Below are positions 1-64,000 of a stretch of 64,000 nt of DNA, piece after piece. The stretch spans positions 70,147 to 134,146 of the forward strand of contig DASXVU010000045.1 in NCBI GenBank assembly GCA_036504055.1, in the 5' to 3' direction. This DNA is from Methanomassiliicoccales archaeon (GTDB lineage: Archaea; Thermoplasmatota; Thermoplasmata; Methanomassiliicoccales; UBA472). Below the pieces are notes generated by a model, which ran no database searches, was not told where the DNA came from, and worked only from the letters and a program-made list of their open reading frames with translations. The translations under genes and the position numbers were made by a program. Each line of letters begins with the position of its first letter. Within the stretch, counting starts at the first letter, position 1.

Positions 1-327
1 CCGTTGCTTCGCCCGCCGAGGGGTGAACTCCGGACCCACCTCCGCATAGGCGCAGAAATAGACATTCTCGGACGCAGCGTTCAAGGCCTGCAGCAAGCGG
101 TCCCGCTTGAATCCGGTGTCGAAGGCAATGACGTTGCCGAGCGCCGAAACTCCCCGATCGGTCCGGCTGGCGGCCCTGAACCTGGATCCCTTTACCGAAT
201 CGATGGCCTTGATCTTCTTAAGGGCCCGTATGCACTCGTCCTCTACGGTCCCTTTATCGGGCTGCCTCTGGGACCCGGTGAAGTCCCTCCCATCGTATGC
301 TATGATGACTGCGGCATGCCAGACCAT
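1..327 (-). CDS. truA: tRNA pseudouridine(38-40) synthase TruA, 5' part (runs off window start)
   Basis: Hand translation of minus strand from ATG 327: MVWHAAVIIAYDGRDFTGSQRQPDKGTVE...FRAASRTDRGVSALGNVIAF, which contains the TruA YDG..F.G.QRQP and catalytic RTD motifs. Absent from the ORF track because it is truncated. Confidence 0.92.
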   Translation of the reverse strand, partial: MVWHAAVIIAYDGRDFTGSQRQPDKGTVEDECIRALKKIKAIDSVKGSRFRAASRTDRGVSALGNVIAFDTGFKRDRLLQALNAASENVYFCAYAEVGPEFTPRRAKQR

Positions 328-394
328 ATTACCGTTAACCTCAGTACTGATAGTTATGGTTAGCGCTCCAGCAGATTGATTATGGATCCCGCTA

Positions 395-1408
395 ATGGTT
401 GATTCGATGCACCAGGGCGTTGGAGCTGCCGATCAGGAGATCATCGACCGCCTTGTTTCTTCGGACGATCCCACTGTAAGACTGGCCGCCATGACAGAGC
501 TGGGAGGATTCCGCGGATCTGATCCGGAGGTGTTCCGAGCCCGCCAGGAAGCGATGCGATCGGGACCGATACCGAAGATCCTTGCCGCCCAAGACCCAGG
601 CGGATTCTGGGGCCGTGAAGAACAATTCTATGTCGGCGGTAAATACAAGGGCACGGTCTGGAACTTCATCCTGCTCGCACAACTGGAGGCCGATGGGAGT
701 GACGGTCGGATCAGGGCTGCGTCCGAATTCCTGTGGAGATGGTCGCAGCACGAGTGCGGCGGATTCGGGTATCAAGGTAATGCCGAAGGCAGCTCCGCCG
801 AAAGCATTCTACCGTGTCTGACCGGAAATCTCGTTTGGTCTATGCTGCGATTCGGCATGAAGGACGATAGCCGTGTCCGGACCGCCATAGAATGGATAGC
901 GAAATACCAGCGTTTCGACGACAACGAAGGACCGGCCCCGAAGGGATGGCCATATACCCGTAAGAATTGCTGGGGAAAGCACACCTGCCACATGGGCGTG
1001 GTCAAGGACCTTAAGGCGATCTCATTGGTCCCGAAGGACGAGAGATCGACGGCCTTGGCCAACGTCGCTTCCGCCGGGGCGGAGCATCTTCTTAAGCATC
1101 GTCTCTTCAAGAGGAGCCACGATCCGAGCCAAATCGCCAAGAAATGGTGGATCAATCTGGGATTCCCCCTCATGTGGGACACGGACGCGCTGGAAATGCT
1201 CGAAGTGCTGACCGACCTGGGATACCGGGATGAGCGGATGGAGGATGCGATCGAGCTTGTCCTGTCCAAGCGCCGCTCGGACGGCCTGTGGAGGAACGAG
1301 AGGAGCTACAACGGAAGGATCATTACCACGATTGAAAAACAGGGAGCGCCCAGCCAGTGGGTCACGCTCAGAGCGCTTGCGGTGCTCAAGAAGCTCGATC
1401 GGCTCTGA
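395..1408 (+). CDS. Prenyltransferase/squalene-cyclase-like (alpha/alpha barrel) repeat protein, function unknown
   Basis: QW-like repeats AQDPGGFWG, SQHECGGF, KRRSDGLW; 337 aa. Confidence 0.6.
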   Translation: MVDSMHQGVGAADQEIIDRLVSSDDPTVRLAAMTELGGFRGSDPEVFRARQEAMRSGPIPKILAAQDPGGFWGREEQFYVGGKYKGTVWNFILLAQLEADGSDGRIRAASEFLWRWSQHECGGFGYQGNAEGSSAESILPCLTGNLVWSMLRFGMKDDSRVRTAIEWIAKYQRFDDNEGPAPKGWPYTRKNCWGKHTCHMGVVKDLKAISLVPKDERSTALANVASAGAEHLLKHRLFKRSHDPSQIAKKWWINLGFPLMWDTDALEMLEVLTDLGYRDERMEDAIELVLSKRRSDGLWRNERSYNGRIITTIEKQGAPSQWVTLRALAVLKKLDRL

Positions 1409-1472
1409 TGGGCGGCAGATCCTCCAGAAAACAATTATACCGTTGGTTGATTCGCTGAGCGAAGGGATATTG

Positions 1473-2195
1473 ATGACTAGCTTCAGGATCGTCCTGGTAG
1501 AGCCCCAGACCGACGGGAACGTGGGAGCGGTGGCCAGGTCGATGGGTAATTTCGGTTTCGAGCGTCTGTTCATGGTAAACCCATGCGAACTCACCGAGGA
1601 AGCGTTCAAAAGGGCGAAGCATGGCAATCATATCCTCAGGGGTGCGACCACCGTCACCACCTTCGAAGAGGCTATCGCAGGCTGCTTCCTTGTCGTAGGT
1701 ACAAGCGGCATCATCACCTACGGGGACAAGCACTTCATCCGGATACCGATCACCCCTAGGGAACTGGCCTTGAGGATAGACGACCAGGAGGACGAGGTGG
1801 CGCTGGTCTTCGGAAGGGAGGACATCGGGCTGACACAAGAACAGCTGACCCGATGCGACATATTGGTCAACATACCGTCTAACGAGGAATACCCGATCCT
1901 CAACTTATCCCACGCTGCCACCATCGTCATGTACGAGATCTTCGCCAGTCATGGCAAGCCAAGCAATCCGAAGAAGGCGACCGAGTTCGAAAAGGACAAA
2001 TTGTACCAGTTCTTCGATTCTTTGCTCGACGCGGTCGACTACCCAGATCATCGCAGGGAAAAGACCAGCATCATGTTCAAGAGGATGATGGGCCGTGCCA
2101 TCCCGACCAGCTGGGAGTTCCACACCATAATGGGCGTCATCGGTGACGCGGCCAAGAAGATAAAGCGGCTCGAGAAGGCGGAAAAGGAAAAGTGA
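1473..2195 (+). CDS. trmJ: SPOUT tRNA methyltransferase, TrmJ/TrmH family
   Basis: RIVLVEPQTDGNVGAVARSM, LVFGREDIGL and LNLSHAATIVMYE motifs; start moved to ATG 1473. Confidence 0.88.
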   Translation: MTSFRIVLVEPQTDGNVGAVARSMGNFGFERLFMVNPCELTEEAFKRAKHGNHILRGATTVTTFEEAIAGCFLVVGTSGIITYGDKHFIRIPITPRELALRIDDQEDEVALVFGREDIGLTQEQLTRCDILVNIPSNEEYPILNLSHAATIVMYEIFASHGKPSNPKKATEFEKDKLYQFFDSLLDAVDYPDHRREKTSIMFKRMMGRAIPTSWEFHTIMGVIGDAAKKIKRLEKAEKEK

Positions 2196-2200
2196 CCGGT

Positions 2201-3220
2201 TCAGCGCCGGTATTTTCCGATCACTACGTTGATGTCATCGATCGGACCGGCAGCCGGAGGGAGTTCGGATATTCCAGTGACCAGCGCTATTAGCCTGATC
2301 GTTTCGTTGTCATCCTCCACCGTCCTTACGCCAAACTTCACGTTGGCATCCACATCAAGCTGCTCCGTCAGCCCTTCCACTATCCGATGGACCCGCCGGA
2401 GCGTGAGGTTGCTGCCTCCGGATATGTGGATCAGAGCACCGGTGCCTCCCTTGATGTCCACATCCAGCAATGGATTCTCCACCGCATCACGAACGACGCC
2501 TTCAGGGTCGGCATTCTCAGCGTAAAGGAGCGTGGATATCCCTCCATGTTTTATGATGGTCCGAAGATCGGCAAAATCGAGGTTGATCAATGACGGTTTT
2601 GTCAGCGCGTCCACCAGCCCTTTGATCAGCTCGGAGACCAGCGCATCCATTACTCCGAGGGCCTGGTTCATCGGCAGGTTGTCCACCATCTGCAGGAGGC
2701 GGTTGTTGTCCAGGACAAGTACGGTGTTCGAATATTCATTGAGCCGATTGAGCCCTATCATGGCGTTCCGACGCCTGGTGCCAGACTCGATCTTGAACGG
2801 CATCGTGGCTATCGATATGACTATGGAGCCGGCCTTCTGGGCATACTCCGCTATGACCGGGGACGCCCCGGTTCCGGTTCCGCCTCCCATGCCGGTTATT
2901 ATGAAAGTAAGGTCAACGTCGTTGAACATCTCGCAGAACAGGTTGGCACAGTTGCGCGCGCACTGTTCCCCCACCTCCGGGAGCCCTCCAGCGCCCAGCC
3001 CATGGGTGAAGTTTGCCCCGATCAGAACACGATTCTCGCAACGGGTGTCCTTCAGACTGCGCTGGTCTGTGTTTATGGCGATGGTCATGGCTGACTCTAG
3101 GCCGATGCGATTCAGCCTGGTAATGCTGTTACAGCCACCGCCTCCGCATCCGATGACGAGTATCTTCAGATCAGGCGCGTCGATGCCTGACTGGTCTTTC
3201 CATCCCGAGCCAATCCCCAT
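2201..3220 (-). CDS. ftsZ2: Cell division protein FtsZ, FtsZ2-type
   Basis: GCGGGGCN, GGGTGTG and T7 loop INLDFAD; FtsZ2-type LDNNRLL..NLP; lies directly downstream of an RHH gene. Confidence 0.88.
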   Translation of the reverse strand: MGIGSGWKDQSGIDAPDLKILVIGCGGGGCNSITRLNRIGLESAMTIAINTDQRSLKDTRCENRVLIGANFTHGLGAGGLPEVGEQCARNCANLFCEMFNDVDLTFIITGMGGGTGTGASPVIAEYAQKAGSIVISIATMPFKIESGTRRRNAMIGLNRLNEYSNTVLVLDNNRLLQMVDNLPMNQALGVMDALVSELIKGLVDALTKPSLINLDFADLRTIIKHGGISTLLYAENADPEGVVRDAVENPLLDVDIKGGTGALIHISGGSNLTLRRVHRIVEGLTEQLDVDANVKFGVRTVEDDNETIRLIALVTGISELPPAAGPIDDINVVIGKYRR

Positions 3221-3247
3221 CTTGATTACCTCACGGAAAGCGTGTCT

Positions 3248-3559
3248 TCACTTCAACTCGCTGACCGCCTTCTCCAGGCGCATTCTGACATATTCCCGTA
3301 CAGCATTCCTGATGGCGTCGTCTATGGAGACCGAGTCTCCGTCCTTGACGAGTGCTTGTAGTTCAACTATCTTGGTCTTCGGCAGCTCCACGGTTACCCT
3401 TCCGATGTAATCGGGCGTGGTATGCGTCTCGACGAATGTCTCGATCGCCGCCCTTATCGCGTCGGAGATGGTCGGGAATTTGCCGTTGTCCACCAGTGCC
3501 TGTAATGCTTGCAGCTTTTCGGCAGGAATCCTGACCGTGATCCGTTCGCTGTCGACCAT
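3248..3559 (-). CDS. Tandem ribbon-helix-helix (CdrS/CopG-like) transcription regulator
   Basis: Two RHH units: ERITVRIP...GKFPTISDAIRAAI and GRVTVELP...SIDDAIRNAVREY. Confidence 0.85.
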   Translation of the reverse strand: MVDSERITVRIPAEKLQALQALVDNGKFPTISDAIRAAIETFVETHTTPDYIGRVTVELPKTKIVELQALVKDGDSVSIDDAIRNAVREYVRMRLEKAVSELK

Positions 3560-3583
3560 GACACAACTCTTGTTCCGTTGATT

Positions 3584-3672
3584 TGTCTGACGCTTTTTGC
3601 CAAAACGTCTGACAAATTGGATGATTCACTTGAGAATATTTAAAAGTTAGCGAATCAAATAGCGTCTGACAA
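3584..3672 (-). promoter_or_regulatory. Putative promoter of RHH-ftsZ2 with repeated GTCTGAC operator-like sites
   Basis: GTCTGAC at 3585, 3607 and 3664 (CGTCTGACAA twice) flank a minus-strand TTTTAAATA box at about 3637-3645. Confidence 0.6.
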
Positions 3673-4055
3673 TAATGACGACGAACACGACCAGACTTCG
3701 TCGACATACGTAGCTGAATTTTGAACAGTGTCGTATTCGGGTCAACAGTTACAAATATTCCGAAGAGACCACTTCGCAGCACTTCGATGACGATCTTCTA
3801 TTGTCATGGATCTATTATGCCCATCAACCTGTCTTGAATGTCCGACCCTGGACCAGATCTATCATGAGAACGGATCTGATTCCCTAAATCTGACAAGCTC
3901 GAACCAACGGCATGAAGGCGACCTGGCCTCTGTCCAATCAATCGAACATGGAAACCAATCTTGAATCCTAACATCATGCGCAGATGCTAAAAAGCCACAG
4001 GACGTTGCGGATGCGTGGTCGAGACGTCGAAAATGCTGAGCATGGAGGTGCGTTC

Positions 4056-4925
4056 ATGATGAAGATCGACTTTCCTATAATGGACAATCACCTTCACCTG
4101 CAACCTAGAGGCCGTAACGTCGAAGCAATAAAAGAGTTCGAGAAGGCAGGCGGTACCCACGCCATCCTCAGCCACATGCCATATGATGAACTGCCGATAA
4201 CGAACGGCGCTGATTTCGAAAGGTCGTACCGAATAACCATGGACACGGCCGAGCGCTGCAACCGGGATTCGAAGGTAAAGGTCTTCGTGACCTTGGGTCC
4301 GTATCCGGTCCTGCTGATCGACCTGGCCAAAACCCATGGTATAGGGCCTGCCACCCAGATGATGAAGGAGGGAATGGAGTCGGCCGCCCGGCTGGTGCGA
4401 GAGGGCAAGGCCATAGCCATCGGTGAGGTTGGCAGGCCCCATTTTGAGGTGCCCTCCGATATCATGGAAGCCTCCAACGATATTCTCCATTACGGCATGT
4501 CGCTCGCCAAGGAGGCGTCATGCCCCATCGTCATCCACGCCGAGACCGCCACTCCAGAGACCATGGAGGACCTCGGCCGCATGGCTGACTCTGTCGGACT
4601 GGAAAGGGGAAAGGTTGTCAAACACTACTCGCCTCCTTTGGTGCTAGAGGAGGAGAATCGGGGACTCATGGCATCAGTCCTTGCCTCAAGAGGCAACGTT
4701 CAGGAGGCGTTCAGAAAGGGGAACCGTTTCTTCCTCGAGACCGATTTCATGGACGAACCGACCCGTCCGGGAGCGGTGCTCCCCATCGATACCGTGCCGA
4801 AGAGGATCAAAGGCATCGTTCAGTCCGGCATTGCCACATCGGATTTGATCGAAGCCGTTTGGAAGGTCAACAAGGACAATCCGAAGAAGGTCTACGGGAT
4901 AGATCTGGAAAGACCTGGAGACTAG
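4056..4925 (+). CDS. TatD-related metal-dependent hydrolase/deoxyribonuclease
   Basis: DNHLHL, AIGEVGRPHF, IVIHAE and FFLETDF motifs; SD GGAGGTG before ATG 4056. Confidence 0.85.
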   Translation: MMKIDFPIMDNHLHLQPRGRNVEAIKEFEKAGGTHAILSHMPYDELPITNGADFERSYRITMDTAERCNRDSKVKVFVTLGPYPVLLIDLAKTHGIGPATQMMKEGMESAARLVREGKAIAIGEVGRPHFEVPSDIMEASNDILHYGMSLAKEASCPIVIHAETATPETMEDLGRMADSVGLERGKVVKHYSPPLVLEEENRGLMASVLASRGNVQEAFRKGNRFFLETDFMDEPTRPGAVLPIDTVPKRIKGIVQSGIATSDLIEAVWKVNKDNPKKVYGIDLERPGD

Positions 4926-5206
4926 AGTATCTCGAACCTGTCATACTGATCACGATATTCGGTCCAAACCGCGTCCATGCCATCGACACGGGCATATGGG
5001 TGCTCCTCTCTTAGCATCCTTATGACCTCTTCGATGTTCTCCCTGTCTCCCTCAAAGACCGCCTTGACCGTACCGTCGGGAAGGTTCTTTACCCACCCGA
5101 ATACCTCCTTCTGCATGGCGAACCTTCGGGTGTAATCGCGGAAGTAGACACCCTGGACCTTACCCTTGAATATCACTTCTACCCGGGATTTCATTTTATT
5201 GGCCAC
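4922..5206 (-). CDS. acyP: Acylphosphatase
   Basis: GKVQGVYFR and GWVKNLPDGTV signature. Confidence 0.92.
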   Translation of the reverse strand: MANKMKSRVEVIFKGKVQGVYFRDYTRRFAMQKEVFGWVKNLPDGTVKAVFEGDRENIEEVIRMLREEHPYARVDGMDAVWTEYRDQYDRFEIL

Positions 5207-5385
5207 TTACACCGGACAATGCCGTTGTGATTATTATTTTTTCCACGGGCGGTTTTCCTTTACTGGCTATCAAAACAGATTGTTTTTATCGCCTGGCAAC
5301 AAAACCCCGATATGATTTTTATAATCCGTCAGCATATGGGGATTAATATTAGTGGTTACTTCAGGCTATCAGGAAGGGAAATGGG

Positions 5386-6519
5386 ATGTTGAAATCATTA
5401 GTCGAGGATGCACTGGCCAGGGACGACGTGCCAGTACCAAAGTTCGAGCAGGCGCCCGCGGCTCAGCCGGCCTTCAAGCAGGCAGACGGAGTGGATGACG
5501 AACTCATCGCAATTCTGCAAACGCTGAGAACCAACATAAAGATCTTCGGTGTCGGCGGAGGCGGTTCCAACACAATCAACCGGATCTACGATGAACAGAT
5601 CGTAGGTGCAGAGACTTATGCAGCGAACACTGACGCGCAGCACTTGCTGATGGTCCGCGCGCAGCACAAGATTCTTCTTGGAAGAAGAAGCACCCGCGGC
5701 CTGGGAGCGGGAGCGCTACCGCAAGCGGGAGAGCAGGCGGCCCAAGAGGCTGAACAGGAAATTCGCAAGGCCGTGCAGGACGCGAACATCGTATTCGTTA
5801 CGGCAGGCATGGGCGGAGGCACCGGTACCGGAGCCGCTGCGGTCGTGGCCGGGATCGCCAAGGACGCAGGCGCACTGACGATCGCGGTAACGACCACCCC
5901 CTTCAAAGGCGAGGGTAAGATGAGGATGGAGAACGCGGAGTGGGGTCTGGAGAGGCTCAGGAATGCCGCCGATACGGTCATCGTCATCCCGAACGACAAA
6001 CTGCTGGAGCTGTACCCCAGACTGTCTCTTAACCAGGCCTTCAAAGTTGCAGACGAGGTCCTTACCAGGGCCATCAAGGGGATCACCGAACTGATCACCA
6101 AGCCAGGATTGGTCAACCTCGACTTCAACGACCTGCGCACCATCATGAAGGGAGCGGGTGTGGCCATGATTGGCATGGGAGAGTCCACCGGTCACGTGGA
6201 GGACCGGGCATTGGAAGCCATCCAGATGGCGCTCAACTCACCGCTGTTAGAGGTCGACATAAGCACCGCGAATGGCGTGCTGGTCAACGTTGTCGGCGGA
6301 CCGGACATGACCATCGGCGACGCCCAGAAGGTAGCGGAAGAAGTGCAGAAGAAGGTCAGCCCCAATGCCAGGATCATCTGGGGTGCGGGCGTGGACCCTG
6401 CGCTGGAGCACAAGATCCGGGTGATGGTCGTCATCGCCGGAGTCCACTCCAAGCAGATCCTCGGAAAGTCCAGCGAGCAGGCAAAGCTCAAGGGCTCGGA
6501 CGTCGACTTCATTAAGTAA
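5386..6519 (+). CDS. ftsZ1: Cell division protein FtsZ, FtsZ1-type, copy a
   Basis: [28 protein letters not shown] and C-terminal DVDFIK. Confidence 0.93.
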   Translation: MLKSLVEDALARDDVPVPKFEQAPAAQPAFKQADGVDDELIAILQTLRTNIKIFGVGGGGSNTINRIYDEQIVGAETYAANTDAQHLLMVRAQHKILLGRRSTRGLGAGALPQAGEQAAQEAEQEIRKAVQDANIVFVTAGMGGGTGTGAAAVVAGIAKDAGALTIAVTTTPFKGEGKMRMENAEWGLERLRNAADTVIVIPNDKLLELYPRLSLNQAFKVADEVLTRAIKGITELITKPGLVNLDFNDLRTIMKGAGVAMIGMGESTGHVEDRALEAIQMALNSPLLEVDISTANGVLVNVVGGPDMTIGDAQKVAEEVQKKVSPNARIIWGAGVDPALEHKIRVMVVIAGVHSKQILGKSSEQAKLKGSDVDFIK

Positions 6520-6552
6520 GCCACACGTCCGACAGAAACCTTTTCCCTTCTT

Positions 6553-6759
6553 CTACAGTTTCTCTTTCTGATCGAACAGGAAGACATCCTCAATTCTCAC
6601 CTTGAAGAAGCGTGATATCTTGAAGGCGAGCTCAAGCGAAGGGTCGAACCTTTCGTTCTCTATGCAGATGATCGTCTGCCTGCTGACGCCGATCTTCTCC
6701 GCTAGCTCGGCTTGGGTCATGTTCGTGAGCGCCCGGTATACACGGAGATTGTTCTTCAT
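6553..6759 (-). CDS. Small XRE/Cro-CI family HTH regulator
   Basis: MKNNLRVYRALTNMTQAELAEKIGVSRQTIICIENERFDPSLELAFKIS. Confidence 0.9.
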   Translation of the reverse strand: MKNNLRVYRALTNMTQAELAEKIGVSRQTIICIENERFDPSLELAFKISRFFKVRIEDVFLFDQKEKL

Positions 6760-6831
6760 AGGTTCACTCGGGGACATTACTAGTGATGACGTTCGACGTT
6801 ATGTACATATTGATAACATTGCGTTTCTAAT

Positions 6832-6870
6832 TGTAATGTGTTAATATCAAATAGTAAATAACACTTTACA
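6832..6870. promoter_or_regulatory. Inverted-repeat operator candidate upstream of the XRE gene
   Basis: TGTAATGTGTTA (6832-6843) and TAACACTTTACA (6859-6870) form an 11/12 inverted repeat; internal GTAAA-N6-TTTAC at 6854-6869. Confidence 0.5.
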
Positions 6871-7076
6871 TGAATGCTCTAAAAACTAACAATATTTTTA
6901 TCGTGACTTCCAACATTAGCGCATCCAGACAGGAAAAAGAAGGGTAGCGGATATCACGAGAAAATCTAATTATATCTAAATCATCACCGAAATGTTTTAT
7001 ACACCCCAAGCCTCTAACGACATTAACCATACATTGCCAGCGATGCAGTCATGGCCAATATGTGGAGGAATTCACC

Positions 7077-8189
7077 TTGAAATCGTTCATCACCGACGCC
7101 CTTACCCGTGCAGGACCTGCAGGCGCAGCAGAGCCAGTTCAGACGCAGTATGGAAAACCTTACTCTCAGGATGATGAAGAGCTCACGAAGATCCTGATGG
7201 GGCTGAGGACGAACATCAAGATCATCGGCTGCGGGGGCGGAGGATCGAACACCATCGATCGGCTTTATGCATCCAACATCAAGGATGCCGACCTGTATGC
7301 GGCCAACACCGATGCCCAGCACCTGCTGGTGACGCGGGCGCACAGGAAGATCCTGCTGGGCAGGAGAAGCACCCGCGGACTCGGCGCCGGAGCCCTGCCC
7401 CAGGTGGGAGAAGAGGCGGCCAGGGAGGCCGAGGAGGAGCTAAGGAAGGCCCTCCAAGGAGCCGATATCGTATTCGTCACAGCTGGATTGGGCGGAGGCA
7501 CGGGTACCGGTTCAGCTCCTTACATCGCCCAGCTGGCAAAGGATATGGGAGCGCTCACGATCGCGATCGTCACCTCCCCGTTCAAAGCAGAAGGGACCAT
7601 CAGGGCGGAAAATGCCGAATGGGGGCTGGAAAGGATGAGGGCGGTCGCCGATACCGTTATCGTCATCCCGAACGACAAGCTCATCGAGCTTGTTCCCCGA
7701 TATTCACTAAACCAGGCGTTCAAGGTAGCCGACGAGGTCCTCATGAGGGCCATCAAAGGGATCACCGAACTGATCACCAAGCCAGGATTGGTCAACCTCG
7801 ACTTCAACGACCTGCGCACCATCATGAAGGGGGGCGGCGTGGCCATGATCGGCATGGGAGAAGGGGAGGCGGACGACCGGGTGGAGGACGCGGTTGAGGA
7901 GGCGATCAACTCACCGCTCATCAACGTCGACATTTCCGGGGCCAATGGAGTGCTGGTGAACGTCACCGGCGGAGAGGACATGTCCATCGGGGACGCCCAG
8001 AAGGTGGCCGAACTGATACAGGCCAAGGTCTCACCCAACGCAAGGATCATCTGGGGAGCATCGGTCGATCCGGCCCTGGAGAACCGTATCCGGGTAATGG
8101 TGGTCATCACAGGGGTCAAATCGAAGAACATCCTCGGTCCGAAGGAATCGAAGTCTGTAAAGGCGATGAACGTAGATTTCATCAAATGA
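7077..8189 (+). CDS. ftsZ1: Cell division protein FtsZ, FtsZ1-type, copy b (syntenic with secE-spt5)
   Basis: Same motifs as copy a; TTG start after SD GGAGG aligns with LKS.. of copy a; C-terminal NVDFIK. Confidence 0.93.
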
Positions 8190-8254
8190 TGCAGATACGT
8201 GAGGAAAGGATTATCTAGAGAAAACTAATAGACCCCTCTTCAAGAGTGCTTAAA

Positions 8255-8479
8255 ATGGACATCGTCGAGAAATCCTGGGAAGTCCAAGAGACTATCGAAG
8301 ATAGGGTCAAGAGGATCGGCAAGGGTAAGTACGGCCGAGTAATCAAAATGGCCCGGAAGCCGACTCCAGATGAATACGTCAAGACCGTCATGATCACTGG
8401 ACTAGGCATCATCCTCATCGGTGGGATGGGTTTCGCAATATACTTAATATGGAAGTACTTGCCGGGACTGTTCGGCTGA
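8255..8479 (+). CDS. secE: Protein translocase subunit SecE (Sec61 gamma)
   Basis: YGRVIKMARKPTPDEY plus one TM helix; canonical position between ftsZ1 and spt5. Confidence 0.92.
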   Translation: MDIVEKSWEVQETIEDRVKRIGKGKYGRVIKMARKPTPDEYVKTVMITGLGIILIGGMGFAIYLIWKYLPGLFG

Positions 8480-8507
8480 TGTCCGTTTCATTGCCGGGGT
8501 ATATCGT

Positions 8508-9374
8508 ATGACTGATGAAGATAACCAGACACTAATGCCCCAGACGCAGGGCGCCGGTTCTGTCTCACTTAGCGGAGATAACGCCCCCAGCGTCATGGCA
8601 GCAGGATCCGTCACGACCTGGCCGCTACAGGTGAAGAGCAACGATAGCGGCAAGAAGAAGGTCGTTCTACGCGCGAAGATTACCCTGGAAGAGGGAGCTC
8701 CGGAATGGGAGATCAAGATCACGGATGCCACGGGGGCATCGCTGTGGGAGAGCCAAGCTGCCGGTTCACCTCAGATCGAGTTCAATCTGGACGGCCCGCG
8801 CCCGAAAGATCTTAAGCTCATCGTAGAGGCGCCCAAAGGGGCCCGTTACAATGACAAGGTGACCATCGAGCTGGAGGTCTGCCTTGGAGACCAGGTCTGC
8901 GCGGCAAAAGAGTTCAGCGCGACCGCCAGACAATCTATCCTGGTCCTAAAGACCTCGATCGGCCATGAGAGGAACGTCGCAGACGGCGTTTCCAGCAAGG
9001 CCAAGACCGGCAACACCGGTATTTTCGCCATACTTGCCCCGGGCAAGTTGGATGGTTACGTCTTCATGGAAGCTATGAACACTGACCTAGTCCGGGAGAC
9101 CGTCCGCGGCGTCCGCAAGGCCAAGGGCCTGGTGGAAGGCGAGACGAGCTTCAGCGAGATAGAGCACTTCCTGACCCCGAAGCCGCTGGTTTCCGGGATC
9201 ATGGAGGGTGACGTGGTCGAACTGGTCGCCGGTCCGTTCAAGGGCGAGAAGGCCAGGGTCCAGAAGATCGATGAGAGCAAGGAAGAGATCACCGTCGAGC
9301 TGTTCGAGGCGACCGTTCCGATACCGGTCACCGTTAGAGGCGACCACGTGAGAGTCCTCGAGAAGGAGAAGTGA
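8508..9374 (+). CDS. spt5: Transcription elongation factor Spt5 (NusG) with ~140-aa N-terminal extension
   Basis: NGN domain (KTSIGHE..., GYVFME) and KOW motif (GDVVELVAGPFKGEKARV). Confidence 0.92.
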   Translation: MTDEDNQTLMPQTQGAGSVSLSGDNAPSVMAAGSVTTWPLQVKSNDSGKKKVVLRAKITLEEGAPEWEIKITDATGASLWESQAAGSPQIEFNLDGPRPKDLKLIVEAPKGARYNDKVTIELEVCLGDQVCAAKEFSATARQSILVLKTSIGHERNVADGVSSKAKTGNTGIFAILAPGKLDGYVFMEAMNTDLVRETVRGVRKAKGLVEGETSFSEIEHFLTPKPLVSGIMEGDVVELVAGPFKGEKARVQKIDESKEEITVELFEATVPIPVTVRGDHVRVLEKEK

Positions 9375-9379
9375 GTATA

Positions 9380-9856
9380 ATGCCAGAGACTATTGAAGTG
9401 CTAGTAGACGGTGGCAAGGCCACCCCCGGACAGCCGCTCGGCCCAGCGCTGGGCCCGACCGGGATCAACGTCGTCCAGGTAGTGCAGAAGATCAACGAGA
9501 AGACCCAGGCCTTCGCGGGGATGAAGGTCCCGGTCAAGATCACGATCAACGCGAACAAGACCTTCGAGATCAAGGTCGGCACCCCGCCGACATCCGCGCT
9601 CCTGTTCAAGGAGCTGGGTGTGGAGAAGGGATCGGGCGCCCCGAAGGCGACCAAGGCCGGAAACATCTCCATGGAGCAGGCCGTAAAGGTCTCCGAGATG
9701 AAGAAGGACTCTCTCATGGGCAAGGACCAGAAGCACCGTGCCAAGGAGGTCATCGGAACCTGCGTCTCGTGCGGTATCACCGTCGAGGGCAAGGAGCCGA
9801 GGGACATCCTGAGGGAGATCGACGAGGGCAAGTGGGACGCAAAATTCGGGGCCTGA
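9380..9856 (+). CDS. rpl11: 50S ribosomal protein L11 (uL11)
   Basis: GGKATPGQPLGPALGP, PPTSALL. Confidence 0.96.
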   Translation: MPETIEVLVDGGKATPGQPLGPALGPTGINVVQVVQKINEKTQAFAGMKVPVKITINANKTFEIKVGTPPTSALLFKELGVEKGSGAPKATKAGNISMEQAVKVSEMKKDSLMGKDQKHRAKEVIGTCVSCGITVEGKEPRDILREIDEGKWDAKFGA

Positions 9857-9917
9857 ACAGCCCCCGTCCCTTTACAATAGTTTTATAAACGGTAGGCCCA
9901 TTTAGGGCCTACCCGCT

Positions 9918-9952
9918 CTGTAGGAGAGGCAACTCGTTACTACTACAGGAGG
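9918..9952 (+). promoter_or_regulatory. Putative L1-binding mRNA leader (autogenous translational operator)
   Basis: Stem CTGTAG/CTACAG encloses GAG-AG-GCAA-CT-C-GTTACTA and abuts the SD AGGAGG of rpl1; TATA-like TTTTATAAA at 9881-9889. Confidence 0.65.
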
Positions 9953-9959
9953 AATTGCA

Positions 9960-10598
9960 TTGGCAGAGAAGACAACACTAACGGCCGTCAAGAAGGCGCT
10001 GGAGAAATCTCCGAAGCGCAATTTTAGAGAGACGGTCGACCTATCGATAAACCTGAAGGATGTGGATCTTTCTATCCCGAAGAACAGGATACAGGAAGAT
10101 ATCATCTTGCCTCATGGTAGGGGAAGGGCTGTCAAGGTCTGCATCATCGGCGGTGGCGAACTTGCCCAGAAGGCCAAGAACGTCGCCGATAAGGTCGTCA
10201 CCCCAGAGGAGCTGGGAACCCTCGCCGACAACAAGAGGGAGGCAAAGAAGGTTGCCGCAGGACACGATTTCTTCGTCTGCGAAGCGCCACTGATGCCGAC
10301 CGTCGGTAAGAGATTGGGTATCGTGCTCGCTCCCCGGGGAAAGATGCCGAGGCCAATCGCCCCAGGCGCCGACCCGAAACCGATGGTGGACAACCTGAGG
10401 AAGTCCGTCGCCATCAGAAGCAAGGACAAGATGACATTCCATGTCCCGGTAGGTACGACTGATCTGACTCCGGAACAGATCGCTGACAACATCGACCTCA
10501 TAATCAAGAGGATCGCGGTCAAGCTGGAAAAGGGAACGATGAACATCCGGTCGGCTTATATCAAGACGACCATGGGCCCTGCAGAGAGGCTCATCTGA
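9960..10598 (+). CDS. rpl1: 50S ribosomal protein L1 (uL1)
   Basis: RNFRETVDLSINL, LGIVLAPRGKMP, YIKTTMGP; TTG start. Confidence 0.96.
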   Translation: MAEKTTLTAVKKALEKSPKRNFRETVDLSINLKDVDLSIPKNRIQEDIILPHGRGRAVKVCIIGGGELAQKAKNVADKVVTPEELGTLADNKREAKKVAAGHDFFVCEAPLMPTVGKRLGIVLAPRGKMPRPIAPGADPKPMVDNLRKSVAIRSKDKMTFHVPVGTTDLTPEQIADNIDLIIKRIAVKLEKGTMNIRSAYIKTTMGPAERLI

Positions 10599-10610
10599 GG
10601 AGGGTCGATT

Positions 10611-11471
10611 ATGGCACACGTCGCAGCTTGGAAGAAGGAAAAGGTCCAGGAACTGACGAATGCGATGACCAGCAAGAAAGTGGTCGCCATCGTCGACGTA
10701 CACGGCATACCGTCCGCCCAGCTTCAGCAGATGAGGCAGGGACTCAGAGCAAAGGCGTCCATCATGATGTCGAGGAACAACTTGATCGATATTGCGATCG
10801 AGCAGGCGGCCAAGGACCGGCCGGGACTGGAGAAACTCCTAGAGTCTGTCAGTTCCCAGTGCGCCGTGGTCACCACCGATGTCAACCCGTTCAGGCTATT
10901 CCGCGAGATGGAATCGACCAAGAGCGCAGCGCCGGCAAAGCCAGGCGACATAGCGCCCGAGGACATCGTGATCAAGGCGGGGGACACCCCGTTCAAGCCA
11001 GGCCCGATCGTCGGTGAACTGCAAAAGGCAGGGATCCCCGCCGGTATCGAGGGCGGCAAGATCGTCATCAAGAAGGAGAAGGTCCTGGTCAAGAAGGGCG
11101 ACGCCATTTCTGAAGAGATAGCCAAGATCCTACCGAAGCTCGAGATAATGCCGATGACAGTCGGCCTTGATCTCGTAGCCGCGTTCGACGAAGGCGTTCT
11201 CTACGGAAGGGACGTACTGAACATCCCAGAGGACTACTACAGCTCGATGCTGTCAATGGGCTCCAGGCAAGCCATGGCCTTGAGCATGAAGATCGCGTAT
11301 GTGACCCCGCAGACCGTCGTCCCGCTGTTCGCCAAGGCGTACAGAGAAGCGATGGCAGTCAGCGTAAAGGCCGTCATACCGACCAAGGACAACATCAAGA
11401 TACTCTTGGCAAAGGCGAACGCCGAAATGCTAGCCGTTTCAGCGCTCTCCGAGAAACACGAAAAGAAGTAA
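10611..11471 (+). CDS. rpl10: 50S ribosomal protein L10 (uL10/P0)
   Basis: MAHVAAWKKEKV, GDTPFKPGPIVGELQ. Confidence 0.95.
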   Translation: MAHVAAWKKEKVQELTNAMTSKKVVAIVDVHGIPSAQLQQMRQGLRAKASIMMSRNNLIDIAIEQAAKDRPGLEKLLESVSSQCAVVTTDVNPFRLFREMESTKSAAPAKPGDIAPEDIVIKAGDTPFKPGPIVGELQKAGIPAGIEGGKIVIKKEKVLVKKGDAISEEIAKILPKLEIMPMTVGLDLVAAFDEGVLYGRDVLNIPEDYYSSMLSMGSRQAMALSMKIAYVTPQTVVPLFAKAYREAMAVSVKAVIPTKDNIKILLAKANAEMLAVSALSEKHEKK

Positions 11472-11492
11472 GAAAACAAGGAGGTAAGAAAA

Positions 11493-11795
11493 ATGGAATA
11501 CATATACAGCGCATTGGTGCTTCACGCAGCAGGAAAGCCGATCAACGAGGATGGCGTAATCGCGATCCTCAAGGGAGCTGGAATCGAGGCAGATGCAGCC
11601 AAGGTCAAGGCCTTGACCGCATCCCTCGAGGGCGTCAACATCGACGAGGCAATCGCCTCCGCGATGGTCGCCGCAGCCCCGGCCGCAGCCGCTCCAGCAG
11701 CAGCCGCCCCGGCAGCAAAGAAGGAAGAGAAGCCGGAAGAGCCGGCAGTCACTGAGGAAGAGGCCGCAGCCGGTCTCTCCGCCCTGTTCGGTTAA
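11493..11795 (+). CDS. rpl12: 50S ribosomal protein L12 (P1/P2 stalk)
   Basis: [11 protein letters not shown], Ala-rich hinge, GLSALFG C-terminus. Confidence 0.96.
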
Positions 11796-11828
11796 ACGAA
11801 CTGGTGCCTCAGAGGCGCTTCAAACCCC

Positions 11829-11864
11829 GGGGCGAAAGCCCCCAAATCCCTTCATCTGTTTTTT
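11829..11864 (+). terminator. Hairpin plus T-tract after rpl12
   Basis: GGGGC-GAAA-GCCCC (11829-11842) followed by T6 at 11859-11864. Confidence 0.55.
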
Positions 11865-11987
11865 ACATCCCAACTGAAGCGGGGATGCCATCGAGGTCAT
11901 GCAACATCGTTCATGACCCGAGGAAATCTGGAATTTAGAGGCGGGGATTCTAACAACCTATTTCTAATGCATACACATTTTCATTGA

Positions 11988-12956
11988 ATGTTTGAAATGA
12001 AGCTCATCGACATCTACAAGCTTGCGGTCCAGATGGGGATGGACGCCGATCTGCGAACGAAAGAGGAGATAGAGGTGGAGCTGAAGCGGGTCGGCGAACG
12101 CTACAAGAAGATGGACCCGACCGACCAGGAGCTGTTCGATAGGGACCAGCTATGGAACCCGTATGCCGATTCTCGTCTTCTCCATGGCGACCCTTCGACA
12201 GAGGTGGAAGGGGTCCTCTGGGGCATCGATATCGGGACGGGCGAGATAATGCTCGCCGACCGGTTGCGGGAGAAAGGCAAGCGTATCGATGCCACCATCA
12301 GCCATCATCCGAACGGCTATGCCCACGCCAATTTCTATGAGGTCATGCATGTGCAGGAGACGCTGATGCAGCAGGCCGGCATCTCCATCAATGTGGCTGA
12401 GGACATCGTCTCTCCGAGGATCCGGGAGGTGCACAACGCCATCGCCTCCGGCAACCACGAGCAGACGGTCGATGCGGCGCGCCTGATGAACATGCCGTTG
12501 ATGTGCCTGCACCAGCCAACGGATATCCTGGTCCAGCGCTTCCTGCAGGACCTGATTGAGGAGAAGAGGCCGGAACGCGTCGAGGATGTCCTCAAGGTGC
12601 TGTCGTCGCTACCCGAGATGCGTTACGCGATCAGCCACAACAACCCTCCAGAGGTTTGGGTGGGTGACCGGTCGCGCCATACGGGCAAGATATCGGTCAA
12701 GATGTGCGGGGGCACCGCCTACCCAAAGGACGTCTATGAGAAACTGGCCCAAGCGGGCGTCGGCACGGTCATCTGCATGCACGTCCCGGAGAGCCACATA
12801 GAGGAGGCCCGCAAGAACCATGTGAACATCATCATATCCGGCCACATGGCATCGGATTCGCTTGGCGTGAACCTGTTCGCCGACCGGGTCGAACAGAACG
12901 GGGTGGAGATAACTCCCTGCTCCGGCTTCATCAGGGTAAAGAGGAGTGGAAATTGA
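11988..12956 (+). CDS. NIF3/NGG1-interacting-factor-like metal-binding protein
   Basis: GIDIG, ISHHP, LMCLHQPTD, ISGHMASDSLG metal-ligand motifs. Confidence 0.8.
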   Translation: MFEMKLIDIYKLAVQMGMDADLRTKEEIEVELKRVGERYKKMDPTDQELFDRDQLWNPYADSRLLHGDPSTEVEGVLWGIDIGTGEIMLADRLREKGKRIDATISHHPNGYAHANFYEVMHVQETLMQQAGISINVAEDIVSPRIREVHNAIASGNHEQTVDAARLMNMPLMCLHQPTDILVQRFLQDLIEEKRPERVEDVLKVLSSLPEMRYAISHNNPPEVWVGDRSRHTGKISVKMCGGTAYPKDVYEKLAQAGVGTVICMHVPESHIEEARKNHVNIIISGHMASDSLGVNLFADRVEQNGVEITPCSGFIRVKRSGN

Positions 12957-14119
12957 GACAGGTCGCCCCCCGCAAACTGTTCAAGGATGAATCGAAGCTG
13001 TCCTTCGACTATGTGCCAGAGAAGCTGGTCCACAGGGAGCGGCAGCTGGACAAATTGTGGATGATCTTCCGGCCGGTGCTGGAAGGTGCCATGTCACAGA
13101 CGGCGTTCCTGATCGGCAATGTCGGTACCGGGAAGACCGCCACATCGAAGAGGTTCTGCATCGACCTGAAGAAGCAGGGCGGCGAGCAGGGGCGGGTCAT
13201 CGATTATATCATCATCAATTGCCGGCAGCGCAACTCGGAGAGCGCGGTGCTCCAACGTCTGGTCACCCACTTCGACGAACACTACCCGGACCGGGGTTTC
13301 AGCATCGCGGAGATGCTGCGGGCCATCCGGAAGCACCTGGAAAAGAACAAGATGCACCTGGTGGTGGTGCTGGACGAGGCGGACATCCTGATCAGGAAGG
13401 GAGCCAGCGACCTCATCTATCAGCTTTCCCGGTTCGACGAGGAGACCGTCGGTGCCAGACCTTCCCTCTCATTGATCCTGGTCTCCCAGAAGTACGTTCT
13501 GGACCTGCTCGATCCGGCCGCCTTCTCGACCTTCCGTCGGGCCAACGCGATCCAGTTCGACAAGTACAACACCGAGGAGCTGCGGGACATAGTCGCCGAC
13601 AGGGTCGAGCTGGCATTCCATCAGGGAATGGTCAGGAGGGACTCGATCGACCTGGTCGCGGACATCGCCTCGGAATGGGGCGACGCCCGGTTCGCCATCG
13701 AACTGCTTGACCGCGCTGGGATGATGGCCGAGGAAGAGAGCGCTCCGGCGGTCGGTCCGGAGCACGTCCGTGCGGCCAAGGCGCTGACCTATTCCATCGT
13801 CACGGAGAGCAAGGTGGACCAGCTCGACCGGCAGCGCAAGATCGTGCTCTTGGCTGTGGCCAGGGCGATGAGGGACGAGGCCTACGTGACCACCGGCGAT
13901 GCGGAGAAGGTCTATAAAGTGGTCGCCGAGGAGTACGGAGAAAAACCGCGGGCGCATACCCAGTTCTGGGCATATATCCAGGGGATCGCGAACGAGGGGA
14001 TCGTCCAGACGAAGGTGTCAGGCGACGCCGCCGGAGGACGGACCACCTACATATCCATCCCGGACGTGCCGACCAAGGTGCTAAAAGAGATGCTGGAGAA
14101 GATGCTCACCATCGAGTGA
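12953..14119 (+). CDS. cdc6: Orc1/Cdc6 family replication initiator
   Basis: LSFDYVPEKLVHRE, Walker A GNVGTGKT, Walker B VVLDEAD, C-terminal winged helix. Confidence 0.93.
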   Translation: MRQVAPRKLFKDESKLSFDYVPEKLVHRERQLDKLWMIFRPVLEGAMSQTAFLIGNVGTGKTATSKRFCIDLKKQGGEQGRVIDYIIINCRQRNSESAVLQRLVTHFDEHYPDRGFSIAEMLRAIRKHLEKNKMHLVVVLDEADILIRKGASDLIYQLSRFDEETVGARPSLSLILVSQKYVLDLLDPAAFSTFRRANAIQFDKYNTEELRDIVADRVELAFHQGMVRRDSIDLVADIASEWGDARFAIELLDRAGMMAEEESAPAVGPEHVRAAKALTYSIVTESKVDQLDRQRKIVLLAVARAMRDEAYVTTGDAEKVYKVVAEEYGEKPRAHTQFWAYIQGIANEGIVQTKVSGDAAGGRTTYISIPDVPTKVLKEMLEKMLTIE

Positions 14120-14161
14120 CCGGGGCAAACATATTCTACGGGGGAGTGGCTTCTTCAGGGC

Positions 14162-15343
14162 ATGAAGAGGACCCCATTGTATGACTGGCACGTCTCTTCC
14201 GGAGCCCGCATGATCGACTTCGGCGGATGGGAGATGCCGCTGCAGTACACCGGCATTGCCGATGAGCACATCAATGTGCGAAAGCGGGTAGGCATCTTCG
14301 ACGTTTCCCACATGGGGGACATCATCATCCGGGGGGAAGGGGCCGGGTCACTGGTAAACCGTCTGATGACCAACGATCCCGCAGGAATGCCGGTAGGCAA
14401 AGGCATCTATGGCCATATCCTCAACGATGAGGGCCGGATCATCGACGATACCATTGTCTATCGCATAACTGAGGACGGCTACCTGCTGGTACCCAACGCC
14501 TCGATGACCGGAACGGTGTTCCAATGGATCAAGGACCATACAACAGACCAGGAAGTAATGGACGTGACCGACGAGATAGCCTGTTTCGCCGTCCAAGGAC
14601 CGGAGGCGGGGGCGCTCCTTCAACGGCTGACGGACCGGGACCTGTCATCTGTCAAACGGTTCCATTTTGTCATCACGGCGCTGGAGATCGATGGCCAGCC
14701 GAAGGACCTCGTCACCGGGCTGCGGCCGCCCCTGCTCTTAGATAAGGAGATCGGTCTCGATCTGGAGGAAGCCGGTGTCTGGCCGGGAGGACCTTTCGGT
14801 GCCAGGATCATGCTTTCACGCACTGGATATACCGGCGAGGATGGATTCGAGGTGGTATGTGACTCCCGGGCGGCGGTCGCCATCTGGAACCTCATCATCA
14901 GTATGGGCGCTAAACATGGCCTGCTTCCGGCCGGGCTGGGGGCCAGGGACAGCCTGAGGCTGGAGATGGGCTACCTGCTCTCCGGAACCGACTTCGACGG
15001 CAGCCAGAGCACGGTGCAGACCGGTCCTGGTTGGGCGATCAAATGGGAACATGACTTCATCGGCAAGGAAGCCCTACTCCGGGATGCGGGCCTTCCCCTT
15101 CCCCGGTTGACGGCGATGGTCCTCGACGACCGGGGCATACCCCGGCAAGGATACCCCTTGCTTAAAGATGGCAAAGAAATCGGCCATATCACCAGCGGGA
15201 CCCTGTCACCGTGCCTTAGGAAGGGGATCGCCCTGGGCTACATGATACCGGAATTCTCTAAGCCCGGGAGCGAGCTAACCGTCGCCATAAGAGATATGCG
15301 GGTGCCCGCCCATGTGGTTATCCCGCCGTTCATAAGGAAGTGA
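14162..15343 (+). CDS. gcvT: Glycine cleavage system T protein (aminomethyltransferase)
   Basis: MKRTPLY, FDVSHMG, SRTGYTGEDGFE, GLGARDSLRLEMG. Confidence 0.9.
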   Translation: MKRTPLYDWHVSSGARMIDFGGWEMPLQYTGIADEHINVRKRVGIFDVSHMGDIIIRGEGAGSLVNRLMTNDPAGMPVGKGIYGHILNDEGRIIDDTIVYRITEDGYLLVPNASMTGTVFQWIKDHTTDQEVMDVTDEIACFAVQGPEAGALLQRLTDRDLSSVKRFHFVITALEIDGQPKDLVTGLRPPLLLDKEIGLDLEEAGVWPGGPFGARIMLSRTGYTGEDGFEVVCDSRAAVAIWNLIISMGAKHGLLPAGLGARDSLRLEMGYLLSGTDFDGSQSTVQTGPGWAIKWEHDFIGKEALLRDAGLPLPRLTAMVLDDRGIPRQGYPLLKDGKEIGHITSGTLSPCLRKGIALGYMIPEFSKPGSELTVAIRDMRVPAHVVIPPFIRK

Positions 15344-16407
15344 GCATTTTGGCTGAGGGCGTAGTTGAGACACTTATCGACATGATCCTGATCGGGAGCG
15401 AGGAGAGGGAGAACAAGGACGAGATCGTCAAGTACGCGTCAGACTGGCTCAAGGACCTGGGCATGGAGGTGGACATCGTGGGTGATAAGCGCTACCCGGC
15501 GATATGCGCCTACAACGGTTTCCGGGGGGTCGCCCTGTCTGGACATCTGGATACGGTCCCGATCGGGGACCGCTGGACCAAGGACCAGGGGGAGATGTCG
15601 GACGGCAAGGTGTTCGGTCGTGGCTCGGCCGATATGAAGGGCGGATGCGCGGCCATGCTGCACTCCGCCAAGGCGCTGATGGCGGACGACCTGGACTGCT
15701 ATCTCCTTTTCACCACCGATGAGGAGGACCTGATGACCGGGGCGAATGCGCTCATCCGCACCCACGGCGCCAAGAACGCCAGGGCCATCGTGATCGGCGA
15801 ACCGACCAACATGAGACCGGTCTACAAAGAGAAGGGAGTGGCCAGGGTCGGGGTAAAGGCCTTCGGGAAAGCATCCCATGCCAGCATGCCGTGGCTAGGC
15901 GAGAATGCCATCATGACCATGTCACGCCTGCTGGATAAGCTCGGGGCGCTCAATGCGGAAGGCCGGGAGGCGGCCGAAGGCCTGACCATGAACGCCACCA
16001 CCATCAAGGGCGGGGACATGTACAACGTCATCCCGGACGAATGCGAAGTGGATCTGGATGTACGCTTTCCGGCATCGATGAGCGCCCACGAGGTCTTCTC
16101 ATCGATCCTGGCGACGCTAAAAGGCGAGGATTGCGAGCTCGCGCTGCTTCACGAGTTCCCGGCTTTCGGGACCGACCCCGAATCGCCCCTGGTCAAGGCG
16201 GCGACGGCCTATCTTAGGGAAGAACCGATGGCCGTGCCCTATGCCACGGAGGCGGCGGTCTATGCCAAGGTCAACCCCAATATCCTGATCTGCGGTCCGG
16301 GCGATACCGATGTGGCCCACACCGCCGACGAGTTCGTGGAGATGGCCCAGCTGGAGCAGGCCGTTCAGTTATACATCCACCTTGCCAAGACCCTGATTCA
16401 GGGGTAG
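15340..16407 (+). CDS. M20/ArgE-DapE family metallopeptidase/deacetylase
   Basis: SGHLDTVP, GRGSADMKGG, DEE, GEPT, AHTADE. Confidence 0.88.
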   Translation: MSILAEGVVETLIDMILIGSEERENKDEIVKYASDWLKDLGMEVDIVGDKRYPAICAYNGFRGVALSGHLDTVPIGDRWTKDQGEMSDGKVFGRGSADMKGGCAAMLHSAKALMADDLDCYLLFTTDEEDLMTGANALIRTHGAKNARAIVIGEPTNMRPVYKEKGVARVGVKAFGKASHASMPWLGENAIMTMSRLLDKLGALNAEGREAAEGLTMNATTIKGGDMYNVIPDECEVDLDVRFPASMSAHEVFSSILATLKGEDCELALLHEFPAFGTDPESPLVKAATAYLREEPMAVPYATEAAVYAKVNPNILICGPGDTDVAHTADEFVEMAQLEQAVQLYIHLAKTLIQG

Positions 16408-17696
16408 ACCCGGGAAACCGTCCGAGGGAACGGTATGGCATCCCGTATGTGCTCCAGCTTGCACACCCAGCGCACTATGCGCTCCACCCCGAGCCCGAAC
16501 CCGGAATGCGGCACGGAGCCGTATTTCCTCAGGTCCAGGTACCACTGGTACGAATCGACCGGTACGCATTGGGATTCCAGCCTCTCCAAAATCTTGGTCA
16601 GGTCTGTCTCCCTTTCCGATCCGCCGATGATCTCCCCGTAACCCTCGGGGGCCAGCAGGTCGGCGCACTTGTACGTGCGCGGGTCGTCCGGATCTTCCTT
16701 CATGTAGAACGCCTTGCACTCCTTGGGGAAGTTTGTTATGAAAGTAGGTAGCGACTCGTCGGCCGTCACCGCTCTCTCCTCCGGCGCACCCAGGTCCTGC
16801 CCCCATTCGATACTGAAGTCCTTCTGTTTCAGCCTCTCAATGGTCTGGGCATAGGTGACCCGGTTGAACGGAGGAACGATCAACTTGAGCTGATCGACAT
16901 CCCTGCCGACCAGCTTGAGCTCGTCTCGCCTCTCATCGACGATCTTTGCGATCATCGCCGAAACCAGCTCTTCCTGGATCTTCATGTTGCCGGCGTTGTC
17001 CGTCCATGCTTCCTCCAGCTCGAGGTGCCAGTATTCAGTCAGATGCCTGGTGGTCCGGGACTTCTCGGCCCGGAAGGAGGGAGTGATGGAATAGACCCTT
17101 TCCAGGGAATAGATGAGAGCCTCCAGGTACATTTGTGCGCTCTGGCTCAGGTACGCCTCCCGATCGAAATATTTGAGTTTGAACAGTGTGACCCCGCCCT
17201 CGCAGGCATTCTGGGTGAAGATCGGGGGAGTGACCTCGGTGAAACCCTGTTCGTCCAGCCACTCGCGGGCACCTTTCATGGCGCTGCTCTTGATCTTCAT
17301 CACCGCGTTCTGCTCGCGCGATCTTATCCAGAGGTGCCGGTTGTCGAGGAGAAGCTCCTCGCTCTGGTACTCGGTGATCGGGAAAGGTTGCGAAGGACCG
17401 ACAAGCGTGAACCCGGTAGCCCTGATCTCATAACCGCCGGGAGCCCTCTTGTCCTCTGCCAGAGTTCCCTGTACCGTGACCGATGATTCGATGGCGGAGG
17501 CAACTGACTGGTCGAAATCCCCGTCCGGCAGAGCCCCCTTCTTCACCGTGACCTGGATTATGCCGGTGGAATCCCTCACCACGGCGAAGACGATCTTGCC
17601 GCTACTCCTGGTGCGGTATATCCAGCCCCTAACGGCGGTCTCTGCCCCAACGACCGGGGAGTCCAGCAGCTGTTTTATCGGCACAGGGGAACTCAT
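16398..17696 (-). CDS. asnS: Asparagine--tRNA ligase
   Basis: OB-fold VRGWIYRTR, ACEGGVTLF, LSQSAQMY, RAEKSRTTRHLTEYW, HSGFGLGVER. Confidence 0.93.
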   Translation of the reverse strand: MSSPVPIKQLLDSPVVGAETAVRGWIYRTRSSGKIVFAVVRDSTGIIQVTVKKGALPDGDFDQSVASAIESSVTVQGTLAEDKRAPGGYEIRATGFTLVGPSQPFPITEYQSEELLLDNRHLWIRSREQNAVMKIKSSAMKGAREWLDEQGFTEVTPPIFTQNACEGGVTLFKLKYFDREAYLSQSAQMYLEALIYSLERVYSITPSFRAEKSRTTRHLTEYWHLELEEAWTDNAGNMKIQEELVSAMIAKIVDERRDELKLVGRDVDQLKLIVPPFNRVTYAQTIERLKQKDFSIEWGQDLGAPEERAVTADESLPTFITNFPKECKAFYMKEDPDDPRTYKCADLLAPEGYGEIIGGSERETDLTKILERLESQCVPVDSYQWYLDLRKYGSVPHSGFGLGVERIVRWVCKLEHIRDAIPFPRTVSRVYP

Positions 17697-17794
17697 CTAA
17701 ATACCCACCAGGGTTACAAATGGCACTCTACTATCTTTTTATTTCGGTGGACCTGGCCACATCTTATTAATATCCGTTGTCAGGATGGAACGTT

Positions 17795-18232
17795 ATGCGC
17801 GTAAGAGAGGCCACCCCACAGGACCTGGACGACCTGATGCGCATCGAAGAGGAATCATTTCAGGAAGAAAGGTTCAACAGGGACCTCCTGGAGATGTTCG
17901 TGAACGAGGAGGAGTTCGAGACCCTGGTCTGCGAGATGGATGGAATCGTCGTGGGGTATGCCACCGCCTACACTGAGCCGGGGGTCAAGAGCCGCGTTCT
18001 ATCGCTGGCCGTGGATAAGAGGCATCGAGGAAGGGGGATCGGAGTTGAACTGATGAGGGAGATCGAACACCGCGCAAGGACTTTGAGATCAAACTCTGTT
18101 TCCCTTGAGGTACGCGTCACCAACGAAGTGGCGGTGAACCTCTACCTGAAGGAAGGATACCGTATCAAAGGGACCATTCCTGACTACTATTCCAAGGGAG
18201 AGGACGCATTCTACATGGAGAAGAAGCTATAG
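17795..18232 (+). CDS. rimI: GNAT N-acetyltransferase, RimI/Ard1 family
   Basis: LAVDKRHRGRGIG, LEVRVTN..AVNLY, YYSKGEDAFYM. Confidence 0.88.
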   Translation: MRVREATPQDLDDLMRIEEESFQEERFNRDLLEMFVNEEEFETLVCEMDGIVVGYATAYTEPGVKSRVLSLAVDKRHRGRGIGVELMREIEHRARTLRSNSVSLEVRVTNEVAVNLYLKEGYRIKGTIPDYYSKGEDAFYMEKKL

Positions 18233-18454
18233 ATCGACGGGTTTTCTGAGATTCCGGACAGCGATTTGTCTAGCCGCCTGAAAAATAGAAGATAACCGGC
18301 CGCCCTTTAATGATTGTAACCTTTTATGGGTATTTTGATGGCATATCTGGGTGCGTTTTGTGAAATATCAATAGACCTCGGAAACCATTAAGTAATAGAC
18401 CTATTATTGGTGGTTGTCATCAACACTCGCAGATTGTTGGCTAGGGGTGCGTAA

Positions 18455-18622
18455 ATGGAAGAGTCACTTTGCAACGTCGAGTTCCTTAAGAACAATAACA
18501 CTTACATTGCCCGTGTACAAAGCGACCTTGGTGGCCTCAGGGAGTACCAAAGTTCTAACCTAGAGGAAGTCCTCGAACAGGTCATCATCGACCTTCAAGA
18601 GGAGTTCGAGACCTCCATCTGA
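18455..18622 (+). CDS. Small hypothetical protein (55 aa), below the ORF-track cutoff
   Basis: Hand translation MEESLCNVEFLKNNNTYIARVQSDLGGLREYQSSNLEEVLEQVIIDLQEEFETSI; SD-like AGGGGTG upstream. Confidence 0.7.
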   Translation: MEESLCNVEFLKNNNTYIARVQSDLGGLREYQSSNLEEVLEQVIIDLQEEFETSI

Positions 18623-18745
18623 GCGTGCCAGGCCAAGAAAGCGGGCCACGGTCTTCTGGAGGCAGATGCTTCTGGATAACTTGGGCTCCATCCATTAGGA
18701 GGGGTTCAGGTGCAAGAAAAGGAAGGTAACGAGATTGATACGGTA

Positions 18746-19051
18746 ATGTCCTCTTACTACGGGGAGGAGCAGGTTACTGCGATTATTAACCTCAAGGTCG
18801 ATACCAAGGCCGCAGACACGATCGCGGAAAAGGTGGCCAAGTATGCCCTTGTGGAGGATGTCTTCCTGGTCACTGGTGATACTGATATCGTTGTCAAGAC
18901 CAAGTTCCACAACTATAATCAGCTCAAGAGGTTCCTTGTGGACGAGATCTCGAACATCGATGGAGTGAAGGACACGAAGACTCTGATGGTGGTCACGACC
19001 TTCAAGGAAAGGGGAAAGATCGTAGCTGAATCGCAGGAGCCGAACAAATAG
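18746..19051 (+). CDS. Lrp/AsnC ligand-binding (RAM) domain protein without HTH
   Basis: VEDVFLVTGDTDIVVK, IDGVKDTKTLMV; no N-terminal HTH. Confidence 0.85.
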   Translation: MSSYYGEEQVTAIINLKVDTKAADTIAEKVAKYALVEDVFLVTGDTDIVVKTKFHNYNQLKRFLVDEISNIDGVKDTKTLMVVTTFKERGKIVAESQEPNK

Positions 19052-19087
19052 GCTTCATGGTGCAAATTAGTCTCAAGAGGTGTTAAC

Positions 19088-19363
19088 ATGGTAGTAGTTG
19101 ATGTCAAGCAAAAGATGGGTCAAATTTTGGAAGTATTGGACCAGTTGGCCGAGGATACGTCGGTCCCTCGGAACATCAGGCGCGGAGCCACAGAGGCAAA
19201 GGCAAAGCTGGAGCAGAGCGCAGCCTTGGATGTCCGGGTGGCCGGGGCGATCGGAAAGCTGGACGATCTGGCGAACGACCCGAACATACCGATGCATGGA
19301 AGGACCATCATCTATCGCATCATCACCGAGCTGGAGAACCTGCTCGCGGCAGCTCCGAAGTGA
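19088..19363 (+). CDS. UPF0147 family protein
   Basis: DTSVPRNIRR and DPNIPMHGRT motifs; SD GAGGTG. Confidence 0.9.
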   Translation: MVVVDVKQKMGQILEVLDQLAEDTSVPRNIRRGATEAKAKLEQSAALDVRVAGAIGKLDDLANDPNIPMHGRTIIYRIITELENLLAAAPK

Positions 19364-19478
19364 GGACATATTTCTTCGAACAAACTGATTAGCCTCCAGG
19401 GGCCATCTTCCGGCAAATGCTGGCAGTGTCTTGGGTCAGAAAAGATTAAGATATTGTGCTGGATTTGGTAGCGCACAG

Positions 19479-19550
19479 GCGGCCATAGTCTAGTGGTTAG
19501 GACTGAAGCTTCCCAAGCTTCGAACTCGGGTTCGAATCCCGGTGGCCGCA
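19479..19550 (+). tRNA. tRNA-Gly (CCC), intronless, CCA not encoded
   Basis: Acceptor GCGGCCA/TGGCCGC-A; anticodon arm GAAGC-TT-CCC-AA-GCTTC; T-loop GGTTCGAATCC. Confidence 0.96.
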
Positions 19551-20075
19551 CTTTTTATCTTATCCATTCAGCTGATCTTAGGATCATAGGCCTTTTTGCC
19601 ATTACCGAAAACGGTATACCATGTTTTGAATGTAACATGATAGGAGAAATCTAGGTCAGGCAACGGACCTACTATAATAGTTTGGCGATTTCGTTTTGTA
19701 AAATTTATTATTAATTAATTGCATATTTTAGACAATATGAACTGTTCAGGAACTATATGATAACAAATTTCCATATAATTTTGTTTATAATGTATGATCG
19801 AATCTCCTGAACAGGGGAGAATAATGGAAGAGACCCTTGTCGAGGGTGATGTTCTCTGCCATCAGATCAGTTGCAATCAACATCTCGGGATCCATTTTTG
19901 ATCCAGATGTTCAGGCTGTATGCCTCATTGAGCGATTTCTTCCGATCGCTAGCATACGAGACAGACCCTGCGACGATCATCGAGATCGTTGTGGTGGCAG
20001 TCTCCATCCAGTCTGATCAGTGCAACGTAACGAAAAAGGAGATGAAAATATTAGGATGGGATCAACATTGAAGAG

Positions 20076-20157
20076 GGACAAGTTCGGGACGGCTGTCACC
20101 AGGACAGCTGTTCCGGTCGCACCGGGACCGGCTACGACGGTGGCCTTGTCCGTTTTT
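20076..20157 (+). ncRNA. Candidate structured RNA (four-way junction followed by a U-tract)
   Basis: Hand-paired stems of 7, 12, 4 and 5 bp with three G-U pairs on the + strand; no known family recognised. Confidence 0.4.
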
Positions 20158-20264
20158 AACAGCATAGCGAACAAAGCAAGGGACAACGCTTGGAAGATCG
20201 GCGATCAGGCGATGAAAAAGGGCGCCTTCGAGATTGCCTCGGGAATAACGAGAGGTTGTTTCGA

Positions 20265-21290
20265 ATGAGATTCTTCAACAAGCACCGATTGAAAAACTAC
20301 GCCCTGATGCTCGGATCCATAGTGATCGTCATTTCATTGCTGTCCGTAAGTTTGCAGGTCACCAGTGCCGTCCCGAGCTATAACTATAAGATCGTCGGCT
20401 CGAAGGTTCTTAGCTCGACCGGGGCGGTTGTCTATACAGGAACCAACTTCGGCAAGGCGCTTACCTGGACCATGGGCCAGGCGAACAAGGTCACATACGT
20501 GCCCGCGGGCAACTACATCGTTAGCACAGCCATCTATACGGCCTCCGGCGCCAAATTATATGGTGATGGTGACGGACCCACCGGTACGGTGCTCAATTTC
20601 AACGATGCGTCCGCCTCTGCCGAGCAATTCGTTGTGTATAATAAGAATGGCGTAACGTTCAGCAACTTCAGAATGACAGGATATGGCAGCATAGAGGTCC
20701 TGGCCTCGCGTTCATCTGTTACAGCAATAACGATCGACCACGTGACGGCCTACCGTTGTCACGGTAACGACTACGCCTTTGGCTTGATCGCGGTAAGCCC
20801 CTACAAAATTTCTGGAGTGACATTCACAGATTGTCATGCGGAGGGAGTGGATGGATTTGGATACTTGCTGACCGGCACTGGTCAGAAGGCCAATATCAAA
20901 TTCACTGATTGCTCCGCCAATTATTGTGGATATTATTCCACCCGTTTCAATAAATGGGCAACGGGATTCGATGTGTGTGAACTTGGTAGCGTCTCGAACG
21001 TATTACTCACCAGATGCACTGCCAAATACAACTTGGAATCCGGTTTCCACATGGAGTATGCCGCCTCGGTCACTGGAGTGCTGTTCACAGATTGTGTCGC
21101 ATCCTATAATGGACAAAAGCCAGCGGGTTTTGTTAACGGCGACGGAACGGTAGGTCCACAGTATGCAGTAGGTTTCTTGTTCAATGCCAAGAAAATACCG
21201 AGCATCTCATTCGATGGATGCTCGGGTGTGGGGAACATCAAAGGATTGAGCAGGATGGCACCAAGAGCTACGACCCTGTCTACAGTGTAA
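20265..21290 (+). CDS. Secreted right-handed parallel beta-helix (pectin-lyase-like) protein
   Basis: Signal-peptide-like N-terminus; VTYVPAGNYIV..LYGDG...TVLNF motif; repeated (F/L)TDC.A..N rungs. Confidence 0.75.
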   Translation: MRFFNKHRLKNYALMLGSIVIVISLLSVSLQVTSAVPSYNYKIVGSKVLSSTGAVVYTGTNFGKALTWTMGQANKVTYVPAGNYIVSTAIYTASGAKLYGDGDGPTGTVLNFNDASASAEQFVVYNKNGVTFSNFRMTGYGSIEVLASRSSVTAITIDHVTAYRCHGNDYAFGLIAVSPYKISGVTFTDCHAEGVDGFGYLLTGTGQKANIKFTDCSANYCGYYSTRFNKWATGFDVCELGSVSNVLLTRCTAKYNLESGFHMEYAASVTGVLFTDCVASYNGQKPAGFVNGDGTVGPQYAVGFLFNAKKIPSISFDGCSGVGNIKGLSRMAPRATTLSTV

Positions 21291-21318
21291 GTGGAACTGC
21301 GCAGCTCGAAACCACAAA

Positions 21319-21345
21319 TGGGGCGAAATGCCCCACCTTTCTTTT
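21319..21345 (+). terminator. Hairpin plus T-rich tract after the beta-helix gene
   Basis: TGGGGC-GAAAT-GCCCCA followed by CTTTCTTTT. Confidence 0.5.
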
Positions 21346-21353
21346 ACTTCACG

Positions 21354-21526
21354 ATTACGAGCGAAGCCCGACCAAATACCTACCAAACCTGGAGGAAGGA
21401 GGATTGCTGAAAAGGTCTGAGGAGAAGGACAGGATGATCAACGAGATAACCGATAAGGGTAGGCACTTCCTTACCGAGTTCCAGCGCATGGAAGCGTTCG
21501 TCAACGGTTTCGGCCTGGATATTTAG
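21354..21526 (+). pseudogene. C-terminal remnant of a small winged-helix regulator
   Basis: TKYLPNLEEGGLL...EITDKGRHFLTEFQRMEAFVNGFGLDI is typical of the C-terminal half of archaeal small wHTH proteins; no plausible start codon and no N-terminal helices. Confidence 0.55.
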
Positions 21527-21704
21527 GTACCTTGGCTCCGATATGTCTTGATGGTCAAAAACTCGGTTATCCTTGGTCGAATTTTGACCTGGGTTATGCG
21601 GCCGACAATATCTTTTTCGGTCGAATTATATAGATGGTCATGTCTTGTGAGTTGAAACCAGCAATTGGTCTGCATTGCCTTTCTCAACATTAACAGGTGG
21701 ATTG

Positions 21705-23174
21705 ATGAGCCCTCGAGAACAAGAGAAATCTAACGGTAATTGGAGGATACTTGCGATTTTGGCATCGGTCGCGATGATGGTCATGTTCATCGAGATCATG
21801 CTTGTTCCGGCCCTGCCATACGTAGGAGTGGACTTCAACAACTTTCAGTGGATCTCTTGGGTGCTATCGATCTATTTGCTGGTAGGCGCCGTGGCCACCC
21901 CTCTGGCCGGACGTCTGGGCGATATGTACGGCAAGAAGAGGATCATGCTGTACGTCATGTGCATCTACATCATAGGACTGCTCGGCAGCGGGTTCTCGCT
22001 GGACATATCCCGCGCACTGCTCGGCGAGCCTTCGATCTTCGTTCTGATCTTCTTCAGGGGAGTTCAGGGCATAGGAATGGGCATGTTCCCGTTGGCCTTC
22101 GGAATCATACGCGACACTTTCCCCAAGGACAAGATACCCACCGCCATCGGCACCGTCAGTGCGATGTTCTCGGTCGGTGTTTCCCTCGGCCTGCTGGGCG
22201 GGGGCTATATCACCTCCGTCGGCCATTGGTATGATGCGTTCCACGTCGTCGTCCCGTTCTTCGCGGCACTGACCATCCTTACAATGTTCCTCATCAAGGA
22301 CCCTATCATAGTGAAGAGGGGGTCCTTGGACATGGCAGGAGCCGCAACTCTGGGGATCGGCGTGTTCTCGTTGCTGCTGGGCCTGACCCAAGGACAAGAA
22401 TGGGGATGGGCGAGCCCGCTGGTCCTGGCCCTGTTTGTGCTTGCCTTGTCGATGTTCCTGTTGTTCACCAAGCTGGAGCTGAGGACAAAGGACCCGATAG
22501 TCCGCCTGTCTATGTTCAGAAACCGCGGTGTGTTGGATGCCAGCGTAACGGCCATCTTCATCGGCTTCTGCATGTTCCTGATGTTCCAGACGCTACCGTT
22601 CTTCCTTGAGACCCCTAAGGCGGCGGGGGGCTTCTTCGGAATATCCGATACCTTCGTGATCGGGCTCTACATGTTCCCATCAGCGATCGCCCAGCTCATC
22701 TTCGGCCCGATGGGCGGCATTCTTTCGAAGAAGTTCGGGGCCGACAAGGTACTGATGTCCGGCCTTGCCATAATGGCCCTCGGATTCGCCACACTGGTAT
22801 TCATGCATACGGATTGGGTGGGGATCGTGATCTCGATATTCATCACGGGAGCGGGAATGGCCCTGTGCATGGTGTCTATGATCAACCTCGTCGTGGTCAC
22901 CTGCAAACAGAGCGAGTTCGGTGTGGCGTCGGGGATGAACACCTTGTTTAGAGTGGTGGGCGGGGCGATCGGGCCAGTCCTGGCCGTCGTGATCTTGTCG
23001 AACTACACCCAAATCATCCTGGGTCGCCCGGTCTATACCGAGAACGGATATGTGACCACATGGATCATTGGAGCCGCGTTCTCGCTCATCGGACTTGCAT
23101 GCGCCGTCCTCCTTCGCCCGAAGAAAGGGGAAATGGAGTGCGATATCGCGCCCGAGGACCTTCCAGCGAAGTAG
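21705..23174 (+). CDS. MFS transporter, DHA2-like (14 TM)
   Basis: GRLGDMYGKKR motif A, FRGVQGIG, many TM helices. Confidence 0.9.
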   Translation: MSPREQEKSNGNWRILAILASVAMMVMFIEIMLVPALPYVGVDFNNFQWISWVLSIYLLVGAVATPLAGRLGDMYGKKRIMLYVMCIYIIGLLGSGFSLDISRALLGEPSIFVLIFFRGVQGIGMGMFPLAFGIIRDTFPKDKIPTAIGTVSAMFSVGVSLGLLGGGYITSVGHWYDAFHVVVPFFAALTILTMFLIKDPIIVKRGSLDMAGAATLGIGVFSLLLGLTQGQEWGWASPLVLALFVLALSMFLLFTKLELRTKDPIVRLSMFRNRGVLDASVTAIFIGFCMFLMFQTLPFFLETPKAAGGFFGISDTFVIGLYMFPSAIAQLIFGPMGGILSKKFGADKVLMSGLAIMALGFATLVFMHTDWVGIVISIFITGAGMALCMVSMINLVVVTCKQSEFGVASGMNTLFRVVGGAIGPVLAVVILSNYTQIILGRPVYTENGYVTTWIIGAAFSLIGLACAVLLRPKKGEMECDIAPEDLPAK

Positions 23175-23222
23175 AAGAATCGGCTAGAACAGATTTCATG
23201 GATCCGATGTTGGAAGCCGCGT

Positions 23223-23843
23223 TCACTGCTGCAAGGCCAACGCCTTCGTGTCTTTCCAAGCTTTGGCCAGTGCGTCCAGGCCGCAGCTCGTGCATTCATG
23301 CTGAAGGCCAACCTGGTTGGAGAACTGCTCAGAGAGACCCTGGAAACGCTCCTTTTCCCCCACCCCGGTATCGATATAAAGGCACCTTGAATAACCAGCG
23401 AAGAGGATCTTCACGAAGTACATCGGTTCATATCCTTGCTCGATGGCGGAATCGAGACGAAGCTCTTTGATCACTCCCTTCAACCCCATCTCCGCCCAGC
23501 CGGAAGTATTGAACCATGTGCCGGTCACCTTCCGCTTCTCCTCTGCGTACCGCAGCGGGCTCAAAAGGGCGCCGATGCAGTCATCGGCATCCAGCATCAC
23601 CGTCGGTACCCTTAGCTCTTCCTTGACCCCTTTTAATGACTGGCAGATGGCATACCCCAGGAAGACCGCGTCCACCTTACCTTCCAGCGAATTGACCCGC
23701 TCGATCACCGTGGCCTTGAGCTTTGCTGAATCGACATGTAGCGCGAATTCCAGGTATTCCTTGTGAACGATGTCGGGGTCGTTGCCGACGACCGCGTCTA
23801 TCTCACGTCTCCAGATATCGCAGGCAATGATTCCGATGCGCAT
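23223..23843 (-). CDS. DUF1638 family protein
   Basis: IIAC, LEFALH, LGYAIC, DDCIG motifs; start moved to ATG 23843. Confidence 0.8.
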   Translation of the reverse strand: MRIGIIACDIWRREIDAVVGNDPDIVHKEYLEFALHVDSAKLKATVIERVNSLEGKVDAVFLGYAICQSLKGVKEELRVPTVMLDADDCIGALLSPLRYAEEKRKVTGTWFNTSGWAEMGLKGVIKELRLDSAIEQGYEPMYFVKILFAGYSRCLYIDTGVGEKERFQGLSEQFSNQVGLQHECTSCGLDALAKAWKDTKALALQQ

Positions 23844-23914
23844 CTTAGAAAATCCCGCCGTAGGCCACGAGGATGGATGTCCCTTCCAGTGATTTAAACT
23901 TAGCCGGAAGTGGT

Positions 23915-25825
23915 CTACAGCCGTCTCCACCTGTTGTCATCGTCCGGTCCATCCCGCCTTTGAGCCTCGTCCGGGTTGCCCGATCGCCTCTCGACTGGCT
24001 TGGCAGGCGGATCCCAGTTCATGTCGTCATCGAAACGGGGGAGAGGCACTTCTATGGTGTTCACATCCCTGACGATCGTCGGATTTTCCTTCTTGGCGGC
24101 CTTCTGGAACTGGATCCCGTCCTTTTCCACTCTCTGCTGTTCGACACGAGACAGCGTCATCGGATCGGTGGTGAGCCTGTGGGTCCTCCGCATGAGCTCC
24201 AGGGATCCGAGGAAATATGCCAGGAAGACGAACAGGCATAGATACCACTCTATTCTGAAGATGAATGCCGTGGAAGCGATCGTCAGGAGACTGCCGCAGA
24301 TGAAACTGCTGATAAAGCTCGAGATCGGCTTCGGGTCCTTGGTCAGGACACCGAGATTATCGTAGCTGATGGTCTTGATTATGGGGCGCAGTTCCTGCTC
24401 CGTGATGAAATATACCGTTATGGAGACGGCCAGGGCGGCGATGTACATCAAGAATGCCAGCTCGTTTCCCGAGATCATGATGCCGACCAGGGCGATGAAA
24501 TAGACCGACAGCAGGACCTCGATCTTCCTGTCCCGCTGGAACAGCTTCAGGGAGGAGGGGAGGATCAGCTTGGCCATCGTTCTGTTCATGAGCGATGAGC
24601 TGTATTTGGCGAAGCCCGGAACGATCCGCCTAAGGCCTTTGTAGATCGAATCGCTGGTCTTCATCATGATCGGTGTGAGAATGCTCAGGACAAAACAGAA
24701 CGTCCCAGCGAATGGATTGAGCTGGGATGCTTTGGTCAACCCGGCCGCCCCTGAACCTACCGAGGCGAACATGACGGACTCGGCACCCCTGCTGCACATG
24801 GACGATCCCATGAAAGTGGCTGCCCTGCCGGAGAAGCCCAGGAAATAGGCGAGCGCTCCGGTGAGCAGCAGGTCGCCCAGGATCACTACTGGCACCGCAA
24901 TTATCACTATCCAGATGACCGTCGGGAACATCCCGGGATCTATGAGCATGCCGAACGATATGAAGAACACGGCCACGAGGGCGTCCTTGAATGGGCTGAT
25001 GCGGTCCTTCAAACGGTCCGCTATCTTGGTCTCGGCGAAGACCATGCCCAGGAAGAAGGCCCCGATTATCGCAGGAACCCCGGAAACCTCGGCCATTGCC
25101 GAGGAAAGGAAGACCAGACCGAGCGCGAACAGAACGAACATCTCGTCGCTCTTTATGTTCTCGAAGTGCTTGGCGCACCTGGGTATGACCACCAGTGCCA
25201 GGAATATGAAGAAGGAGTAGAAGGCCAGCACACCGACGATCATCGTTGTGAGCGTCAGGGGGTTGTCGCTCCCGCTCTTGAACAGCAATCCGCCTGCGAT
25301 GGTCATCAGGATCATGGAGAGGAAATCCTCCACCACGACCATGCCCAGCAGGAACTCGGTCTCGGGATTGGACATCTTCTGAAGTTCCATCAGGGACTGG
25401 CCGGTGATGGCGGCGGAACCCATGGCGATGACACCAGCCAGGAACACTGTGTCCACGATGGGCCAGCCAAGGGCCATGCCTATGAGTATGCCAAGGAAGA
25501 AATCGATGCCGGTATTGATCAGAGCGAGGAGGAATGCCGACGATTTGGTCTTCCTCAGCTTGCTGACGCTGAACTCCAGACCGACAAAGAACATGAGGAG
25601 CGTCAGGCCCAGCGTGGAAAGGTATGAAACGAAGCTAGTGTCCTTCATCAATCCATCATACTGGAAACCGAAGATGTTGAAATGGATGAAAGGGCCGATC
25701 AGGACGCCAGCTACTATGTAGCCTAGGATAACGCTCTGCTTCGCCCTCGTGGCCAAAGCGGCACCGATGAAGGAGACGAGCATGATCATGCCCACCTCGA
25801 ACATTATCTCCTCTGTTGCGACCAT
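23915..25825 (-). CDS. Cation:proton antiporter, CPA2/Kef family, with extra C-terminal TM domain
   Basis: LMFFVGLEFS, VVEDF, FFISFGM, SRGAES; start may be ATG 25804 after GAGGAG. Confidence 0.85.
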   Translation of the reverse strand: MVATEEIMFEVGMIMLVSFIGAALATRAKQSVILGYIVAGVLIGPFIHFNIFGFQYDGLMKDTSFVSYLSTLGLTLLMFFVGLEFSVSKLRKTKSSAFLLALINTGIDFFLGILIGMALGWPIVDTVFLAGVIAMGSAAITGQSLMELQKMSNPETEFLLGMVVVEDFLSMILMTIAGGLLFKSGSDNPLTLTTMIVGVLAFYSFFIFLALVVIPRCAKHFENIKSDEMFVLFALGLVFLSSAMAEVSGVPAIIGAFFLGMVFAETKIADRLKDRISPFKDALVAVFFISFGMLIDPGMFPTVIWIVIIAVPVVILGDLLLTGALAYFLGFSGRAATFMGSSMCSRGAESVMFASVGSGAAGLTKASQLNPFAGTFCFVLSILTPIMMKTSDSIYKGLRRIVPGFAKYSSSLMNRTMAKLILPSSLKLFQRDRKIEVLLSVYFIALVGIMISGNELAFLMYIAALAVSITVYFITEQELRPIIKTISYDNLGVLTKDPKPISSFISSFICGSLLTIASTAFIFRIEWYLCLFVFLAYFLGSLELMRRTHRLTTDPMTLSRVEQQRVEKDGIQFQKAAKKENPTIVRDVNTIEVPLPRFDDDMNWDPPAKPVERRSGNPDEAQRRDGPDDDNRWRRL

Positions 25826-26109
25826 CTATGTCTCAGCCCAGTGATGCGGACATGTAACGGTGGCTACGACTACCAAGTGGATCGCGCATTATGGATTTGC
25901 CAGTTCCCCGGTATCGCTCGACCGTTTTATCCAAGATATGCCCACGACTCGTCCAGAGTACAGGCTAGTGCATCCCTAACCATCTTAATAGCCTGAAAGA
26001 TATAAAAGCGTATTGTGCCAGATAATTGTTGGACGAATTTTGGAATGGAGTCCCGACCGTCCTGCCAGCCCCTACCCCAACTACCGCCGAAAACATCATC
26101 CGCCTTCGA

Positions 26110-28881
26110 ATGCAATCATTTCCGCAGGCTGATCAATTGTCGGGCGATTTCCATTCGATGAGCGCAGAGGAGGCCGTGTCGAGCCTGGGCTCTTCCCCGG
26201 CAGGCCTGCCGGCGGAGGAGGCCGTCCGACGCCTGAAGGAGTTCGGACCGAACGAGTTGGTGAATCAACGCACCCTGTCCCCCTGGCGTCTGCTGCTGGA
26301 GCAGTTCAAGGACCTGATGGTCATCGTCCTGATCGTGGCAGCATTGATCTCTGGAACGTTGGCGCTCCTGAAGGGGTCGACAGAGGAATGGATCGACACC
26401 ATAGTGATCATAGTGATCGTGGCGGTGAACGCAATATTGGGCTTTTTCCAGACGTACCGGGCCGAGAAGACCATCGAAGCCCTTCGCGACATGGCGTCGC
26501 CACGCGCTACCGTCGTGAGAGGAGGAAACGAGATCGACACCCCCTCGAAGGACCTTGTCCCAGGGGATGTCATTATCCTTACGACCGGGGATAAGGTAGG
26601 TGCGGATGCCCGCCTGACCGATTCCTTCAACCTCAAAATGAACGAGGCGGCCCTGACCGGAGAGTCAGTACCGGTGAGCAAGGACCATGGTGTGGTGCTT
26701 CCAGAGAGCACGCTGGTCTCGGACCGGACCAATATCGTGATGGCGGGAAGCTCCATTCTGAGCGGCCGGGGCCGTGCGGTCGTCGTCTCCACTGGCATGG
26801 GCACCGAGCTGGGAAGGATCGCCCGGATGGTCCAGGGAGAGGATGAGGAAAGCCCCCTGCAGAAGAAGCTTGGGCGCCTGGGGAAGCAGATAGGTATAGG
26901 GATCGTCGGCGCCTGTGTCTTCATATTCCTCATTGGGGTCCTGCAAGGCGTCGCCATCGAAGAGATGTTCCTGACCGCGGTGAGCCTGGCGGTTGCGGCC
27001 ATCCCTGAAGGACTGCCGGCGATAGTGACCATCTCCCTAGCCCTGGGCCTACAGCGCATGGCCAAGAGAAATGCGATCATGCGCCGCTTGCCCGCGGTCG
27101 AGTCGTTGGGCAGCACGACGGTCATTTGTACGGACAAGACGGGCACCTTGACAAAGGGTGAAATGAACATCACCGAGATGTTCACCGGGGAATACCTCCA
27201 GGTTTCCGGGGATGGATATGATCCGGTGGGCGAATTCTCGACCGAGAACGGGAAGATCGAACCTGGCGATGACCCGGGCCTTACCGAGCTCCTGACGGCG
27301 GGAATTCTGTGCAATGATTCCCAACTCTACAAGGAACGAGACCGATGGAAGATAAGAGGCGATCCGACGGAGGGCACCTTGATCGTTACGGCCAGGAAGG
27401 CGGGGCTGGACCCAGACGCCATCAGGTCGGCCAACCCACGAGTGTTCGAGGTCCAGTTCGATTCCGACCGGAAACGGATGACCACTGTACATGATGTTGG
27501 CGGCCGCCGCATCGCATACATGAAAGGCGCCTCCGAAAGCGTAACGCCGCTGTGTTCCGCCATCGACGTGAACGGTTCGGTCGGCATATTGGACGAAGAT
27601 GCCATGAGGAATATCACCGAGCGTGCCGACGAGATGGCATCAAGGGCGCTTAGGATTTTGGCGATAGCCCGCAGGGATGTCACCAATGTCGCTGTGGACG
27701 AAACGGTCGAGCACGATCTCACGTTCCTGGGGCTGGTGGGGATGATCGACGCCCCAAGGAAGGAGGCGGTGGAGGCGCTGGTCCGCTGCCGCACTGCCGG
27801 CATAAAGGTCATAATGATCACCGGAGACCACGCATTGACGGCCCGGTCCATAGCCAGGGATATGTGCCTGCCCAGTTGCGATTTGGCCGAGGTGATCACC
27901 GGAACGGAATTGGAGGCGATGAGCAACGAAGAGCTGTCGCGACGGGTGAACGACGTGTCCGTCTTCGCGCGGGTGTCGCCAGAGCACAAGGTCCGCATAG
28001 TGGAGGCGCTGCAGAAGAACGGGGAGATCGTGGCCATGACCGGGGACGGCGTCAACGATGCGCCCGCCTTGAAGAAGGCGGACATCGGGATAGCCATGGG
28101 CATAACCGGAACGGATGTCGCCAAGGAATCCTCCCAGATGATACTGGTGGACGACAATTTCGCCTCCATCGTCGACGCGGTGGAAGAGGGACGGGGCGTG
28201 TACGAGAACATCCGGAAGTTCGTGAGCTATCTGCTGACATGCAACAGCGCCGAGGTCGCCTCCATGTTCGCTGCCAGCCTGATATACATTGACCCGTTGA
28301 TGCTCCCGTTCCTTCTGCCATTCCAGATACTCTGGATGAATCTGGTCACTGATGGTCTGCCGGCGCTCGCCCTTGGTGTCGATCCGACCCCGAAGGATGT
28401 CATGGAGCGACCTCCGATAGATCCCGAAGAGCCGCCCATAACGCGCCATGCAGCCTACAGAATATTTGTCCTAGGGGCCATAATGGCTGCGTCAACGCTC
28501 ATATCCTTTCAGCTGGAGTATGTGGACGCCACCATGATCATGGGCCTTTCACGGGAGGAGGCGGTCCAGAGAGCGCGTACGGTCGCGTTCTGCACACTGG
28601 TCCTGGCTCAATTGCTTTTGGTCTTCTCGGCCCGTTCACCGACAAAGACGATCAGACAGACCGGGATCCTGGACAACAAGAAGCTCATCATCGCGGTCCT
28701 GGTATCGTTCGCCTTGCAGATGGTGATCGTCTACCTCCCAGGCCTTAACACGGCCTTGCGCGTTACGCCATTGGGGTGGGAGGAATGGGCAGTGCTGGCC
28801 CCCATGGCGATGGTGGGATTGGTAGTGAATGAGATCTGGAAAGTGGTATCACGGAGAAGGTCCCTCCGGGTGAATGAATGA
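26110..28881 (+). CDS. P-type cation-transporting ATPase, P2A (Ca2+-type)
   Basis: LTGES, IPEGLP, DKTGTLT, TGDGVNDAPAL, NLVTDG; exact start uncertain (26110 or 26158). Confidence 0.93.
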   Translation: MQSFPQADQLSGDFHSMSAEEAVSSLGSSPAGLPAEEAVRRLKEFGPNELVNQRTLSPWRLLLEQFKDLMVIVLIVAALISGTLALLKGSTEEWIDTIVIIVIVAVNAILGFFQTYRAEKTIEALRDMASPRATVVRGGNEIDTPSKDLVPGDVIILTTGDKVGADARLTDSFNLKMNEAALTGESVPVSKDHGVVLPESTLVSDRTNIVMAGSSILSGRGRAVVVSTGMGTELGRIARMVQGEDEESPLQKKLGRLGKQIGIGIVGACVFIFLIGVLQGVAIEEMFLTAVSLAVAAIPEGLPAIVTISLALGLQRMAKRNAIMRRLPAVESLGSTTVICTDKTGTLTKGEMNITEMFTGEYLQVSGDGYDPVGEFSTENGKIEPGDDPGLTELLTAGILCNDSQLYKERDRWKIRGDPTEGTLIVTARKAGLDPDAIRSANPRVFEVQFDSDRKRMTTVHDVGGRRIAYMKGASESVTPLCSAIDVNGSVGILDEDAMRNITERADEMASRALRILAIARRDVTNVAVDETVEHDLTFLGLVGMIDAPRKEAVEALVRCRTAGIKVIMITGDHALTARSIARDMCLPSCDLAEVITGTELEAMSNEELSRRVNDVSVFARVSPEHKVRIVEALQKNGEIVAMTGDGVNDAPALKKADIGIAMGITGTDVAKESSQMILVDDNFASIVDAVEEGRGVYENIRKFVSYLLTCNSAEVASMFAASLIYIDPLMLPFLLPFQILWMNLVTDGLPALALGVDPTPKDVMERPPIDPEEPPITRHAAYRIFVLGAIMAASTLISFQLEYVDATMIMGLSREEAVQRARTVAFCTLVLAQLLLVFSARSPTKTIRQTGILDNKKLIIAVLVSFALQMVIVYLPGLNTALRVTPLGWEEWAVLAPMAMVGLVVNEIWKVVSRRRSLRVNE

Positions 28882-29906
28882 TCGAGATCGACGGTTCGGA
28901 AGGAGAGGGCGGCGGCCAGATGCTTAGGACAGCGTTGGGGCTGTCTGCATTGACCGGTCGCTCGTTCAGGTTGGAGAACATCCGGGCCAGAAGAGACAGG
29001 CCGGGCCTCGCCCCGCAACATCTGATGGGGGTCAAAGGGGTGGCGGAGATCTGCCATGCCGCCGTGGATGGGGCAATGGTCGGTTCGACCTCGTTGACGT
29101 TCGAGCCCGGCATCGTGGAGGCCGGGGATTACCATTTCGATGTGGGCACCGCCGGCAGCATCACCCTGGTCCTTCAGGCATGTATGCTCGCCTGCGCCAG
29201 AACGCGGTCCAGGTCCGAGTTCGACATCATCGGTGGCACCAATGTGAGGATGTCCCCGCCCTCGGACTATCTGGAGCATGTCCTTTTCCCGCTTCTGCGG
29301 AAAATAGGATACGACATCGACGTGAAGACATGCGCCAGAGGTTTCTATCCCCAGGGCGGGGGTGAGATGGTGGTCGGGATGTCGATGGGAGAGCGTGTCC
29401 TTCCATTGAACCTGGAAGAAAGGGGGAATTTCCGTCAGATATCGGGCGTCTGCTTCACCCAAAAGCTACCTGACCACATCGCCGACCGCATGGCCTCCAC
29501 CGCAAGGAAGACCCTTGTGGGACATACCCCGGTCAGACTGGTCATGGACCGAAGACATGGTCACTCGATAGGGGCCGGGATATTCCTGGCCGCGGAATAT
29601 GAGAACACTGTCCTGGCCAGCGACGCTTTGGGCGAGAAGGGCATCAGTTCGGAGAAACTGGGGGAACTGGCCGCCACCTCGCTTGTCAAGGAGATGGGGT
29701 CCGGCGAGACCCTGGACCCCCATGCCGCCGACCAGATCCTTCCATATCTGTCATTGGCTGTGGGGCCGTCCTCCTTCCTGGTAAGAGAACTGACGATGCA
29801 TTTCATGACGCAGATGGATCTGGTCTCCAAGTTCCTTGATGTTCAGATCGACACGAGATCTGAAGATGGCGTCCAGCGAGTATCGGTCGTGCCTAACCAT
29901 ACATGA
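28878..29906 (+). CDS. rtcA: RNA 3'-terminal phosphate cyclase
   Basis: IDGSEGEGGGQMLR, GFYPQGGG, LDPHAADQ. Confidence 0.93.
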   Translation: MIEIDGSEGEGGGQMLRTALGLSALTGRSFRLENIRARRDRPGLAPQHLMGVKGVAEICHAAVDGAMVGSTSLTFEPGIVEAGDYHFDVGTAGSITLVLQACMLACARTRSRSEFDIIGGTNVRMSPPSDYLEHVLFPLLRKIGYDIDVKTCARGFYPQGGGEMVVGMSMGERVLPLNLEERGNFRQISGVCFTQKLPDHIADRMASTARKTLVGHTPVRLVMDRRHGHSIGAGIFLAAEYENTVLASDALGEKGISSEKLGELAATSLVKEMGSGETLDPHAADQILPYLSLAVGPSSFLVRELTMHFMTQMDLVSKFLDVQIDTRSEDGVQRVSVVPNHT

Positions 29907-30690
29907 TGGAGCGCTTCTTGGCCAGCTCTTCCGATTCTCCGGTCTTCTTGTTGATCTCCTTGAGCGCCTGCTCCAATACCGCTGCCTCCTCGAGCAATGG
30001 CTGGGTGTCCAGACCGGTATGGAGGATGAGCTTGTCTATGGTGTGCGTGGCGGCAGCCGCGGCCCGGGCATCAGGGTAATCGGAGTGGGCCTCTGACAAT
30101 ATCGACACGACATCGAAATTGCGGTTCACGCCCTCGTTCAAAAGCACTCCGGCAAGACCGACGACGACCCCGTTCTCGAAGATCGGTATGTCGTTGCGAA
30201 GAAGCAGCTCCCTGGCGAACGGCGTCGATCCCACCCCGAAGACCGTGATGTCATCTCCTTCCTTCTTCTTGTCGATCTCGATCTCCGGCATCTCGACGCT
30301 GGTCTCCCCGGCCTTGTTGGCCAGACCTTCTGGGGAGAGGACCATTTTGCAGTGCTTGTCCTCGACCCAATCCATTATCGTCTGGGCCAGTGGCTTAAGG
30401 ATATCCTGGGGGGGCTCGAACTCGGAGACGATGACCACTATCTTCTGTGGACTTCCCTGCCCTATGACACCGGAATAGATACGGACCGGGCTGTACGGGA
30501 TTCCCTCGCGCACAATGGATACCGAGGGAAGGTAAGGGGAATCAATGATGGCGATCTGTTCCAGGTCCAGAAGTGTCACCAGGTAATTGGCGGTGATCGA
30601 ACCGACGAGCCCGATGCTGGAGAAACCCTCTATGACATATGCGCCCTTGCAGTTGTTTCTTCGGAGCTCGACGACCTCAAAATCATTCAT
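29893..30690 (-). CDS. PAC2 family proteasome assembly chaperone
   Basis: IEGFSSIGLVGSI, YPDARAAA. Confidence 0.88.
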   Translation of the reverse strand: MNDFEVVELRRNNCKGAYVIEGFSSIGLVGSITANYLVTLLDLEQIAIIDSPYLPSVSIVREGIPYSPVRIYSGVIGQGSPQKIVVIVSEFEPPQDILKPLAQTIMDWVEDKHCKMVLSPEGLANKAGETSVEMPEIEIDKKKEGDDITVFGVGSTPFARELLLRNDIPIFENGVVVGLAGVLLNEGVNRNFDVVSILSEAHSDYPDARAAAAATHTIDKLILHTGLDTQPLLEEAAVLEQALKEINKKTGESEELAKKRSIMYG

Positions 30691-30807
30691 CGGGCGAATA
30701 ACGACAAGGGGGTTATTTTTCTTTTGGCCGGAGGACGTTCCTACCTCCGGTCAGAGAAAATACTAACGTGTTGGAAGTCGATAATTATTGAGCGGGGAGT
30801 GAGGAGG

Positions 30808-31005
30808 ATGAAATGTCCTATTTGCGGCAAGGAGATGGAACCGGGTATGATGAGGACGGACAGTTTCCTTGGAGGGGCAAAATGGTTGGGTCAGCCATAC
30901 AACAGGTCGAACAAGCACACCCTCGCCAGCCCGGACTGGTTGGGATATATCAAGATGTATGGCTTCCGGTGTGCCGACTGCCGTCAGCTGGTCCTGAACT
31001 ATTGA
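30808..31005 (+). CDS. Small zinc-ribbon protein (65 aa)
   Basis: MKCPICGKEMEPG...GFRCADC; SD GAGGAGG before ATG 30808. Confidence 0.75.
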   Translation: MKCPICGKEMEPGMMRTDSFLGGAKWLGQPYNRSNKHTLASPDWLGYIKMYGFRCADCRQLVLNY

Positions 31006-31097
31006 TGGCTTTAAGGCAGACCGAGCGGTCTGGTAGAATAATGGCCAGCGGGACGACGACCACAAGCTTAAATGCAGACGGAACGGTTTTCTGGTCC

Positions 31098-31739
31098 ATG
31101 AGGCCTAGGGTCACGGTGAATTGCGCCATGTCCCCCGATGGCAAGATCGCTACCAGGGAACACAGGCAGACCAGGATATCCTCTCCCGAGGACATGGAGA
31201 GGGTCAGGTCCCTACGGGCCTCGGTCAATGCCATACTTGTAGGCATAGGGACCATATTGGCGGACGATCCGCATTTGACGGTCAAGGGGCTCCCGCCGGA
31301 AAAGAACCCGCTCCGAGTGGTGCTGGATTCCCATGGCCGGACCCCGGACGAGGCCAAGGTTCTGAACGGAAATGCAAGGACCCTCATCGTCACGAACGAA
31401 TCATGCTCAAGGACCTGGAACAATGCCCAGGTCCTGCGCGCCGGCGGGGAAACGGTGGACCTTACGATTCTTCTCCCCAAGTTGCACGACATGGGGATCA
31501 AGACCCTGATGGTGGAAGGGGGAGGTGAGACCATATGGTCATTTTTTCGGATGAATATGGTCGATGTCTATTCGGTTTACATCGGAAACGATATCCTGGG
31601 CGGCAGGATGGCACCCAGCCCGGTGGACGGGGAGGGTTTCACGGAAGGAGACAAGGTCCACCTGGAACTGCGATCGGTGGAGAGGCTGGGAGATGGGGTC
31701 CTCCTGACCTACGAGCGCCTGGGGCCGGGATGCCAGTGA
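31098..31739 (+). CDS. 2,5-diamino-6-(ribosylamino)-4(3H)-pyrimidinone 5'-phosphate reductase (RibD C-terminal type)
   Basis: NCAMSPDGKIA, GIGTILADDP, LMVEGGG. Confidence 0.88.
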   Translation: MRPRVTVNCAMSPDGKIATREHRQTRISSPEDMERVRSLRASVNAILVGIGTILADDPHLTVKGLPPEKNPLRVVLDSHGRTPDEAKVLNGNARTLIVTNESCSRTWNNAQVLRAGGETVDLTILLPKLHDMGIKTLMVEGGGETIWSFFRMNMVDVYSVYIGNDILGGRMAPSPVDGEGFTEGDKVHLELRSVERLGDGVLLTYERLGPGCQ

Positions 31740-31749
31740 TCGGATCGAC

Positions 31750-32226
31750 ATGAACATGCCGCGTTTCTCCGCCGATGAGATGCTCGGGTCTTTGGCCAGA
31801 TGGCTTCGGTTGATGGGTTACGATACCCGGTATGAAAGGGACGGCAGCGACACCGACATCTTGCTTCGGGCTAGAGAGGAGGGCCGGGTCCTGTTGACCC
31901 GGGACAAGAAGTTGGCGGAGAGAGCGGGTTCGCAAGGTCTTTATATCGACGTCCGGAACCTGGATGACCAGATAAGGCAGGTGGCGACGGCATATGATCT
32001 GGTTTTTGATGAAGATTTATCCAGATGCACAGCATGCAACGGCGAACTCGTGCTCATTGGCAGGCAGGAGGCTTCGGAGGGTGTGCCGGAAGGGGCGCTT
32101 CATTCCAACGAAGAGTTCTTTCGGTGCAAATCATGCGGTAAATACTACTGGAAAGGAAGTCACTGGACGAACATAAGGAAAAGGTTGGAAGCGTTGGACC
32201 GACCAGGTCAGGACAGTTCGCGGTAA
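31750..32226 (+). CDS. Mut7-C RNase (PIN-like) domain protein
   Basis: DEMLGSLARWLR, LLTRD, RCTACN, CKSCGKYYWKGSH. Confidence 0.88.
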   Translation: MNMPRFSADEMLGSLARWLRLMGYDTRYERDGSDTDILLRAREEGRVLLTRDKKLAERAGSQGLYIDVRNLDDQIRQVATAYDLVFDEDLSRCTACNGELVLIGRQEASEGVPEGALHSNEEFFRCKSCGKYYWKGSHWTNIRKRLEALDRPGQDSSR

Positions 32227-33146
32227 TAGTCCTCTGATATTATCTTGCCGGTGCTGGCATTCAGGATCATGACGCCCTTGACCCCTTCGATGCACCAGAT
32301 GGGCAGGTAAAAGATGCCCATGTCGGACAGCTCGATCGAGTCGGCCTTCGGGGAGACGGTCTTCTTTTCCGTCATGGTGACGTGGTTCTCCTCTTTCACC
32401 ACGTCCCTTTCGAAGGTGTGCCTCCTAACCACCTCCTGCATGACCAGGTTCTTGGCCTCCTCGGTGTCGATGAGAGGTTCCAGGCGCTTGTGCGTCACCT
32501 CCAGCGAAAAGACAATGTTCAGGTCGGCCGGCCAGGAGTCTACTTGATGGGTCAGCCCGTTCACCGCCAAAAGCCCGGTCTCGACGCCGAGCTTGTTGTC
32601 ATCGATGTACAGCGGAGCCTTGTAGCCGAAAACGTAATGCGGGACCAGTTCCAGCCGATGCCGGAAACCGGCTACCGTCTGGGCGGCGATCTGTTTTACG
32701 TCCTCGACATCCACGATCGGTTTGACGATCTTCTCCCCAAAGTCCTGGTCCACGGCCTTATCCAGATCCTCCGCGGTAACGATCTTGGGGTAATCGTCCG
32801 CACCGAACTCGTCCATCAGGCCGTGGTCCTTCTCTCCCACGATCCTCTCTATATGCACCCGGCCGATCTCGTGTTCGATCGCCTCCCGGTCCCATACGAA
32901 TGTGCGGTCGTCGACCTTTGACAGCAATGCATCGGGCAAGGGCAGAAGGGTGGCGATGACCCGCTTGCCCTTGAAGTCCTTGAAGTGCTCCATGAAATCC
33001 GAAAAATCCTTGTCGTTCAAGTCGACCAGCAATAAGAACACTACCTCGACTTCCTTCCGTTTCCCCGCGAGGAATCCATCCCGGTCGAATACCTGAAAAT
33101 CCCGGGATTCAAGTATCTCACTGATAACCGCTCTCAGCGAGGTCAA
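32208..33146 (-). CDS. Hypothetical protein with a duplicated C-terminal module
   Basis: 312-aa ORF with SD GAGGTAGG upstream; two KP/EP...P(H/I)(Y/W)...(V/L)N..T modules. Confidence 0.7.
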   Translation of the reverse strand: MTSLRAVISEILESRDFQVFDRDGFLAGKRKEVEVVFLLLVDLNDKDFSDFMEHFKDFKGKRVIATLLPLPDALLSKVDDRTFVWDREAIEHEIGRVHIERIVGEKDHGLMDEFGADDYPKIVTAEDLDKAVDQDFGEKIVKPIVDVEDVKQIAAQTVAGFRHRLELVPHYVFGYKAPLYIDDNKLGVETGLLAVNGLTHQVDSWPADLNIVFSLEVTHKRLEPLIDTEEAKNLVMQEVVRRHTFERDVVKEENHVTMTEKKTVSPKADSIELSDMGIFYLPIWCIEGVKGVMILNASTGKIISEDYYRELS

Positions 33147-33279
33147 AAGGACACCTACCTCACCTAATCATGCTTGTCTCATAAATACGTTGGTGCAATT
33201 CGTCCACATGACCTTGACCGTCCGGTTATCGGTCTGGCATATAAATATGGACAAAATAGTCCTGCATCGACACTGGTCC

Positions 33280-34251
33280 TTACCTCTCCCCATTATGGGA
33301 TGGGAGTTTCCTTTCCTTCCTCCAAGGTAGGATGGGGGCGGTCTCGCCCCGAATGACGGCCGGTAGTCCATCAGCCGAATGCTGGTCCATCTCGGTCCGC
33401 CTCACCCGTGCCCTCAGGGCATAGTTGTTGCAGGTATTGGTGGCGCATCCACCGCTCACTATCTGGCTGATCTCATGCACCGTGAGATATCTGACATCCT
33501 CCTTGGCCTCCAGCAGGTTCCAGCTTACGAATCTCTCGCCCAACGCGAAAAGCCGTTCTTCCCCCATGCTCCTCCCCATCGCCCTGACAGACCGTGCCGT
33601 TTCCCAATATGAGTGGAACCGATTGGCTGTGGAGCGAACCTCATCCATTTTTTCCTGGGACATCCGGACGATGGCCGGTTCATGATGTTTCCTCTTGATC
33701 GTGTCCGGCAGGTGGCCCGTCCATTCGTCCAGCAATGAGAAATTTATTCCTACCAGCAGCCAGGCCGAGGTCTCTCTGAATATCACCTCGCGGACCACGT
33801 TCAGCACCTGGTCGAACTCCTGGAGCATCTCCTCCTCCGTCTCCCATTTTCCCTGCTTGCGCTGGATCTCCACCAGTTGTCCTTCAGATTCAAGGATGGC
33901 CTGCTCCAGGTTCAGGGCGATGGCGGATCGGCCGATGTCCAGTACCCGGTCGGCCGTTGCGTCATCGAGGGTGAAATATCCCCTTGCCATTGGGCTTTCG
34001 AAGAGACGGTCGATTATCGTCTGAGTCACCCCCGCTGTCTTCAGGACGGCGGCTATCTTGCTGAGGTTCCAGTAAGCGTGATGGAAGAACGTGCGCACGA
34101 ACTGTAGGTCTTCCCCCTCCACCCGAAGGTCGCGCCTTATCCTGTTCCAGCTGGAATCCATAATCTCAGCCAGTACAGACCAGTTGAACGGGTACATCAC
34201 ACCCGGCAGGAACTCATCGGCCAGTACGTTAGAGTAGATATCGTCGCTCAT
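33280..34251 (-). CDS. Protein resembling the central domain of PEP-utilizing/rifampin phosphotransferase enzymes
   Basis: YSNV..E.LPGVMYPFNWS and LGE..V....L...EDVRYLT..EI patterns; no ATP-grasp or phospho-His domain. Confidence 0.5.
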   Translation of the reverse strand: MSDDIYSNVLADEFLPGVMYPFNWSVLAEIMDSSWNRIRRDLRVEGEDLQFVRTFFHHAYWNLSKIAAVLKTAGVTQTIIDRLFESPMARGYFTLDDATADRVLDIGRSAIALNLEQAILESEGQLVEIQRKQGKWETEEEMLQEFDQVLNVVREVIFRETSAWLLVGINFSLLDEWTGHLPDTIKRKHHEPAIVRMSQEKMDEVRSTANRFHSYWETARSVRAMGRSMGEERLFALGERFVSWNLLEAKEDVRYLTVHEISQIVSGGCATNTCNNYALRARVRRTEMDQHSADGLPAVIRGETAPILPWRKERKLPSHNGER

Positions 34252-34305
34252 CGCAGATTCTATTGCCCTTCCCGGCTTATCAACGTTCCCTGGGTAAATT
34301 TCAAG

Positions 34306-34728
34306 ATGCGGGGAGGAGTATCAGGAGCGATGCGCTCTGCAACGGTACGAGGCGTGGGAATCGCCCTGCTCATCGTCGGGTTGGTGACGACCGCCTGGAC
34401 GGTCTATTCGGGCCTGACCAAGTTCTATCTGGTGGTGATCGTGCCGGTCTTTGCCAGCGATAATGCTTTCGGCATGCTGCCGCTCTTGGCGATCTTTGCC
34501 GGGATCGTGCTGATCGCGCTGGCGCCGGCATTCTATGAGGATGATGACGCCCCTGCAGTAGAATCGGGACATGGCCAAGAAAGACCAGATCCCGGACGGG
34601 CCAAGGTAGGCGGTGTGGTCCTGATAGGCCCCATACCGATCCTGTTCGGGACGGACAAGAAGATGGCGCTCATGGCGGCGGGGTTAGCGATCGTGGTCCT
34701 GGCGATAATCGTTCTATTTCTGTTGTGA
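34306..34728 (+). CDS. DUF131-like small membrane protein
   Basis: GGVVLIGPIPILFGTD motif. Confidence 0.8.
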   Translation: MRGGVSGAMRSATVRGVGIALLIVGLVTTAWTVYSGLTKFYLVVIVPVFASDNAFGMLPLLAIFAGIVLIALAPAFYEDDDAPAVESGHGQERPDPGRAKVGGVVLIGPIPILFGTDKKMALMAAGLAIVVLAIIVLFLL

Positions 34729-34902
34729 AAGGTATGCCTCGGCAGCCCGGACCAGGTCCAACCTCTCGCTTTGGGCTAGTTCGCGGATTTCGCTGATGAT
34801 GCGAACGTATGAATGGTATTCTAGCCCGGCCCGGCGCATCTCCTTGCCCAGGACCTTCTCGAAAATGTCCTTCTTTCGCATGACGTCGATCGCCCTGCGC
34901 AC
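34714..34902 (-). CDS. Small hypothetical protein
   Basis: 62-aa helical ORF directly downstream of guaAA on the same strand. Confidence 0.45.
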   Translation of the reverse strand: MRRAIDVMRKKDIFEKVLGKEMRRAGLEYHSYVRIISEIRELAQSERLDLVRAAEAYLSQQK

Positions 34903-34922
34903 CGCTTTGATCTCATCAGCGC

Positions 34923-35498
34923 TTAGCTGTGCCAGCGCTGAACCACCTTCAGGAAGTTCTTGAAGATCTCCTCTCCGTGCTCGGTGTTCTCCACCTCGGG
35001 GTGGAACTGGAGACCGTAATATGGACGGTCTTTCATCTTGACCGCCTCAACGGGACATGCGTCTGTGTGGGCCAGGATATCAAACCGGGGAGGTAGCACC
35101 TTCACCTCATCGTTGTGGGATTCCCAGACATTGAACTGCTTTGGCAGCCCTTCGAAGAGCTCGTCCTCCTTCTCGACATAGAGAGCGGCCTTCCCGAACT
35201 CCGCCTGGTTGGCGGCCTCGGTGGTGCCGCCGAAGTGCGTGCACATGAACTGCATCCCGGCGCAGATCCCCAGGATCGGAAATGTAGCCCGGTCCAGGTA
35301 TTCCCCGTTGCAGCCCATGCGGCAGTCGTCCGTGGCGACGTGCGGAGAGCCTCCGGAAAGTACCAATGCGTCCACCTCCCCGATCTGGTCGAACGGGGTG
35401 GTGTTCGGCAGGATCTTCGTATCGACCTTGAGGTACTTCAGGACCCTCCATTCTCTGTGGGTCCATTGACCCCCATTGTCAATGACGTAAACCTTCAT
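34923..35498 (-). CDS. guaAA: GMP synthase glutamine amidotransferase subunit A
   Basis: VIDNGGQWTH, LGICAGMQ, QFHPEV. Confidence 0.93.
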   Translation of the reverse strand: MKVYVIDNGGQWTHREWRVLKYLKVDTKILPNTTPFDQIGEVDALVLSGGSPHVATDDCRMGCNGEYLDRATFPILGICAGMQFMCTHFGGTTEAANQAEFGKAALYVEKEDELFEGLPKQFNVWESHNDEVKVLPPRFDILAHTDACPVEAVKMKDRPYYGLQFHPEVENTEHGEEIFKNFLKVVQRWHS

Positions 35499-35561
35499 CG
35501 CGTGATGCAATGGGCAGGTCATTAATAAAATCGATGTCCGGCCCCTTCGGGCGGCCTATCC

Positions 35562-35792
35562 TCATCTGCCCGTTTCTGATGGTGCTCCCTTCGACTTGCA
35601 GGCCTTGCATTCCCTTCGCCTGATCAGGAACCCCGCCCCGAAGAGCAGAGCCAGGAAAAGGCTGCCCACTCCGAACCAGCTGCCCGTCGTCAGGATAAGG
35701 ATGCCAAAGATCAGGTTCACTGCGATCAATAACAGCAGAAGCAGGTCAACGGCGTCGATAAGGCTCTTTCCGCAGCGGTCGCAAACATACAT
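35562..35792 (-). CDS. Small membrane protein, CxxC-2TM-CxxC
   Basis: CDRC, two hydrophobic helices, CKAC. Confidence 0.6.
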   Translation of the reverse strand: MYVCDRCGKSLIDAVDLLLLLLIAVNLIFGILILTTGSWFGVGSLFLALLFGAGFLIRRRECKACKSKGAPSETGR

Positions 35793-35911
35793 CGCCCCTC
35801 CATGGCATCGCTGACCTAATCAACCCTCCCACAGTGATCGCATCATATCTTCGCCATGAACCGCATGGTCAAGAAAAAGTATTAAGAATCGAAATCGAGG
35901 TAGTGCCAGAC

Positions 35912-36643
35912 ATGAAGGCCGCGGTTTTCGACCTGGGTCACACGCTCATCGATTACTATAGCAACTGGGAGGCACCCGAGCTCAAAGCCATCGAGAGGTC
36001 CTACCGGCTCGCCGCAGAGAATGGGTGCGAGGCCGGGCCGGACAAGTTCCAGTCAGACCTGAAGAAGATGTTGGTGGATGGACGGGTCCGCAAGGAGAAG
36101 GAATTGGTCGAGATCCCCCTGTATCAGGTCCTGGACACGGTCTACCAACGACACGGCTGTGATGTCACGGACGAGATGTTGGTCGAAGGGATGGACATAT
36201 TCTATGGGGTCCTGGTCGAGGACAGGAGGCTGGTGCCGGGGACGATCGAGATGCTGGAACTGGCCCGGGACAGGGGTTACGCCATTGGACTGGTGTCGGA
36301 CGTGGCCTGGGGCCTGCCATCCGATTACCCTCAGAGGGACATGGGGCATTTCCATCTCACGGACCATTTTGACGATATGGTCTTCTCCACGGACGTGGGC
36401 CTGAGGAAACCGCACCCTAAGATGTTCAAGATCGCCTTGTCAAACCTCGGGGCTGACGCCGACCGGTCGATCTTCGTAGGCAATTCCCTTCAATGTGATG
36501 TGAAGGGCGCTTTAGGGGTCGGAATGAAAGCGGTCCTTAAGAAATCGGACTATTATCAGCCCGATGATAGCATAGTTCCAGACGCCAAGGTCGATCAGTG
36601 GTCGGAACTCACGGCGATCCTGGAAGAGAACGATGCTGCGTGA
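35912..36643 (+). CDS. HAD-superfamily hydrolase (subfamily IA)
   Basis: VFDLGHTL, RKPHP, FVGNSLQCDV. Confidence 0.88.
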   Translation: MKAAVFDLGHTLIDYYSNWEAPELKAIERSYRLAAENGCEAGPDKFQSDLKKMLVDGRVRKEKELVEIPLYQVLDTVYQRHGCDVTDEMLVEGMDIFYGVLVEDRRLVPGTIEMLELARDRGYAIGLVSDVAWGLPSDYPQRDMGHFHLTDHFDDMVFSTDVGLRKPHPKMFKIALSNLGADADRSIFVGNSLQCDVKGALGVGMKAVLKKSDYYQPDDSIVPDAKVDQWSELTAILEENDAA

Positions 36644-37591
36644 TCACTCCCACTCGATCGTGGCCGGGGGTTTGTTGGTTATATCGTAGACCACCCGGTT
36701 CACTTCAGCCTTCATCTCATTGGTGATGCGCGTCGATATCTTCTCCAGGACCTCGTGCGGTATGCGCGAATAAGCGGCGGACATGCCATCGATCGACTCC
36801 ACTGCCCTTACCGCGATAGTGCGGCCGTAGGCACGTCTGTCCCCGTGGACCCCGACCGACTGGACCGGCAGGAGAACGGCAAAGTATTGCCAGGGCAGGC
36901 TCATGATCTTCTTCGCGGCGGCCATCTCCAGCTCCTCCTCGACGATGGCGCAGGCCTCCCGCACCACTTCCACGTTCTCGCGGGTCGGCTCACCGATGAC
37001 CCTGATGGCCAAGGCCGGGCCGGGGAAGGGCTGGCGTTCTGAGACCTCGATCTGCAAATATCTTGCCAGCTTTCTGACCTCGTCCTTGTAGAGGTCGCGA
37101 AGGGGCTCCACCAGCGTCAGCTCCATGTCGTCTGGCAATCCTCCAACGTTGTGGTGGCTCTTGATGGTGTCGCGGAGATGGTCCCCCGACTCGATCCAAT
37201 CAGGGGCAATGGTTCCCTGGACCAGATAGTCGGCCTTGTACGCTTTGGCCTCACGCTCGAAGACCCTGATGAACTTCTCCCCGATGATCTTCCTCTTCCT
37301 TTCCGGTTCAGTTATTCCCTTGAGGGCATCGAAGAACTCGTCCGAGGCATCGATGAGGCGATAGTTGATATTCAGCCTGGAGAACATCCTGTCGACCGCC
37401 TCGGTCTCTCCCTTTCTCATGAAGCCGTTGTTGACATAGACGGTCAGGAGCCGGTCCCCGATGGCCCTGGACACCAATACCGCAGCGGCAGTGCTGTCGA
37501 CCCCGCCGGAGCAGGCGATGATGGCCTTTCCCTTGATCGATGTCTTCAGCTCTTCGATCTTCTCATCCGTGAATTCCTTGGGGTCGAACAT
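36644..37591 (-). CDS. guaAB: GMP synthase ATPPase subunit B
   Basis: SGGVDS, IKSHHNVGGLP, PFPGPALAIR, KPPATIEWE. Confidence 0.95.
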   Translation of the reverse strand: MFDPKEFTDEKIEELKTSIKGKAIIACSGGVDSTAAAVLVSRAIGDRLLTVYVNNGFMRKGETEAVDRMFSRLNINYRLIDASDEFFDALKGITEPERKRKIIGEKFIRVFEREAKAYKADYLVQGTIAPDWIESGDHLRDTIKSHHNVGGLPDDMELTLVEPLRDLYKDEVRKLARYLQIEVSERQPFPGPALAIRVIGEPTRENVEVVREACAIVEEELEMAAAKKIMSLPWQYFAVLLPVQSVGVHGDRRAYGRTIAVRAVESIDGMSAAYSRIPHEVLEKISTRITNEMKAEVNRVVYDITNKPPATIEWE

Positions 37592-38058
37592 CAGGCCTGC
37601 ACCTCTTTGGAGTCCGTCTCGATCTTGTCCGCCATCTCTTTCCGGTATTTCTCCAGTTCTGTGGCAAGACGAGGATCGGAGATCGCCAGCATCTCGACCG
37701 CCAGTATGGCTGCGTTCTCGCCCCTGTCCAGGCCGACGGCGGCGACAGGGATCCCCGGAGGCATCTGGACGATCGACAGAATGGAATCGAGGTTGACCGC
37801 CCCGCTCACCGGGACACCGATGACCGGCTTGGTGGTGTAAGAAGCGACCGCTCCAGGCAGCGCCGCCGCAAGCCCGGCCACGGTGATGAATATCTTCGCA
37901 TCGCTCTCACGCACCATGTTCCAGAGGCGTTCAGGGGTTCGGTGGGCAGAGGCCACTACGATCTCGGACCCGACTCCGAACTTTTGCAGCAGGGCGAGCG
38001 CTTTCTTGCCGATCTCTAGGTCGCTCTTGCTTCCAAGGATGATGAGGACAACGGGCAT
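37591..38058 (-). CDS. purE: N5-CAIR mutase / AIR carboxylase PurE
   Basis: LGSKSD, SAHRTP, AGLAAALPG, QMPPGIPVA. Confidence 0.95.
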   Translation of the reverse strand: MPVVLIILGSKSDLEIGKKALALLQKFGVGSEIVVASAHRTPERLWNMVRESDAKIFITVAGLAAALPGAVASYTTKPVIGVPVSGAVNLDSILSIVQMPPGIPVAAVGLDRGENAAILAVEMLAISDPRLATELEKYRKEMADKIETDSKEVQA

Positions 38059-38130
38059 TGGATGGACTGACCCATTTCTTGTTTTAAAAAGTATCGGTAC
38101 GACAGCGATCGGATATTGACCAACGATGGT

Positions 38131-38787
38131 CTAGATCAGCCTTTGCTGGCCTGGAACCACTTTGGGCTCTGGACGGCTCATTTCGGAAGGAGCGGGGGCT
38201 ATCGAAAGAGATCCGGAATAGGTCCTGAGTATCTCATCGACGAGGGTACCATCGAGCTCGCCGGGTGCGATCCACTCCGCCTCCATGTCATGCGCGACTA
38301 TCACTGGCATTCGATCATGAAGGTCAGCCATGGCCTTGGCTGCGGCAGTCGTCACAATGGTGAAGGTTGACAGAACACTGCCATCACCTCCCTGCCAAAC
38401 ATCATAGAGCCCGGCCATGGCGAAGTAGTCCTGATTCCGGACCTTGATCACGTAGGGCACCCTTCCATCCTCCTTTTTCCACTCGTAGAAGCCTGAAGCG
38501 GGAATGAGACAACGTTTTCTTTTCAACAGGATACGGAAGGACGGTTTCTCATCTAAGGTCTCCGATCGTGCGTTGAACATCTTGCTGCCGATCTTGACAT
38601 CCTTCGCCCAGCTCGGAACGAGGCCCCATTGCATCTCGACCACCCTTCTTCCCTCTAGGTCGAATATCACCGGCGCTGGCTGTCCTGGCGATATGTTGAG
38701 CCGGGAGGTGCGGGCGATCGAATCCTCAGGGAGCTCGAAACGCTCGAAGAACCTGGCCGTAATGGTCAGCGCGAACCTGCCACACAC
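38131..38787 (-). CDS. SOS response-associated peptidase (SRAP; HMCES/YedK family)
   Basis: N-terminal (M)CGRF, FNARSET, ASGFYEW, HDRMPV. Confidence 0.92.
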   Translation of the reverse strand: MCGRFALTITARFFERFELPEDSIARTSRLNISPGQPAPVIFDLEGRRVVEMQWGLVPSWAKDVKIGSKMFNARSETLDEKPSFRILLKRKRCLIPASGFYEWKKEDGRVPYVIKVRNQDYFAMAGLYDVWQGGDGSVLSTFTIVTTAAAKAMADLHDRMPVIVAHDMEAEWIAPGELDGTLVDEILRTYSGSLSIAPAPSEMSRPEPKVVPGQQRLI

Positions 38788-38893
38788 GCGTTACCATAGG
38801 AGCTGGCAGGGCATAAAGGATGTGGAAGGGTGGCCTGAACCGAGATAAAAAATGGAGAAAAGTTAAAGGTATTTTGGGAAAGGGTTTTCGTGA

Positions 38894-39208
38894 TTAGCTC
38901 TTCATGATCGCGAGCAGGAAGACCCCGACCGCGATGAGCGCCCCGATTACCGCCGCGATTATGTTGACAAAGGCGGTCCAGATCACATTGCTTATGCCAA
39001 TCGCTTTGCCGTCAACGGTGAACAAGAGCGGTCCACCATACATGGTCGCGTAGATCCAAAAGATGGCGACTACCAGCCCAACGACCAGCAGAACGACACC
39101 GATGATCCTGCTCTTGCCGCTTCCGAAGTAGGCTGTGAAGGCACCCGCTAGCACCATGAACAGGCCGAAAGTCAGCAGAAGTACTGTCAGGAATTCCATT
39201 AAATTCAT
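38894..39208 (-). CDS. Small 3-TM membrane protein of unknown function
   Basis: Hydrophobic ORF with FTAYFGSGKSR loop; SD GGGTGAG. Confidence 0.75.
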   Translation of the reverse strand: MNLMEFLTVLLLTFGLFMVLAGAFTAYFGSGKSRIIGVVLLVVGLVVAIFWIYATMYGGPLLFTVDGKAIGISNVIWTAFVNIIAAVIGALIAVGVFLLAIMKS

Positions 39209-39408
39209 CTTTTCTCACCCTTCTCATTTCATGTCTGAGATATCGGTGTCGACGACTGCTTGGGAGGCCTCGCTTAGCGATGTCCAGCCCAATGCCATAC
39301 ATTCACCTTGGCGGCCCTTTACGGTTTCCGTGTTATTAAACATTTCCCCGTTCGAACGTAACCAGACAATTATCCCAGCCAAGCCAGAGTTGCAATGATC
39401 GTACTGTG

Positions 39409-40341
39409 TCATAGGACGGACCTTGCCCGTTCCAATACCTCTGGCCATTCAGGGATGTTGGTGAGCGATCCGCTAGCCTCGATCACGAAGGAGGCGGCGG
39501 CGGCTCCGAAACGTGCGCTGTCCTTGATCGAATAATTCCGGTAAAGCCCCGCAAAATAGCCGGCCCTGAACGCATCCCCTGCCCCAGTGGTATCGATGAC
39601 CTTTGTCGGTTTGACGGCTGGAATCTCCAATTCACCTTCCTCCGTATAGATGCGGCTTCCCTTGGAGCCGATCGTGTTGAACAGAACGTCCACATGATCC
39701 AAGAGGTCCTCCGGACGCTTGGCCTCCAGGTACCTCATGGCGGTCTTGAGCTCGTTCTCGTTGCAGAAGAACATGTCGCACATGCCTATGGCCTGCCTGA
39801 AGGCCTCCTCGGTCCAGATGTGATGGATCTCCTGGGCTGGATCGAAAGAGATGTTCTTCCCAAGTCTGACGCACTCCTTCATCAGGCGCAGGTAATATTC
39901 CGGACGGCCGGTCATGATGTGGATGAACTGAGCCTCGTTTGCCGCGTTCATCCTGAGCTCGAACTCCTCCATCCTTCGCATCGGTCCCTGGTAGACGTAC
40001 GCGATCTGGTCATGGGCCCTATCCGACACTATCCATACGGTCGGGGTCTCGTATCCGTCCACCTCCACCAGGTCCCGTAGATCCACCCCTTTGGCGATCA
40101 TGAGCTCCCTGAACTCTGTTGGCATGTCCTTGCCAACATACGACGCGAGGGCTGTGGGCACTCCCAGCGAGGCGGCAACCGTCGCCACGTTCGCCCCTGT
40201 CCCTCCAAAGTATCTCTGCTTCTCCACGACATCGACGGACGTGTTCTTTTCCGGGAACCGTTCCAGCGACATGATGAAGTCCAGGTTCGTATGGCCGAAT
40301 ACACAGAGGAACGGGATCAAGGTCAGGTCCCTTCCTGCCAT
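39409..40341 (-). CDS. PfkB family carbohydrate/nucleoside kinase
   Basis: GGTGANVA, DTTGAGDAFRAG. Confidence 0.92.
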   Translation of the reverse strand: MAGRDLTLIPFLCVFGHTNLDFIMSLERFPEKNTSVDVVEKQRYFGGTGANVATVAASLGVPTALASYVGKDMPTEFRELMIAKGVDLRDLVEVDGYETPTVWIVSDRAHDQIAYVYQGPMRRMEEFELRMNAANEAQFIHIMTGRPEYYLRLMKECVRLGKNISFDPAQEIHHIWTEEAFRQAIGMCDMFFCNENELKTAMRYLEAKRPEDLLDHVDVLFNTIGSKGSRIYTEEGELEIPAVKPTKVIDTTGAGDAFRAGYFAGLYRNYSIKDSARFGAAAASFVIEASGSLTNIPEWPEVLERARSVL

Positions 40342-41567
40342 GCCTCTAGATATTTCTTCTGGGTCGGGGTAAGCTTATCGATCCCCACGCCCATCGTGCG
40401 TAGTTTGATCGTAGCGACCTCCTCGTCCATCTCCGGAGGGACATTGTAGACCTCTGCCTTGAGATTCATATGGTTCTTGACCAGGTGCTCCAGGGAGAGC
40501 GCCTGTATGGAGAAGCTCATGTCCATAATCTCAGCTGGATGGCCCTGACCCGCGGCCAGGTTCATCAACCTTCCTTCGGCGATCAGGTAGACCTTGCGGC
40601 TTCTCGGCAGGTCGTACTGGTCCACGTACTCACGGACCCGGACCGGCTTGGAGCCGTATGATTCCAGCGCCGGTTTAGAGACTTCGTTGTCGAAGTGACC
40701 GGTATTGCCGAGCACACACCCGTCCTTGATGACCTCCAGATGCTCCTTGGTGATGATGTCCTTGCATCCCGTGACGGTTATGATGATGTCAGCCAGCTTG
40801 ACCGCCTCCAGCATCGGCATGACACTGAACCCGTCCATCTTAGCCTCGATGGCTCTGATCGGGTTCACCTCGGTGACGACGACGTTGGCGCCCAGTCCTT
40901 TGGCCCTCATGGCGACCCCTTTCCCGCACCAGCCGTAACCGGCCACGACCAGGTTCTTTCCCGCTACCAACAGGTTCGTGGCATTCATCCAACCATCGAA
41001 GGTGGACTGACCGGTCCCATACCGGTTATCGAACAGGTACTTCATCTGGGCATCGTTCACGGAAATGACCGGGAACTTCAGCCTTCCCTCTTTGGCCATG
41101 GCCCTCAGCCGTATGACCCCGGTCGTGGTTTCCTCGTTCGCCCCCTTGATGTGGGGCAATTGTTTCTGGCGCTCGGTATGAAGCATCGTGATGAGGTCTG
41201 CCCCATCGTCGATGACGAAGTCGGGGTCCAGGTCCAGCACGGCGTTCAGATTGTGATAGTATTCCTCGGTCGATTCCCATTTCTTGGCATAGGTCTCGAT
41301 GCCGTATTCCTCCCGCAGAGCTAGAGATACTGAATCGTCGGTGGAAAGGGGATTGCAGCTGGCCAGCCTGACCTTGGCTCCGGCCTTGGCAAGGGAGACG
41401 GCGAGCATCCCGGTCTTGGCCTCGACGTGCAACGCCATGCCGACCTTGACGCCCTTAAGCGACTGTTCCTTGACCAGCCTCTCCCTTATCTCCTTTAGAA
41501 CTGGCATATGGGAGTTGGCCCATTCCAGCCTTCTCACTCCCTTCATCAGCAGATCGTTATCTGTCAT
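40323..41567 (-). CDS. ahcY: S-adenosylhomocysteine hydrolase
   Basis: SCNPLST, EETTTG, FDNRYGTGQS, GYGWCGKG, GHPAEIMD. Confidence 0.96.
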   Translation of the reverse strand: MTDNDLLMKGVRRLEWANSHMPVLKEIRERLVKEQSLKGVKVGMALHVEAKTGMLAVSLAKAGAKVRLASCNPLSTDDSVSLALREEYGIETYAKKWESTEEYYHNLNAVLDLDPDFVIDDGADLITMLHTERQKQLPHIKGANEETTTGVIRLRAMAKEGRLKFPVISVNDAQMKYLFDNRYGTGQSTFDGWMNATNLLVAGKNLVVAGYGWCGKGVAMRAKGLGANVVVTEVNPIRAIEAKMDGFSVMPMLEAVKLADIIITVTGCKDIITKEHLEVIKDGCVLGNTGHFDNEVSKPALESYGSKPVRVREYVDQYDLPRSRKVYLIAEGRLMNLAAGQGHPAEIMDMSFSIQALSLEHLVKNHMNLKAEVYNVPPEMDEEVATIKLRTMGVGIDKLTPTQKKYLEAWQEGT

Positions 41568-41600
41568 AGAACCACTAGGCCTACATGCACCAGAGGGAAA

Positions 41601-42356
41601 TTATGTTTTGGATGACAGTTCGAACTTAAGGTGGTCGGATATGCCCTTCAGGATGTGACCCAAATTGCGGCGGTTGTTGAACCCCATGATCAGATCGCAT
41701 CTTCTTCCTGCATCGCCGGTCAGTTCCCCGACATGGGCGATGAGGTTCGGCACTGCCCTGGTCAGTTCGTCGGTGATGCTGACATCGGCCGCCATCGAGG
41801 TCCGGGACACTGGGTTCAGGTCGATGGCGATGACCTTCTTGCCCGCCTTAACGAGCGCTTCCGCACGATCGCCATCCTCTAAAGGAATGAGCACCACGTC
41901 GGCCATCCCTATGCCCTCAGTGGCACTAAGTGCCCGATCAGATGCTATCCCTTCCAATGTAAAGTCCTGGACCCTGCCGAGCACATCCTTGGCCCCTAAT
42001 GATTCCAGATATCCACAGACGAGCTCGATCCTTTCCACCGAACGATGGAAAAGATTGACCTCGAGCCGTGCGTTGATAGCCTCGGAAAGTTGTATGAGCT
42101 CCTTCCCGGCAAGTGCAGCGGCGTTCCCGTTGACAGTAATGACGGGGCGTTTTGCTTCCATGAGCATCGCTGCCGCCACACGTTCAGCCATTTCAGCTGG
42201 GGGTAGAGTGATTTCTCCTAGAAGGTAATCGAACGCCTCGCCTCGGCCATGTGCGATCAGCCCTGTCGGCGCTACGATGCCCTTCCTCATCATCTCTGAC
42301 ATCGTCTCTCTGGTGACTAATGATTTGTAGCGGGGGTGATCCCTTGAGATTTCCAC
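41601..42356 (-). CDS. Archaeal phosphopantothenate synthetase (4-phosphopantoate--beta-alanine ligase)
   Basis: HPRYKSL, AHGRGEAFDYLLGE, PLEDGDR, IDLNP.SRT. Confidence 0.92.
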   Translation of the reverse strand: MEISRDHPRYKSLVTRETMSEMMRKGIVAPTGLIAHGRGEAFDYLLGEITLPPAEMAERVAAAMLMEAKRPVITVNGNAAALAGKELIQLSEAINARLEVNLFHRSVERIELVCGYLESLGAKDVLGRVQDFTLEGIASDRALSATEGIGMADVVLIPLEDGDRAEALVKAGKKVIAIDLNPVSRTSMAADVSITDELTRAVPNLIAHVGELTGDAGRRCDLIMGFNNRRNLGHILKGISDHLKFELSSKT

Positions 42357-42583
42357 AGTGACATTAGGAGAATCGCAGGTTTTAAATGCTTCCTGGGGTT
42401 TTTATGACCGGTATGCCCTTTGGCCATCGCGTATATGGCTAGCGTTATCAAAAAACCGAACCCTGTACAAAAAGAATAAAAGGCCAAAACGAAAACGTAA
42501 TAAAGGTTTGCACAATTCTTATATAGTAAATGTTTACTTCTAGTAGCAACACCGGAAAAGAATCGGGTGTGAATTGGTGAACC

Positions 42584-42853
42584 ATGCAGTTTCTTGGAAA
42601 AGTCCAAGAAGTGACTTTTGACGGCAGGATAATTGTCAAAGGCTCCTTTGCGCCGCAGATAAGGTCCAGAGTAGTCGACAACCGCAACAAGATTGTGGGG
42701 AAGGTCCTGCGTATCTTTGGTCCGGTTGATTCACCATATGTCACTGTTGAACCCACCGGTGATTTTAGCCTGCTCTCTGCCATAGGTAAGCAGGTGTACG
42801 TGGAAGGGGTAGAAGAACATGGCAAAACCAAAGGAAGGGACCGAAGAAGTTGA
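42584..42853 (+). CDS. gar1: H/ACA RNP subunit Gar1/Naf1
   Basis: [16 protein letters not shown]; conserved gar1-tfb pairing. Confidence 0.85.
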
Positions 42854-43751
42854 AAGATGCCCCGAATGCAATAGCGGGCATCTAGTCAGGGACTATGAGA
42901 GGGGTGAGCTCATCTGCGAGGAGTGCGGCCTCGTTATTGATGACCAGTTCATTGACCTCGGACCGGAATGGCGGGCCTTTGACGTAGAGCAAGGCGAAAA
43001 GCGGGCCAGGACCGGCGCGCCAATGACCTACACCATCCACGACAAGGGTCTTTCTACCGAAATCTCCTGGAAGAACAAGGACAGTTACGGCAAAAGCATC
43101 CCGACCAGGAACCGTGCCCAGCTGTACCGTCTCAGGAAATGGCAGCGGAGGATCCGTGTCTCTAACGCAACAGAAAGGAACCTCGCATTTGCCTTGAGCG
43201 AATTGGACCGTATGGCTTCTGCCATGGGTCTGCCGCGAAACGTCCGGGAGACCGCGGCCATGGTGTATAGGAAAGCGGTCAACAAGAACCTCATCCGCGG
43301 AAGGAGCATTGAGGGAGTTGTCGCCGCTTCATTATATGCGGCATGCAGACAATGCAACGTACCCCGTACCCTGGATGAGGTGGCGAACTCGTCACGCGTT
43401 GGACGCAAGGAGATCGGTCGTACGTACCGTTTCATGACCCGCGAGCTGAAGCTCAAACTGATGCCGACGCGCCCGCAGGACTATGTGCAAAGGTTCTGCT
43501 CGGAGCTAAAGCTCTCAGGTGAGGTCCAGTCCAAGGCAGCAGACATACTGAAGGACGCTGCAAAGAAGGAACTCACATCGGGCCGCGGACCGACCGGGGT
43601 CGCTGCGGCTGCCATCTACATAGCTTCGATCCTGTGCAACGAACGCAGGACCCAGCGCGAAGTGGCTGACATCGCAGGCGTAACTGAGGTCACTATCCGT
43701 AACCGGTACAAGGAGCTCACGGACAAGCTCGGAATCGAGATACAGCTCTAA
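42819..43751 (+). CDS. tfb: Transcription initiation factor IIB
   Basis: CPEC..CEECG zinc ribbon, GPEWRAF, two cyclin repeats. Confidence 0.97.
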
Positions 43752-43851
43752 AATCCCACTGGCCCGTCTTTTTAGGGCCTATTCATTCAAAAAACGCTAG
43801 ATATTTAACGCTGGCGCGCAATTGGATTATATTCTCTGCGGTGTGAACTTC

Positions 43852-44856
43852 ATGGAACGCAAGAACATGCTCCTGAAACCGATGGCTGTCTGGCTGGTCT
43901 TCGCAGGCATCCTTACCATAGTCACGATATTCTACGCCATCTTTGCTGTCAAGACCATCGGCGTCATCGTCGGCGTCCTGCTGATGCTCCTTTTGATCCT
44001 GATCGCCGCATGGGAACTTACTGTCGTGCGTTCGGTTTGGGGAAGCCAGGTCGGTGAACGGGAGAACATCATCCGCGCCATGACGGCCTCCTTCCTGGCT
44101 CGGATCCTTATCATATATCTGATACTGGATGTGAACGCGTTCGGTCAGATCGGCAATTTCGGCAGCCTCGGATCTGTGCAGCAGGCCGGGATCCTGTTCG
44201 TGTTCCTGTCCCTGATCTCCGCCGCGGTGGAGATAACAGTCCTTTTCATCGCAGTGAGGAGGAAAGAATACTTTCAGCCCTCGAAGGAAGAGCTGGAGAA
44301 CGCTCTGCGGAAGATGGGCGGTGCCGGAATCAAGTCCGTTTCCGAGTGTCCCAAGTGCAAGGAACTAGTGGAGCTCGACTGGAGCCTATGCCCGAACTGT
44401 GGTGCGGCCCTTCCGAAATACTGTGCCAATTGCGGTAACGAGCTCACGGGGAACCAGGACACCTGCCCCAAATGCGGGGCAAACGTCGAGCCCCCCAAGT
44501 CCTTGAACGCCATGGTCCAAACGCTAAAGGCCAGTGCCGAATCCCCGGCGATGAAGGAGACCAGCTCGGCGAGATATGCCCGGCTGGCAGAGGCACAGTT
44601 GAAGAACGGTGACGTGGAAGGGGCAGTCGATTCCTATAGGAAGGCCATCCAATACACCGAGTTCAACCGGAAGAGAACAAATTTCATGGTCAAGATGGCG
44701 ATGGTGCTCTACAACACTGGAAAGAAAGAGGAGGCCATGAAGCTTCTGGAGGAGTCCCTGAGCATGGAACCGGAGGATTGGGCAGGGGCAAAGAAGGTCA
44801 TCGATAACATCAATGCAGAAGAGGCCAAGCCTAAGGGCGACGCCTGCACCGGCTGA
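43852..44856 (+). CDS. Membrane protein with double zinc ribbon and TPR repeats
   Basis: About 4 TM helices, four CxxC pairs, C-terminal TPR-like helices. Confidence 0.75.
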   Translation: MERKNMLLKPMAVWLVFAGILTIVTIFYAIFAVKTIGVIVGVLLMLLLILIAAWELTVVRSVWGSQVGERENIIRAMTASFLARILIIYLILDVNAFGQIGNFGSLGSVQQAGILFVFLSLISAAVEITVLFIAVRRKEYFQPSKEELENALRKMGGAGIKSVSECPKCKELVELDWSLCPNCGAALPKYCANCGNELTGNQDTCPKCGANVEPPKSLNAMVQTLKASAESPAMKETSSARYARLAEAQLKNGDVEGAVDSYRKAIQYTEFNRKRTNFMVKMAMVLYNTGKKEEAMKLLEESLSMEPEDWAGAKKVIDNINAEEAKPKGDACTG

Positions 44857-44865
44857 ACAAGACCT

Positions 44866-45921
44866 CTACGGTTTGACGCGCTTCAGTTTCATGTATCCGA
44901 TGGAGTCCTTGGACACGCAGGCGAACAGGATGTCCTTCTTGACGCCATGCGCCAGCCTGATGGCTCGCGAGATCTCCGCCCAAACGGTGGAATAATCGTC
45001 TGGCACGGCATGCACCAGATATTCAGAGTGATGGCTGGACGGATCGCCCTTATAGACCCGGAAGTGAGTTCCGTACTTGAAACCGGTCTTGACCACCAGC
45101 TTCCGGTTTCTCAGGTCCGAATAGGCGAGCAGCCTCATGTCGAAGTCGGGCTGGATCTCCTTCGCCCGTTTTAGGAACGTTCGTTCCGCCATCTTTCTTC
45201 CCGTCCCGACCGCCCGAAGAGATAAACGGCCATGTTCGATGAGATAGGCGGTCTCGATGAACGAGAGCTGCAACATCTTGCCGATCTTCTTTCCGTAGAA
45301 TCCATACTGGTAGAGCTTGGTGCCCAGGGATTCGTCCAGCACAAGGATGCTCCCTTCCATGAGGAGTCCCTCTGGCACCTCCTTCATGGCCTTGTCGTTC
45401 AGCTCTCCCTTTGGATCTGCGTTCTCGGCGGTGTAATAGGTGATGTCCCCCTCCTCGTCCACCACTGCGAGCAACAGGTCCTTCCTGGTGCGCTGCGACA
45501 TCTCAGCCTGACGCATCAGTTCGACTATGTTGAAGATGTCGCGTTCAGAAATCGCCAAGACCCAAAGGTTGGTCTGGGTAGTGCTTGGGGTGCCACCACG
45601 CGGATACAGTCTGAAATTGAAATCGCCCGAGTCGGTCTTGACGATGTATCCACGCTGCCTCAGGTCCCTGTAAACTATGAAACGGGTCTCCAGATCGTTG
45701 TGCAGGGCGGCCGCACAGGTCATCAGCCCGGCAAAATCGATCTTCTGGTCATCCACCAAGATCTCGATCCGGTCTCCTTCCAGCAGATGCAACGCCTCCA
45801 GCAGGTCCAGATGAAGCGATCCGCCGGACTGAGGATATCCAAAGAACCCTTTGCTGTATATCTGGCTGGCCTCCCTTTCTTCCTCAACGACCACGGTGTC
45901 TCCGACCAGTTTGCCAGACAT
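44866..45921 (-). CDS. endA: tRNA-splicing endonuclease (alpha2 type)
   Basis: Two endonuclease repeats; VVKTGFKYGTHFRVY, RLAHGVKK. Confidence 0.93.
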   Translation of the reverse strand: MSGKLVGDTVVVEEEREASQIYSKGFFGYPQSGGSLHLDLLEALHLLEGDRIEILVDDQKIDFAGLMTCAAALHNDLETRFIVYRDLRQRGYIVKTDSGDFNFRLYPRGGTPSTTQTNLWVLAISERDIFNIVELMRQAEMSQRTRKDLLLAVVDEEGDITYYTAENADPKGELNDKAMKEVPEGLLMEGSILVLDESLGTKLYQYGFYGKKIGKMLQLSFIETAYLIEHGRLSLRAVGTGRKMAERTFLKRAKEIQPDFDMRLLAYSDLRNRKLVVKTGFKYGTHFRVYKGDPSSHHSEYLVHAVPDDYSTVWAEISRAIRLAHGVKKDILFACVSKDSIGYMKLKRVKP

Positions 45922-46028
45922 TGAAGCTTGAAGACCGAGGGCGTAGTTAAAGTTTGACCCGGATAAGCAAACCGGGAAGTAGGGAGGTCCAAAGAAGGTT
46001 ATTTATCCTCAATAAATACTCTATTACT

Positions 46029-46052
46029 ATGTTAACAACAATTAGTTAACAT
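46029..46052. promoter_or_regulatory. Palindromic operator upstream of the heat-shock regulator
   Basis: ATGTTAAC-N8-GTTAACAT, containing AAC-N5-GTT at 46037-46047, just downstream of an AATAAATA box. Confidence 0.55.
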
Positions 46053-46059
46053 CTAGGAA

Positions 46060-46719
46060 GTGAAAATAATGGATGAATTGGACGTTCTGCTCTCAGTGAT
46101 CGAGAATCCCACCCGCAGACGGATTCTGGAAGCTTTGGTAAGAGAGCCCCATTACCCCCTGCAGCTCTCCCGCGAGCTCGGCATGAGCCAGCAGATCATC
46201 ATGAAGCATCTGAAGGTATTGGAGGAATGCAGAATGGTGCGTTCGTATCCAGAGGAGAGCGATCAGGGCGGACCGATGCGGAAGCGATACGTCCCGATCA
46301 GCGGTTTCTCCATCATCGTGGACGTCGGTTCGGGCATGTTCAGCGTGGAGTCGATGCGCCGGGAGATGGATGATGAGCCCGAGCATCATCATGAGAAGAC
46401 CCGGGGTGAGCAGGGAAACAATGAGCTCACCGAAAGGGTTATGGCACTCCGGCAAGAGTTAAGTATTTTGGATGGTCGGATGGACGAGCTCCGTAAGAAG
46501 AGAGAGGAGCTGATCGACCAAAAACAAAGGCTGCTGGACGAGGCCGTTCATTTGGTCGAGTCCGCTACCTTGGACTATGGCCAAAGACATGTGGTCTTTG
46601 AATATATCCAGCATCCGGACATCGATCCGGACCAACTGGCCGACTATCTAGGGCTGAGGAATGATGTGGTCCGGGAGATACTCGGACCATACCAAAGAGG
46701 AGATGAACAAGATGGCTGA
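46060..46719 (+). CDS. ArsR-type wHTH plus coiled-coil regulator, Phr/HSR1-like
   Basis: IENPTRRRILEAL..EPHYPLQLSRELG..QQ.IMKHLKVLEE; located upstream of cdc48-hsp20. Confidence 0.75.
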   Translation: MKIMDELDVLLSVIENPTRRRILEALVREPHYPLQLSRELGMSQQIIMKHLKVLEECRMVRSYPEESDQGGPMRKRYVPISGFSIIVDVGSGMFSVESMRREMDDEPEHHHEKTRGEQGNNELTERVMALRQELSILDGRMDELRKKREELIDQKQRLLDEAVHLVESATLDYGQRHVVFEYIQHPDIDPDQLADYLGLRNDVVREILGPYQRGDEQDG

Positions 46720-47029
46720 AAAGAACAGGGCACAAGAAATGGCGGAGAAGTACATCGCGCGTGTCAAGATCGCCAAGGACGAGGCGAAGAAAGCCTTCGA
46801 GAAGAGCATGTCTGAGCTGGACCAGATCGGCACCGACATGTACGAGGACATGAGGGTCAACCTGAAAGAGAACGGTGTCGACCTGGACAAGATGCAGGCT
46901 AAGATGAAGGAAGGCCTGATGAAGGACAAGGACGAGCTGCAAAAGAACTTCTGGCACATGGAGAGCCGCTTGGTCAAGTTCGGGGAGGACATCGAAAAGG
47001 AGGTCCGAAGGACCTTTAAGCAGCCTTAA
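46712..47029 (+). CDS. Small charged amphipathic helical protein
   Basis: 105 aa, rich in K/E/M; SD GAGGAG; overlaps the regulator stop. Confidence 0.75.
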   Translation: MAEKNRAQEMAEKYIARVKIAKDEAKKAFEKSMSELDQIGTDMYEDMRVNLKENGVDLDKMQAKMKEGLMKDKDELQKNFWHMESRLVKFGEDIEKEVRRTFKQP

Positions 47030-47068
47030 TATAGAAGAACAAATAATGTACTATATCATAATAGGTTG

Positions 47069-47083
47069 TCAACCCATGGTTGA
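47069..47083. promoter_or_regulatory. Palindromic operator upstream of cdc48
   Basis: Perfect TCAAC-N5-GTTGA directly downstream of a TATATCATAATA element. Confidence 0.55.
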
Positions 47084-47135
47084 TATCCAAGAATGGATCA
47101 TGGAACGACCGTAATCATAACAAGAAGGACTGAAG

Positions 47136-49319
47136 ATGAGCGATTCCGAAAAAGTGCTTAAGGTGGCAGAAGCCAAGTCAAAGGATGCCGGAAGAGGCAT
47201 AGCCAGAGTTGACCCGGCAGTCATGGAGGTGCTTGAGATCACCGCCGGCGATGTCGTCCAGATCGAGGGCAAGAAAAGAACGGTGGCGATCGTCTGGCCA
47301 GGCTATAACGAGGACGCTAACCGGGGCTTGATCCGCATCGATGGCACGATACGCCGCAATGCGAGCGTCGGCATAGACGACAAAGTGGCCCTGCGTAAGG
47401 TCAATGTCAAGCCAGCCCAGAAGATCGCGTTCGCGCCCATGGAAGAGCTCAAGATAATGGGGGGCGAGGAATACCTTGGCCAGGCCCTCGAAGGAAGGGT
47501 GGTCACCCGTGGTGACGTCATTGAGATCAACGTCATGGGACGCCGGATAGACCTGGTCGTGATGACCCACGCACCGTCCACAGATGCGGTCATGATAATG
47601 CGCGACACCGATGTGAAGATCTCCGAGAAGCCGTCAAAGGAAGGCATGTCGAAGATCCCCAAGGTCACCTACGAGGACATCGGCGGACTGGGTGACGAGG
47701 TGAAGAAGGTCAGGGAAATGATCGAGCTCCCGCTGCGTCATCCGGAACTGTTCGAGCGCCTCGGGGTGGAAGCGCCCAAGGGCGTGCTTCTGCATGGCCC
47801 TCCAGGTACTGGCAAGACACTGCTGGCAAAGGCCGTGGCCGGGGAGACCAACGCCAATTTCATCTACATCGGCGGACCGGAGATCATGTCCAAGTTCTAT
47901 GGAGAATCCGAGGAACGCCTTCGTGAGATATTCAAACAGGCGGAGGCGAACGCGCCGACCATCATATTCATCGACGAGATCGATTCCATCGCGCCGAAGC
48001 GCGACGAGGTCACCGGTGAGACCGAAAGAAGGGTGGTGGCCCAGTTACTGGCTTTGATGGACGGTCTGGAATCGAGAGGGAAGGTCGTGGTCATCGGCGC
48101 CACAAACCGTCCCAACGCGCTGGACCCGGCGCTGCGGCGTCCCGGCCGGTTCGATCGGGAGATCGAGATCAACATCCCGAACCAGGAAGGACGGTTGGAC
48201 ATCCTGGGCATTCACACCAGGGGCATGCCGCTGGAGAAGGACGTGGACCTGGAGAAGCTGGCCCGGTTGACTCACGGATACGCCGGGGCCGACCTGCAGG
48301 CACTGACGAAGGAGGCGGCCATACACTCTCTGCGCCGGATACTGCCGGAACTGGACCTGGAGCTCGAGAGCATCCCGTCCGAAGTGCTGGCCAAGATAGT
48401 GGTCAAGAAGGATGATTTCTTTGCGGCGCTGAGGGAGATGCAGCCGGCGAGCCTGCGCGAGGTTCTGGTAGAATCGCCGAACCTGCACTGGTCCGACATA
48501 GGCGGTCTGGCCGATGCCAAGAAGGAGCTCGTCGAGGCGGTGGAGTGGCCGCTCAAGTACGGGGCCCTCTTCGACAAGATGGATGCCAAACCTCCGAAGG
48601 GCATACTGCTATACGGACCACCGGGCACCGGCAAGACCATGCTGGCCAAGGCAGTGGCCACAGAGAGCGAGGCGAACTTCATCAATGTGAAGGGGCCGGA
48701 GTTCCTGAACAAATGGGTTGGGGAATCGGAAAAGGCGGTGCGGGAGACGTTCCGCAAGGCGCGTCAGGCAGCCCCATGCATCATATTCATGGACGAGATC
48801 GATTCCATCGCCCCGGTGAGGGGGACCGGCTCGGACTCCCAGGTGACCGAACGGGTCATCAGCCAGCTGCTGACGGAAATGGACGGGCTGGAGTCATTGC
48901 ACAACGTTGTGGTGATCGCCGCCACCAACCGTCCGGACATCATCGACCCGGCCCTGATGAGGCCAGGAAGGTTCGACAAGATGGTGCAGGTGAAGGCGCC
49001 GGACCTGGAGACCAGGAAGGCGGTGCTGGAAGTGCATCTCAGGTCGAAGCCTCTGGCGGCGGATGTCAATGTCGACGAGATCGCCAAACGCACCGACGGC
49101 TATACCGGGGCGGACCTGGCCGCCGTGGCCAATGAAGGCACCATGCTGGCCATCAGGGAACTGGTGGCTGAGGGCGAGGACGTCACGGATGAGAGGATCA
49201 ACATGAAGAAGGTGACAATGGCCCACCTGCTGAAGGCGATCGAGAAGTTCCGTCCCATATCCAAGAAGGAAATGAACAAGTTCGAGATGGCCTACAAGGA
49301 TTTCGAGTATGTCAGGTGA
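47136..49319 (+). CDS. cdc48: CDC48/VCP-like AAA+ ATPase (VAT)
   Basis: N-domain plus two AAA modules (GPPGTGKT twice; DEID twice; RPGRFD twice). Confidence 0.96.
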
Positions 49320-49325
49320 TGAAGA

Positions 49326-49853
49326 ATGGCAAAAACGGAGAGGAAGAGGACTGATGACATCAACGACAACTTCTCCAATTTCGATGAGGAGTTCGAGGAG
49401 ATGAGAGCACGCATGGACAGGATAATGGAACAGATGCTTACGGGTGAATTCGGTCTCGGTGGAGAAACAAAGATGTACGGAGTGTCGATGAGGATGGGGC
49501 CGGATGGGCAGCCCCATATCCAGGAGTTTGGGAACGTCAAGCCAATTGCACCAGAAAAGGTGAAGGAGATCTCACCGATAGAACCCCTCGTGGATGTGCT
49601 CCAGGAGAAGGACAAGGTGCGGGTCATAATCGAACTTCCAGGAGTGCAGAAGGATGACATAGGCGCCAAAGCGGATGGCCTTTGGCTCGAGGTCTCCGTG
49701 GACACTGAGAACAGAAAGTTCTCAAAACGTATCGAACTCCCTTGCCCGGTCAGATCCGGTACTGAGGCTGTGAGCTATAGGAACGGCGTACTGGACATCA
49801 CCTTGGATAGGGAACCGCCTAAAAGACGGAAGAAGAAGACGATCGTCGAGTGA
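49326..49853 (+). CDS. hsp20: Archaeal small heat-shock protein Hsp20
   Basis: PHIQEFGNV, EPLVDV, IELPGVQK, YRNGVLDI. Confidence 0.9.
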   Translation: MAKTERKRTDDINDNFSNFDEEFEEMRARMDRIMEQMLTGEFGLGGETKMYGVSMRMGPDGQPHIQEFGNVKPIAPEKVKEISPIEPLVDVLQEKDKVRVIIELPGVQKDDIGAKADGLWLEVSVDTENRKFSKRIELPCPVRSGTEAVSYRNGVLDITLDREPPKRRKKKTIVE

Positions 49854-49865
49854 TGACCGTCTTCC

Positions 49866-49883
49866 ATTTTTTTTTCCTTTTTT
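49866..49883 (+). terminator. Archaeal oligo-T terminator after hsp20
   Basis: ATTTTTTTTTCCTTTTTT just after the stop. Confidence 0.65.
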
Positions 49884-49968
49884 CAGCTCCAGACCTAGAA
49901 ATTCCGTAGTTCCATGGCCTCGGTTTTTCCCAATGGTTATATAGAAGAACAGATGAATCTAGTGCTTC

Positions 49969-50928
49969 GTGCAGCGCGATGAGCTCATCAACGGCGTGAG
50001 AAACACGCTCGAGAAGGTCGGGTTCACGGTCTCCAAGCCGCTGAACATGCGCAGCATAAGCTTTGACATTGTTGCCAGGCGGGACAAGACCCTGCTGTTG
50101 GTCAAGATCCTCTCCAATGTCGACGCTTTCTCCAAGGACAATTCCGAGGAGGTGAAGACCCTGGCAGAGGCTCTGGGCGGCTCACCCCTGCTGGTCGGGG
50201 AGAGGTCCGGCGCGGGGGAGATAGAGCAAGGTATCGTCTATTCTAGATTCAGCGTTCCCATCGTGTCCCTGAACACGCTCAAGGACCTTCTTCTGGAAGA
50301 GGTGCCCCCATTCATCTTCGCCGCTCCGGGCGGCCTGTACGTCAAACTGGACAGCGACCTGCTGAAACGCCTTAGGGAGGAGAAGAGCATCTCCCTGGGT
50401 AACCTGGCAGAGGTGGCAGGCGTGTCGCGCCGGACCATCCAGATGTACGAGACCGGCATGGGGGCGATGATCGATGTGGCCATCCGTCTCGAGGAGTTCC
50501 TGGACCAGCCGATAGTGCTGCCGGTGGACCCCCTCAGCTACAAACCGGAGACGTCCGAAAGGCCGAAGGTCAACATGGAGAAGTATGACCAGTTCACCAG
50601 AGAGGTGTTCTCGATCCTCACCGGGCTGGGACTGACCATCACCCCTACCCAGAAATGCCCGTTCGAAGCGCTGACGGTCGATCGTGACATGCTGATACTG
50701 ACCGGCCTCGGCAAGGACGATACCAAGCTCCGGGAGAAGGCCCGGGTGGTGGCTGACATATCCGTCGTCACCGGTCGCGAGTCGGTCATATTCATCGAGA
50801 AGGTGCGCACGCGCCAGAGCATCGAAGGCACCCCCCTGATCGGACGCGATGAGCTGCAGAAGATTCAAGAGTCGGAGAAGCTTCGGGCACTGGTCAGCAA
50901 GAGAAGTGAACCTGATGAGAAGCGTTGA
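49969..50928 (+). CDS. Conserved archaeal HTH-type regulator (nuclease-like fold plus Cro-type HTH)
   Basis: FDIVARR..LLLVKILSNVD, LAEVAGVSRRTIQMYE. Confidence 0.82.
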   Translation: MQRDELINGVRNTLEKVGFTVSKPLNMRSISFDIVARRDKTLLLVKILSNVDAFSKDNSEEVKTLAEALGGSPLLVGERSGAGEIEQGIVYSRFSVPIVSLNTLKDLLLEEVPPFIFAAPGGLYVKLDSDLLKRLREEKSISLGNLAEVAGVSRRTIQMYETGMGAMIDVAIRLEEFLDQPIVLPVDPLSYKPETSERPKVNMEKYDQFTREVFSILTGLGLTITPTQKCPFEALTVDRDMLILTGLGKDDTKLREKARVVADISVVTGRESVIFIEKVRTRQSIEGTPLIGRDELQKIQESEKLRALVSKRSEPDEKR

Positions 50929-51544
50929 GATCGACGGCTCCACGATACTGTTCCTGCCGGTCGTGAAGGGCCTTGTTTCAGAGGGAGAAGCGGTGGAGAA
51001 GGCCATCAACGATGAGAACCCGGATGTCATAGCCATCTCGGTATCCAAGGAGGAACTGGCCGCCTTGGGGAACAAGGAGGACTATGACAAGTACGAACCG
51101 AGCGACATCGAGGAGATCTATTCGGTCCTGCTCGAATCCTTCGGAGATGTCAAGATACCCCCTCCAGGCTATGTGAGGGCAAGGGACGTCGGCACCGAAA
51201 TGGCCATCGCCCTTATCCCGATCGACATGAACGAGGAGCTCTACACCGAGACCTATTGCCGCGAGGTCGGGGGGACCGACCTTATCCGGGAGTCCATGTT
51301 CGTCAAACGCGCGCAGCGTAAGCGCTTCGATCTGTCCTCAGCAGGGGCATTCGCCGTCGATTGGGACAAGAAGGTCAACAAGCCCGGCGGATTCCGCAAG
51401 CTCAATGCGGAACGCGAGGAGCACATGGCGGAGGCGCTGGGAAAGCTCGCCGGAAAATACCGGAAGATCATGGCGGTCATCGAGTACGAACGGGCGGAGA
51501 ACGTGGAGAAGCTCCTGACGAGTAAATCAGCTCAACATTCTTAA
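50915..51544 (+). CDS. Conserved hypothetical protein (possibly TraB-like)
   Basis: Overlaps the previous stop; ENPDVIAISVS pattern. Confidence 0.6.
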   Translation: MRSVEIDGSTILFLPVVKGLVSEGEAVEKAINDENPDVIAISVSKEELAALGNKEDYDKYEPSDIEEIYSVLLESFGDVKIPPPGYVRARDVGTEMAIALIPIDMNEELYTETYCREVGGTDLIRESMFVKRAQRKRFDLSSAGAFAVDWDKKVNKPGGFRKLNAEREEHMAEALGKLAGKYRKIMAVIEYERAENVEKLLTSKSAQHS

Positions 51545-51567
51545 ATAGCGCCCAGCCGTCTCTCTGG

Positions 51568-53250
51568 TTGATGCCAGCATCGAATGGCGGGACGGCTTGG
51601 GAAAAATTCTCGGCCAAAGGTGACGGGCTCATCGCTTTCCTGGAGAAGGAGCGGCTTCCGATCATCGGTGTTTTCGTCTACGTCATACTGCTGGCTTTAG
51701 GCCGGGACATGGCCGAGTACTACCTGTTGGACGCCGAGTTCGTCAACACCGTGCATCCCTGGATCTTCAGCATCGCCCACCACGTCTCCTTCTATGTGGT
51801 GGTGTTCCTGGGGCTGGTGCTGTTGCTTACGGCCTTCTCGGGAAGGGGTTTCCGTCGCTCCCTTAACCTCATCACCAACATCTATTGGCTAATTCTCATC
51901 CCCCCGTTCCTGGACCATTTCGTGTTCGGACTGAACGAGAGCTATGCCTATTTTTCCTGGACCGAATACCTTAATGCGTTCTTCCAGTTCCGAGGGCGGA
52001 CCTTTCATCCAGGGCAGGGATTGGAGGTGGCCGCGTTCCTGTTCGCGCTGTTCGCCTACGTGATCTGGACCCAAAGGAACAGCCTCTTCTTCATCAAGGA
52101 GAGAGCGGTAACGCTACTGCGCGTTTTCTTCCTGGTCCTTTTCACCATCATCTCGATGTTCATAGTCGCCACCCCTGGAGCTTACCTCCCGGTCGGCAAC
52201 ATCGACGGCATGCCGGCCTTCCCCTACTTTGACCAGACGAAGTACTTCCAGTTCCATCTGTTCCTGGTGATGTATTACGTCGTCGCAGGCCTGCTCCTGG
52301 TGACGGTGATCGCATATATGGCCATGAAGGGCTCCTTCCGCCGCCAGATCGCCAGCATGCGGCCGTTCCAGACCCTGTTCTTCGGCATGATCGTGGCCGG
52401 AGGGATGGTGGTCGGATGGAGGACGGTCGATCCGGAACTGGTGATGTCGATAACCCAGACCCCTTACTGGGTGAACATCACTTACGTTATCCTATCGATA
52501 GCGTCTGCCCTCCCGGCCTGGCAGGTCAGCACCATCTGGAACGATATCGCCGATAGCGGGTTCGACGATCCGACTAAGACCTGGAGAACGATCGCGTCCG
52601 GGACCGTGGACCGGGGCACTATGTTCCAAGGGTCCATCGTCATGATGCTGGTGGCTCTGATGGTGGCGCTCCTTCTCTCCTTCACGGAGTTCCTGTTGTT
52701 GGCCCTGATCTTCGTCCTTTCCTATCTGTATTCGTTCAAGCCGGTGCGTTTCAAGGAGCAGGTGATGAGCCCGGCGCTGATCGGCATCGGGGCATCGTTG
52801 GCGTTCCTCTACGGCTACCTGACGCCATACACCGTGGTCGTGACCCAATACCAGTATGACACGCCGGTGATCTTCTTGACGGGGGCGGTGGGGGTCGCCC
52901 CGCTGAGCCTGACGTCCTTCATGATCGCCGCCGTCATATTCCTCGGACTGGTCATCGGGTCGATGGTGACCGACGTTTCCGGCTACGAAGAAGACAAAAA
53001 GGCCAACGTGAGGACCGTATACACCAAGCTAGGTTTGGGAAAGGGGGCATTGCTGGTCTCGGCCCTGATATTGGTCGCTTCCTTCACTCCCTTGGTGCTT
53101 TTCTCCAGACCGACGGATCTTGTCCTGTTCCCTGTGATGGGCGTGGTTGCCGCGGGATGCTTCTACAGGTACCGGAGCTCACGGCTGGTCATGGGCGTGG
53201 CGCTGATCGGCTTCATTTATGCGACCCTCAGGTATCTGGGCATGATCTAG
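51568..53250 (+). CDS. UbiA-family prenyltransferase-like protein with a large N-terminal multi-TM extension
   Basis: C-terminal half has NDIADSGFD...RTIASG and TDVSGYEED..NVRT motifs; 560 aa. Confidence 0.72.
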   Translation: MMPASNGGTAWEKFSAKGDGLIAFLEKERLPIIGVFVYVILLALGRDMAEYYLLDAEFVNTVHPWIFSIAHHVSFYVVVFLGLVLLLTAFSGRGFRRSLNLITNIYWLILIPPFLDHFVFGLNESYAYFSWTEYLNAFFQFRGRTFHPGQGLEVAAFLFALFAYVIWTQRNSLFFIKERAVTLLRVFFLVLFTIISMFIVATPGAYLPVGNIDGMPAFPYFDQTKYFQFHLFLVMYYVVAGLLLVTVIAYMAMKGSFRRQIASMRPFQTLFFGMIVAGGMVVGWRTVDPELVMSITQTPYWVNITYVILSIASALPAWQVSTIWNDIADSGFDDPTKTWRTIASGTVDRGTMFQGSIVMMLVALMVALLLSFTEFLLLALIFVLSYLYSFKPVRFKEQVMSPALIGIGASLAFLYGYLTPYTVVVTQYQYDTPVIFLTGAVGVAPLSLTSFMIAAVIFLGLVIGSMVTDVSGYEEDKKANVRTVYTKLGLGKGALLVSALILVASFTPLVLFSRPTDLVLFPVMGVVAAGCFYRYRSSRLVMGVALIGFIYATLRYLGMI

Positions 53251-53252
53251 GA

Positions 53253-54431
53253 TCAGAGCGAGGAGAAGAAAAGTCTCGGGAAGGACGGTATCGTCTCCGC
53301 CAGCAATCTCCGCCAATCGTCCGCCCCGACCGCTATCCCCTCGGAAGCGCGGACGATGCCCTCATAGCCGATCACGTTTCCGAAGAACTTGTCAGTGTCT
53401 ACCACGCCGATGAGCCAGTGCAGGACCGGGGCGATGATCTCGGCGGCCCTCATGTCCCTTACGATGTTGTCTTTGCAGAGCCGGTCATATCTTGCCAACG
53501 GATCTTTCACTGAACCGGACAGCAGGCCTTTGAGAGCCTCGGTGGCATAACCGGCGCTCTGGAAGGCGTAGGACATGCCCTCTCCGCTGATCGCGCTCGT
53601 GAGACCTCCGGAGTCTCCCACCAACAGCGTTCGTCTGGTGTGCAGCACTTTACGCGCCCGAAGTGGGATCGGGTGGGCCGCGTAACCGCTGATGTCCGGC
53701 AGGACCCCCGTTCTCCGTTCCAGGTCAGTGGAAACCGTGACCATCGCCTTCCCCATCGCCTCGGCGGAATAGCCCGAACCCACAACCCCGATGTTGCATC
53801 CGGTGCGCAGCGGGAACATCCATCCCATGAGAGGGAAGCCTGGACCCCAGCGTATATGCTTCGTCGGAGAGTCGATGAGGAAAAGCTCAATCATATCGCC
53901 ACGATCGATGTCCTCGTTGCACTCCACCGCCATGCCAATGGAGGAGAACTTCCCTGGATAAGGACCGTACAACCGGCTGGCGTTAACGCTGGTCGCCCCT
54001 TCGGCGATGATCAGGGCTTTTGCCCGGAGATCGCTGGCACCGACCTGGCAGTCGACGCCGCCTTCATCCTCTCGTACATTCTCCAGCTTGTGGCCCTGCA
54101 ACACCTCACAACCGGCATTCTCCGCTTTCGCGACCAGGAACGCGTCGAACTTGGACCGGCGGACCATCGAGATGACGACCTTGCCGCTGTCGAGGGTGTG
54201 CATGTGCCCATCATGGACCACCTTGACCCCGGTGACCTTTCGTTCGAGTACGTCCTCTGGCACCGGGAAATCCAGCATGCCGAGGGCGCGCTGCATCACG
54301 CCGCCGGCACAGCATTTGCCGCGCGGAAGCTGCTCTCTCTCGATCAGACCGACCTTGTACCCGCTCTTGGCGAGCAGGTACGAGGCGTAGGAGCCGGAAG
54401 GTCCTGCCCCGGACACGAGCACATCGTACAC
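53253..54431 (-). CDS. Geranylgeranyl reductase family FAD-dependent oxidoreductase
   Basis: DVLVSGAGPSG, RRSKFD..L, GWMFP, LVGDSGG.....SGEGMSYA. Confidence 0.88.
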   Translation of the reverse strand: MYDVLVSGAGPSGSYASYLLAKSGYKVGLIEREQLPRGKCCAGGVMQRALGMLDFPVPEDVLERKVTGVKVVHDGHMHTLDSGKVVISMVRRSKFDAFLVAKAENAGCEVLQGHKLENVREDEGGVDCQVGASDLRAKALIIAEGATSVNASRLYGPYPGKFSSIGMAVECNEDIDRGDMIELFLIDSPTKHIRWGPGFPLMGWMFPLRTGCNIGVVGSGYSAEAMGKAMVTVSTDLERRTGVLPDISGYAAHPIPLRARKVLHTRRTLLVGDSGGLTSAISGEGMSYAFQSAGYATEALKGLLSGSVKDPLARYDRLCKDNIVRDMRAAEIIAPVLHWLIGVVDTDKFFGNVIGYEGIVRASEGIAVGADDWRRLLAETIPSFPRLFFSSL

Positions 54432-54455
54432 GACATTACCCGGTCCGGGACAGTC

Positions 54456-57400
54456 TTACTCCTTCCTCTTTCTTTCGGCCCGTTCGATTACCGCCTCGGC
54501 CACGACGATGCCGAAGACCCCGAAGAGGGGCCATAGGAACGTCAGGTCGACATAGCCGGTCTTGATGTTGATCACCGAGCCCGACGTGTCCAGCACATTC
54601 ACCGGCTGCTCGCTGAACTGCCATCCCCCGGAGGACTGCTGGCTCGTGTATATCCAAAGGGTCGATGTGCTTCCGGCGGTGTAGGTGTAACCCGGGCTGA
54701 AACCGATGGCCATGGCGATATCCATGAAACCGTCTCCGTTGAAGTCGCCTAGCTCGACCGCCTTGACGTCATACGCGTTCGTCCCGATCGCGGCGGACGC
54801 TGCCACCACTGGGATGTTGATTGGAACTCCCAGCTGGGTACCGGAATTGATGCTGGGGATGACGAACAGGGCGTGGTTGGCATCCCCATTCCCTATCATG
54901 GTGGTGCCTACCACAATGTCCAGATAACCGTCCGGCTTTGTATTACTATAGGACGGACCCACGTCCGCCACCGCCAAAGAGGTGATGTAGTTCGGGCTGC
55001 TTATGCCGGGTATCGACTTCTGCCATTTAGTGGAATCGAAGTCCCAGGAGACAGCCGGCGAGTAGTGCGTAATGTTCAACTTATTCACGCAAAGCGTATC
55101 ATTGACTATGTCCGTCGCCTGCCTGTTCGTGTCCTCGATCCTGATATAGTACTTCGAGTTCACTGTGTGCAGGAGCATCCCTGAGTAGTTCTTCTGGGTC
55201 GTGCTCGAGATGGTGAACAGGTGGAACCAGGTCTCATTGTCTGGTGAGTAGGACACATTGAACGAGTCCCCGGCAGTTTTGACCTTGGCGTTGATCGTCA
55301 GGTTGTGCCAGATCTCATTCGGTAGGTTTGGTATCTGCCAGTCCCACTGTACCTGTCGGGACACCGCAAACTTCACCTCTAGATATATGTAGTCGAAACG
55401 CACCGCGCCCGAACCCGTGGTTTCGTCGTTGTAATATCGGAAGCAAATGTTCTGCAGCTTCGCCCAGGTGTTTATGCTGTCGGCCCCTTGACCGTTAAAC
55501 AGATCATATGTCAAATTGACTGAGAGTTGGGTGTTAGTGGGTTTGATATTGGTGTTCATCCATGTGCTTCCGCCGTCCTTTGACCATTGCAGATAGCTAT
55601 TGCCATCGTAATCGGCCAACACCCAGTACTTGGTTCTCATCATGACCTGAGTGACCTGCATCCCACTGTACGACGAATCCGCACTGGCCATGGCGACGCT
55701 GAGCGTCTGATGTCTGTCCACATTGTAGGTTTGTCCGTCATCGCGCTGCAGATTCGACACTGTCTGATTTATGGTCGTATCCCCTGCTGCTTTCGTTATT
55801 GGCCTATCGAACAGGACAGAAGAGTTCTGGAAGACCTCTGTTAGGTTCTCCCATTTGTTGTCTATCGCAGTCAGATCGGCCTTGCTTCCAGTGACCTTGG
55901 CCGTAATCCCGGTCCCGCCATATTCAAGGACCGGGAAATTTTGTGTTTTGGTCGGTTCGGCCCTCTTCGTGATGATCACATAGACGGTGTTGACCGATGC
56001 CGCGGCCGCGCTGGTCCTCACGATATCAGGATAACCGTTGCCGTCCACATCAGCCACCCTAAGCCTAACGGCTCTGCCAGCCAATTCCCACGGCCCCGCG
56101 GTTCCCGGAACGGTCGGTACACTTGTCGATGGCATGAGCGATGCCGTGGTGTTGAACGCGGCATTGAACGGATCGGACGTCGACTGCACATCGCTCCACT
56201 GACTGAGCCATATCTTGGTGACACCGGTCTCATAGACCGCCACTATATCGTCGCATCCGTCCTGGTTGAAGTCCCCTGTGGCAATGTCGATGGCCGCTGG
56301 GTTGTTGTTGCCGTTAGCGTCCAGGAGAGTTGCTCCCTGTTTGAAGGCCGGGAAGTAATCCCTTGATCCGTACAGTGGGGTCATCTTCCAATCCATGGCC
56401 CCACCGTTGTTCCACAGAACGTACAGACCGCGGTTGAAGAACATAGGGGTGTTCAGCGCTGGGTTTGATTTCGCTGCATCCTCAGTGGTCGCGGTGGAGT
56501 GAACGACCACATGGATAAGGCTGACAACGATGTCGGTATGACCGTTTCCGAAATTGCCTGCTGCCATTGCTCCAATGATGTCATAGGACGAATAATAATC
56601 GTTGTCGAACTCGGGTGTGTGACCCCAAGACGTCGTGGCCGCATAGACGGTAACGTCAGCGTTGCCCAGCCCTTTACTGCTGCCACCATCCTTCCAGAGG
56701 CCGGGGGTTCCGTCGAGGGATTTCATTAGACGGTAGGGATTTGACCATGATAGGCCATCAACTGACTGGCTGCGATACCAGGCGACACCGACGCTCGGGT
56801 CCTGGAATCCGACTGCCAGGTCCTGGCGGCTGTCTCCGTCCAGATCCGATTGTACCAGCCCTATTGGTCCATTATATGTCTTGGTCGGAAGGGCAATGTC
56901 TATCTTTTGCCATTGCCCGGTCACCTCGCCGTTCTTGAACCATGCGAGCTGGCTATTTTGCCAGGAGGCTCCGGATGAGCTCCAGGTGAAAGCGCCGGAA
57001 CCGATGCCCGCTATGATGTCCGTCATCGTCCGGGGAGCGGTGATGTTGAACTGGACGGTCAATGAGTGATACGTTTCACCGGTTGTCGAGTTGGCCCCAG
57101 CATCCTGGAACGTGTCTATCGTAAGGGTGTACGAGTTCCTCCTCGGCAGCCACCATCCGGCGTTCGCGTCGATGGGCTTGAAGTAGAAGGTGTAACGAGC
57201 CGACGGATCGTTGGATGATGTCTTCCCATCGGCTATCCAGGTTGCCCCGTTGGTTGAATCTGTCTTGAAGACCGAGCTGACCGGGGCGGTATAGATCGGA
57301 ACCTTGATGCCGGCCGGATTGGCCGCCGGCATTGTCGGGGTCTTTCTTACAACATAACGGCCAGAATAGTCGCTCACCGTCAGGTCGTTCATGAAGACGC

Positions 57401-58766
57401 CGGTCATCTGGCCGTCGACATCGAGAGTGGTCAGCTTGACATATATGGTATCGGTAAGTGAGAAGTTGGCAGAAGGCACCAGAACCCCTCCGCTCAAAAT
57501 ATAAGTGGCAACCTTTGGGTATTGAGCGTTGTTGATGATTATCTGGTCCCAGATGTTGACGACCGTCCCTATGTTGTCCTTCAGCTTGATCTGTATGGGA
57601 TAAGTGTAGCCAATGTTGGGGGCGTTGAACGTGTAGTTATAACGGTAGAAGTCTCCGTAGATACCACCGTATTGGAACGCCGCGGTCGAGCTCGGCGGGG
57701 TCATGATGTTGCCGGTCAGCGGCATATAGACCAGCAGGTTATTGTCAATGGCCAGGTTCCTAAGTGTATCGCTATACACTTCGACCAGTATCTGTTCGCT
57801 GGAGTTGAAGTTCCTGGTTATGTTGCTGTCGGAGGCGCGGCGGATGTAGTAGAATGTGGTCCCTGCCTCTCCCATCGTCTCTCCGGCCTGACCGCCGCTA
57901 GCATCCGGAGGATATGTTCCGTTTGTCAGGTAACTGGAATAGTTGGTGTATGGGCCATTGTAGCCGCTACCGCCGCCAGAGGTGGTCTTGGACACAACGA
58001 TAACGAACTGAGCGGTGGCGTTCTTGCCTAACGAGTCATACGCATTGAAGAATATCGTCTTGCCATTCCATCCACTGTAGGAAGCCAAGTATGTGCTTGT
58101 GCTGGTATAGATCCCGTCGTGGTTAGTGTCGGTCAAGGTGATGTTGTTCGATAGACCGATACCGGAAGCATCGACCCAAACCCCAGCCAGGTTATTCTCC
58201 AGGTCGGTTATGGTGGCATACAAATATACCGGATCCTTATCATAGACCGGTGACGGGGTGAAACCCCGGGCACCAATGATGGGCGGCGTGTTCTGGTCGG
58301 TCTTGTTGCCTGCCAATACCGCTTCCCATACGATATTGTTGGTGGTCTTGTCCACGATCATCAGACGAACGGTCATGCCGGAGGAGTAGGGGGTGGTGTC
58401 ATAGGACCAGACCTCGCCTATCTTCCAGTCGTTGCCTATGCTGGGGTTGCTGGATGAGATGTTGAGAACAGTGGGAATGTCGTTCTTGAAGAGGTATATG
58501 TTAGTGGAATCCTGGGTCAGCGTCTGACCGCCCTTGTGGGTTATGTTCATATATAGATGGCTGCTGGAGGTACCGACCTGAGCACTGAAGTCGCTGAGCG
58601 TCTGGTCCTGTGGCGCAGGCATGTTCGTCACGAAGAATAGGACACCGGTGAACAGTGAGACGGTTATGGCCAGTATGAGCAGGTTGCCTATGATCTCAGA
58701 GACACCGTGGCGGCTTTTCCTGAGATTCTTGCTGTTCCGATGATAATTGCTCTTTTTGTTGGTCAT
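54456..58766 (-). CDS. Giant archaeal type IV pilin-like adhesin (class III signal peptide, FG-GAP propeller, C-terminal TM), 1436 aa
   Basis: RKSRHG/VSEIIGNLLILAITVSLF; repeats such as DLDGDSRQD, GDFNQDGCDD, DVDGNGYPD, GDFNGDGFMD; C-terminal LTFLWPLFGVFGIVVAEAVIERAERKRKE. Confidence 0.85.
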   Translation of the reverse strand: MTNKKSNYHRNSKNLRKSRHGVSEIIGNLLILAITVSLFTGVLFFVTNMPAPQDQTLSDFSAQVGTSSSHLYMNITHKGGQTLTQDSTNIYLFKNDIPTVLNISSSNPSIGNDWKIGEVWSYDTTPYSSGMTVRLMIVDKTTNNIVWEAVLAGNKTDQNTPPIIGARGFTPSPVYDKDPVYLYATITDLENNLAGVWVDASGIGLSNNITLTDTNHDGIYTSTSTYLASYSGWNGKTIFFNAYDSLGKNATAQFVIVVSKTTSGGGSGYNGPYTNYSSYLTNGTYPPDASGGQAGETMGEAGTTFYYIRRASDSNITRNFNSSEQILVEVYSDTLRNLAIDNNLLVYMPLTGNIMTPPSSTAAFQYGGIYGDFYRYNYTFNAPNIGYTYPIQIKLKDNIGTVVNIWDQIIINNAQYPKVATYILSGGVLVPSANFSLTDTIYVKLTTLDVDGQMTGVFMNDLTVSDYSGRYVVRKTPTMPAANPAGIKVPIYTAPVSSVFKTDSTNGATWIADGKTSSNDPSARYTFYFKPIDANAGWWLPRRNSYTLTIDTFQDAGANSTTGETYHSLTVQFNITAPRTMTDIIAGIGSGAFTWSSSGASWQNSQLAWFKNGEVTGQWQKIDIALPTKTYNGPIGLVQSDLDGDSRQDLAVGFQDPSVGVAWYRSQSVDGLSWSNPYRLMKSLDGTPGLWKDGGSSKGLGNADVTVYAATTSWGHTPEFDNDYYSSYDIIGAMAAGNFGNGHTDIVVSLIHVVVHSTATTEDAAKSNPALNTPMFFNRGLYVLWNNGGAMDWKMTPLYGSRDYFPAFKQGATLLDANGNNNPAAIDIATGDFNQDGCDDIVAVYETGVTKIWLSQWSDVQSTSDPFNAAFNTTASLMPSTSVPTVPGTAGPWELAGRAVRLRVADVDGNGYPDIVRTSAAAASVNTVYVIITKRAEPTKTQNFPVLEYGGTGITAKVTGSKADLTAIDNKWENLTEVFQNSSVLFDRPITKAAGDTTINQTVSNLQRDDGQTYNVDRHQTLSVAMASADSSYSGMQVTQVMMRTKYWVLADYDGNSYLQWSKDGGSTWMNTNIKPTNTQLSVNLTYDLFNGQGADSINTWAKLQNICFRYYNDETTGSGAVRFDYIYLEVKFAVSRQVQWDWQIPNLPNEIWHNLTINAKVKTAGDSFNVSYSPDNETWFHLFTISSTTQKNYSGMLLHTVNSKYYIRIEDTNRQATDIVNDTLCVNKLNITHYSPAVSWDFDSTKWQKSIPGISSPNYITSLAVADVGPSYSNTKPDGYLDIVVGTTMIGNGDANHALFVIPSINSGTQLGVPINIPVVAASAAIGTNAYDVKAVELGDFNGDGFMDIAMAIGFSPGYTYTAGSTSTLWIYTSQQSSGGWQFSEQPVNVLDTSGSVINIKTGYVDLTFLWPLFGVFGIVVAEAVIERAERKRKE

Positions 58767-58828
58767 AATTGCTGCCTTCCACTGTCGAGTGCCTGCGCTC
58801 GGGGCAAATTTGATTATTTCGTTTGTCT

Positions 58829-58857
58829 CTATTTAACCATTGGTGGCTGATAATCAA
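58829..58857 (-). promoter_or_regulatory. Putative promoter and palindrome of pilin-like gene 1
   Basis: CTATTTA-N12-TGATAATCAA (+ strand reading), the same spacing as at 62935-62963. Confidence 0.55.
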
Positions 58858-59131
58858 TTTTGAACAGATGATGGCTGGACAGAAATTATTCAATCGTATC
58901 ATCATTGATAATTTGTACGGCCAGAACCCCCACCAACAGGCAAGTTACCTTGAGTGAGCTCGCTCGCCTTCAAGCGACGTTCGCATATATTTCAAGGGTT
59001 TTGACAACGGCGAAATCCAGATCGAATTCAAATGGGGGTTCCATTGATCATTCAATTTACCATGATCCAGAACTGAAATCGACATCAAAGAAGGATCGAA
59101 AGAGGTTTTTCCCAATAGGTAAGACATTTCT

Positions 59132-62100
59132 TCAATAGGTCTGGAACTTCCTAGCATCCAGATCGTTAATTCCTCCAGACCCGATTATCTGATTATCAAC
59201 GACGTAATACTGCCATCCCTGCGTCTTGAGACCCTGATAATTCGCATAATAGCAGATCGCGCTCGAGGTGGCCAAGAGTATGTCAGTCCTACCATTTCCA
59301 TCCACGTCCGCCGCAATCATCTTCACTATGGATTGACCGGTCAGAAGGGCGAATTTTGCATCATATGTTCCAGGTGTGGTCTTGTTCTGGTTTATTAGAT
59401 ACACGCCAGTAGCCGTTGAGACAGCGATATCCAGATATTTTCCTTTGTAAGGATTGAAGAAATTTCCAGCCCCAATATCCAACGCATTGGAGATTCCGGT
59501 GGAATATGGAGAGGATGGGTGATCAAAGATGGAGGAACCAGCGCAGTTCATGAATGCTACCAATGTCCCAGAACCTCCGATGGCAACTATGTCGTTGGCC
59601 CCGTCCCCATTCATATCGGCAACTGTCAATGCGGCAATGCTTGTTCCCACCGATGTCACTGTCGCCCCTACCGTGGTCACAGTCATCTGACCGATCTTCA
59701 AATAGGATTCTCCAGGCGTAGCTGTTTTGATCCAGGGCGCTGAAGCCTTGATCTTTATTATTCCAGTCGAAGTTACCCCGGTAATTATTCCAGAATATTG
59801 AGTGAACGAAGACCCTACTCCAACATAGAGATGAGTGGAGAAGGATTTGAAGGTCAACCCATTATCGATCGAATAGTTGAACTCGATCTTATCACCATCA
59901 TTGCTGGCAGATCTAAGGGCAAACGCTGAGAATGCATAGGTGGATCCAGAACTTGGTACCTTTACCGTCCAATTGTGATCCATTATATCCCCGGTAACCC
60001 AGGTAACGTTCAAAGACCAGTACCTGAAGTCCACGCTGGTGGATAGAGGGTTGGAATTCTCATAGGTGATATTAAGGGTCTTCAATGAACTGGCCAATGG
60101 GAATTTGCTCGTCAGATCATAGCTCGCCCGAACCCAGCCGCCTTCGGTATTCTGGATGTTGATCATGTTGGATGACGTCTCAATTTTGCCCGTTTCGTTA
60201 CTCCAGGTTATGTAATCGGTTCCATCATTATTCCCGTTCGTCTTGTACATTACCTCGAAGGTTACCTGGCTGGTCGGAAGATCATTTATCAATCCAGTGC
60301 CGTCCCAATTGACGATCGATGCGTTGCTGCCTCCGGCCACAGTGTATGGATTTGATGCGGAATTCGCATATTGCAGTTGCGAGATGTCGTCTGGACAGTT
60401 ATCCAGCACGCCTTTCGGTGCTGCGGGTACTGAGATCTGATGCCTCATTGTCAACTGTTCCTGAACCTCTTCATAGATCCAGGGTACCTGTATCGCGCTG
60501 GTTGTGTCCAGATAACTACCAGTAATGATATCGTTTGTAGAATCCTCCCCGATGGCAAAATCCTGAGTTGTCGTGGTTGAAGAAGATAACTTGATCGGGT
60601 TCCAAAGGGTACCGATTCCGTTCTGGTTCTTGAAGACGGTTATGGTCCCGTCGGTCCTTCCGACCACGATGTCCATTGAACGATTTATATCGACGCCGGA
60701 CGATCCAGGAGGCACCATGTTGGCCACCTGGATGGAACTAACCGGTGAACCTGAACCCACTACAGTATATTTGGACCAGATTCCGTCGTTCTTATACAGA
60801 GTCACCGCACCGCTTGCATAGCCTACCACGATGTCCAGTGTCTTTCCCAGACCTGTATTTCCAAGCTGCACGTCAGACGCTGTTCCGGAAATCGATGATA
60901 TCCAGTACTTGTCGAACCCTCCGCTGCTCCGCTGGATGAACAGATACAGATTCGTGCCACCGTCGTCCTCCACGGCCACAAAATCTGTTTTTCCATCCCC
61001 GTTGATATCCCCGGCACGAATGATCGAGATCACCGGATTGTATGATTTCTTGTCGGTTGTGGTCTCCAGCATAAGCGGAGGGTACCAGCTGTTGTCATTT
61101 TTGTAGTAGAGGAGCGAAGCTTGACTCTGGAATCGAGCGCCCCCTTGAGGTTCACCACCTGCAACGATGTCCAATTTGGTGGTCGGAGAAGTGACATTGA
61201 TCACATTTGATAGGACGTAGGTCTCTGTCCCGGCTTGGAACATGTCATATTTTAGAATATAGGCGTTAAATCCAGGTAGCCATGGGGTCAATCCGGTGAC
61301 GTTATACAGATTGATCTCGAAACGATATTTGTTCACTGCGCTCTGCCAGACGTTGCTCACTGAACCGGTCCAATGGGTCACGTGCTGAGAATAATATGTC
61401 GTCGGTGGATAGGGCGAGTCGCTCGGTGGGGTGTTGCTCAATTGGGAATCCCAGAAGAAATCACGTATCTCGACCAGGCCAGACCCGGGGACCCAGGCCC
61501 CTCCGATCTTCGTCGTTATCTCAACATAGACCACATCACTATCTGTGTTGTATGTTGTAAAGCTAGTCGTTTTCTTCGTAAAACTTGAATCCGAATATGT
61601 CGTGAAGGTCGGCAATTGAGTAACTGATGCCCCGGCTGTCTTGATCAGGATCATCTGATTCATCATGAACGCATTGTTGGGATTCCAATTATCCTTCACC
61701 TTCACATCAAGAAGGTAATATGCGGTCAATGAAGGAAGTAGGGATGTATTAATCGAACAATTATATATATAATATCCAGATAGAACATCTAATGGCTGGA
61801 ATGAATTTATCGGGGATGAGACACCTGATTGTACTTGTTTTGTCGTGTCATTCATCACGAGGATCGAATTCATATTCTGGACATTGACCACGAACTTGCT
61901 TGCGATGACGACCACGGCCGTCTGCCCTTTGTCAAATGTGAGGGTCGGTGTTGCACTGTATTTGTGTAGGTTCCAGTCACTCCATTCGAAGATTTGGAAG
62001 CCTTGTAGCCCACTGTAATCTAGATTTCCTGGCGGGGAACCGGATCCCGAACCGCCGTTATTGTCAATGTTGTTACCACTTTGATTTTGCATTACTGAAA

Positions 62101-62875
62101 GAGTAAATTGGACGGAGGAAGTTGCCCCCGCCCGATTCGTTGCATTGAAGAACACCGTCTGACCGTTCCAATCGCGGTACGATGCCTTGTAAGTCAGGTT
62201 GGAAGTAAAGATGCCATCATTGTTTGAATCCCAGAGGACGACATGATTGTTGGTGACTCCCGGAAGGAAAGCGGCATTCATATAAACGCTAGCAATGTTT
62301 GCCAAGCCATTGACATCGACAACCGTTGCGTAGAACTTGACCAGATCCCCATCATATGCTGGCATAGGATTGATACCGCGACTACCGATTATCGGAGGAA
62401 AGTTGTTATTGGCATTACCAGCCAACGTTGCTTGCCATACTATGTTATTCGTGGTCTTGTCCACAACCATTATTCTTACCGAATCGCTATTTTTATCGAA
62501 GTTGCTAAGGATATGCGACCAAACTCCACCGATATTCCAGACATTCCCAAGTTTGGGATCGCTTGAGATATAGAGCAGCTGCAGGTCATTGTTTTTGAAC
62601 AAATAGATGTTGGTTGAATCGTTACTGAGCGATTGCCCTCCTTTGTGTGTTATATTCATATATAAATTGGAACCGGATATGCCGGTCTGGGCACTAAAAT
62701 CGCTTAGCGTTTGATCCTGTGGCGATGGCATGTTGGTCACGAAGAACAGGACGCCGGAAAACAGTGAGACGGTTATGGCGAGGATGAGCAGATTACCAAT
62801 GATCTCCGAAACCCCGGTCCTGCATTTGCGCAATCTCTTGCCAGACCCAAAATAGTTGCTCTTTTTGTTCGTCAT
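59132..62875 (-). CDS. Giant archaeal type IV pilin-like adhesin paralog (class III signal peptide, FG-GAP propeller, no TM anchor), 1247 aa
   Basis: Start reset to ATG 62875 (MTNKKSNY, as in the paralog); RKCRTG/VSEIIGNLLILAITVSLF; GDINGDGKTD, ADMNGDGAND, ADVDGNGRTD. Confidence 0.85.
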   Translation of the reverse strand: MTNKKSNYFGSGKRLRKCRTGVSEIIGNLLILAITVSLFSGVLFFVTNMPSPQDQTLSDFSAQTGISGSNLYMNITHKGGQSLSNDSTNIYLFKNNDLQLLYISSDPKLGNVWNIGGVWSHILSNFDKNSDSVRIMVVDKTTNNIVWQATLAGNANNNFPPIIGSRGINPMPAYDGDLVKFYATVVDVNGLANIASVYMNAAFLPGVTNNHVVLWDSNNDGIFTSNLTYKASYRDWNGQTVFFNATNRAGATSSVQFTLSVMQNQSGNNIDNNGGSGSGSPPGNLDYSGLQGFQIFEWSDWNLHKYSATPTLTFDKGQTAVVVIASKFVVNVQNMNSILVMNDTTKQVQSGVSSPINSFQPLDVLSGYYIYNCSINTSLLPSLTAYYLLDVKVKDNWNPNNAFMMNQMILIKTAGASVTQLPTFTTYSDSSFTKKTTSFTTYNTDSDVVYVEITTKIGGAWVPGSGLVEIRDFFWDSQLSNTPPSDSPYPPTTYYSQHVTHWTGSVSNVWQSAVNKYRFEINLYNVTGLTPWLPGFNAYILKYDMFQAGTETYVLSNVINVTSPTTKLDIVAGGEPQGGARFQSQASLLYYKNDNSWYPPLMLETTTDKKSYNPVISIIRAGDINGDGKTDFVAVEDDGGTNLYLFIQRSSGGFDKYWISSISGTASDVQLGNTGLGKTLDIVVGYASGAVTLYKNDGIWSKYTVVGSGSPVSSIQVANMVPPGSSGVDINRSMDIVVGRTDGTITVFKNQNGIGTLWNPIKLSSSTTTTQDFAIGEDSTNDIITGSYLDTTSAIQVPWIYEEVQEQLTMRHQISVPAAPKGVLDNCPDDISQLQYANSASNPYTVAGGSNASIVNWDGTGLINDLPTSQVTFEVMYKTNGNNDGTDYITWSNETGKIETSSNMINIQNTEGGWVRASYDLTSKFPLASSLKTLNITYENSNPLSTSVDFRYWSLNVTWVTGDIMDHNWTVKVPSSGSTYAFSAFALRSASNDGDKIEFNYSIDNGLTFKSFSTHLYVGVGSSFTQYSGIITGVTSTGIIKIKASAPWIKTATPGESYLKIGQMTVTTVGATVTSVGTSIAALTVADMNGDGANDIVAIGGSGTLVAFMNCAGSSIFDHPSSPYSTGISNALDIGAGNFFNPYKGKYLDIAVSTATGVYLINQNKTTPGTYDAKFALLTGQSIVKMIAADVDGNGRTDILLATSSAICYYANYQGLKTQGWQYYVVDNQIIGSGGINDLDARKFQTY

Positions 62876-62934
62876 GATCGTCGCCTTCCCTCTGGCATCT
62901 ATGCAGGAGACAATCCGACTCATCCAAATGGTCA

Positions 62935-62963
62935 CTATTTATTTATTTGGAGTTGATAATCAA
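62935..62963 (-). promoter_or_regulatory. Putative promoter and palindrome of pilin-like gene 2
   Basis: CTATTTA-N12-TGATAATCAA; TTGATAATCAA is a 5-1-5 palindrome. Confidence 0.55.
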
Positions 62964-63040
62964 GACTCGAATAGACACGGCCAGATCATATAATTGATAT
63001 ATATTAATATAAAATATTATGATTCATGGTAAATATGATA

Positions 63041-63568
63041 TCAGAACTCTATGCCCGCCCGGGCGATCACGCCCTTGTCGTAAGGGTGCTTCTCCGCCAC
63101 CATCCTGGTCACCAGGTCCGCCTCATCTATGACCTCGGGAGGTGCGTTCCTGCCGGTCATGATCACTTCCACATCCCTATGGCGTTTCCTAAGCACCGAC
63201 AAGACCTCTTCTGGTTTGACCAGGTTGAAAAAGAGCGCGACGTTTATCTCGTCCAGTATTATCACGTCATACTCGCCAGATACCAGCACGCTTTCGGCAA
63301 AGGCGAGCGCTCGGTGCGCCAGCTGGATGTCCTCCGGATGGACGCTGCTCCTGGTGATCAGCCGGTCGGAACCGAATTGGTAGAGGTCGATCTCCATCCT
63401 GCGCAGGGCCAGTATCTCGCCGTAATCCTCCCCTTTCTTCATGAACTGGATCATGCAGACCTTGAGGCCCCTGCCCCAGGCCCGGAGCGCCAGACCGAGG
63501 GCTGCTGTCGTCTTGCCTTTACCGTCCCCGGTGTACACCTGCAATAGCCCAAGCTGGTCCTCTTCCAT
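63041..63568 (-). CDS. cobO: Cob(I)alamin adenosyltransferase CobO/BtuR
   Basis: YTGDGKGKTTAALG, QFMK, ILDEIN, MTGRNAP, ADLVT, KHPY..GV.AR.GIEF. Confidence 0.93.
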   Translation of the reverse strand: MEEDQLGLLQVYTGDGKGKTTAALGLALRAWGRGLKVCMIQFMKKGEDYGEILALRRMEIDLYQFGSDRLITRSSVHPEDIQLAHRALAFAESVLVSGEYDVIILDEINVALFFNLVKPEEVLSVLRKRHRDVEVIMTGRNAPPEVIDEADLVTRMVAEKHPYDKGVIARAGIEF

Positions 63569-63650
63569 GCTAATCCAGTCAGGATTGCCTCTCGGGATAC
63601 TTCTTTGTTGCGGGAAAGCCCTGATTAACCAAGAGCACTATCCCAGTCAC

Positions 63651-64000
63651 ATGTTGGAGATCGAGATCAAGACCCGTTCCGAGGACAATCGCAAGGTCGA
63701 GGGGATGCTCCTGGAAAGGGGAGCGACACTTCTGGGCGATCACGAACAGGTCGATGAGTACTTCAACCATCCATGCCGGGATTTTGCAGAGACCGATGAG
63801 GCGCTGAGACTGCGAAAGGACTCCACTGGCAAGATCACGTACAAAGGGCCAAAGATCGACCGGTTCACCAAGACCCGCGAAGAGATCGAAATGGAGATCG
63901 ACGACCTGGATAAGATGTCCGCGATCCTGGTCCGTTTGGGTTTCCGATCGGTTGCAAGGGTGAAAAAGAAACGCAGGGAGTACTTACTTGACGGGGTAAC
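63651..64000 (+). CDS. cyaB: CYTH-domain protein (class IV adenylate cyclase CyaB-like), 5' part (runs off window end)
   Basis: Hand translation MLEIEIKTRS...QVDEYFNHPCRDFAETDEALRLR...TYKGPKID..TKTREEIE (ExExK motif). Confidence 0.88.
   Translation, partial: MLEIEIKTRSEDNRKVEGMLLERGATLLGDHEQVDEYFNHPCRDFAETDEALRLRKDSTGKITYKGPKIDRFTKTREEIEMEIDDLDKMSAILVRLGFRSVARVKKKRREYLLDGV

Follow-up and report, generated by a model that had tools for sequence, protein, structure and literature searches.

Three intact ftsZ open reading frames lie side by side in the stretch of DNA analysed here, a window of 64 000 nucleotides from a methanogenic archaeon: ftsZ2 (positions 2201–3220, minus strand; 339 aa, full length), ftsZ1a (5386–6519, plus strand; 377 aa), which is the upstream copy of a tandem, and ftsZ1b (7062–8189, plus strand; 375 aa), which starts with GTG and occupies the ancestral position adjoining secE. 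The products are referred to as FtsZ2, Z1a, and Z1b. With 322, 419, and 435 bits, respectively, the three exceed the curated threshold of TIGR00065, the model of the FtsZ equivalog (295 bits), and in each of them PF00091 (Tubulin) is followed by PF12327 (FtsZ_C), as is also the case in X21, a paralog from elsewhere in the genome. The T1 (GGGGxN), T4 (GGGTGTG), and T7 (NxDxxD; NLDF(N/A)D) loops were found intact by alignment in the three proteins and in five further paralogs of the genome, designated X. The C-terminal tails of the FtsZ1 copies read SDVDFIK (Z1a) and MNVDFIK (Z1b), both of the form (D/N)VDFIK. Z1a and Z1b share 70 % identity over 376 aa (approximately 74 % at the DNA level), and FtsZ2 is 37 % identical to Z1b; the solved structure closest to Z1b is that of Methanocaldococcus jannaschii FtsZ homolog 1 (3.4e-112). 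Ratios of dN/dS were determined as 0.037 for FtsZ2, 0.030 for Z1a, and 0.088 for Z1b. Judged by these sequence features, Z1a and Z1b are bona fide FtsZ1 proteins, both under strong purifying selection, and GTP-dependent polymerisation into a mid-cell ring is the role predicted from family membership for them and for FtsZ2. The original prediction had named three ftsZ genes at this place, one of FtsZ2 type and two of FtsZ1 type, the latter roughly 70 % identical by eye with intact GGGTGTG and T7 loops and (D/N)VDFIK tails; reading frames, model scores, domains, tree, and synteny all agree with it, and the alignment likewise places the largest differences between the copies in the N-terminal extension and the C-terminal linker.

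The order of genes across the locus is SpoU-FtsZ2-RHH...TatD-AcyP-Z1a-(HTH)-Z1b-SecE-Spt5-L11. On the outer flank, ftsZ2 adjoins a gene for a SpoU-family RNA methyltransferase (1473–2195, plus strand; Pfam SpoU_methylase, 1.5e-28), which stands beside FtsZ2 in ten of the genomes compared. Directly upstream of ftsZ2, as predicted, lies a cdrS-like ribbon-helix-helix (RHH) gene (3248–3559, minus strand; 103 aa; Pfam RHH_1, 3.5e-11, residues 6–44); a second RHH repeat is apparent by eye in its product, Pfam calling the first repeat only. Since 27 nt separate the end of this gene from the start of ftsZ2 on the same strand, the two probably form an operon. The adjacency of RHH and ftsZ2, which recurs at most FtsZ2-clade loci of Thermoplasmatota and is absent in DPANN, is a published hallmark of ftsZ2, and its absence from DPANN has been published likewise (PMC7439475). 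Two conserved spacer genes follow, one for a TatD-family hydrolase (3984–4925, plus strand; Pfam TatD_DNase, 1.4e-24) and, directly upstream of ftsZ1a, one for an acylphosphatase (AcyP; 4922–5206, minus strand; Pfam Acylphosphatase, 2.8e-24). Between the ftsZ1 copies, divergent from ftsZ1b, lies a gene for an XRE-type HTH regulator (6553–6777, minus strand; 74 aa; Pfam HTH_3, 4.9e-14), found in this place at only five of the loci compared.

Downstream of ftsZ1b, the ancestral order predicted for this copy was confirmed: a secE-like gene (8246–8479, plus strand; 77 aa), spt5/nusG (8508–9374, plus strand; N-terminal extension of about 140 aa, Pfam Spt5-NGN at residues 146–222 and KOW at 233–264), and rpl11 (9371–9856, plus strand; assigned from its reading frame and conserved synteny), which opens a ribosomal-protein cluster (L11, L1, L10, L12). 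The secE-like reading frame gave no match of its own in the Pfam search; a phmmer search with it showed the gene to follow ftsZ1 in every relative and in numerous outgroups. The FtsZ1-secE-spt5/nusG-rpl11 neighbourhood likewise extends to many outgroups, including DPANN. At every locus examined Z1b adjoins SecE, Z1a stands one position upstream of Z1b, and the X paralogs lie outside this neighbourhood. The whole cluster is kept across Methanomassiliicoccales and at least one further family, its synteny being conserved in eight of the genomes surveyed. The compactness of the predicted division cluster thus stands, and the notion that it was gathered locally does not, because the entire arrangement is conserved synteny. 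The window holds what may be called a “division plus translation” neighbourhood, conserved in Thermoplasmata archaea.

Two trivial explanations of the extra gene, an assembly duplication or the misidentification of one copy as FtsZ when it is a CetZ or another tubulin, were looked at; nothing spoke in their favour, and they are considered practically impossible. An artefact was ruled out by the DNA identity of only about 74 %, by the presence of the same tandem in four relatives with single-contig genomes, and by a read depth that fits two real copies: it amounts to approximately 10–11x in the unique parts of both ftsZ1 genes and 23x in a 74-mer that they share, as measured in one DNA run that is probably the source sample and not independent. 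A separate contig of 74 nt with double depth sits exactly at 7758–7831. A CetZ identity was rejected because FtsZ_C is present, the TIGR00065 cut-off is passed, and both copies branch inside the FtsZ1 tree; the trees were calculated without CetZ sequences, so the exclusion of CetZ rests on domain and model evidence. All of the top 49 solved-structure matches are FtsZ proteins, none being a CetZ.

The split between FtsZ1 and FtsZ2 received support of 100/99, and the ftsZ2 gene of the window falls in the FtsZ2 clade. Z1a and Z1b belong to an FtsZ1 clade of Thermoplasmatota that comprises 102 rows (99/95), within which they form separate clades (98/83 for Z1a, 99/87 for Z1b); the X paralogs are also on the FtsZ1 side, as are the FtsZ1 of DPANN and the other single-copy FtsZ1 of Thermoplasmatota. 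In an AU test, Z1a and Z1b as sisters were not rejected (p 0.61; likelihood above that of the free tree by 9.3 units). The tandem was found in every genome surveyed from six families (f1–f6) of the order, and numerous further families of Thermoplasmata have it as well. Z1b alone is kept in four members of the class, and in one of the single-contig relatives both FtsZ1 copies group with Z1a, from which it follows that some lineages can do without the pair or replace it. Z1a and Z1b appear to be an ancient tandem duplicate that has persisted as two separate, well-supported clades over much of the class, and the expectation of a lineage-specific duplication had to be given up.

One segment of the two genes departs from this history. 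In ftsZ1a it extends over 6025–6201 (plus strand; codons 214–272, covering the end of helix H7, the T7 loop, and H8/S7) and includes a run of 74 nt (6079–6152) identical to ftsZ1b; the matching tract in ftsZ1b is 7704–7874 (plus strand), with the identical run at 7758–7831. Identity at third codon positions reaches 0.90 in the tract, against a background of about 0.45. A tree of the tract scrambles the a and b labels, and a tree of the remaining gene gives clean a and b clades, with reciprocal monophyly outside the tract supported at 99 and none of 500 shuffles as low. By this evidence, gene conversion acts recurrently on a segment of approximately 180 nt, comprising the end of H7 and the T7 loop, and homogenises it between the copies, and the remainder of each ftsZ1 evolves independently. 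This combination, of reciprocal monophyly over most of the length and a repeatedly converted segment, is what is new here. The conversion may merely mark a recombination-prone, highly conserved stretch and not selection for compatibility.

These data bear on the possibility that the copies are functionally redundant and retained for dosage only. Partial homogenisation, the sufficiency of one copy in some lineages, and the scarcity of class-wide diagnostic differences would all fit such a relation; at the level of the class a single position is diagnostic for Z1a versus Z1b, and functional divergence may for that reason be slight or lineage-dependent. Redundancy is nevertheless very improbable, since outside the tract each copy forms a clade of its own, both are kept class-wide at dN/dS of 0.03–0.09, and fully redundant duplicates are not expected to persist in the long term. 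At the level of the order, moreover, 23 positions carry disjoint residue sets in Z1a and Z1b; they cluster in the N-extension, immediately behind T4, and in the T5 loop and the linker.

Our preferred reading, which we consider rather probable, is that a cdrS-like RHH-ftsZ2 operon is combined here with an ancient ftsZ1 tandem whose products co-assemble as sub-functionalised FtsZ1 isoforms; the mechanism is inferred from sequence. Z1a and Z1b would be transcribed separately and build common filaments or a common ring. Separate transcription is suggested by TATA-like boxes upstream of each gene (about 60 nt upstream in the case of ftsZ1a) and by the opposite-strand HTH gene in between. The T7 face, identical in the T7/H8 segment in this genome and repeatedly homogenised elsewhere, would keep the isoforms compatible in polymerisation, and the conserved differences (N-extension, post-T4 residues, T5 loop, linker) would confer distinct kinetics or partner binding. 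FtsZ2, under the RHH regulator, would supply constriction, as in Haloferax.

The separate TATA-like elements could also be read as a sign of condition-specific isoforms, as the original prediction had suggested, with alternative Z-rings in different growth states and the XRE-type HTH protein controlling ftsZ1b, with which its gene shares an intergenic region of 284 bp; an FtsZ gene has been reported to be up-regulated in co-culture of Methanomassiliicoccus luminyensis. We regard this reading as unlikely, given that four relatives lack the HTH gene in this place and still keep both copies, and that the codon adaptation of Z1a and Z1b is identical (0.623 for both).

The genome as a whole holds at least nine FtsZ-family genes, eight canonical and one degenerate, and the “three-component” Z-ring of the original prediction falls short of this number. 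Beyond the trio of the window there are the five dispersed, FtsZ1-derived X paralogs and the degenerate copy (D1), in which the T1, T4, and T7 loops have decayed; purifying selection acts on all nine genes (dN/dS 0.03–0.13). The X paralogs carry long Q/P-rich linkers and tails ending in G/DIDFVR, the X-alpha subclade being devoid of the C-terminal tail motif, and X21 has the highest codon adaptation in the family. One SepF is encoded. The published archaeal SepF-binding “GID” motif is an acidic G-I-D type at the extreme C-terminus (PMC8178401); by comparison of the motifs, the X tails appear to match it well and (D/N)VDFIK of Z1a and Z1b to be a variant of it. In Haloferax, SepF anchors FtsZ2 and not FtsZ1. 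Relatives carry a second RHH-ftsZ2 module, composed of a double RHH and a truncated FtsZ2 derivative: this “short” Thermoplasmata type consists of the GTPase domain without T7 or the C-terminal domain, derives from FtsZ2, and is paired with an RHH gene of its own. The corresponding region is outside the window and missing from this assembly. The pattern also accounts for the “FtsZ-less” scoring of one more family in the order (f7, which is probably Methanomethylophilaceae), where only divergent FtsZ remnants are retained.

No CetZ-like gene was detected in the genome, every strong PF00091 match being of FtsZ type. One tandem copy, the X paralogs, or both might have left division for a cell-shape or membrane-remodelling cytoskeleton in the niche of haloarchaeal CetZ, and the lack of CetZ, the five X paralogs with their long linkers, the tail-less subclade, and the codon adaptation of X21 would be in line with this. 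The idea is highly doubtful: neither Z1a nor Z1b has lost any FtsZ1 feature or the linkage to the ancestral division locus, and the sequence holds nothing that separates a shape from a division function. A more far-reaching version of the preferred reading is a multi-isotype FtsZ1 cytoskeleton in the wall-less Thermoplasmata, in which Z1a and Z1b would co-polymerise as obligate or preferred partners with a T7/H7 face matched by recurrent gene conversion, and the X paralogs, with or without an anchor-binding tail, further filament systems replacing CetZ-like functions. It would parallel tubulin heterodimers or plastid FtsZ1/FtsZ2, and we give it a small chance only.

Current models of archaeal division are built on one FtsZ1 and one FtsZ2 (Haloferax) or on a single FtsZ1 (Methanobrevibacter). 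A class that includes methanogens of the human gut and of soil has two ancient tandem FtsZ1 isoforms and several additional FtsZ1-derived paralogs, to which relatives add a truncated derivative of FtsZ2; it offers a natural system for studying the sharing of a single ring, SepF, and membrane among several FtsZ isoforms. The restriction of gene conversion to the T7 region singles out the stretch in which the isoforms would have to remain alike, a hypothesis that can be tested directly. Supplementary Data 1 of Pende et al. 2021 lists 3–6 FtsZ in Methanomassiliicoccaceae together with neighbouring genes, and in the searchable literature no text was found that describes or analyses the multi-copy FtsZ of this family. 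Of the refuting condition named at the outset, a tandem already described as the norm for the lineage, one half applies: the arrangement is the norm. It is an old feature of the order and of much of the class, and part of a larger, seemingly unstudied FtsZ family of at least nine genes.

Several GTPase-competent FtsZ paralogs per compartment or cell are also reported for plant and moss plastids (FtsZ1/FtsZ2; PMC11760385, PMC13650779) and for Agrobacterium tumefaciens, whose three homologs co-polymerise with only one copy essential (bioRxiv 10.1101/412759). The mechanism proposed for Z1a and Z1b is analogous, but these are independent duplications, in bacteria and plastids, and the abstracts mention neither a tandem arrangement nor localised gene conversion. 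Co-polymerisation has been demonstrated by experiment in those systems and is only inferred here. With the truncated FtsZ of Hyphomicrobiales (PMC13732431), the Thermoplasmata short type shares the concept of a shortened FtsZ with a possible tuning effect on division, whereas the archaeal protein is of FtsZ2 origin and has its own RHH gene. Haloarchaeal CetZ is comparable in that the tubulin superfamily has expanded in archaea that are wall-less or have an S-layer, and X might conceivably act as a cytoskeleton; the genes described here, in contrast, keep FtsZ_C, score above the threshold of the FtsZ equivalog, and fall within the FtsZ1 branch. The cdrS-ftsZ2 operon (Darnell et al. 2020, PMC7439475) has the same small RHH gene immediately upstream on the same strand (27-nt gap here), but the RHH protein of the window has 103 aa with apparently two RHH repeats per chain, and cdrL is absent. 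A close counterpart in Euryarchaeota, the dual FtsZ1/FtsZ2 system with Haloferax volcanii as its model (PMC7617429, PMC8178401), is alike in combining FtsZ2 with an FtsZ1 type, in the location of ftsZ1 by secE-spt5-rpl11, and in its single SepF; it differs from the present genome, in which CetZ is lacking, FtsZ2 is linked to the FtsZ1 pair within about 2–5 kb, and two ancient tandem FtsZ1 isoforms are accompanied by five FtsZ1-derived paralogs.

The three ftsZ genes predicted for the window were each found as an intact gene: ftsZ2 (2201-3220, minus strand, 339 aa), ftsZ1a (5386-6519, plus strand, 377 aa), and ftsZ1b (7062-8189, plus strand, 375 aa). All three products surpass the curated cut-off of TIGR00065 (the NCBI FtsZ equivalog model), carry the Tubulin GTPase domain followed by FtsZ_C, and possess intact T1, T4, and T7 loops. 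FtsZ1a and FtsZ1b are 70% identical over their full length, in agreement with the original estimate by eye, and FtsZ2 is 37% identical to FtsZ1b. The neighbours are likewise those first noted: an RHH gene lies upstream of ftsZ2, and secE, spt5, and rpl11 directly follow ftsZ1b. A gap of 27 nt separates the end of the RHH gene from the start of ftsZ2, and the two look co-transcribed. The cdrS-like RHH product (3248-3559, minus strand) seems to consist of two tandem RHH repeats in a single chain (ERITVRIPAEKL... and GRVTVELPKTKI...), of which Pfam detects only the first. Two further observations were made on the flanks. Spt5/NusG (8508-9374, plus strand, 288 aa) carries an N-terminal extension of about 140 aa ahead of its NGN domain (residues 146-222), for which the one match obtained was sub-threshold (Ig-like FlgD_ig, E 0.0076); the Spt5 reading frames of class-level relatives are comparably long (ca. 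300-320 aa), and those of the phylum outside the class measure about 176 aa. A reading frame of 337 aa (395-1408, plus strand) has no Pfam match, and an ortholog opens locus L039 in a close relative.

The FtsZ-family genes of 28 Thermoplasmata genomes, of further genomes of the phylum, and of DPANN outgroups were gathered, and a maximum-likelihood tree of 132 sequences was calculated. FtsZ1 and FtsZ2 were separated with support of 100/99; the 339 aa product was placed in FtsZ2, and FtsZ1a, FtsZ1b, and the other paralogs were placed in FtsZ1, within a Thermoplasmatota clade (99/94) that excludes the DPANN FtsZ1 sequences. Synteny points the same way: in Thermoplasmatota an RHH gene precedes nearly every member of the FtsZ2 clade, which is the published cdrS-ftsZ2 hallmark (missing in DPANN, as published), and SecE-Spt5-L11 adjoins FtsZ1 in many outgroups, DPANN included. 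The best solved-structure match of FtsZ1b was the M. jannaschii "FtsZ homolog 1", and no CetZ was present among its structure matches. A CetZ identity of either ftsZ1 copy was therefore rejected on domain, family-model, and structure-match evidence. Since no chain labelled FtsZ2 occurred among the solved-structure matches, the FtsZ2 name was assigned through phylogeny and cdrS synteny. Duplication by assembly error was ruled out as well: the DNA of ftsZ1a and ftsZ1b is just about 74% identical, and the tandem is also present in relatives whose genomes are single contigs (G006, G014, G029, and G069). A search for sequencing runs that contain the locus gave no RNA run and one DNA run. Read depth from this DNA run, which probably derives from the source sample and thus serves as a consistency check rather than as independent proof, was about 10-11x over the unique parts of both genes and about 23x over a separate 74-nt contig at 7758-7831, as expected for an exact stretch common to two real copies.

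The pair had been proposed to be a lineage-specific duplication; phylogeny, distribution, and synteny instead identify it as old and as the norm. It was present in all surveyed members of families f1-f6 of Methanomassiliicoccales (41 genomes of the order). When 121 genomes of the class were sampled, most families had four to nine FtsZ matches, and tandem pairs recurred in many families; elsewhere in the phylum the canonical two genes are found in most genomes, and families f31 and f42 also have tandems. FtsZ1a (15 rows, 98/83) and FtsZ1b (18 rows, 99/87) form separate clades in the 132-sequence tree, each drawing its members both from the order and from elsewhere in the class, and both lie inside a clade of 102 rows (99/95). 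The order of branching among FtsZ1a, FtsZ1b, and the dispersed FtsZ1-derived paralogs (X) was resolved in neither tree. A sister grouping of FtsZ1a and FtsZ1b was not rejected by the AU test (p 0.61), the constrained tree scoring 9.3 log-likelihood units above that from the free search, and the pair is compatible with descent from a single ancient tandem duplication. The order SpoU-FtsZ2-RHH ... TatD-AcyP-FtsZ1a-(HTH)-FtsZ1b-SecE-Spt5-L11-L1 is kept in seven relatives (G006, G014, G015, G017, G026, G027, and G028) and also in G069, from another family. FtsZ1b always abuts SecE and is kept alone in some members of the class (G041, G044, G045, and G047).

A single position, in the PFK(G/A)EG loop, distinguishes the two copies throughout the class (G in FtsZ1a, A in FtsZ1b). 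At order level the residue sets of the two copies are fully distinct at 23 positions, and these cluster in the N-terminal extension, just past T4, in the T5 loop PFK(G/A)EG(K/T)(M/I), at a few sites of the C-terminal domain, and in the C-terminal linker. The end of H7, the T7 loop, and the start of H8 are the same in both proteins and, in the source genome, in DNA too, with an exact run of 74 nt (6079-6152 in ftsZ1a, 7758-7831 in ftsZ1b) and third-codon-position identity of up to 0.90, against a background of about 0.45. In several other genomes the two copies are more alike within this tract than either is to its ortholog from other genera (within-genome identity of 97% in G026, with all third positions identical, 88% in G017, and 85% in G014). 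In a tree of the tract the a and b labels are fully scrambled (8 changes against a random mean of 7.7), and pairs from the same genome are joined with support of 92-96; in a tree of the rest of the gene they form clean clades (1 change, support 99), with none of 500 shuffles giving as low a count. The pattern is that of recurrent, region-restricted gene conversion. Individual groupings within the tract are weakly resolved because it is short and conserved; the synonymous-site signal and the difference between the tract and the remainder of the gene are nevertheless clear. One member of family f6 (G029, locus L129) has both tandem copies with the FtsZ1a clade, as sisters in the quick tree and without resolution in the careful one, which suggests whole-gene conversion or replacement of FtsZ1b in that lineage; FtsZ2 was not found in this genome.

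Plain redundancy of the two copies is disfavoured by their long retention and clean reciprocal monophyly. Values of dN/dS against same-genus orthologs were 0.030 for ftsZ1a and 0.088 for ftsZ1b. Their codon-adaptation indices are identical (0.623, a rough measure for which the adjacent ribosomal-protein genes served as reference), which argues weakly against either copy being a poorly expressed spare. Direct reading of the upstream regions gave one TATA-like element for each gene. Between the two, on the opposite strand, lies a gene for an XRE-type HTH protein (6553-6777, minus strand, 74 aa), divergent from ftsZ1b across an A+T-rich spacer of 284 bp. A rival reading has the copies as isoforms for different conditions, as the original prediction had offered for one of them, possibly with the involvement of the HTH gene. 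This gene occupies the interval in the source genome and four relatives (G006, G014, G015, and G027), but it is missing there from several lineages that keep both copies, and a search of the spacer ahead of ftsZ1b for operator-like repeats gave weak, short inverted repeats, none of them convincing.

Three genes proved to be an undercount of the FtsZ complement: ten PF00091 matches in the genome resolve to nine genes. Beyond the window trio there are six further FtsZ-family genes, together with a single copy of SepF. Four of the six (X20, X21, X22, and X36) share about 83% identity among themselves and 55-59% with FtsZ1b; a fifth X gene is split between two contig ends outside the window (C37:1-798, minus strand, and C18:3-737, plus strand), broken at the conserved VFVTAGMG motif, and both halves match one G006 gene. 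The X clade (44 rows, 100/98 in the 132-sequence tree) is class-wide. Three of the four X copies of the source genome have a one-to-one partner in G006, and at least three X copies are therefore older than that species split. Mobile-element or segmental copying was considered for the X genes and rejected, as the coding DNA alone is similar (about 80% at nucleotide level) and flanks and neighbours are unrelated. A TATA box ATATTTAWAT lies about 45 nt ahead of each of the four X-beta paralogs (upstream regions at C36:40701, C21:21607, C20:20158, and C22:21721), and in all four the ATG is closely preceded by an identical GGGATGCAC motif; as these elements are common to genes with otherwise unrelated flanks, the duplications carried about 60 nt of promoter and leader.

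The ninth gene, D1 (C1:25872-26789, plus strand, outside the window), belongs to a long-branched, class-wide clade and has degenerate T3, T4, and T7 loops: GGGTGTG is replaced by GLGGETGS, and the T7 motif is lacking. A gene for a HerA-domain ATPase, divergently oriented, is found about 0.8 kb away, beyond one small membrane-protein reading frame. The dN/dS of D1 is 0.13, within the range of 0.03-0.13 obtained for all nine genes against same-genus orthologs; the eight canonical genes keep their catalytic loops, and judged by these features all copies look functional. A C-terminal tail (D/E)-(V/I/L)-D-(F/L/V)-(I/V)-(R/K) is conserved in FtsZ1a, FtsZ1b, and most X genes, and resembles the near-invariant "GID" motif by which archaeal FtsZ tails bind SepF. 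The tail is lost in all members examined of the X-alpha subclade, to which the split gene belongs; this gene would then count as an 'anchor-less' FtsZ1 paralog. In another rival reading, some of the paralogs would serve a cytoskeleton outside division; the genome has no CetZ.

A short FtsZ type, consisting of the GTPase domain without T7 or the C-terminal domain, occurs in relatives downstream of its own double-RHH gene and branches inside FtsZ2 (in a tree with long branches). The source assembly lacks the short gene together with its RHH partner and one flanking gene, so that this region is probably unassembled. Family f7 (G086, G094, G101, and G113; loci L154-L161), with small genomes of 1.3-1.9 Mb, belongs to the same order, consists of gut methanogens, and probably corresponds to Methanomethylophilaceae. 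Full-length FtsZ2 is lost there, as are FtsZ1a, FtsZ1b, and the X paralogs, and the family retains only a GTPase-domain-only FtsZ2 derivative of about 245 aa (double RHH upstream) and a very divergent FtsZ-like gene. Methanomethylophilaceae were scored without FtsZ, SepF, and ESCRT-III in Pende et al. 2021.

The locus combines a cdrS-like RHH-ftsZ2 operon with a tandem of two FtsZ1 isoforms that are ancient, intact, and under selection. The T7 face is matched between the isoforms, which differ in their N-terminal, T5-loop, and linker regions. We consider it fairly probable that FtsZ1a and FtsZ1b would be transcribed separately and join the same filaments or ring, that their conserved differences would tune dynamics or partner binding, and that FtsZ2 would provide constriction, by analogy with Haloferax. 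Co-polymerisation of the two isoforms, taken as a specific claim, is advanced tentatively and is somewhat doubtful.

Archaea are described with one or two FtsZ in reviews and primary papers. The openly searchable literature contained no description of the FtsZ1a and FtsZ1b clades, the conserved cluster, the X family, or the conversion tract, and the sole record of the expansion found there was Supplementary Data 1 of Pende et al. 2021. In that table Ca. Methanomassiliicoccus intestinalis has three FtsZ, among them the neighbouring accessions AGN27030.1 and AGN27031.1; two Methanomassiliicoccaceae MAGs have five and six, the six-gene MAG with FtsZ genes _6, _7, and _14 on one contig; and Methanomethylophilaceae have none. 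The raw multi-FtsZ pattern had therefore already been recorded, which goes halfway towards the possibility that the arrangement was described before as the norm for the lineage. The components themselves are ordinary members of known families, namely FtsZ1, FtsZ2, and cdrS-like RHH proteins.

Follow-up and report, generated by a model that had tools for sequence, protein, structure and literature searches.

A stable RNA junction within the coding sequence of a small gene coupled to a secreted beta-helix gene in a Methanomassiliicoccales archaeon

To our knowledge, only a small number of structured cis-regulatory RNAs have been described in archaea. Archaeal mRNAs mostly carry short leaders or none. 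A compact four-way RNA fold close upstream of a gene for a secreted beta-helix protein, found in a stretch of 64,000 nucleotides of DNA from a Methanomassiliicoccales archaeon (the window), raises the question of what such a structure is doing there. A first-pass annotation, made from the sequence alone, had proposed either a free small RNA or an untranslated and possibly switching leader of the beta-helix gene. The features of the locus are collected in Table 1.

Table 1. Features of the locus, with coordinates in the window
Feature	Position	Strand	Basis or remark
Promoter block ATATAATTTTGTTTATAA, containing TATA-like TTTATA	19773-19790	+	One match in the window, 1 mismatch to family consensus
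Conserved structured 5' leader (candidate), about 215 nt	19823-20035	+	Covariation in alignment A8; 5' end from homolog RNA contigs
Leader pseudoknot	19825-32 with H4 loop 19937-44	+	
Leader helices H1, P0, H3 and PJ	H1 19833-47; P0 19870-75/20021-26; H3 19880-19910; PJ 19912-18/20009-15	+	
Leader helices H4, H5 and H6	H4 19932-49; H6 19958-64/19998-20004, enclosing H5 19972-90	+	
Shine-Dalgarno-like AAGGAG of small ORF	20036-20041	+	Homolog conservation
Small ORF, 70 aa	20056-20268 (ATG to TGA)	+	New small-protein family; TGA overlaps the next gene's ATG (ATGA)
Flagged RNA junction	20071-20157	+	Within codons 6-34 of small ORF; RNAfold, window scan, homolog comparison
Junction stems	P1 20076-81/20146-51; P2 20086-97/20103-14; P3 20115-18/20126-29; P4 20130-35/20140-45	+	RNAfold on 20071-20160
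Second AGGGACAA copy	20179-20186	+	Codons Arg-Asp-Asn of conserved peptide core
Shine-Dalgarno-like GAGAGG of beta-helix gene	20250-20255	+	Read from sequence; inside small-ORF 3' end
Secreted right-handed beta-helix protein gene, 341 aa, N-terminal signal-peptide-like segment	20265-21290	+	Pfam Beta_helix PF13229, 3e-7
Terminator-like hairpin and T-rich tail after beta-helix gene	21319-21345	+	Consensus scan only

The flagged fold and the small gene that contains it

RNAfold applied to the plus strand of 20071-20160 reproduced all four stems that had been paired by hand, together with an outer AAGA/UUUU stem that extends the junction and takes in some of the T5 run at 20153-57; this run, like the second AGGGACAA further downstream, lies where the first-pass annotation had placed it. 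The minimum free energy of the segment is -47.1 kcal/mol, far below the -30.1 +/- 2.8 kcal/mol of its dinucleotide shuffles (z = -6.0), and none of 200 shuffles was as stable. The minus strand folds more weakly (-35.7, z = -3.4), in agreement with the plus-strand orientation preferred at the outset. Among 8,522 segments of 90 nt scanned on both strands, 20071-20160 has the third-lowest free energy, the two lower ones both belonging to an Ala/Pro-rich ribosomal stalk-protein gene, while background segments of the same length picked at random gave z = -0.2 +/- 1.08, with z <= -4 in 0 of 260. The junction occurs once in the window, and a search of the window and the homolog loci with covariance model R1 returned no additional copy. 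It is clear that the flagged fold is a real plus-strand RNA structure, stabler than expected by chance. The impression that it matches no known RNA family was also confirmed, since the Rfam 15 covariance models gave no match in 19552-20700 at E <= 10 and no relevant match in 13 homologous loci at E <= 1; at the gathering threshold the whole window yielded only the tRNA.

The 82-aa reading frame at 20020-20268 listed in the first pass does exist, and its true start is most likely ATG 20056, which gives a protein of 70 aa. The ribosome-binding site of this ORF reads AGGAG in 15 of 18 homologs and GGAG in all except L011, with 8-10 nt between it and the first ATG of the family; in the window this codon is ATT (20050-52), and so the distance to ATG 20056 is 14 nt. 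The protein belongs to a family of 27 cluster representatives at E < 1e-3, 64-75 aa long and present in several copies per genome, whose identifiable hosts are all Methanomassiliicoccales and whose consensus is MRMGSSWKKDKRGMGV..TA.PVA.EP....LSVLN.IANKARD.AWKIGDQAMKK....TRGCF. In all 17 intact loci with DNA the frame is open and adjoins a beta-helix gene; frame 0 contains no stop codons, the two remaining frames contain 82 and 25, and gap lengths are multiples of three in the ORF, not in the leader that precedes it. In every locus the stop codon abuts or overlaps the downstream start. The dN/dS of frame 0 is 0.66 overall and 0.40 for pairs that include the window, values only mildly below 1 and not far from those of the other frames, so that the coding assignment rests on frame preservation, on start and stop geometry and on the pattern of the peptide core. 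This core varies at synonymous sites, and some of these changes (for example GCC/CAA in L002 and L005) break a possible RNA hairpin there. Judged from the homologous sequences, the small ORF is protein-coding and conserved as a protein family.

Since the flagged element lies inside this conserved ORF, and the ORF is coupled to the beta-helix gene, the element is not a leader that escapes translation, nor is it a small RNA in its own right; a conserved overlapping ORF is the very observation that the first-pass annotation had named as speaking against its own proposal. The placement of the element in the 5' part of the beta-helix mRNA stands.

The small protein had no match in Pfam, NCBIfam or PDB, and no description of it or of the RNA was found in the literature. 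Of two metagenome scans, the first, made with three small-ORF sequences, gave no match, and the second gave 3 loci. In a low-confidence AF2 model (pLDDT 65), residues 1-24 are without regular structure and residues 25-66 form a helix. The N-terminal half, predicted to be disordered, is fast-evolving and rich in Ala, Val, Thr, Gly and Pro, and it is encoded by codons 6-32 of the small ORF, where the junction lies.

Partial conservation of the junction among homologs

The P1-P2-P3 layout with z <= -2.2 recurs in 11 of 18 homologs, whereas 5% would be expected from random windows. In the family consensus it is a three-way junction, consisting of the closing stem GGACA/UGUCC and the hairpins P2 and P3. 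The P3 and P4 stems of the window stand in place of one family hairpin, and neither is common to its relatives. As far as these homologs indicate, this genome alone has the exact four-way junction, and the fold is conserved only in part, as a three-way junction. In about a third of the copies (7/18) the fold is missing or unremarkable, including the syntenic and closest ortholog L001, for which z is about -0.3.

The question then is whether the fold is more than a consequence of the amino acids encoded there. It may be a by-product without function, with hairpins arising and decaying by drift because GCN, GUN, ACN, GGN and CCN, the codons of Ala, Val, Thr, Gly and Pro, base-pair easily among themselves, and with this genome as the extreme case. 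Such an origin would agree with the loss of the fold from the 7 copies, the nearest ortholog among them, with the absence of the P3 and P4 of the window from its relatives, and with the strong folds predicted for Ala-rich coding sequence elsewhere in the window, where z in the stalk-protein gene that holds the two most stable segments of the scan goes down to -5.1. It would also agree with the result of RNAalifold, which returned no consensus structure for the 18-sequence alignment of the flagged region and, on 4 sequences, only P1, P2 and one short stem. Against it stands, besides the frequency of low z among homologs, the comparison with permutations of each copy's own synonymous codons, which were less stable than the native sequence at p <= 0.025 in 9 and at p <= 0.07 in 11 of the 18 homologs (mean z -1.5; t-test p = 0.0008). 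Furthermore, 70% of cells in the junction alignment are paired, as opposed to 38-51% when the partners are slid, and 21 pairs are changed on both sides where shuffles give 14.9, a count reached by 4 of 500 shuffles, with the reservation that the sequences are related and these statistics overstate the significance. Pair 52/62, for example, is G-C in 8 sequences and A-U in 5, and paired Ala/Ala to Thr/Val codon changes preserve base pairs in the junction. One of the five tested helices, paired in 39% of cells, is unsupported. On balance the alignments suggest modest compensatory change, and the junction seems to be kept partly at the cost of the amino-acid sequence. An origin as a by-product is considered unlikely, while still deserving serious attention.

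The upstream leader, the transcript and the regulatory readings

The region between the promoter and the small ORF is itself structured. The promoter block varies little, if at all, across the aligned homologs, and the 5' end of the leader was inferred from RNA contigs of homolog L013, which begin at 412/413 in three runs. The family leader comprises nine helices and a pseudoknot, of which the window has eight and the pseudoknot, H2 being deleted. In alignment A8 (n=18), 86.4% of the leader cells are paired, compared with 33-43% when partners are slid, and 26 pairs are changed on both sides, compared with 11.6 +/- 2.3 in shuffles, none of 500 of which reached 26; in the pseudoknot 83.5% of cells are paired and 4 pairs are changed on both sides. 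No Rfam family matched the leader. Being non-coding, composed of covarying helices and located before the Shine-Dalgarno sequence and start codon, 19823-20035 qualifies as a candidate structured cis-regulatory 5' leader, and this pseudoknotted segment, upstream of the flagged coordinates, is the clearest candidate for a new regulatory RNA at the locus.

Downstream, AGAGG or GGGG is kept at the Shine-Dalgarno position of the beta-helix gene in the homologs. The beta-helix protein also has a weak TIGR03805 match, the neighbours of the homologous small ORFs carry Beta_helix/NosD, and paralogous surface proteins of this kind reach at least 5 copies in one genome. L013 metatranscriptome contigs (413-906) extend across leader, junction and small ORF as far as the start of the beta-helix gene, at similar depth. 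A search of sequencing runs with the sequence of the window itself gave one DNA run and no RNA run. The operon probably ends at the terminator-like hairpin.

The continuity of these contigs bears on the possibility of a separate small RNA, or of an attenuator with conditional read-through, ending at the U5 tract. Oligo-T can terminate archaeal RNA polymerase, which counts in favour of such a signal, as do the position of T5 directly after the fold in the window and the L013 contig X4, which stops 12 nt past its U-run. However, a run of at least five U follows the fold in only 3 of 18 copies and consists of Val-Phe/Leu codons in an ORF that has to be read through, a simple terminator scan left the site unflagged, and L013 contigs cross it in two of three informative runs, with similar downstream depth (11.6 vs 10.8) in the best-covered run. 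Nor is there a promoter immediately upstream of the element, the only conserved one being the block about 280 nt upstream. The tract is thus not upheld as a terminator, and a separate RNA or attenuator is very improbable.

A likeness to the acceptor/T stack of tRNA, formed by P1 and P4, had been pointed out as well, and RNase P or tRNase Z might in that case cut the leader from the mRNA. The size of 76 nt, the four-way shape and the 7-bp closing stem beside a 5-6-bp stem recall a tRNA or tRNA-like structure (mascRNA, viral TLS), and in two runs, at low depth, the leader contigs of homolog L014 stop some 10 nt short of the junction. The resemblance is nevertheless superficial: D-loop, T-loop and anticodon arm are absent, P4 and the four-way shape are not conserved in a family whose shape is a three-way junction, and cleavage at the junction would destroy the conserved ORF. 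ARAGORN detected only the tRNA-Gly at 19479-19551, and the tRNA-clan models of Rfam gave no match in 20071-20160 even at E <= 10. Processing of this kind is extremely improbable.

The first-pass annotation had further suggested a switch in which the second AGGGACAA pairs with the 3' strand of P1. This pairing with CUUGUCC was no better than in shuffles in 16 of 18 homologs, the duplex reaching z < -1.5 in only 2 of 18, and it is rejected as being at chance level. A different long-range pairing is conceivable, in which the RNA 5' end AAAACGGA competes both with P1, for binding to UCCGUUUU, and with the leader pseudoknot; the junction would then serve as expression platform in a riboswitch-like or protein-binding regulator that gates translation together with the leader. 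Consistent with this are the strongly covarying, multi-helix and pseudoknotted leader, the location of the junction directly 3' of the start codon, and the complementarity of AAAACGGA to the 3' strand of P1, with a duplex z < -1.5 in 7 of 16 copies and greatest strength in L001 and L011, both of which are without P1. On the other hand, comparison of the AAAACGGA/UCCGUUUU segments by hand showed no covariation, the alternative partner proposed earlier performs as chance does, no ligand or partner is known, and a context of multi-copy paralogous surface proteins would be unusual for a metabolite riboswitch. Such gating by long-range pairing is regarded as improbable.

A possible role in translation of the operon

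The reading somewhat favoured over its negation takes the flagged fold to act in cis on the operon mRNA, from within the coding sequence of the small gene, and to tune the translation or stability of that mRNA. This transcript, of about 1.5 kb, would start near 19823 and carry the leader, then the 70-codon ORF and then the translationally coupled beta-helix gene. The junction occupies codons 6-32, starting 16-21 nt past the AUG and just outside the footprint of an initiating ribosome. A stable fold at this place may be a roadblock to ribosomes on the small ORF, setting the pace of initiation and early elongation or limiting them; the effect might extend to the beta-helix gene by way of the ATGA overlap, and the fold may additionally stabilise the 5' region of the mRNA. 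The three-way form would be maintained by matched third-codon positions and the paired Ala/Ala to Thr/Val changes, and in this genome the P3 hairpin would have been remodelled to two short hairpins, giving the four-way shape. Relative to the leader upstream, the likelier sensor, the junction presumably has the lesser role. A bolder proposal, that leader and junction together constitute a new class of archaeal cis-regulatory RNA with the junction as a translated expression platform gating translation of the beta-helix surface protein, is quite unlikely; the signal sensed would then be the product of the small ORF, a small molecule or some other factor.

A cis-acting structure in the coding sequence has parallels in the coat/replicase operator of RNA phages and in bacterial structure-dependent coupling, where a stable structure, partly conserved here, lies over codons. 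As in other mRNA structures of coding sequences, the junction is held partly by synonymous and compensatory codon changes, in an ORF coupled by overlapping ATGA. Unlike the phage and bacterial cases, the junction is archaeal and lies at the 5' end of the upstream ORF, not over the downstream ribosome-binding site, a third of the family is without it, and its translational effect is putative. The leader, in turn, resembles orphan riboswitch candidates and the 'Cis-reg' motifs of Rfam in its conserved junction nucleotides, covarying helices, pseudoknot and position directly before the Shine-Dalgarno sequence and start codon, and the flagged junction prolongs its structured region, as in structured cis-regulatory leaders. 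It differs from the Rfam motifs in being without a family there and in that the flagged element is translated, and from typical riboswitches in that the genes concerned are multi-copy paralogs for secreted beta-helix proteins, with no metabolic pathway.

A separate comparison concerns the small ORF and not the flagged fold. Like TnaC, SecM, MifM and the leader ORFs of attenuators, it is short, conserved and immediately upstream of the regulated gene, whose start it overlaps, and it is most conserved over about 35 C-terminal residues, the part that would occupy the exit tunnel once the ribosome reaches the stop codon, as in arrest peptides. Unlike SecM and MifM it has no signal or transmembrane segment, and unlike arrest peptides its product is predicted to be a long helix and may be a plain small protein, so that stalling is hypothetical here.

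The locus thus offers a strongly covarying pseudoknotted 5' leader outside Rfam, a hitherto undescribed family of 64-75-aa proteins, in every case coupled to a secreted beta-helix protein, and an RNA junction lying over coding sequence. Should the junction prove functionless, it would serve as a warning that an extreme folding z-score in an Ala/Val/Thr-rich coding sequence is no evidence for an RNA gene. If it is regulatory, it would show clearly how one sequence can be constrained by coding and by structure at once, and if junction and leader regulate translation, they would provide a tractable example of RNA-based control of surface proteins in Methanomassiliicoccales from peat and soil.

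The junction and the gene that contains it

Folding of window positions 20071-20160 on the + strand reproduced the four stems P1-P4 that had been paired by hand in the first-pass annotation, with a minimum free energy of -47.1 kcal/mol against -30.1 ± 2.8 in dinucleotide shuffles (z = -6.0); the reverse complement was less stable (-35.7, z = -3.4). Random windows (n = 260) had z = -0.2 ± 1.08, 5% of them reaching -2.2 and none -4, and among 8,522 90-nt windows on both strands the junction ranked third. This confirms that its stability, judged as a single sequence, is far above chance. The T5 tract at 20153-57 and the second AGGGACAA at 20179-86 were also present as annotated. Both more stable windows derive from the Ala/Pro-rich hinge of a ribosomal stalk protein gene (11494-11796). 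That gene was identified by translation as P1/aL12-like, and its 90-nt hinge folds reach -48.5 and -51.6 kcal/mol, the lowest z being -5.1, for the antisense strand.

Predicted helices of the junction and of the upstream leader
Feature	Window position	Strand	Basis or remark
P1	20076-81/20146-51	+	predicted fold of 20071-20160
Outer AAGA/UUUU extension of P1	flagged junction	+	predicted fold
P2, 12-bp stem	20086-97/20103-14	+	predicted fold of 20071-20160
P3	20115-18/20126-29	+	predicted fold of 20071-20160
P4	20130-35/20140-45	+	predicted fold of 20071-20160
Leader, ~215 nt	~19823-20035	+	conserved structure downstream of promoter block
Pseudoknot, 5'-terminal (C/U)GGAAGAG with H4 loop	19825-32/19937-44	+	leader
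H1	19833-47	+	leader helix
P0, GUUGCA/UGCAAC	19870-75/20021-26	+	leader helix
H3	19880-19910	+	leader helix
PJ, CAGGCUG/CAGUCUG	19912-18/20009-15	+	leader helix
H4, conserved loop UUCUUCCG	19932-49	+	leader helix
H6, enclosing H5	19958-64/19998-20004	+	leader helix
H5	19972-90	+	leader helix inside H6

The element sits within an ORF, mechanically delimited as 20020-20268, whose start is likely ATG 20056, preceded by AAGGAG (20036-41) and giving 70 aa. Its TGA (20266-68) overlaps ATG 20265 of the beta-helix gene, the 341-aa product of which has an N-terminal signal-peptide-like segment and a Pfam Beta_helix match. The first start codon of the family (ATG in relatives) is ATT at 20050-52 in the window, a replacement not conserved in relatives, and ATG 20056 lies 14 nt from the Shine-Dalgarno (SD) sequence; a 9-codon out-of-frame mini-ORF (ATG 20042, MKILGWDQH and stop; 20042-20071), not found in relatives, starts at the SD.

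Profile searching against 1.84 billion representative proteins recovered 27 clusters with E < 1e-3, of which 13 had E < 1e-10, as the family of the small protein, with members mostly of 64-75 aa, the consensus MRMGSSWKKDKRGMGV..TA.PVA.EP....LSVLN.IANKARD.AWKIGDQAMKK....TRGCF and the core motif RDxAWxIGDQAMKK...RGCF; every host that could be identified belongs to the Methanomassiliicoccales, sampled from peat, soil and wetland. Homologous DNA comprised 17 intact loci and one frameshifted copy (L015, shifted after NKTR, perhaps a pseudogene or the product of an assembly error in the metagenome-assembled genome, MAG). All 17 intact loci have an open frame (0 stops in total, vs 82 and 25 for the two alternative frames) and a GGAG-type SD ahead of the start codon. 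In all of them, too, the stop codon overlaps or directly adjoins the next start (ATGA, GTGA, TAATG or TGATG), and the following gene opens with the same signal-peptide-like sequence, being Beta_helix/NosD wherever Pfam data exist. Indels are multiples of three within the small ORF but not in the upstream leader. Synonymous sites vary in the peptide core A-W-x-I-G-D-Q-A, and the combination of GCC with CAA (L002, L005) would disrupt a putative hairpin in the RNA there, which argues for protein-level constraint at the core. With a dN/dS little below 1 (0.40-0.66), the protein is evolving rapidly; it lacks relatives in Pfam, NCBIfam and PDB, and an AlphaFold2 model from a 19-sequence alignment (mean pLDDT 65) leaves residues 1-24 without regular structure, followed by one long helix (25-66). 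The small ORF is thus protein-coding, an outcome that the first-pass annotation had itself named as counting against its reading, and because the overlapping ORF is conserved at the protein level, the element can be taken neither for untranslated leader sequence nor for an sRNA standing on its own.

Conservation of the junction among homologs

When the equivalent 66-90 nt were folded, 11 of 18 homologs had z <= -2.2, compared with 5% of the background (L019 -4.5, L020 -3.8). Their common layout is a closing stem GGACA/UGUCC, often with an AAAA/UUUU extension, together with P2 at the position it has in the window, plus a longer P3 hairpin of the form GUCGCAGCGG-AAC-CCGCUGCGAC; P3 and P4 of the window are a remodelled form of this single hairpin. 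In the junction alignment (A6, 18 sequences) a three-way-junction model paired 70% of cells vs 38-51% with partners slid by 1-3 columns, and 21 pairs were changed on both sides vs 14.9 ± 2.4 in shuffles (4 of 500 reaching 21), statistics that overstate independence because the homologs are phylogenetically related. RNAalifold returned no consensus structure for the junction, and among the helices tested on A6 the inner extension of P1 was unsupported.

It may be asked whether the fold is a non-functional by-product of self-complementary Ala, Val, Thr, Gly and Pro codons. The stalk-protein hinge, taken as a control, shows that coding sequence rich in Ala can pass for structured RNA, reaching z = -5 by itself. 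Seven copies of the junction fold like shuffles, among them the nearest ortholog L001 (z about -0.3), and in L008 a 21-nt in-frame deletion removed P2 and part of P3. On the other side, the native sequence was more stable than permutations of its own synonymous codons in most copies (p <= 0.025 in 9/18, p <= 0.07 in 11/18), with a mean z of -1.5 over the 18 copies (t-test p = 0.0008). Within P3, the two bases of a pair are both third codon positions, and pair 52/62 is G-C (Ala/Ala codons) in eight sequences and A-U (Thr/Val codons) in five, the amino acids shifting jointly with the base pair kept. In our reading the fold is more than a coding accident, under selection that is real but weak, and dispensable; a mere by-product is considered unlikely. 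A conserved mRNA structure overlapping coding sequence is moderately supported.

Leader, transcripts and genomic setting

The best-conserved non-coding part of the locus is the stretch from promoter to small ORF. An 18-nt promoter block, ATATAATTTTGTTTATAT (19773-90), is near-invariant in paralogs and species, with one mismatch in the window, and the family leader downstream of it consists of nine helices and a pseudoknot, helix H2 being deleted in the window. In the leader alignment (A8) 86.4% of cells were paired vs 33-43% when slid, 26 pairs were changed on both sides vs 11.6 ± 2.3 in shuffles, and none of 500 shuffles matched the observed value on any of five measures; MAFFT shifts the pseudoknot strand of the window by one column, and the window is scored unpaired there though the pairing exists. 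Compensatory changes in the pseudoknot include GGAGGA/UCCUCC in L019 and CGAAAGA/UCUUUCG in L010. This covarying structured leader, which resembles an orphan riboswitch or cis-regulatory motif, is the best candidate for a regulatory RNA at the locus. No Rfam 15 family matched junction or leader in the window and 13 homologous loci, in agreement with the first-pass annotation, which matched the element to no recognised riboswitch or sRNA family.

Searches of sequencing runs with the window itself yielded one run of DNA and none of RNA. Homolog L013 was found in more than 20 metatranscriptomes from peat, wetland and bioreactor. In three runs its RNA contigs share a start at L013:412/413, which in one case directly adjoins adapter sequence; the position is equivalent to window ~19823 and lies ~35 nt downstream of a TATA-like box, far for an archaeal transcription start, so that this 5' end may have arisen by processing. 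A contig of depth 11.6 spans 413-906 without a break: it takes in the leader, the junction (676-762) and the stop codon of the small ORF (870) and reaches into the beta-helix gene. The next contig has a depth of 10.8. Leader, junction, small ORF and beta-helix gene are therefore co-transcribed in this homolog; the contigs, which are assembled, unstranded and from homologs, are also compatible with minor processed species. In one run a L013 contig terminates 12 nt past the U-run (ambiguous), and for homolog L014 (noted at L014:191-192) leader contigs stop ~10 nt short of the junction in two runs of low depth.

The window derives from a Methanomassiliicoccales archaeon. The closest locus in public genomes is L001 (MAG OY968769.1; beta-helix protein 88% identical), syntenic with the window in the order tRNA-Gly(CCC), AT-rich promoter region and locus. 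In the window this tRNA gene (19479-19551) lies ~270 nt upstream of the promoter, and positions 18000-22000 (4 kb) have a G+C content of 47-51% vs ~56% elsewhere; the L002 and L005 copies adjoin a B12-binding radical SAM gene instead of tRNA-Gly. Promoter, leader, small ORF and beta-helix gene form a module that is present in at least five copies in the MAG (L001/L006, L008, L010, L011, L015) and only once in the 64-kb window.

Proposed role of the junction

The observation of a strong fold stood, and the interpretation given with it is supported in part. Complementarity between AGGGACAA and the P1 3' strand, suggested as a switch, did not exceed that of shuffled sequence in 16 of 18 homologs, and the downstream AGGGACAA encodes Arg-Asp of the conserved peptide core. 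Another reading takes the junction for the expression platform in a riboswitch-like regulator that it would form jointly with the leader. In 7 of 16 copies the 5'-terminal AAAACGGA of the RNA could form pairs with UCCGUUUU, the 3' strand of P1, but this pairing lacks covariation and we regard such a role as decidedly improbable. A U-run of five or more, considered as a possible terminator, follows the fold in only 3 of 18 copies, where it represents Val-Phe/Leu codons within an ORF that needs read-through; an attenuator or separate sRNA, to which the ambiguous contig end past the U-run could be related, is very unlikely. Likeness of P1 and P4 to a tRNA acceptor/T stack found no backing from ARAGORN or Rfam, P4 is not conserved, and a tRNA-like processing signal is hardly credible. 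The element accordingly could be assigned neither to tRNA-like structures, terminators or independent sRNAs nor to any Rfam family.

Searches of Rfam, Pfam, NCBIfam, PDB and the literature suggest that both the family of small proteins associated with secreted beta-helix proteins and the strongly covarying pseudoknotted archaeal leader are previously undescribed.

On balance, the junction is probably a cis-acting domain within coding sequence, part of the long structured 5' region of the operon mRNA, with an inferred effect on translation or stability. The codons it covers belong to the N-terminal half of the peptide, which is the least constrained as protein and for which no regular structure is predicted; this would explain how selection at the RNA level can shape them. 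Beginning 16-21 nt past the AUG, just beyond the footprint of the initiating ribosome, a stable junction would slow or restrict translation of the small ORF, and it may stabilise the 5' part of the mRNA. Its closest likeness is to functional secondary structures that lie within coding regions and modulate how coupled genes are translated; here the ATGA overlap would carry the translational effect over to the beta-helix gene.

Follow-up and report, generated by a model that had tools for sequence, protein, structure and literature searches.

Closest described systems

Among archaeal type IV pilins, those of the Pilin_N family (PF07790, formerly DUF1628), such as Haloferax volcanii PilA (8FJ5) and Natrinema PilA2 (8GI2), are proteins of about 145–165 aa that form the fibre. 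Two neighbouring genes, here called A and B, in the 64,000-nucleotide stretch of DNA from a methane-producing archaeon that we analysed (the window), encode proteins that begin in the same way, with a basic leader, a [GA]/VS-x-[VI]IG junction, a hydrophobic α1 helix and a small β-sandwich with an ITH-x-GG strand, and the profile match is significant. However, this module makes up less than 12% of A and B, which, at 1250–1450 aa, are far larger than described pilins. In addition, the +3 residue is Glu or Asp in the A/B family rather than the Pro of the aligned haloarchaeal pilins, A-type proteins add a C-terminal transmembrane (TM) anchor, and no pilus genes lie near the family genes in the loci examined.

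Bacterial modular pilins, such as PilB (vWA module) and PilC (lectin module) of S. sanguinis and ETEC CofB, likewise use a pilin module as the carrier of adhesive modules placed behind it, with a proposed role in ligand binding (PMC8179133). The survey of these proteins (IPR012902) was limited to bacteria, and its largest member has 860 aa (PMC8179133). A and B belong instead to an archaeal pilin family and carry four stalk domains and a propeller with an insert, and A-type proteins are doubly anchored, as no described modular pilin is.

The propeller of A resembles that of integrin α and of bacterial integrin-type FG-GAP proteins (PMC3192720) in its seven blades and its DxDxDGxxD Ca2+-type loops. 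Integrin α further shares with A an inserted domain (αI in integrins) and a C-terminal TM helix with a short basic cytoplasmic tail, and Foldseek matched the A propeller to integrin αV/α5 headpieces with probabilities of 0.99–1.0. The integrin-alpha-like FG-GAP fold proposed in the preliminary description is thus borne out by Pfam, Foldseek and the structure model. Nevertheless, identity is only about 10%, a double jelly-roll follows blade 5 in A whereas integrin has its vWA domain inserted between blades 2 and 3, the A propeller is membrane-proximal whereas the integrin head is distal, and A lacks thigh/calf domains, the GFFKR motif and a β-subunit.

PilY1/PilC proteins are also large propeller adhesins of type IV pili with Ca2+-dependent function, but PilY1 itself is no pilin, its propeller is of another family, and its gene accompanies those of minor pilins, unlike the A/B family genes. 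The Pfam scan gave no Neisseria_PilC match for A or B, and the analogy to PilY1 drawn earlier stands in a functional sense only. In Sulfolobus bindosome sugar-binding proteins and the stator proteins ArlF/ArlG, a pilin-like helix holds a large extracellular domain, as it does here, but A and B have no archaellum or transporter operon context and their extracellular domains are entirely different. We found no paper on a pilin-headed FG-GAP propeller architecture.

Domain plan of the two proteins

Both giant tandem open reading frames were recovered, on the minus strand (Table 1). The best start for B is ATG 62875 (MTNKK), as previously chosen, because it aligns with the start of A and with orthologue starts and because GGAAGG lies 8 nt upstream of both genes; the longest reading frame extends back to GTG 62935. 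By alignment, the region upstream of B (62876–63040) shares with that of A both GGAAGG and a TAAATAG element, about 55 nt before the ATG in A, which may form part of a promoter; a bacterial-type promoter scan was uninformative for these regions. GC content is 0.474 in gene B, 0.542 in gene A and 0.554 in the window.

Table 1. Features of the A/B locus, in window coordinates.
Feature	Position	Strand	Description
UbiA-like prenyltransferase	51568..53250	+	560 aa; convergent with the geranylgeranyl-reductase-family gene; PF01040
Geranylgeranyl-reductase-family gene	53253..54431	-	24 bp downstream of A, same strand
Gene A	54456..58766	-	1436 aa; A-type; pilin-headed, with an Ig-like stalk, a 7-blade FG-GAP propeller split by an insert, and a TM anchor at the C-terminus; ORF, Pfam Pilin_N / FG-GAP, AlphaFold models
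A C-terminal membrane anchor	54459..54545	-	TM helix aa 1408-1427 LTFLWPLFGVFGIVVAEAVI and basic tail ERAERKRKE; hydropathy
A propeller, C-terminal part	54546..54986	-	aa 1261-1407; blades 6 and 7, closing strand; Pfam and model
A insert	54987..55949	-	aa 940-1260; ~320 aa; two β-sandwich/jelly-roll-like domains; after blade 5
A propeller, N-terminal part	55959..57020	-	aa 583-936; second half of blade 1, blades 2-5
A stalk	57036..58289	-	aa 160-577; about four Ig-like/β-sandwich domains; AlphaFold and Foldseek
A pilin module	58302..58703	-	α1 helix aa 22-48 VSEIIGNLLILAITVSLFTGVLFFVTN and small β-sandwich aa 49-155
A leader	58704..58766	-	aa 1-21 MTNKKSNYHRNSKNLRKSRHG; 7 Lys/Arg; predicted cytoplasmic; ends at putative site G21/V22
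Intergenic region upstream of A	58767..59131	-	alignment and sequence
Gene B	59132..62875	-	1247 aa from ATG 62875; B-type; plan of A without C-terminal anchor
B propeller, C-terminal part	59135..59659	-	about aa 1073-1247; three FG-GAP units and closing strand
B insert	59660..60442	-	about aa 812-1072; homologous to double β-sandwich insert of A; approximate boundaries
B propeller, N-terminal part	60443..61180	-	about aa 566-811; five FG-GAP-like units; approximate boundaries
B N-terminal ~240 aa	62156..62875	-	leader, pilin module (α1 helix and β-domain) and first stalk domain; A-like by conversion (sequence comparison)

Pfam matches to Pilin_N (E = 3e-11 and 1e-10 in A and B) and to FG-GAP / FG-GAP_3 (5e-14 and 4e-13) exceeded the curated cut-offs in both proteins. 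AlphaFold was run on A in two pieces, aa 1–600 (pLDDT 82.1) and aa 560–1436 (pLDDT 87.6), and returned the expected pilin-like head, Ig-like stalk and propeller. The Pilin_N match of A spans aa 21–92, and its model has a helix at 20–48 followed by strands at 58–152 that form the small β-sandwich, to about aa 155. Searched against the PDB, a profile of this module matched 8fj5_A (7.9e-8; Haloferax volcanii pilus subunit), 9myg_A (2.4e-6) and 8gi2_A (1e-4; Natrinema PilA2), and the junction HGVSEIIG lines up with SAVSPVIG of 8FJ5. The pilin N-terminus noted earlier is therefore a true homologue of filament-forming archaeal type IV pilins, and a prepilin-peptidase cut is predicted between G21 and V22.

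Conservation analysis identified the pilin module as the most conserved part of the family, with invariant or near-invariant columns over all three of its classes concentrated in the N-terminal helix (V22, S23, T35, V36, F39, V46, P52). This helix is conserved far beyond the need of a passive anchor. The N-termini of A and B, described before as near-identical, share 85% identity across the first 60 aa; in successive 60-aa windows identity falls through 85, 68, 53 and 45% to about 20%, whereas B against its closest relative (P0197) gives 37, 30, 37 and 35% and then 42–70%. At the DNA level the shared stretch is about 85% identical, and many of the differences are synonymous. Judged from these comparisons, B is a chimera whose N-terminal ~240 aa have become A-like by conversion. 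Helix conservation, together with this conversion of the B module, suggests that both helices serve one shared partner, be it the peptidase, the assembly platform, a major pilin or each other.

Behind the pilin head, the several Ig-like segments seen earlier resolve in the A model into about four β-sandwich domains (pLDDT mostly 80–95) with a conserved linker motif, NGTYPPDASGG...GTTFYYIRR. Foldseek matched this stalk to the S-layer protein SbsB (top match), PrgB Ig-like domains, complement MG domains and SiiE. The A propeller has DxDxDGxxD-type loops at 641–649, 832–840 and 906–914 before the insert and at 1341–1349 after it. In the model the C-terminal strand VINIKTGY (1397–1404) pairs beside DIIAGIGSG, thereby completing blade 1 and closing the propeller. 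The propeller is discontinuous, as the preliminary description had missed: the ~320-aa double β-sandwich follows blade 5 (model pLDDT about 90). This insert has no Pfam family and no sequence match in the PDB, and its Foldseek matches are of the CBM/jelly-roll type (reelin, Cry1Ac, SGBP-B, GH43-CBM). Other extracellular proteins, further FG-GAP proteins among them, also contain its first sub-domain.

In B, the insert is recognizable from a BLASTP match of A 822–1198 to B 613–1031 (24% identity, E = 2e-5). The motif map, Pfam FG-GAP_3 / FG-GAP and alignment to A place five units before it (LDIVAG, TDFVAV, LDIVVG, MDIVVG, NDIITG) and three after it (NDIVAI, LDIAVS, TDILLA), with GINDLDARKF as closing strand. 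Because B thus has eight D-h-h-h-G units and A seven, the velcro-closed seven-blade propeller proposed for both proteins is backed for A only, by its model and blade map, and B may have seven or eight blades. The six full repeats claimed per protein reduce to two in A and three in B when the strict motif D-x-[DN]-G-[DN]-G-x-x-D is scored, and the remaining blades are degenerate. The N-x-S/T sequons are not enriched, at 24 in A and 18 in B versus ~21 expected from composition.

Membrane anchors and genomic setting

The A model has a helix at 1408–1435, not reported previously, and in the blade map the TM helix begins three residues past the last propeller strand. All 71 full-length A-type homologues examined have a C-terminal TM segment and an Arg/Lys tail. 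In this region a Pro is invariant (71/71), 69 of the 71 have Gly at +3, and Arg/Lys residues are clustered; B-type and third-class proteins of the family never have this anchor. With seven Lys/Arg in the leader and five in the tail, an in-out-in topology fits A.

Family relatives occur in 176 species genomes. All are from Thermoplasmatota except one on a short contig labelled 'bacterium', which is probably misbinned. The family is restricted to Thermoplasmata and is vertically conserved in one syntenic slot, found in 80 reference-genome loci among housekeeping genes (CobO ... p209, PDDEXK-HTH regulator, HSP20, CDC48). For A, about 75 homologues were found, nearly all full length, at 37–84% identity. 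Several family members bear the JGI automatic name 'FlaG/FlaF family'. Among the loci examined, B and A are adjacent on this contig only, the tandem pair being lineage-specific, and most genomes carry one or the other at this site, so the notion of two tandem adhesins forming a system did not hold.

As first reported for the window, no T2SS-E ATPase, T2SS-F/TadC or A24 peptidase was present in its 43 larger ORFs, nor among Pfam-annotated genes within 10 kb of A. The Pfam gene lists of six contexts contain no pilus machinery within 10 kb of a family gene, an ORF scan of 86 loci gave no small class-III pilin, and no small pilin sharing the pilin β-domain was found. The cultured relative M. luminyensis does have type IV pilus-type genes elsewhere in its genome, including genes of the T2SS-F type, together with a small pilin that is highly expressed (WYS_RS11940), and its cells show pilus-like appendages.

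These data bear on the proposal of the preliminary description that both proteins are tip or minor pilins, cut by the peptidase, extracted by a type IV machine encoded elsewhere and PilY1-like on filaments. The module is homologous to polymerising pilins, its helix is conserved past anchoring need, in bacteria, pilins that carry bulky adhesive modules are established and have been modelled at the tip of the pilus (PMC8179133), M. luminyensis has the genes and appendages just described, and B has no second anchor. However, the universal A-type TM segment and basic tail would hold the protein in the membrane, so that A cannot occupy a distal pilus tip unless the anchor is removed. Furthermore, the loci examined show no genomic tie to pilus genes, the PilY1 domain is absent, and the length is far above that of described modular pilins, including the largest surveyed (PMC8179133). 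We therefore consider this proposal unlikely as a whole; its pilin module and propeller stand, and B may still act as a tip or minor pilin.

The geranylgeranyl-reductase-family gene downstream of A (TIGR02032 at 170 bits, not lipid-reductase equivalogs) is present in 28 of 28 A-type loci versus 2 of 35 non-A loci, with a gap of 2–51 bp in most. The UbiA-like gene, with weak NCBIfam prenyltransferase matches over aa 300–506, is also present in all 28 A-type loci. This operon link is strictly conserved, and any functional tie to A is conjectural.

Proposed role at the cell surface

We modestly favour the view that A and B are paralogous, giant modular-pilin-type cell-surface proteins of a Thermoplasmata-specific family, and the best reading of their predicted function is that of surface adhesins or receptors. 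Both would insert with the leader in the cytoplasm and be cut at the G21/V22 site by a PibD/EppA-type prepilin peptidase. Ligands (on surfaces, glycans or partner cells) would be bound by the insert and by the propeller, several blades of which have Ca2+-type DxDxDG loops. Because the TM helix and basic tail of A directly follow the propeller, mature A would be tethered at both ends with its propeller on the membrane and would act only at the cell surface, with a reach roughly within stalk length. A thus probably acts there and not at a pilus tip. B would be anchored by its N-terminal helix only, and may stay so unless a type IV filament takes it up as a modular minor pilin. Counting against this interpretation, position −2 of the predicted cleavage site holds His or Thr in A and B, not Lys/Arg (a basic residue is at −3), and the linkage of A to the reductase-family and UbiA-like genes is unaccounted for.

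A and B could instead be structural envelope proteins that form or scaffold the surface layer of these archaea, most of which have no wall, whether as a coat like an S-layer, as a spacer or as an anchor for stators. Their helices would root them in the membrane, and the Ig-like and propeller domains would build a lattice. Archaeal surface-layer stalk proteins typically end in a TM anchor at the C-terminus. Adhesins tend to be variable and to have a patchy distribution, whereas this family belongs to the syntenic core, being nearly universal across the class and passed on vertically within a housekeeping neighbourhood, so an envelope role fits at least as well in this respect. The M. luminyensis orthologue WYS_RS11735 is transcribed in all culture conditions listed, near the level of EF-2 and FtsZ (350–780 versus 3500–9000 for mcrA), the top stalk match is an S-layer protein, and Thermoplasmatales have no paracrystalline S-layer (PMC12448462). 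Nevertheless, for a coat protein the expression is low, about 5–10 times below that of mcrA and of the small pilin, no S-layer or sorting-signal family was matched, the stalk Ig-like arrays match adhesins equally well, and propellers of the FG-GAP type with Ca2+ loops usually bind ligands. We regard a structural role as distinctly improbable.

The pilin modules of several copies might also oligomerise into a short, membrane-proximal stub of a bindosome- or pseudopilus-like kind, as has been proposed for the Sulfolobus sugar-binding proteins with class III signals. Such a stub, rather than a long pilus, would keep the propeller heads at the cell surface, where they would serve as a platform for binding or uptake. 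The use of such signals by non-fibre archaeal surface proteins (Szabo et al. 2007, cited in PMC12448462), the second anchor of A, the conserved N-helix and the likeness of the insert to carbohydrate-binding modules (Foldseek) all agree with such an assembly. However, no dedicated assembly genes or transporter neighbours lie nearby, the proposal is speculative, and the same data fit membrane-tethered adhesins or receptors equally; we consider it very unlikely. Whichever role applies, this family, for which we found no published study, is real and is conserved across a whole archaeal class.

Domain architecture of A and B

The two giant genes, designated A and B, are arranged head-to-tail on the same strand (see table). 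The length of B is counted from the ATG at 62875 used in the preliminary description, and a GTG at 62935 is a possible extended start of this ORF. We favored the ATG because it aligns with the start of A and with close orthologues, which begin MTNKKSNY, and because A and B each carry GGAAGG 8 nt upstream. A TAAATAG element common to both genes, located ~55–60 nt upstream of the start, provides further ground for this assignment. Scanning for bacterial-type promoters and terminators yielded counts equal to the shuffled expectation. Over their first 766 aa the two proteins are 36% identical; much of the rest aligns at ~24% identity.

Features of A, B and the surrounding DNA. Positions are amino acids (aa) of A or nucleotides (nt) of the window, except where locus L001 is named. 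TM, transmembrane; GGR, geranylgeranyl-reductase-family gene.
Feature	Position	Strand	Description	Basis
A	nt 54456–58766	minus	long ORF, 1436 aa	
B	nt 59132–62875	minus	long ORF, 1247 aa	
A basic leader	aa 1–21		7 Lys/Arg	model + sequence
A hydrophobic α1 helix	aa 22–48			model + sequence
A pilin-module β-sandwich	aa 49–155		small	model + sequence
A stalk	aa 160–577		~four further β-sandwich domains	model + sequence
A propeller, first part	aa 583–936		blade 1 second half and blades 2–5	model + sequence
A insert	aa 940–1260		two β-sandwich domains	model + sequence
A first insert sub-domain	aa ~990–1135; nt ~55362–55799		unnamed β-sandwich module	
A propeller, second part	aa 1261–1388		blades 6–7	model + sequence
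A closing strand	aa 1397–1404		VINIKTGY; completes blade 1 next to DIIAGIGSG	
A TM helix	aa 1408–1427		LTFLWPLFGVFGIVVAEAVI	model + sequence
A tail	aa 1428–1436		ERAERKRKE	model + sequence
GGR	nt 53253–54431	minus	same strand as A, downstream	
UbiA-like prenyltransferase	nt 51568–53250	plus	560 aa, convergent	
CPBP/Rce1-like protease	L001:2744–4039		just beyond the window, 4 genes upstream of B	
FtsZ/tubulin-family gene	nt 2201–3220	minus		
FtsZ/tubulin-family gene	nt 5386–6519	plus		
FtsZ/tubulin-family gene	nt 7062–8189	plus		
β-helix ORF	nt 20190–21290	plus	366 aa	
Candidate ORF	nt 395–1408	plus	no Pfam match	
Candidate ORF	nt 32208–33146	minus	no Pfam match	
Candidate ORF	nt 33280–34251	minus	no Pfam match	

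To assess the pilin N-terminus assigned in the preliminary description, we combined Pfam searches with a profile built from the N-terminal ~150 aa of 20 family members, which was run against solved structures. Pilin_N (PF07790) matched A and B with 44.3 and 42.4 bits, above the curated cut-off of 25.2, over aa 21 to 92/95. The profile matched the Haloferax volcanii type IV pilus subunit (8FJ5, E 7.9e-8), a second solved archaeal pilin (9MYG, E 2.4e-6) and Natrinema PilA2 (8GI2, E 1e-4), and the alignment extends from the junction of leader and helix into the β-domain. The assignment is borne out by these matches, and as judged from sequence the pilin module of A and B is genuine. Among NCBIfam models, TIGR02537 scored below its cut-off. 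In all classes of the family, invariant columns are concentrated in the helix of this module. By alignment to haloarchaeal pilins, the A leader is predicted to be cut at G21|V22; the residue at position −2 of the putative cleavage site is the non-basic His or Thr, and a basic residue occupies −3.

The remainder of A was examined with AlphaFold, which yielded two confident models from family alignments, covering aa 1–600 (pLDDT 82.1) and aa 560–1436 (pLDDT 87.6, pTM 0.73). With Foldseek, the C-terminal model matched integrin αV/α5 headpieces (probability 0.99–1.0) and CBM/jelly-roll-like domains, and the N-terminal model matched Ig-like arrays in S-layer proteins, adhesins and complement proteins; these matches were used for fold class only because global TM-scores are low in multi-domain models. 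FG-GAP repeats were recognized by Pfam in both proteins (PF01839 in A, 52.3 bits against a cut-off of 22.1; FG-GAP_3, PF13517, in B, 50 bits against 26.9). The closed seven-blade propeller originally proposed for both proteins is confidently predicted for A, with velcro closure. B shares the overall plan of A by alignment and motif, but sequence motifs place three FG-GAP units after its insert rather than the two of A, giving eight in total. Moreover, B carries no C-terminal or any other second hydrophobic segment.

Two further readings of the repeats and surface were revised. The count of six full D.nGDG..D-type repeats was too generous, as the strict Ca2+-loop motif occurs in only 2–3 repeats per protein. 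In A, looser DxDxDGxxD loops, which are candidate Ca2+-binding sites, are conserved in blades 2, 4 and 7, less so in blade 5, and are degenerate in blades 3 and 6. N-x-S/T sequons, described as frequent, are not enriched (24 and 18 observed versus ~21 expected). Overlooked in A were the ~320-aa insert within the propeller and the terminal membrane anchor. The insert has no sequence match among solved structures. Unrelated extracellular proteins carry its first sub-domain as well, among them a multihaem-cytochrome-like protein, a GDSL-lipase/Calx-β protein and FG-GAP proteins outside the family, in which it again sits between repeats. We consider this sub-domain a candidate new domain family.

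Family classes and the origin of B

Searches of species-representative genomes yielded 176 relatives, all labelled Methanomassiliicoccales, Thermoplasmata or Thermoplasmatota save one on a short contig labelled 'bacterium', which is probably misbinned. Their automatic database names include 'type IV pilin', 'FG-GAP-like repeat-containing protein' and 'FlaG/FlaF family'. The proteins fall into A-types of about 1400 aa, B-types of about 1250 aa and a third class of about 1135 aa. Every A-type ends in a TM helix followed by an Arg/Lys tail (71/71), with an invariant Pro (71/71) and a Gly three residues on in 69 of the 71.

The tandem arrangement was first taken as a feature of the system, yet among the loci compared B adjoins A only on this contig. 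Most genomes carry one or the other at the locus, which rules out an obligate pair, and in the closest complete genomes only A is present. GCA_049722765.1 (JBNASI010000033.1; locus L087) encodes a B-like paralogue of 1491 aa (P0206) outside the usual slot, with genes for polysaccharide synthesis and a sugar epimerase close by; an A-type gene (P0010) lies at a separate locus of this 963-kb contig. In three Methanomassiliicoccaceae MAGs (L054, L055 and L057), two B-like genes appear to lie in tandem with no A-type gene. The giant gene is split in the nanopore-derived assemblies L009, L039, L055 and L057, probably by frameshift errors.

The history of B was traced by scoring protein identity in consecutive 60-aa windows. 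Against A, the first four windows of B (~240 aa) are 85, 68, 53 and 45% identical and the remainder ~20%, whereas against its closest relative, P0197, the same four windows are 37, 30, 37 and 35% identical and the remainder 42–70%. This pattern indicates that the pilin module and first stalk domain of B were replaced by A-like sequence. Thus, by sequence comparison, B is a chimera and gene conversion of the first ~240 aa is real. Recent conversion was ruled out as the source of the similar N-termini, since the DNA is just ~85% identical and many changes are synonymous. In base composition, too, B is richer in AT than the DNA around it, with a GC content of 0.474 compared with 0.542 for A and 0.554 for the window, and its closest database relative is only 49% identical. 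The low GC content and distant relationship suggest that B is a copy of foreign origin or one that evolves fast, and that A-like sequence later overwrote its 5′ ~720 nt. That the two pilin modules have been kept alike suggests that they serve one and the same partner.

Elsewhere in the window, nt 18000–22000 have a GC content of 0.48–0.50. The β-helix ORF in this stretch encodes an N-terminal hydrophobic segment and a right-handed β-helix/pectate-lyase-like domain; its product is probably another surface protein, and the ORF was possibly acquired horizontally.

Genomic setting and expression in a cultured relative

Where the flanks are long enough, the family gene almost always occupies the same slot, with CobO (corrinoid adenosyltransferase) on one side and a block encoding a 209-aa protein, a PDDEXK-HTH regulator, HSP20 and CDC48 on the other. 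The neighborhood is of a housekeeping nature, both in the window and in the synteny block of other loci. The three FtsZ/tubulin-family genes of the window are spaced within 6 kb, and one of them is shorter (339 aa) with a weaker FtsZ_C match. Three candidate ORFs without a Pfam match encode 312–337 aa.

The ORFs scanned in the window bear out the original statement that it encodes no pilus ATPase, TadC or peptidase, as T2SSE, T2SSF and Peptidase_A24 domains were not found among them. More broadly, Pfam gene lists of six contexts and an ORF scan of 86 loci revealed no pilus ATPase, platform, peptidase or small pilin within 10 kb, and no small class-III ORF was present in the window or the 86 loci. 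A profile search with the N-domain for a small major pilin with the same β-domain retrieved nothing but fragments, short or partial, from very small contigs. Likewise, archaellum genes were absent from the flanks of the six contexts whose gene lists were read, which sets the family apart from ArlF/ArlG (FlaF/FlaG, the JGI automatic name), the archaellum stator proteins encoded in the archaellum operon.

All 28 A-type loci share a second arrangement, in which the A-type gene is followed by a same-strand GGR, usually 2–51 bp away, and then by a convergent UbiA-like gene. The GGR and UbiA-like pair occurs at just 2 of 35 non-A loci, and both are probably frameshifted A-types. The GGR matched only a broad family model and no lipid-reductase equivalogs, and the UbiA-like prenyltransferase has an additional ~280-aa N-terminal membrane region. 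It is possible that the two genes are tied to a dedicated isoprenoid lipid or glycan carrier. The relative position of the CPBP/Rce1-like intramembrane protease gene is conserved across the A-type and B-type loci inspected, as well as in one locus of the third class (L005). A known sortase-type enzyme was ruled out for this protease, as it has no NCBIfam assignment and also adjoins B-type genes that lack the C-terminal helix.

In the cultured M. luminyensis, the A orthologue is WYS_RS11735, recognized by its neighbors GG-reductase, UbiA, CyaB and CPBP protease. This gene is expressed (about 350–780, compared with 500–1170 for EF-2 and 660–1380 for FtsZ), but its transcript is ~5–10 times below those of mcrA (3500–9000) and the small 'type IV pilin' WYS_RS11940 (3500–4100), and is therefore below coat-protein level. 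These data bear on the rival proposal that the family is a structural envelope protein, which we keep alive. Synteny with the core genome and vertical inheritance, both atypical of adhesins, speak for an envelope role; against it stand the transcript level and the lack of any match at E ≤ 1 to S-layer or CTERM models (PGF-CTERM and similar) in Pfam and NCBIfam. Note that the A C-terminus has a motif–TM–basic layout with an invariant Pro, and so could represent a new sorting signal.

The M. luminyensis genome also encodes a pilin_N gene beside two T2SS-F-family genes, and the authors of the expression study describe pilus-like appendages. Among the expression-table rows covered, no gene was named as a prepilin peptidase or ATPase. 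T4P-type machinery exists in the order, and assembly of family proteins in trans is possible.

Known systems and the proposed role

In bacteria, the grafting of adhesive domains onto pilin modules is established; the survey describing it covers bacteria only, and its largest protein has 860 aa (PMC8179133). FG-GAP propellers of integrin type are also known from bacteria (PMC3192720). The family shares the plan of these modular pilins, in that an N-terminal pilin module (aa 1–155 in A) precedes domains not specific to pilus biology, such as Ig-like domains and the FG-GAP propeller. Our literature search found no paper joining a pilin-headed FG-GAP propeller architecture with archaea. The preliminary description also likened the proteins to PilY1, but as a domain signature this likeness is lacking, since Pfam gave no PilY1/Neisseria_PilC propeller match at E ≤ 1 in A or B. 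The resemblance to integrins is confined in a similar manner. The integrin α subunit pairs with a β subunit and has a membrane-distal propeller and a GFFKR tail, whereas A has its propeller directly against the TM helix and ends in ERAERKRKE; further integrin domains (thigh/calf legs) were not matched by Pfam in A or B.

We consider modular-pilin-type surface adhesins or receptors to be the best-supported description of the family. The pilin head would insert the protein into the membrane, would probably be processed and would mediate interaction; behind it would come an Ig-like stalk, and the integrin-type propeller with its jelly-roll insert would be the likely binding part. The initial reading of both proteins as tip or minor-pilin adhesins needs to be divided between the classes. 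In archaeal type IV pilins, α1 is the sole membrane hold, so that the subunit can be extracted into a filament; B likewise has no second hydrophobic segment, whereas A has its C-terminal TM helix. Because A-types have a conserved second anchor directly after the propeller, they would be held at both ends, and this anchor argues against distal incorporation in a type IV filament. With the propeller resting on the membrane, a distal pilus-tip location is not credible for A-types unless the anchor is cleaved. B-types have no second anchor, and for these a genuine minor-pilin role is possible.

A more specific proposal, to which we give little credence, is that the A-types are 'anchored pilins'. 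Their pilin-type N-terminal helix would dock at the foot of a type IV filament, or be pulled by its machinery, with the C-terminal TM helix remaining in the membrane. A would then root or terminate a pilus in a cell that lacks an S-layer as stator, or alternatively would act as a mechanically extended, integrin-like receptor with two anchors. The strictly co-inherited GGR and UbiA-like genes would in turn provide the protein with its own isoprenoid lipid or glycan carrier.

Methanomassiliicoccales are widespread methanogens in wetlands, digesters and guts, and to our knowledge very little is known of their cell surface. The modular-pilin family described here is a conserved, expressed and very large surface protein throughout the class Thermoplasmata, and its members are far larger than any described modular pilin that we found. 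Archaea too, it appears, graft adhesive modules onto pilin heads. Because M. luminyensis is cultured and carries WYS_RS11735, cleavage, localization and binding are directly testable. Contact with partner cells is said to matter for methanogenesis in this species (bioRxiv 10.1101/2024.03.29.587405), which makes an adhesin candidate of practical interest. The interest of the family lies mainly in its size, its class-wide conservation, its cultured host and the doubly anchored A-type, whose second membrane anchor departs from the usual pilin logic and raises the question of how pilin-type proteins are organized at the membrane in cells without an S-layer.
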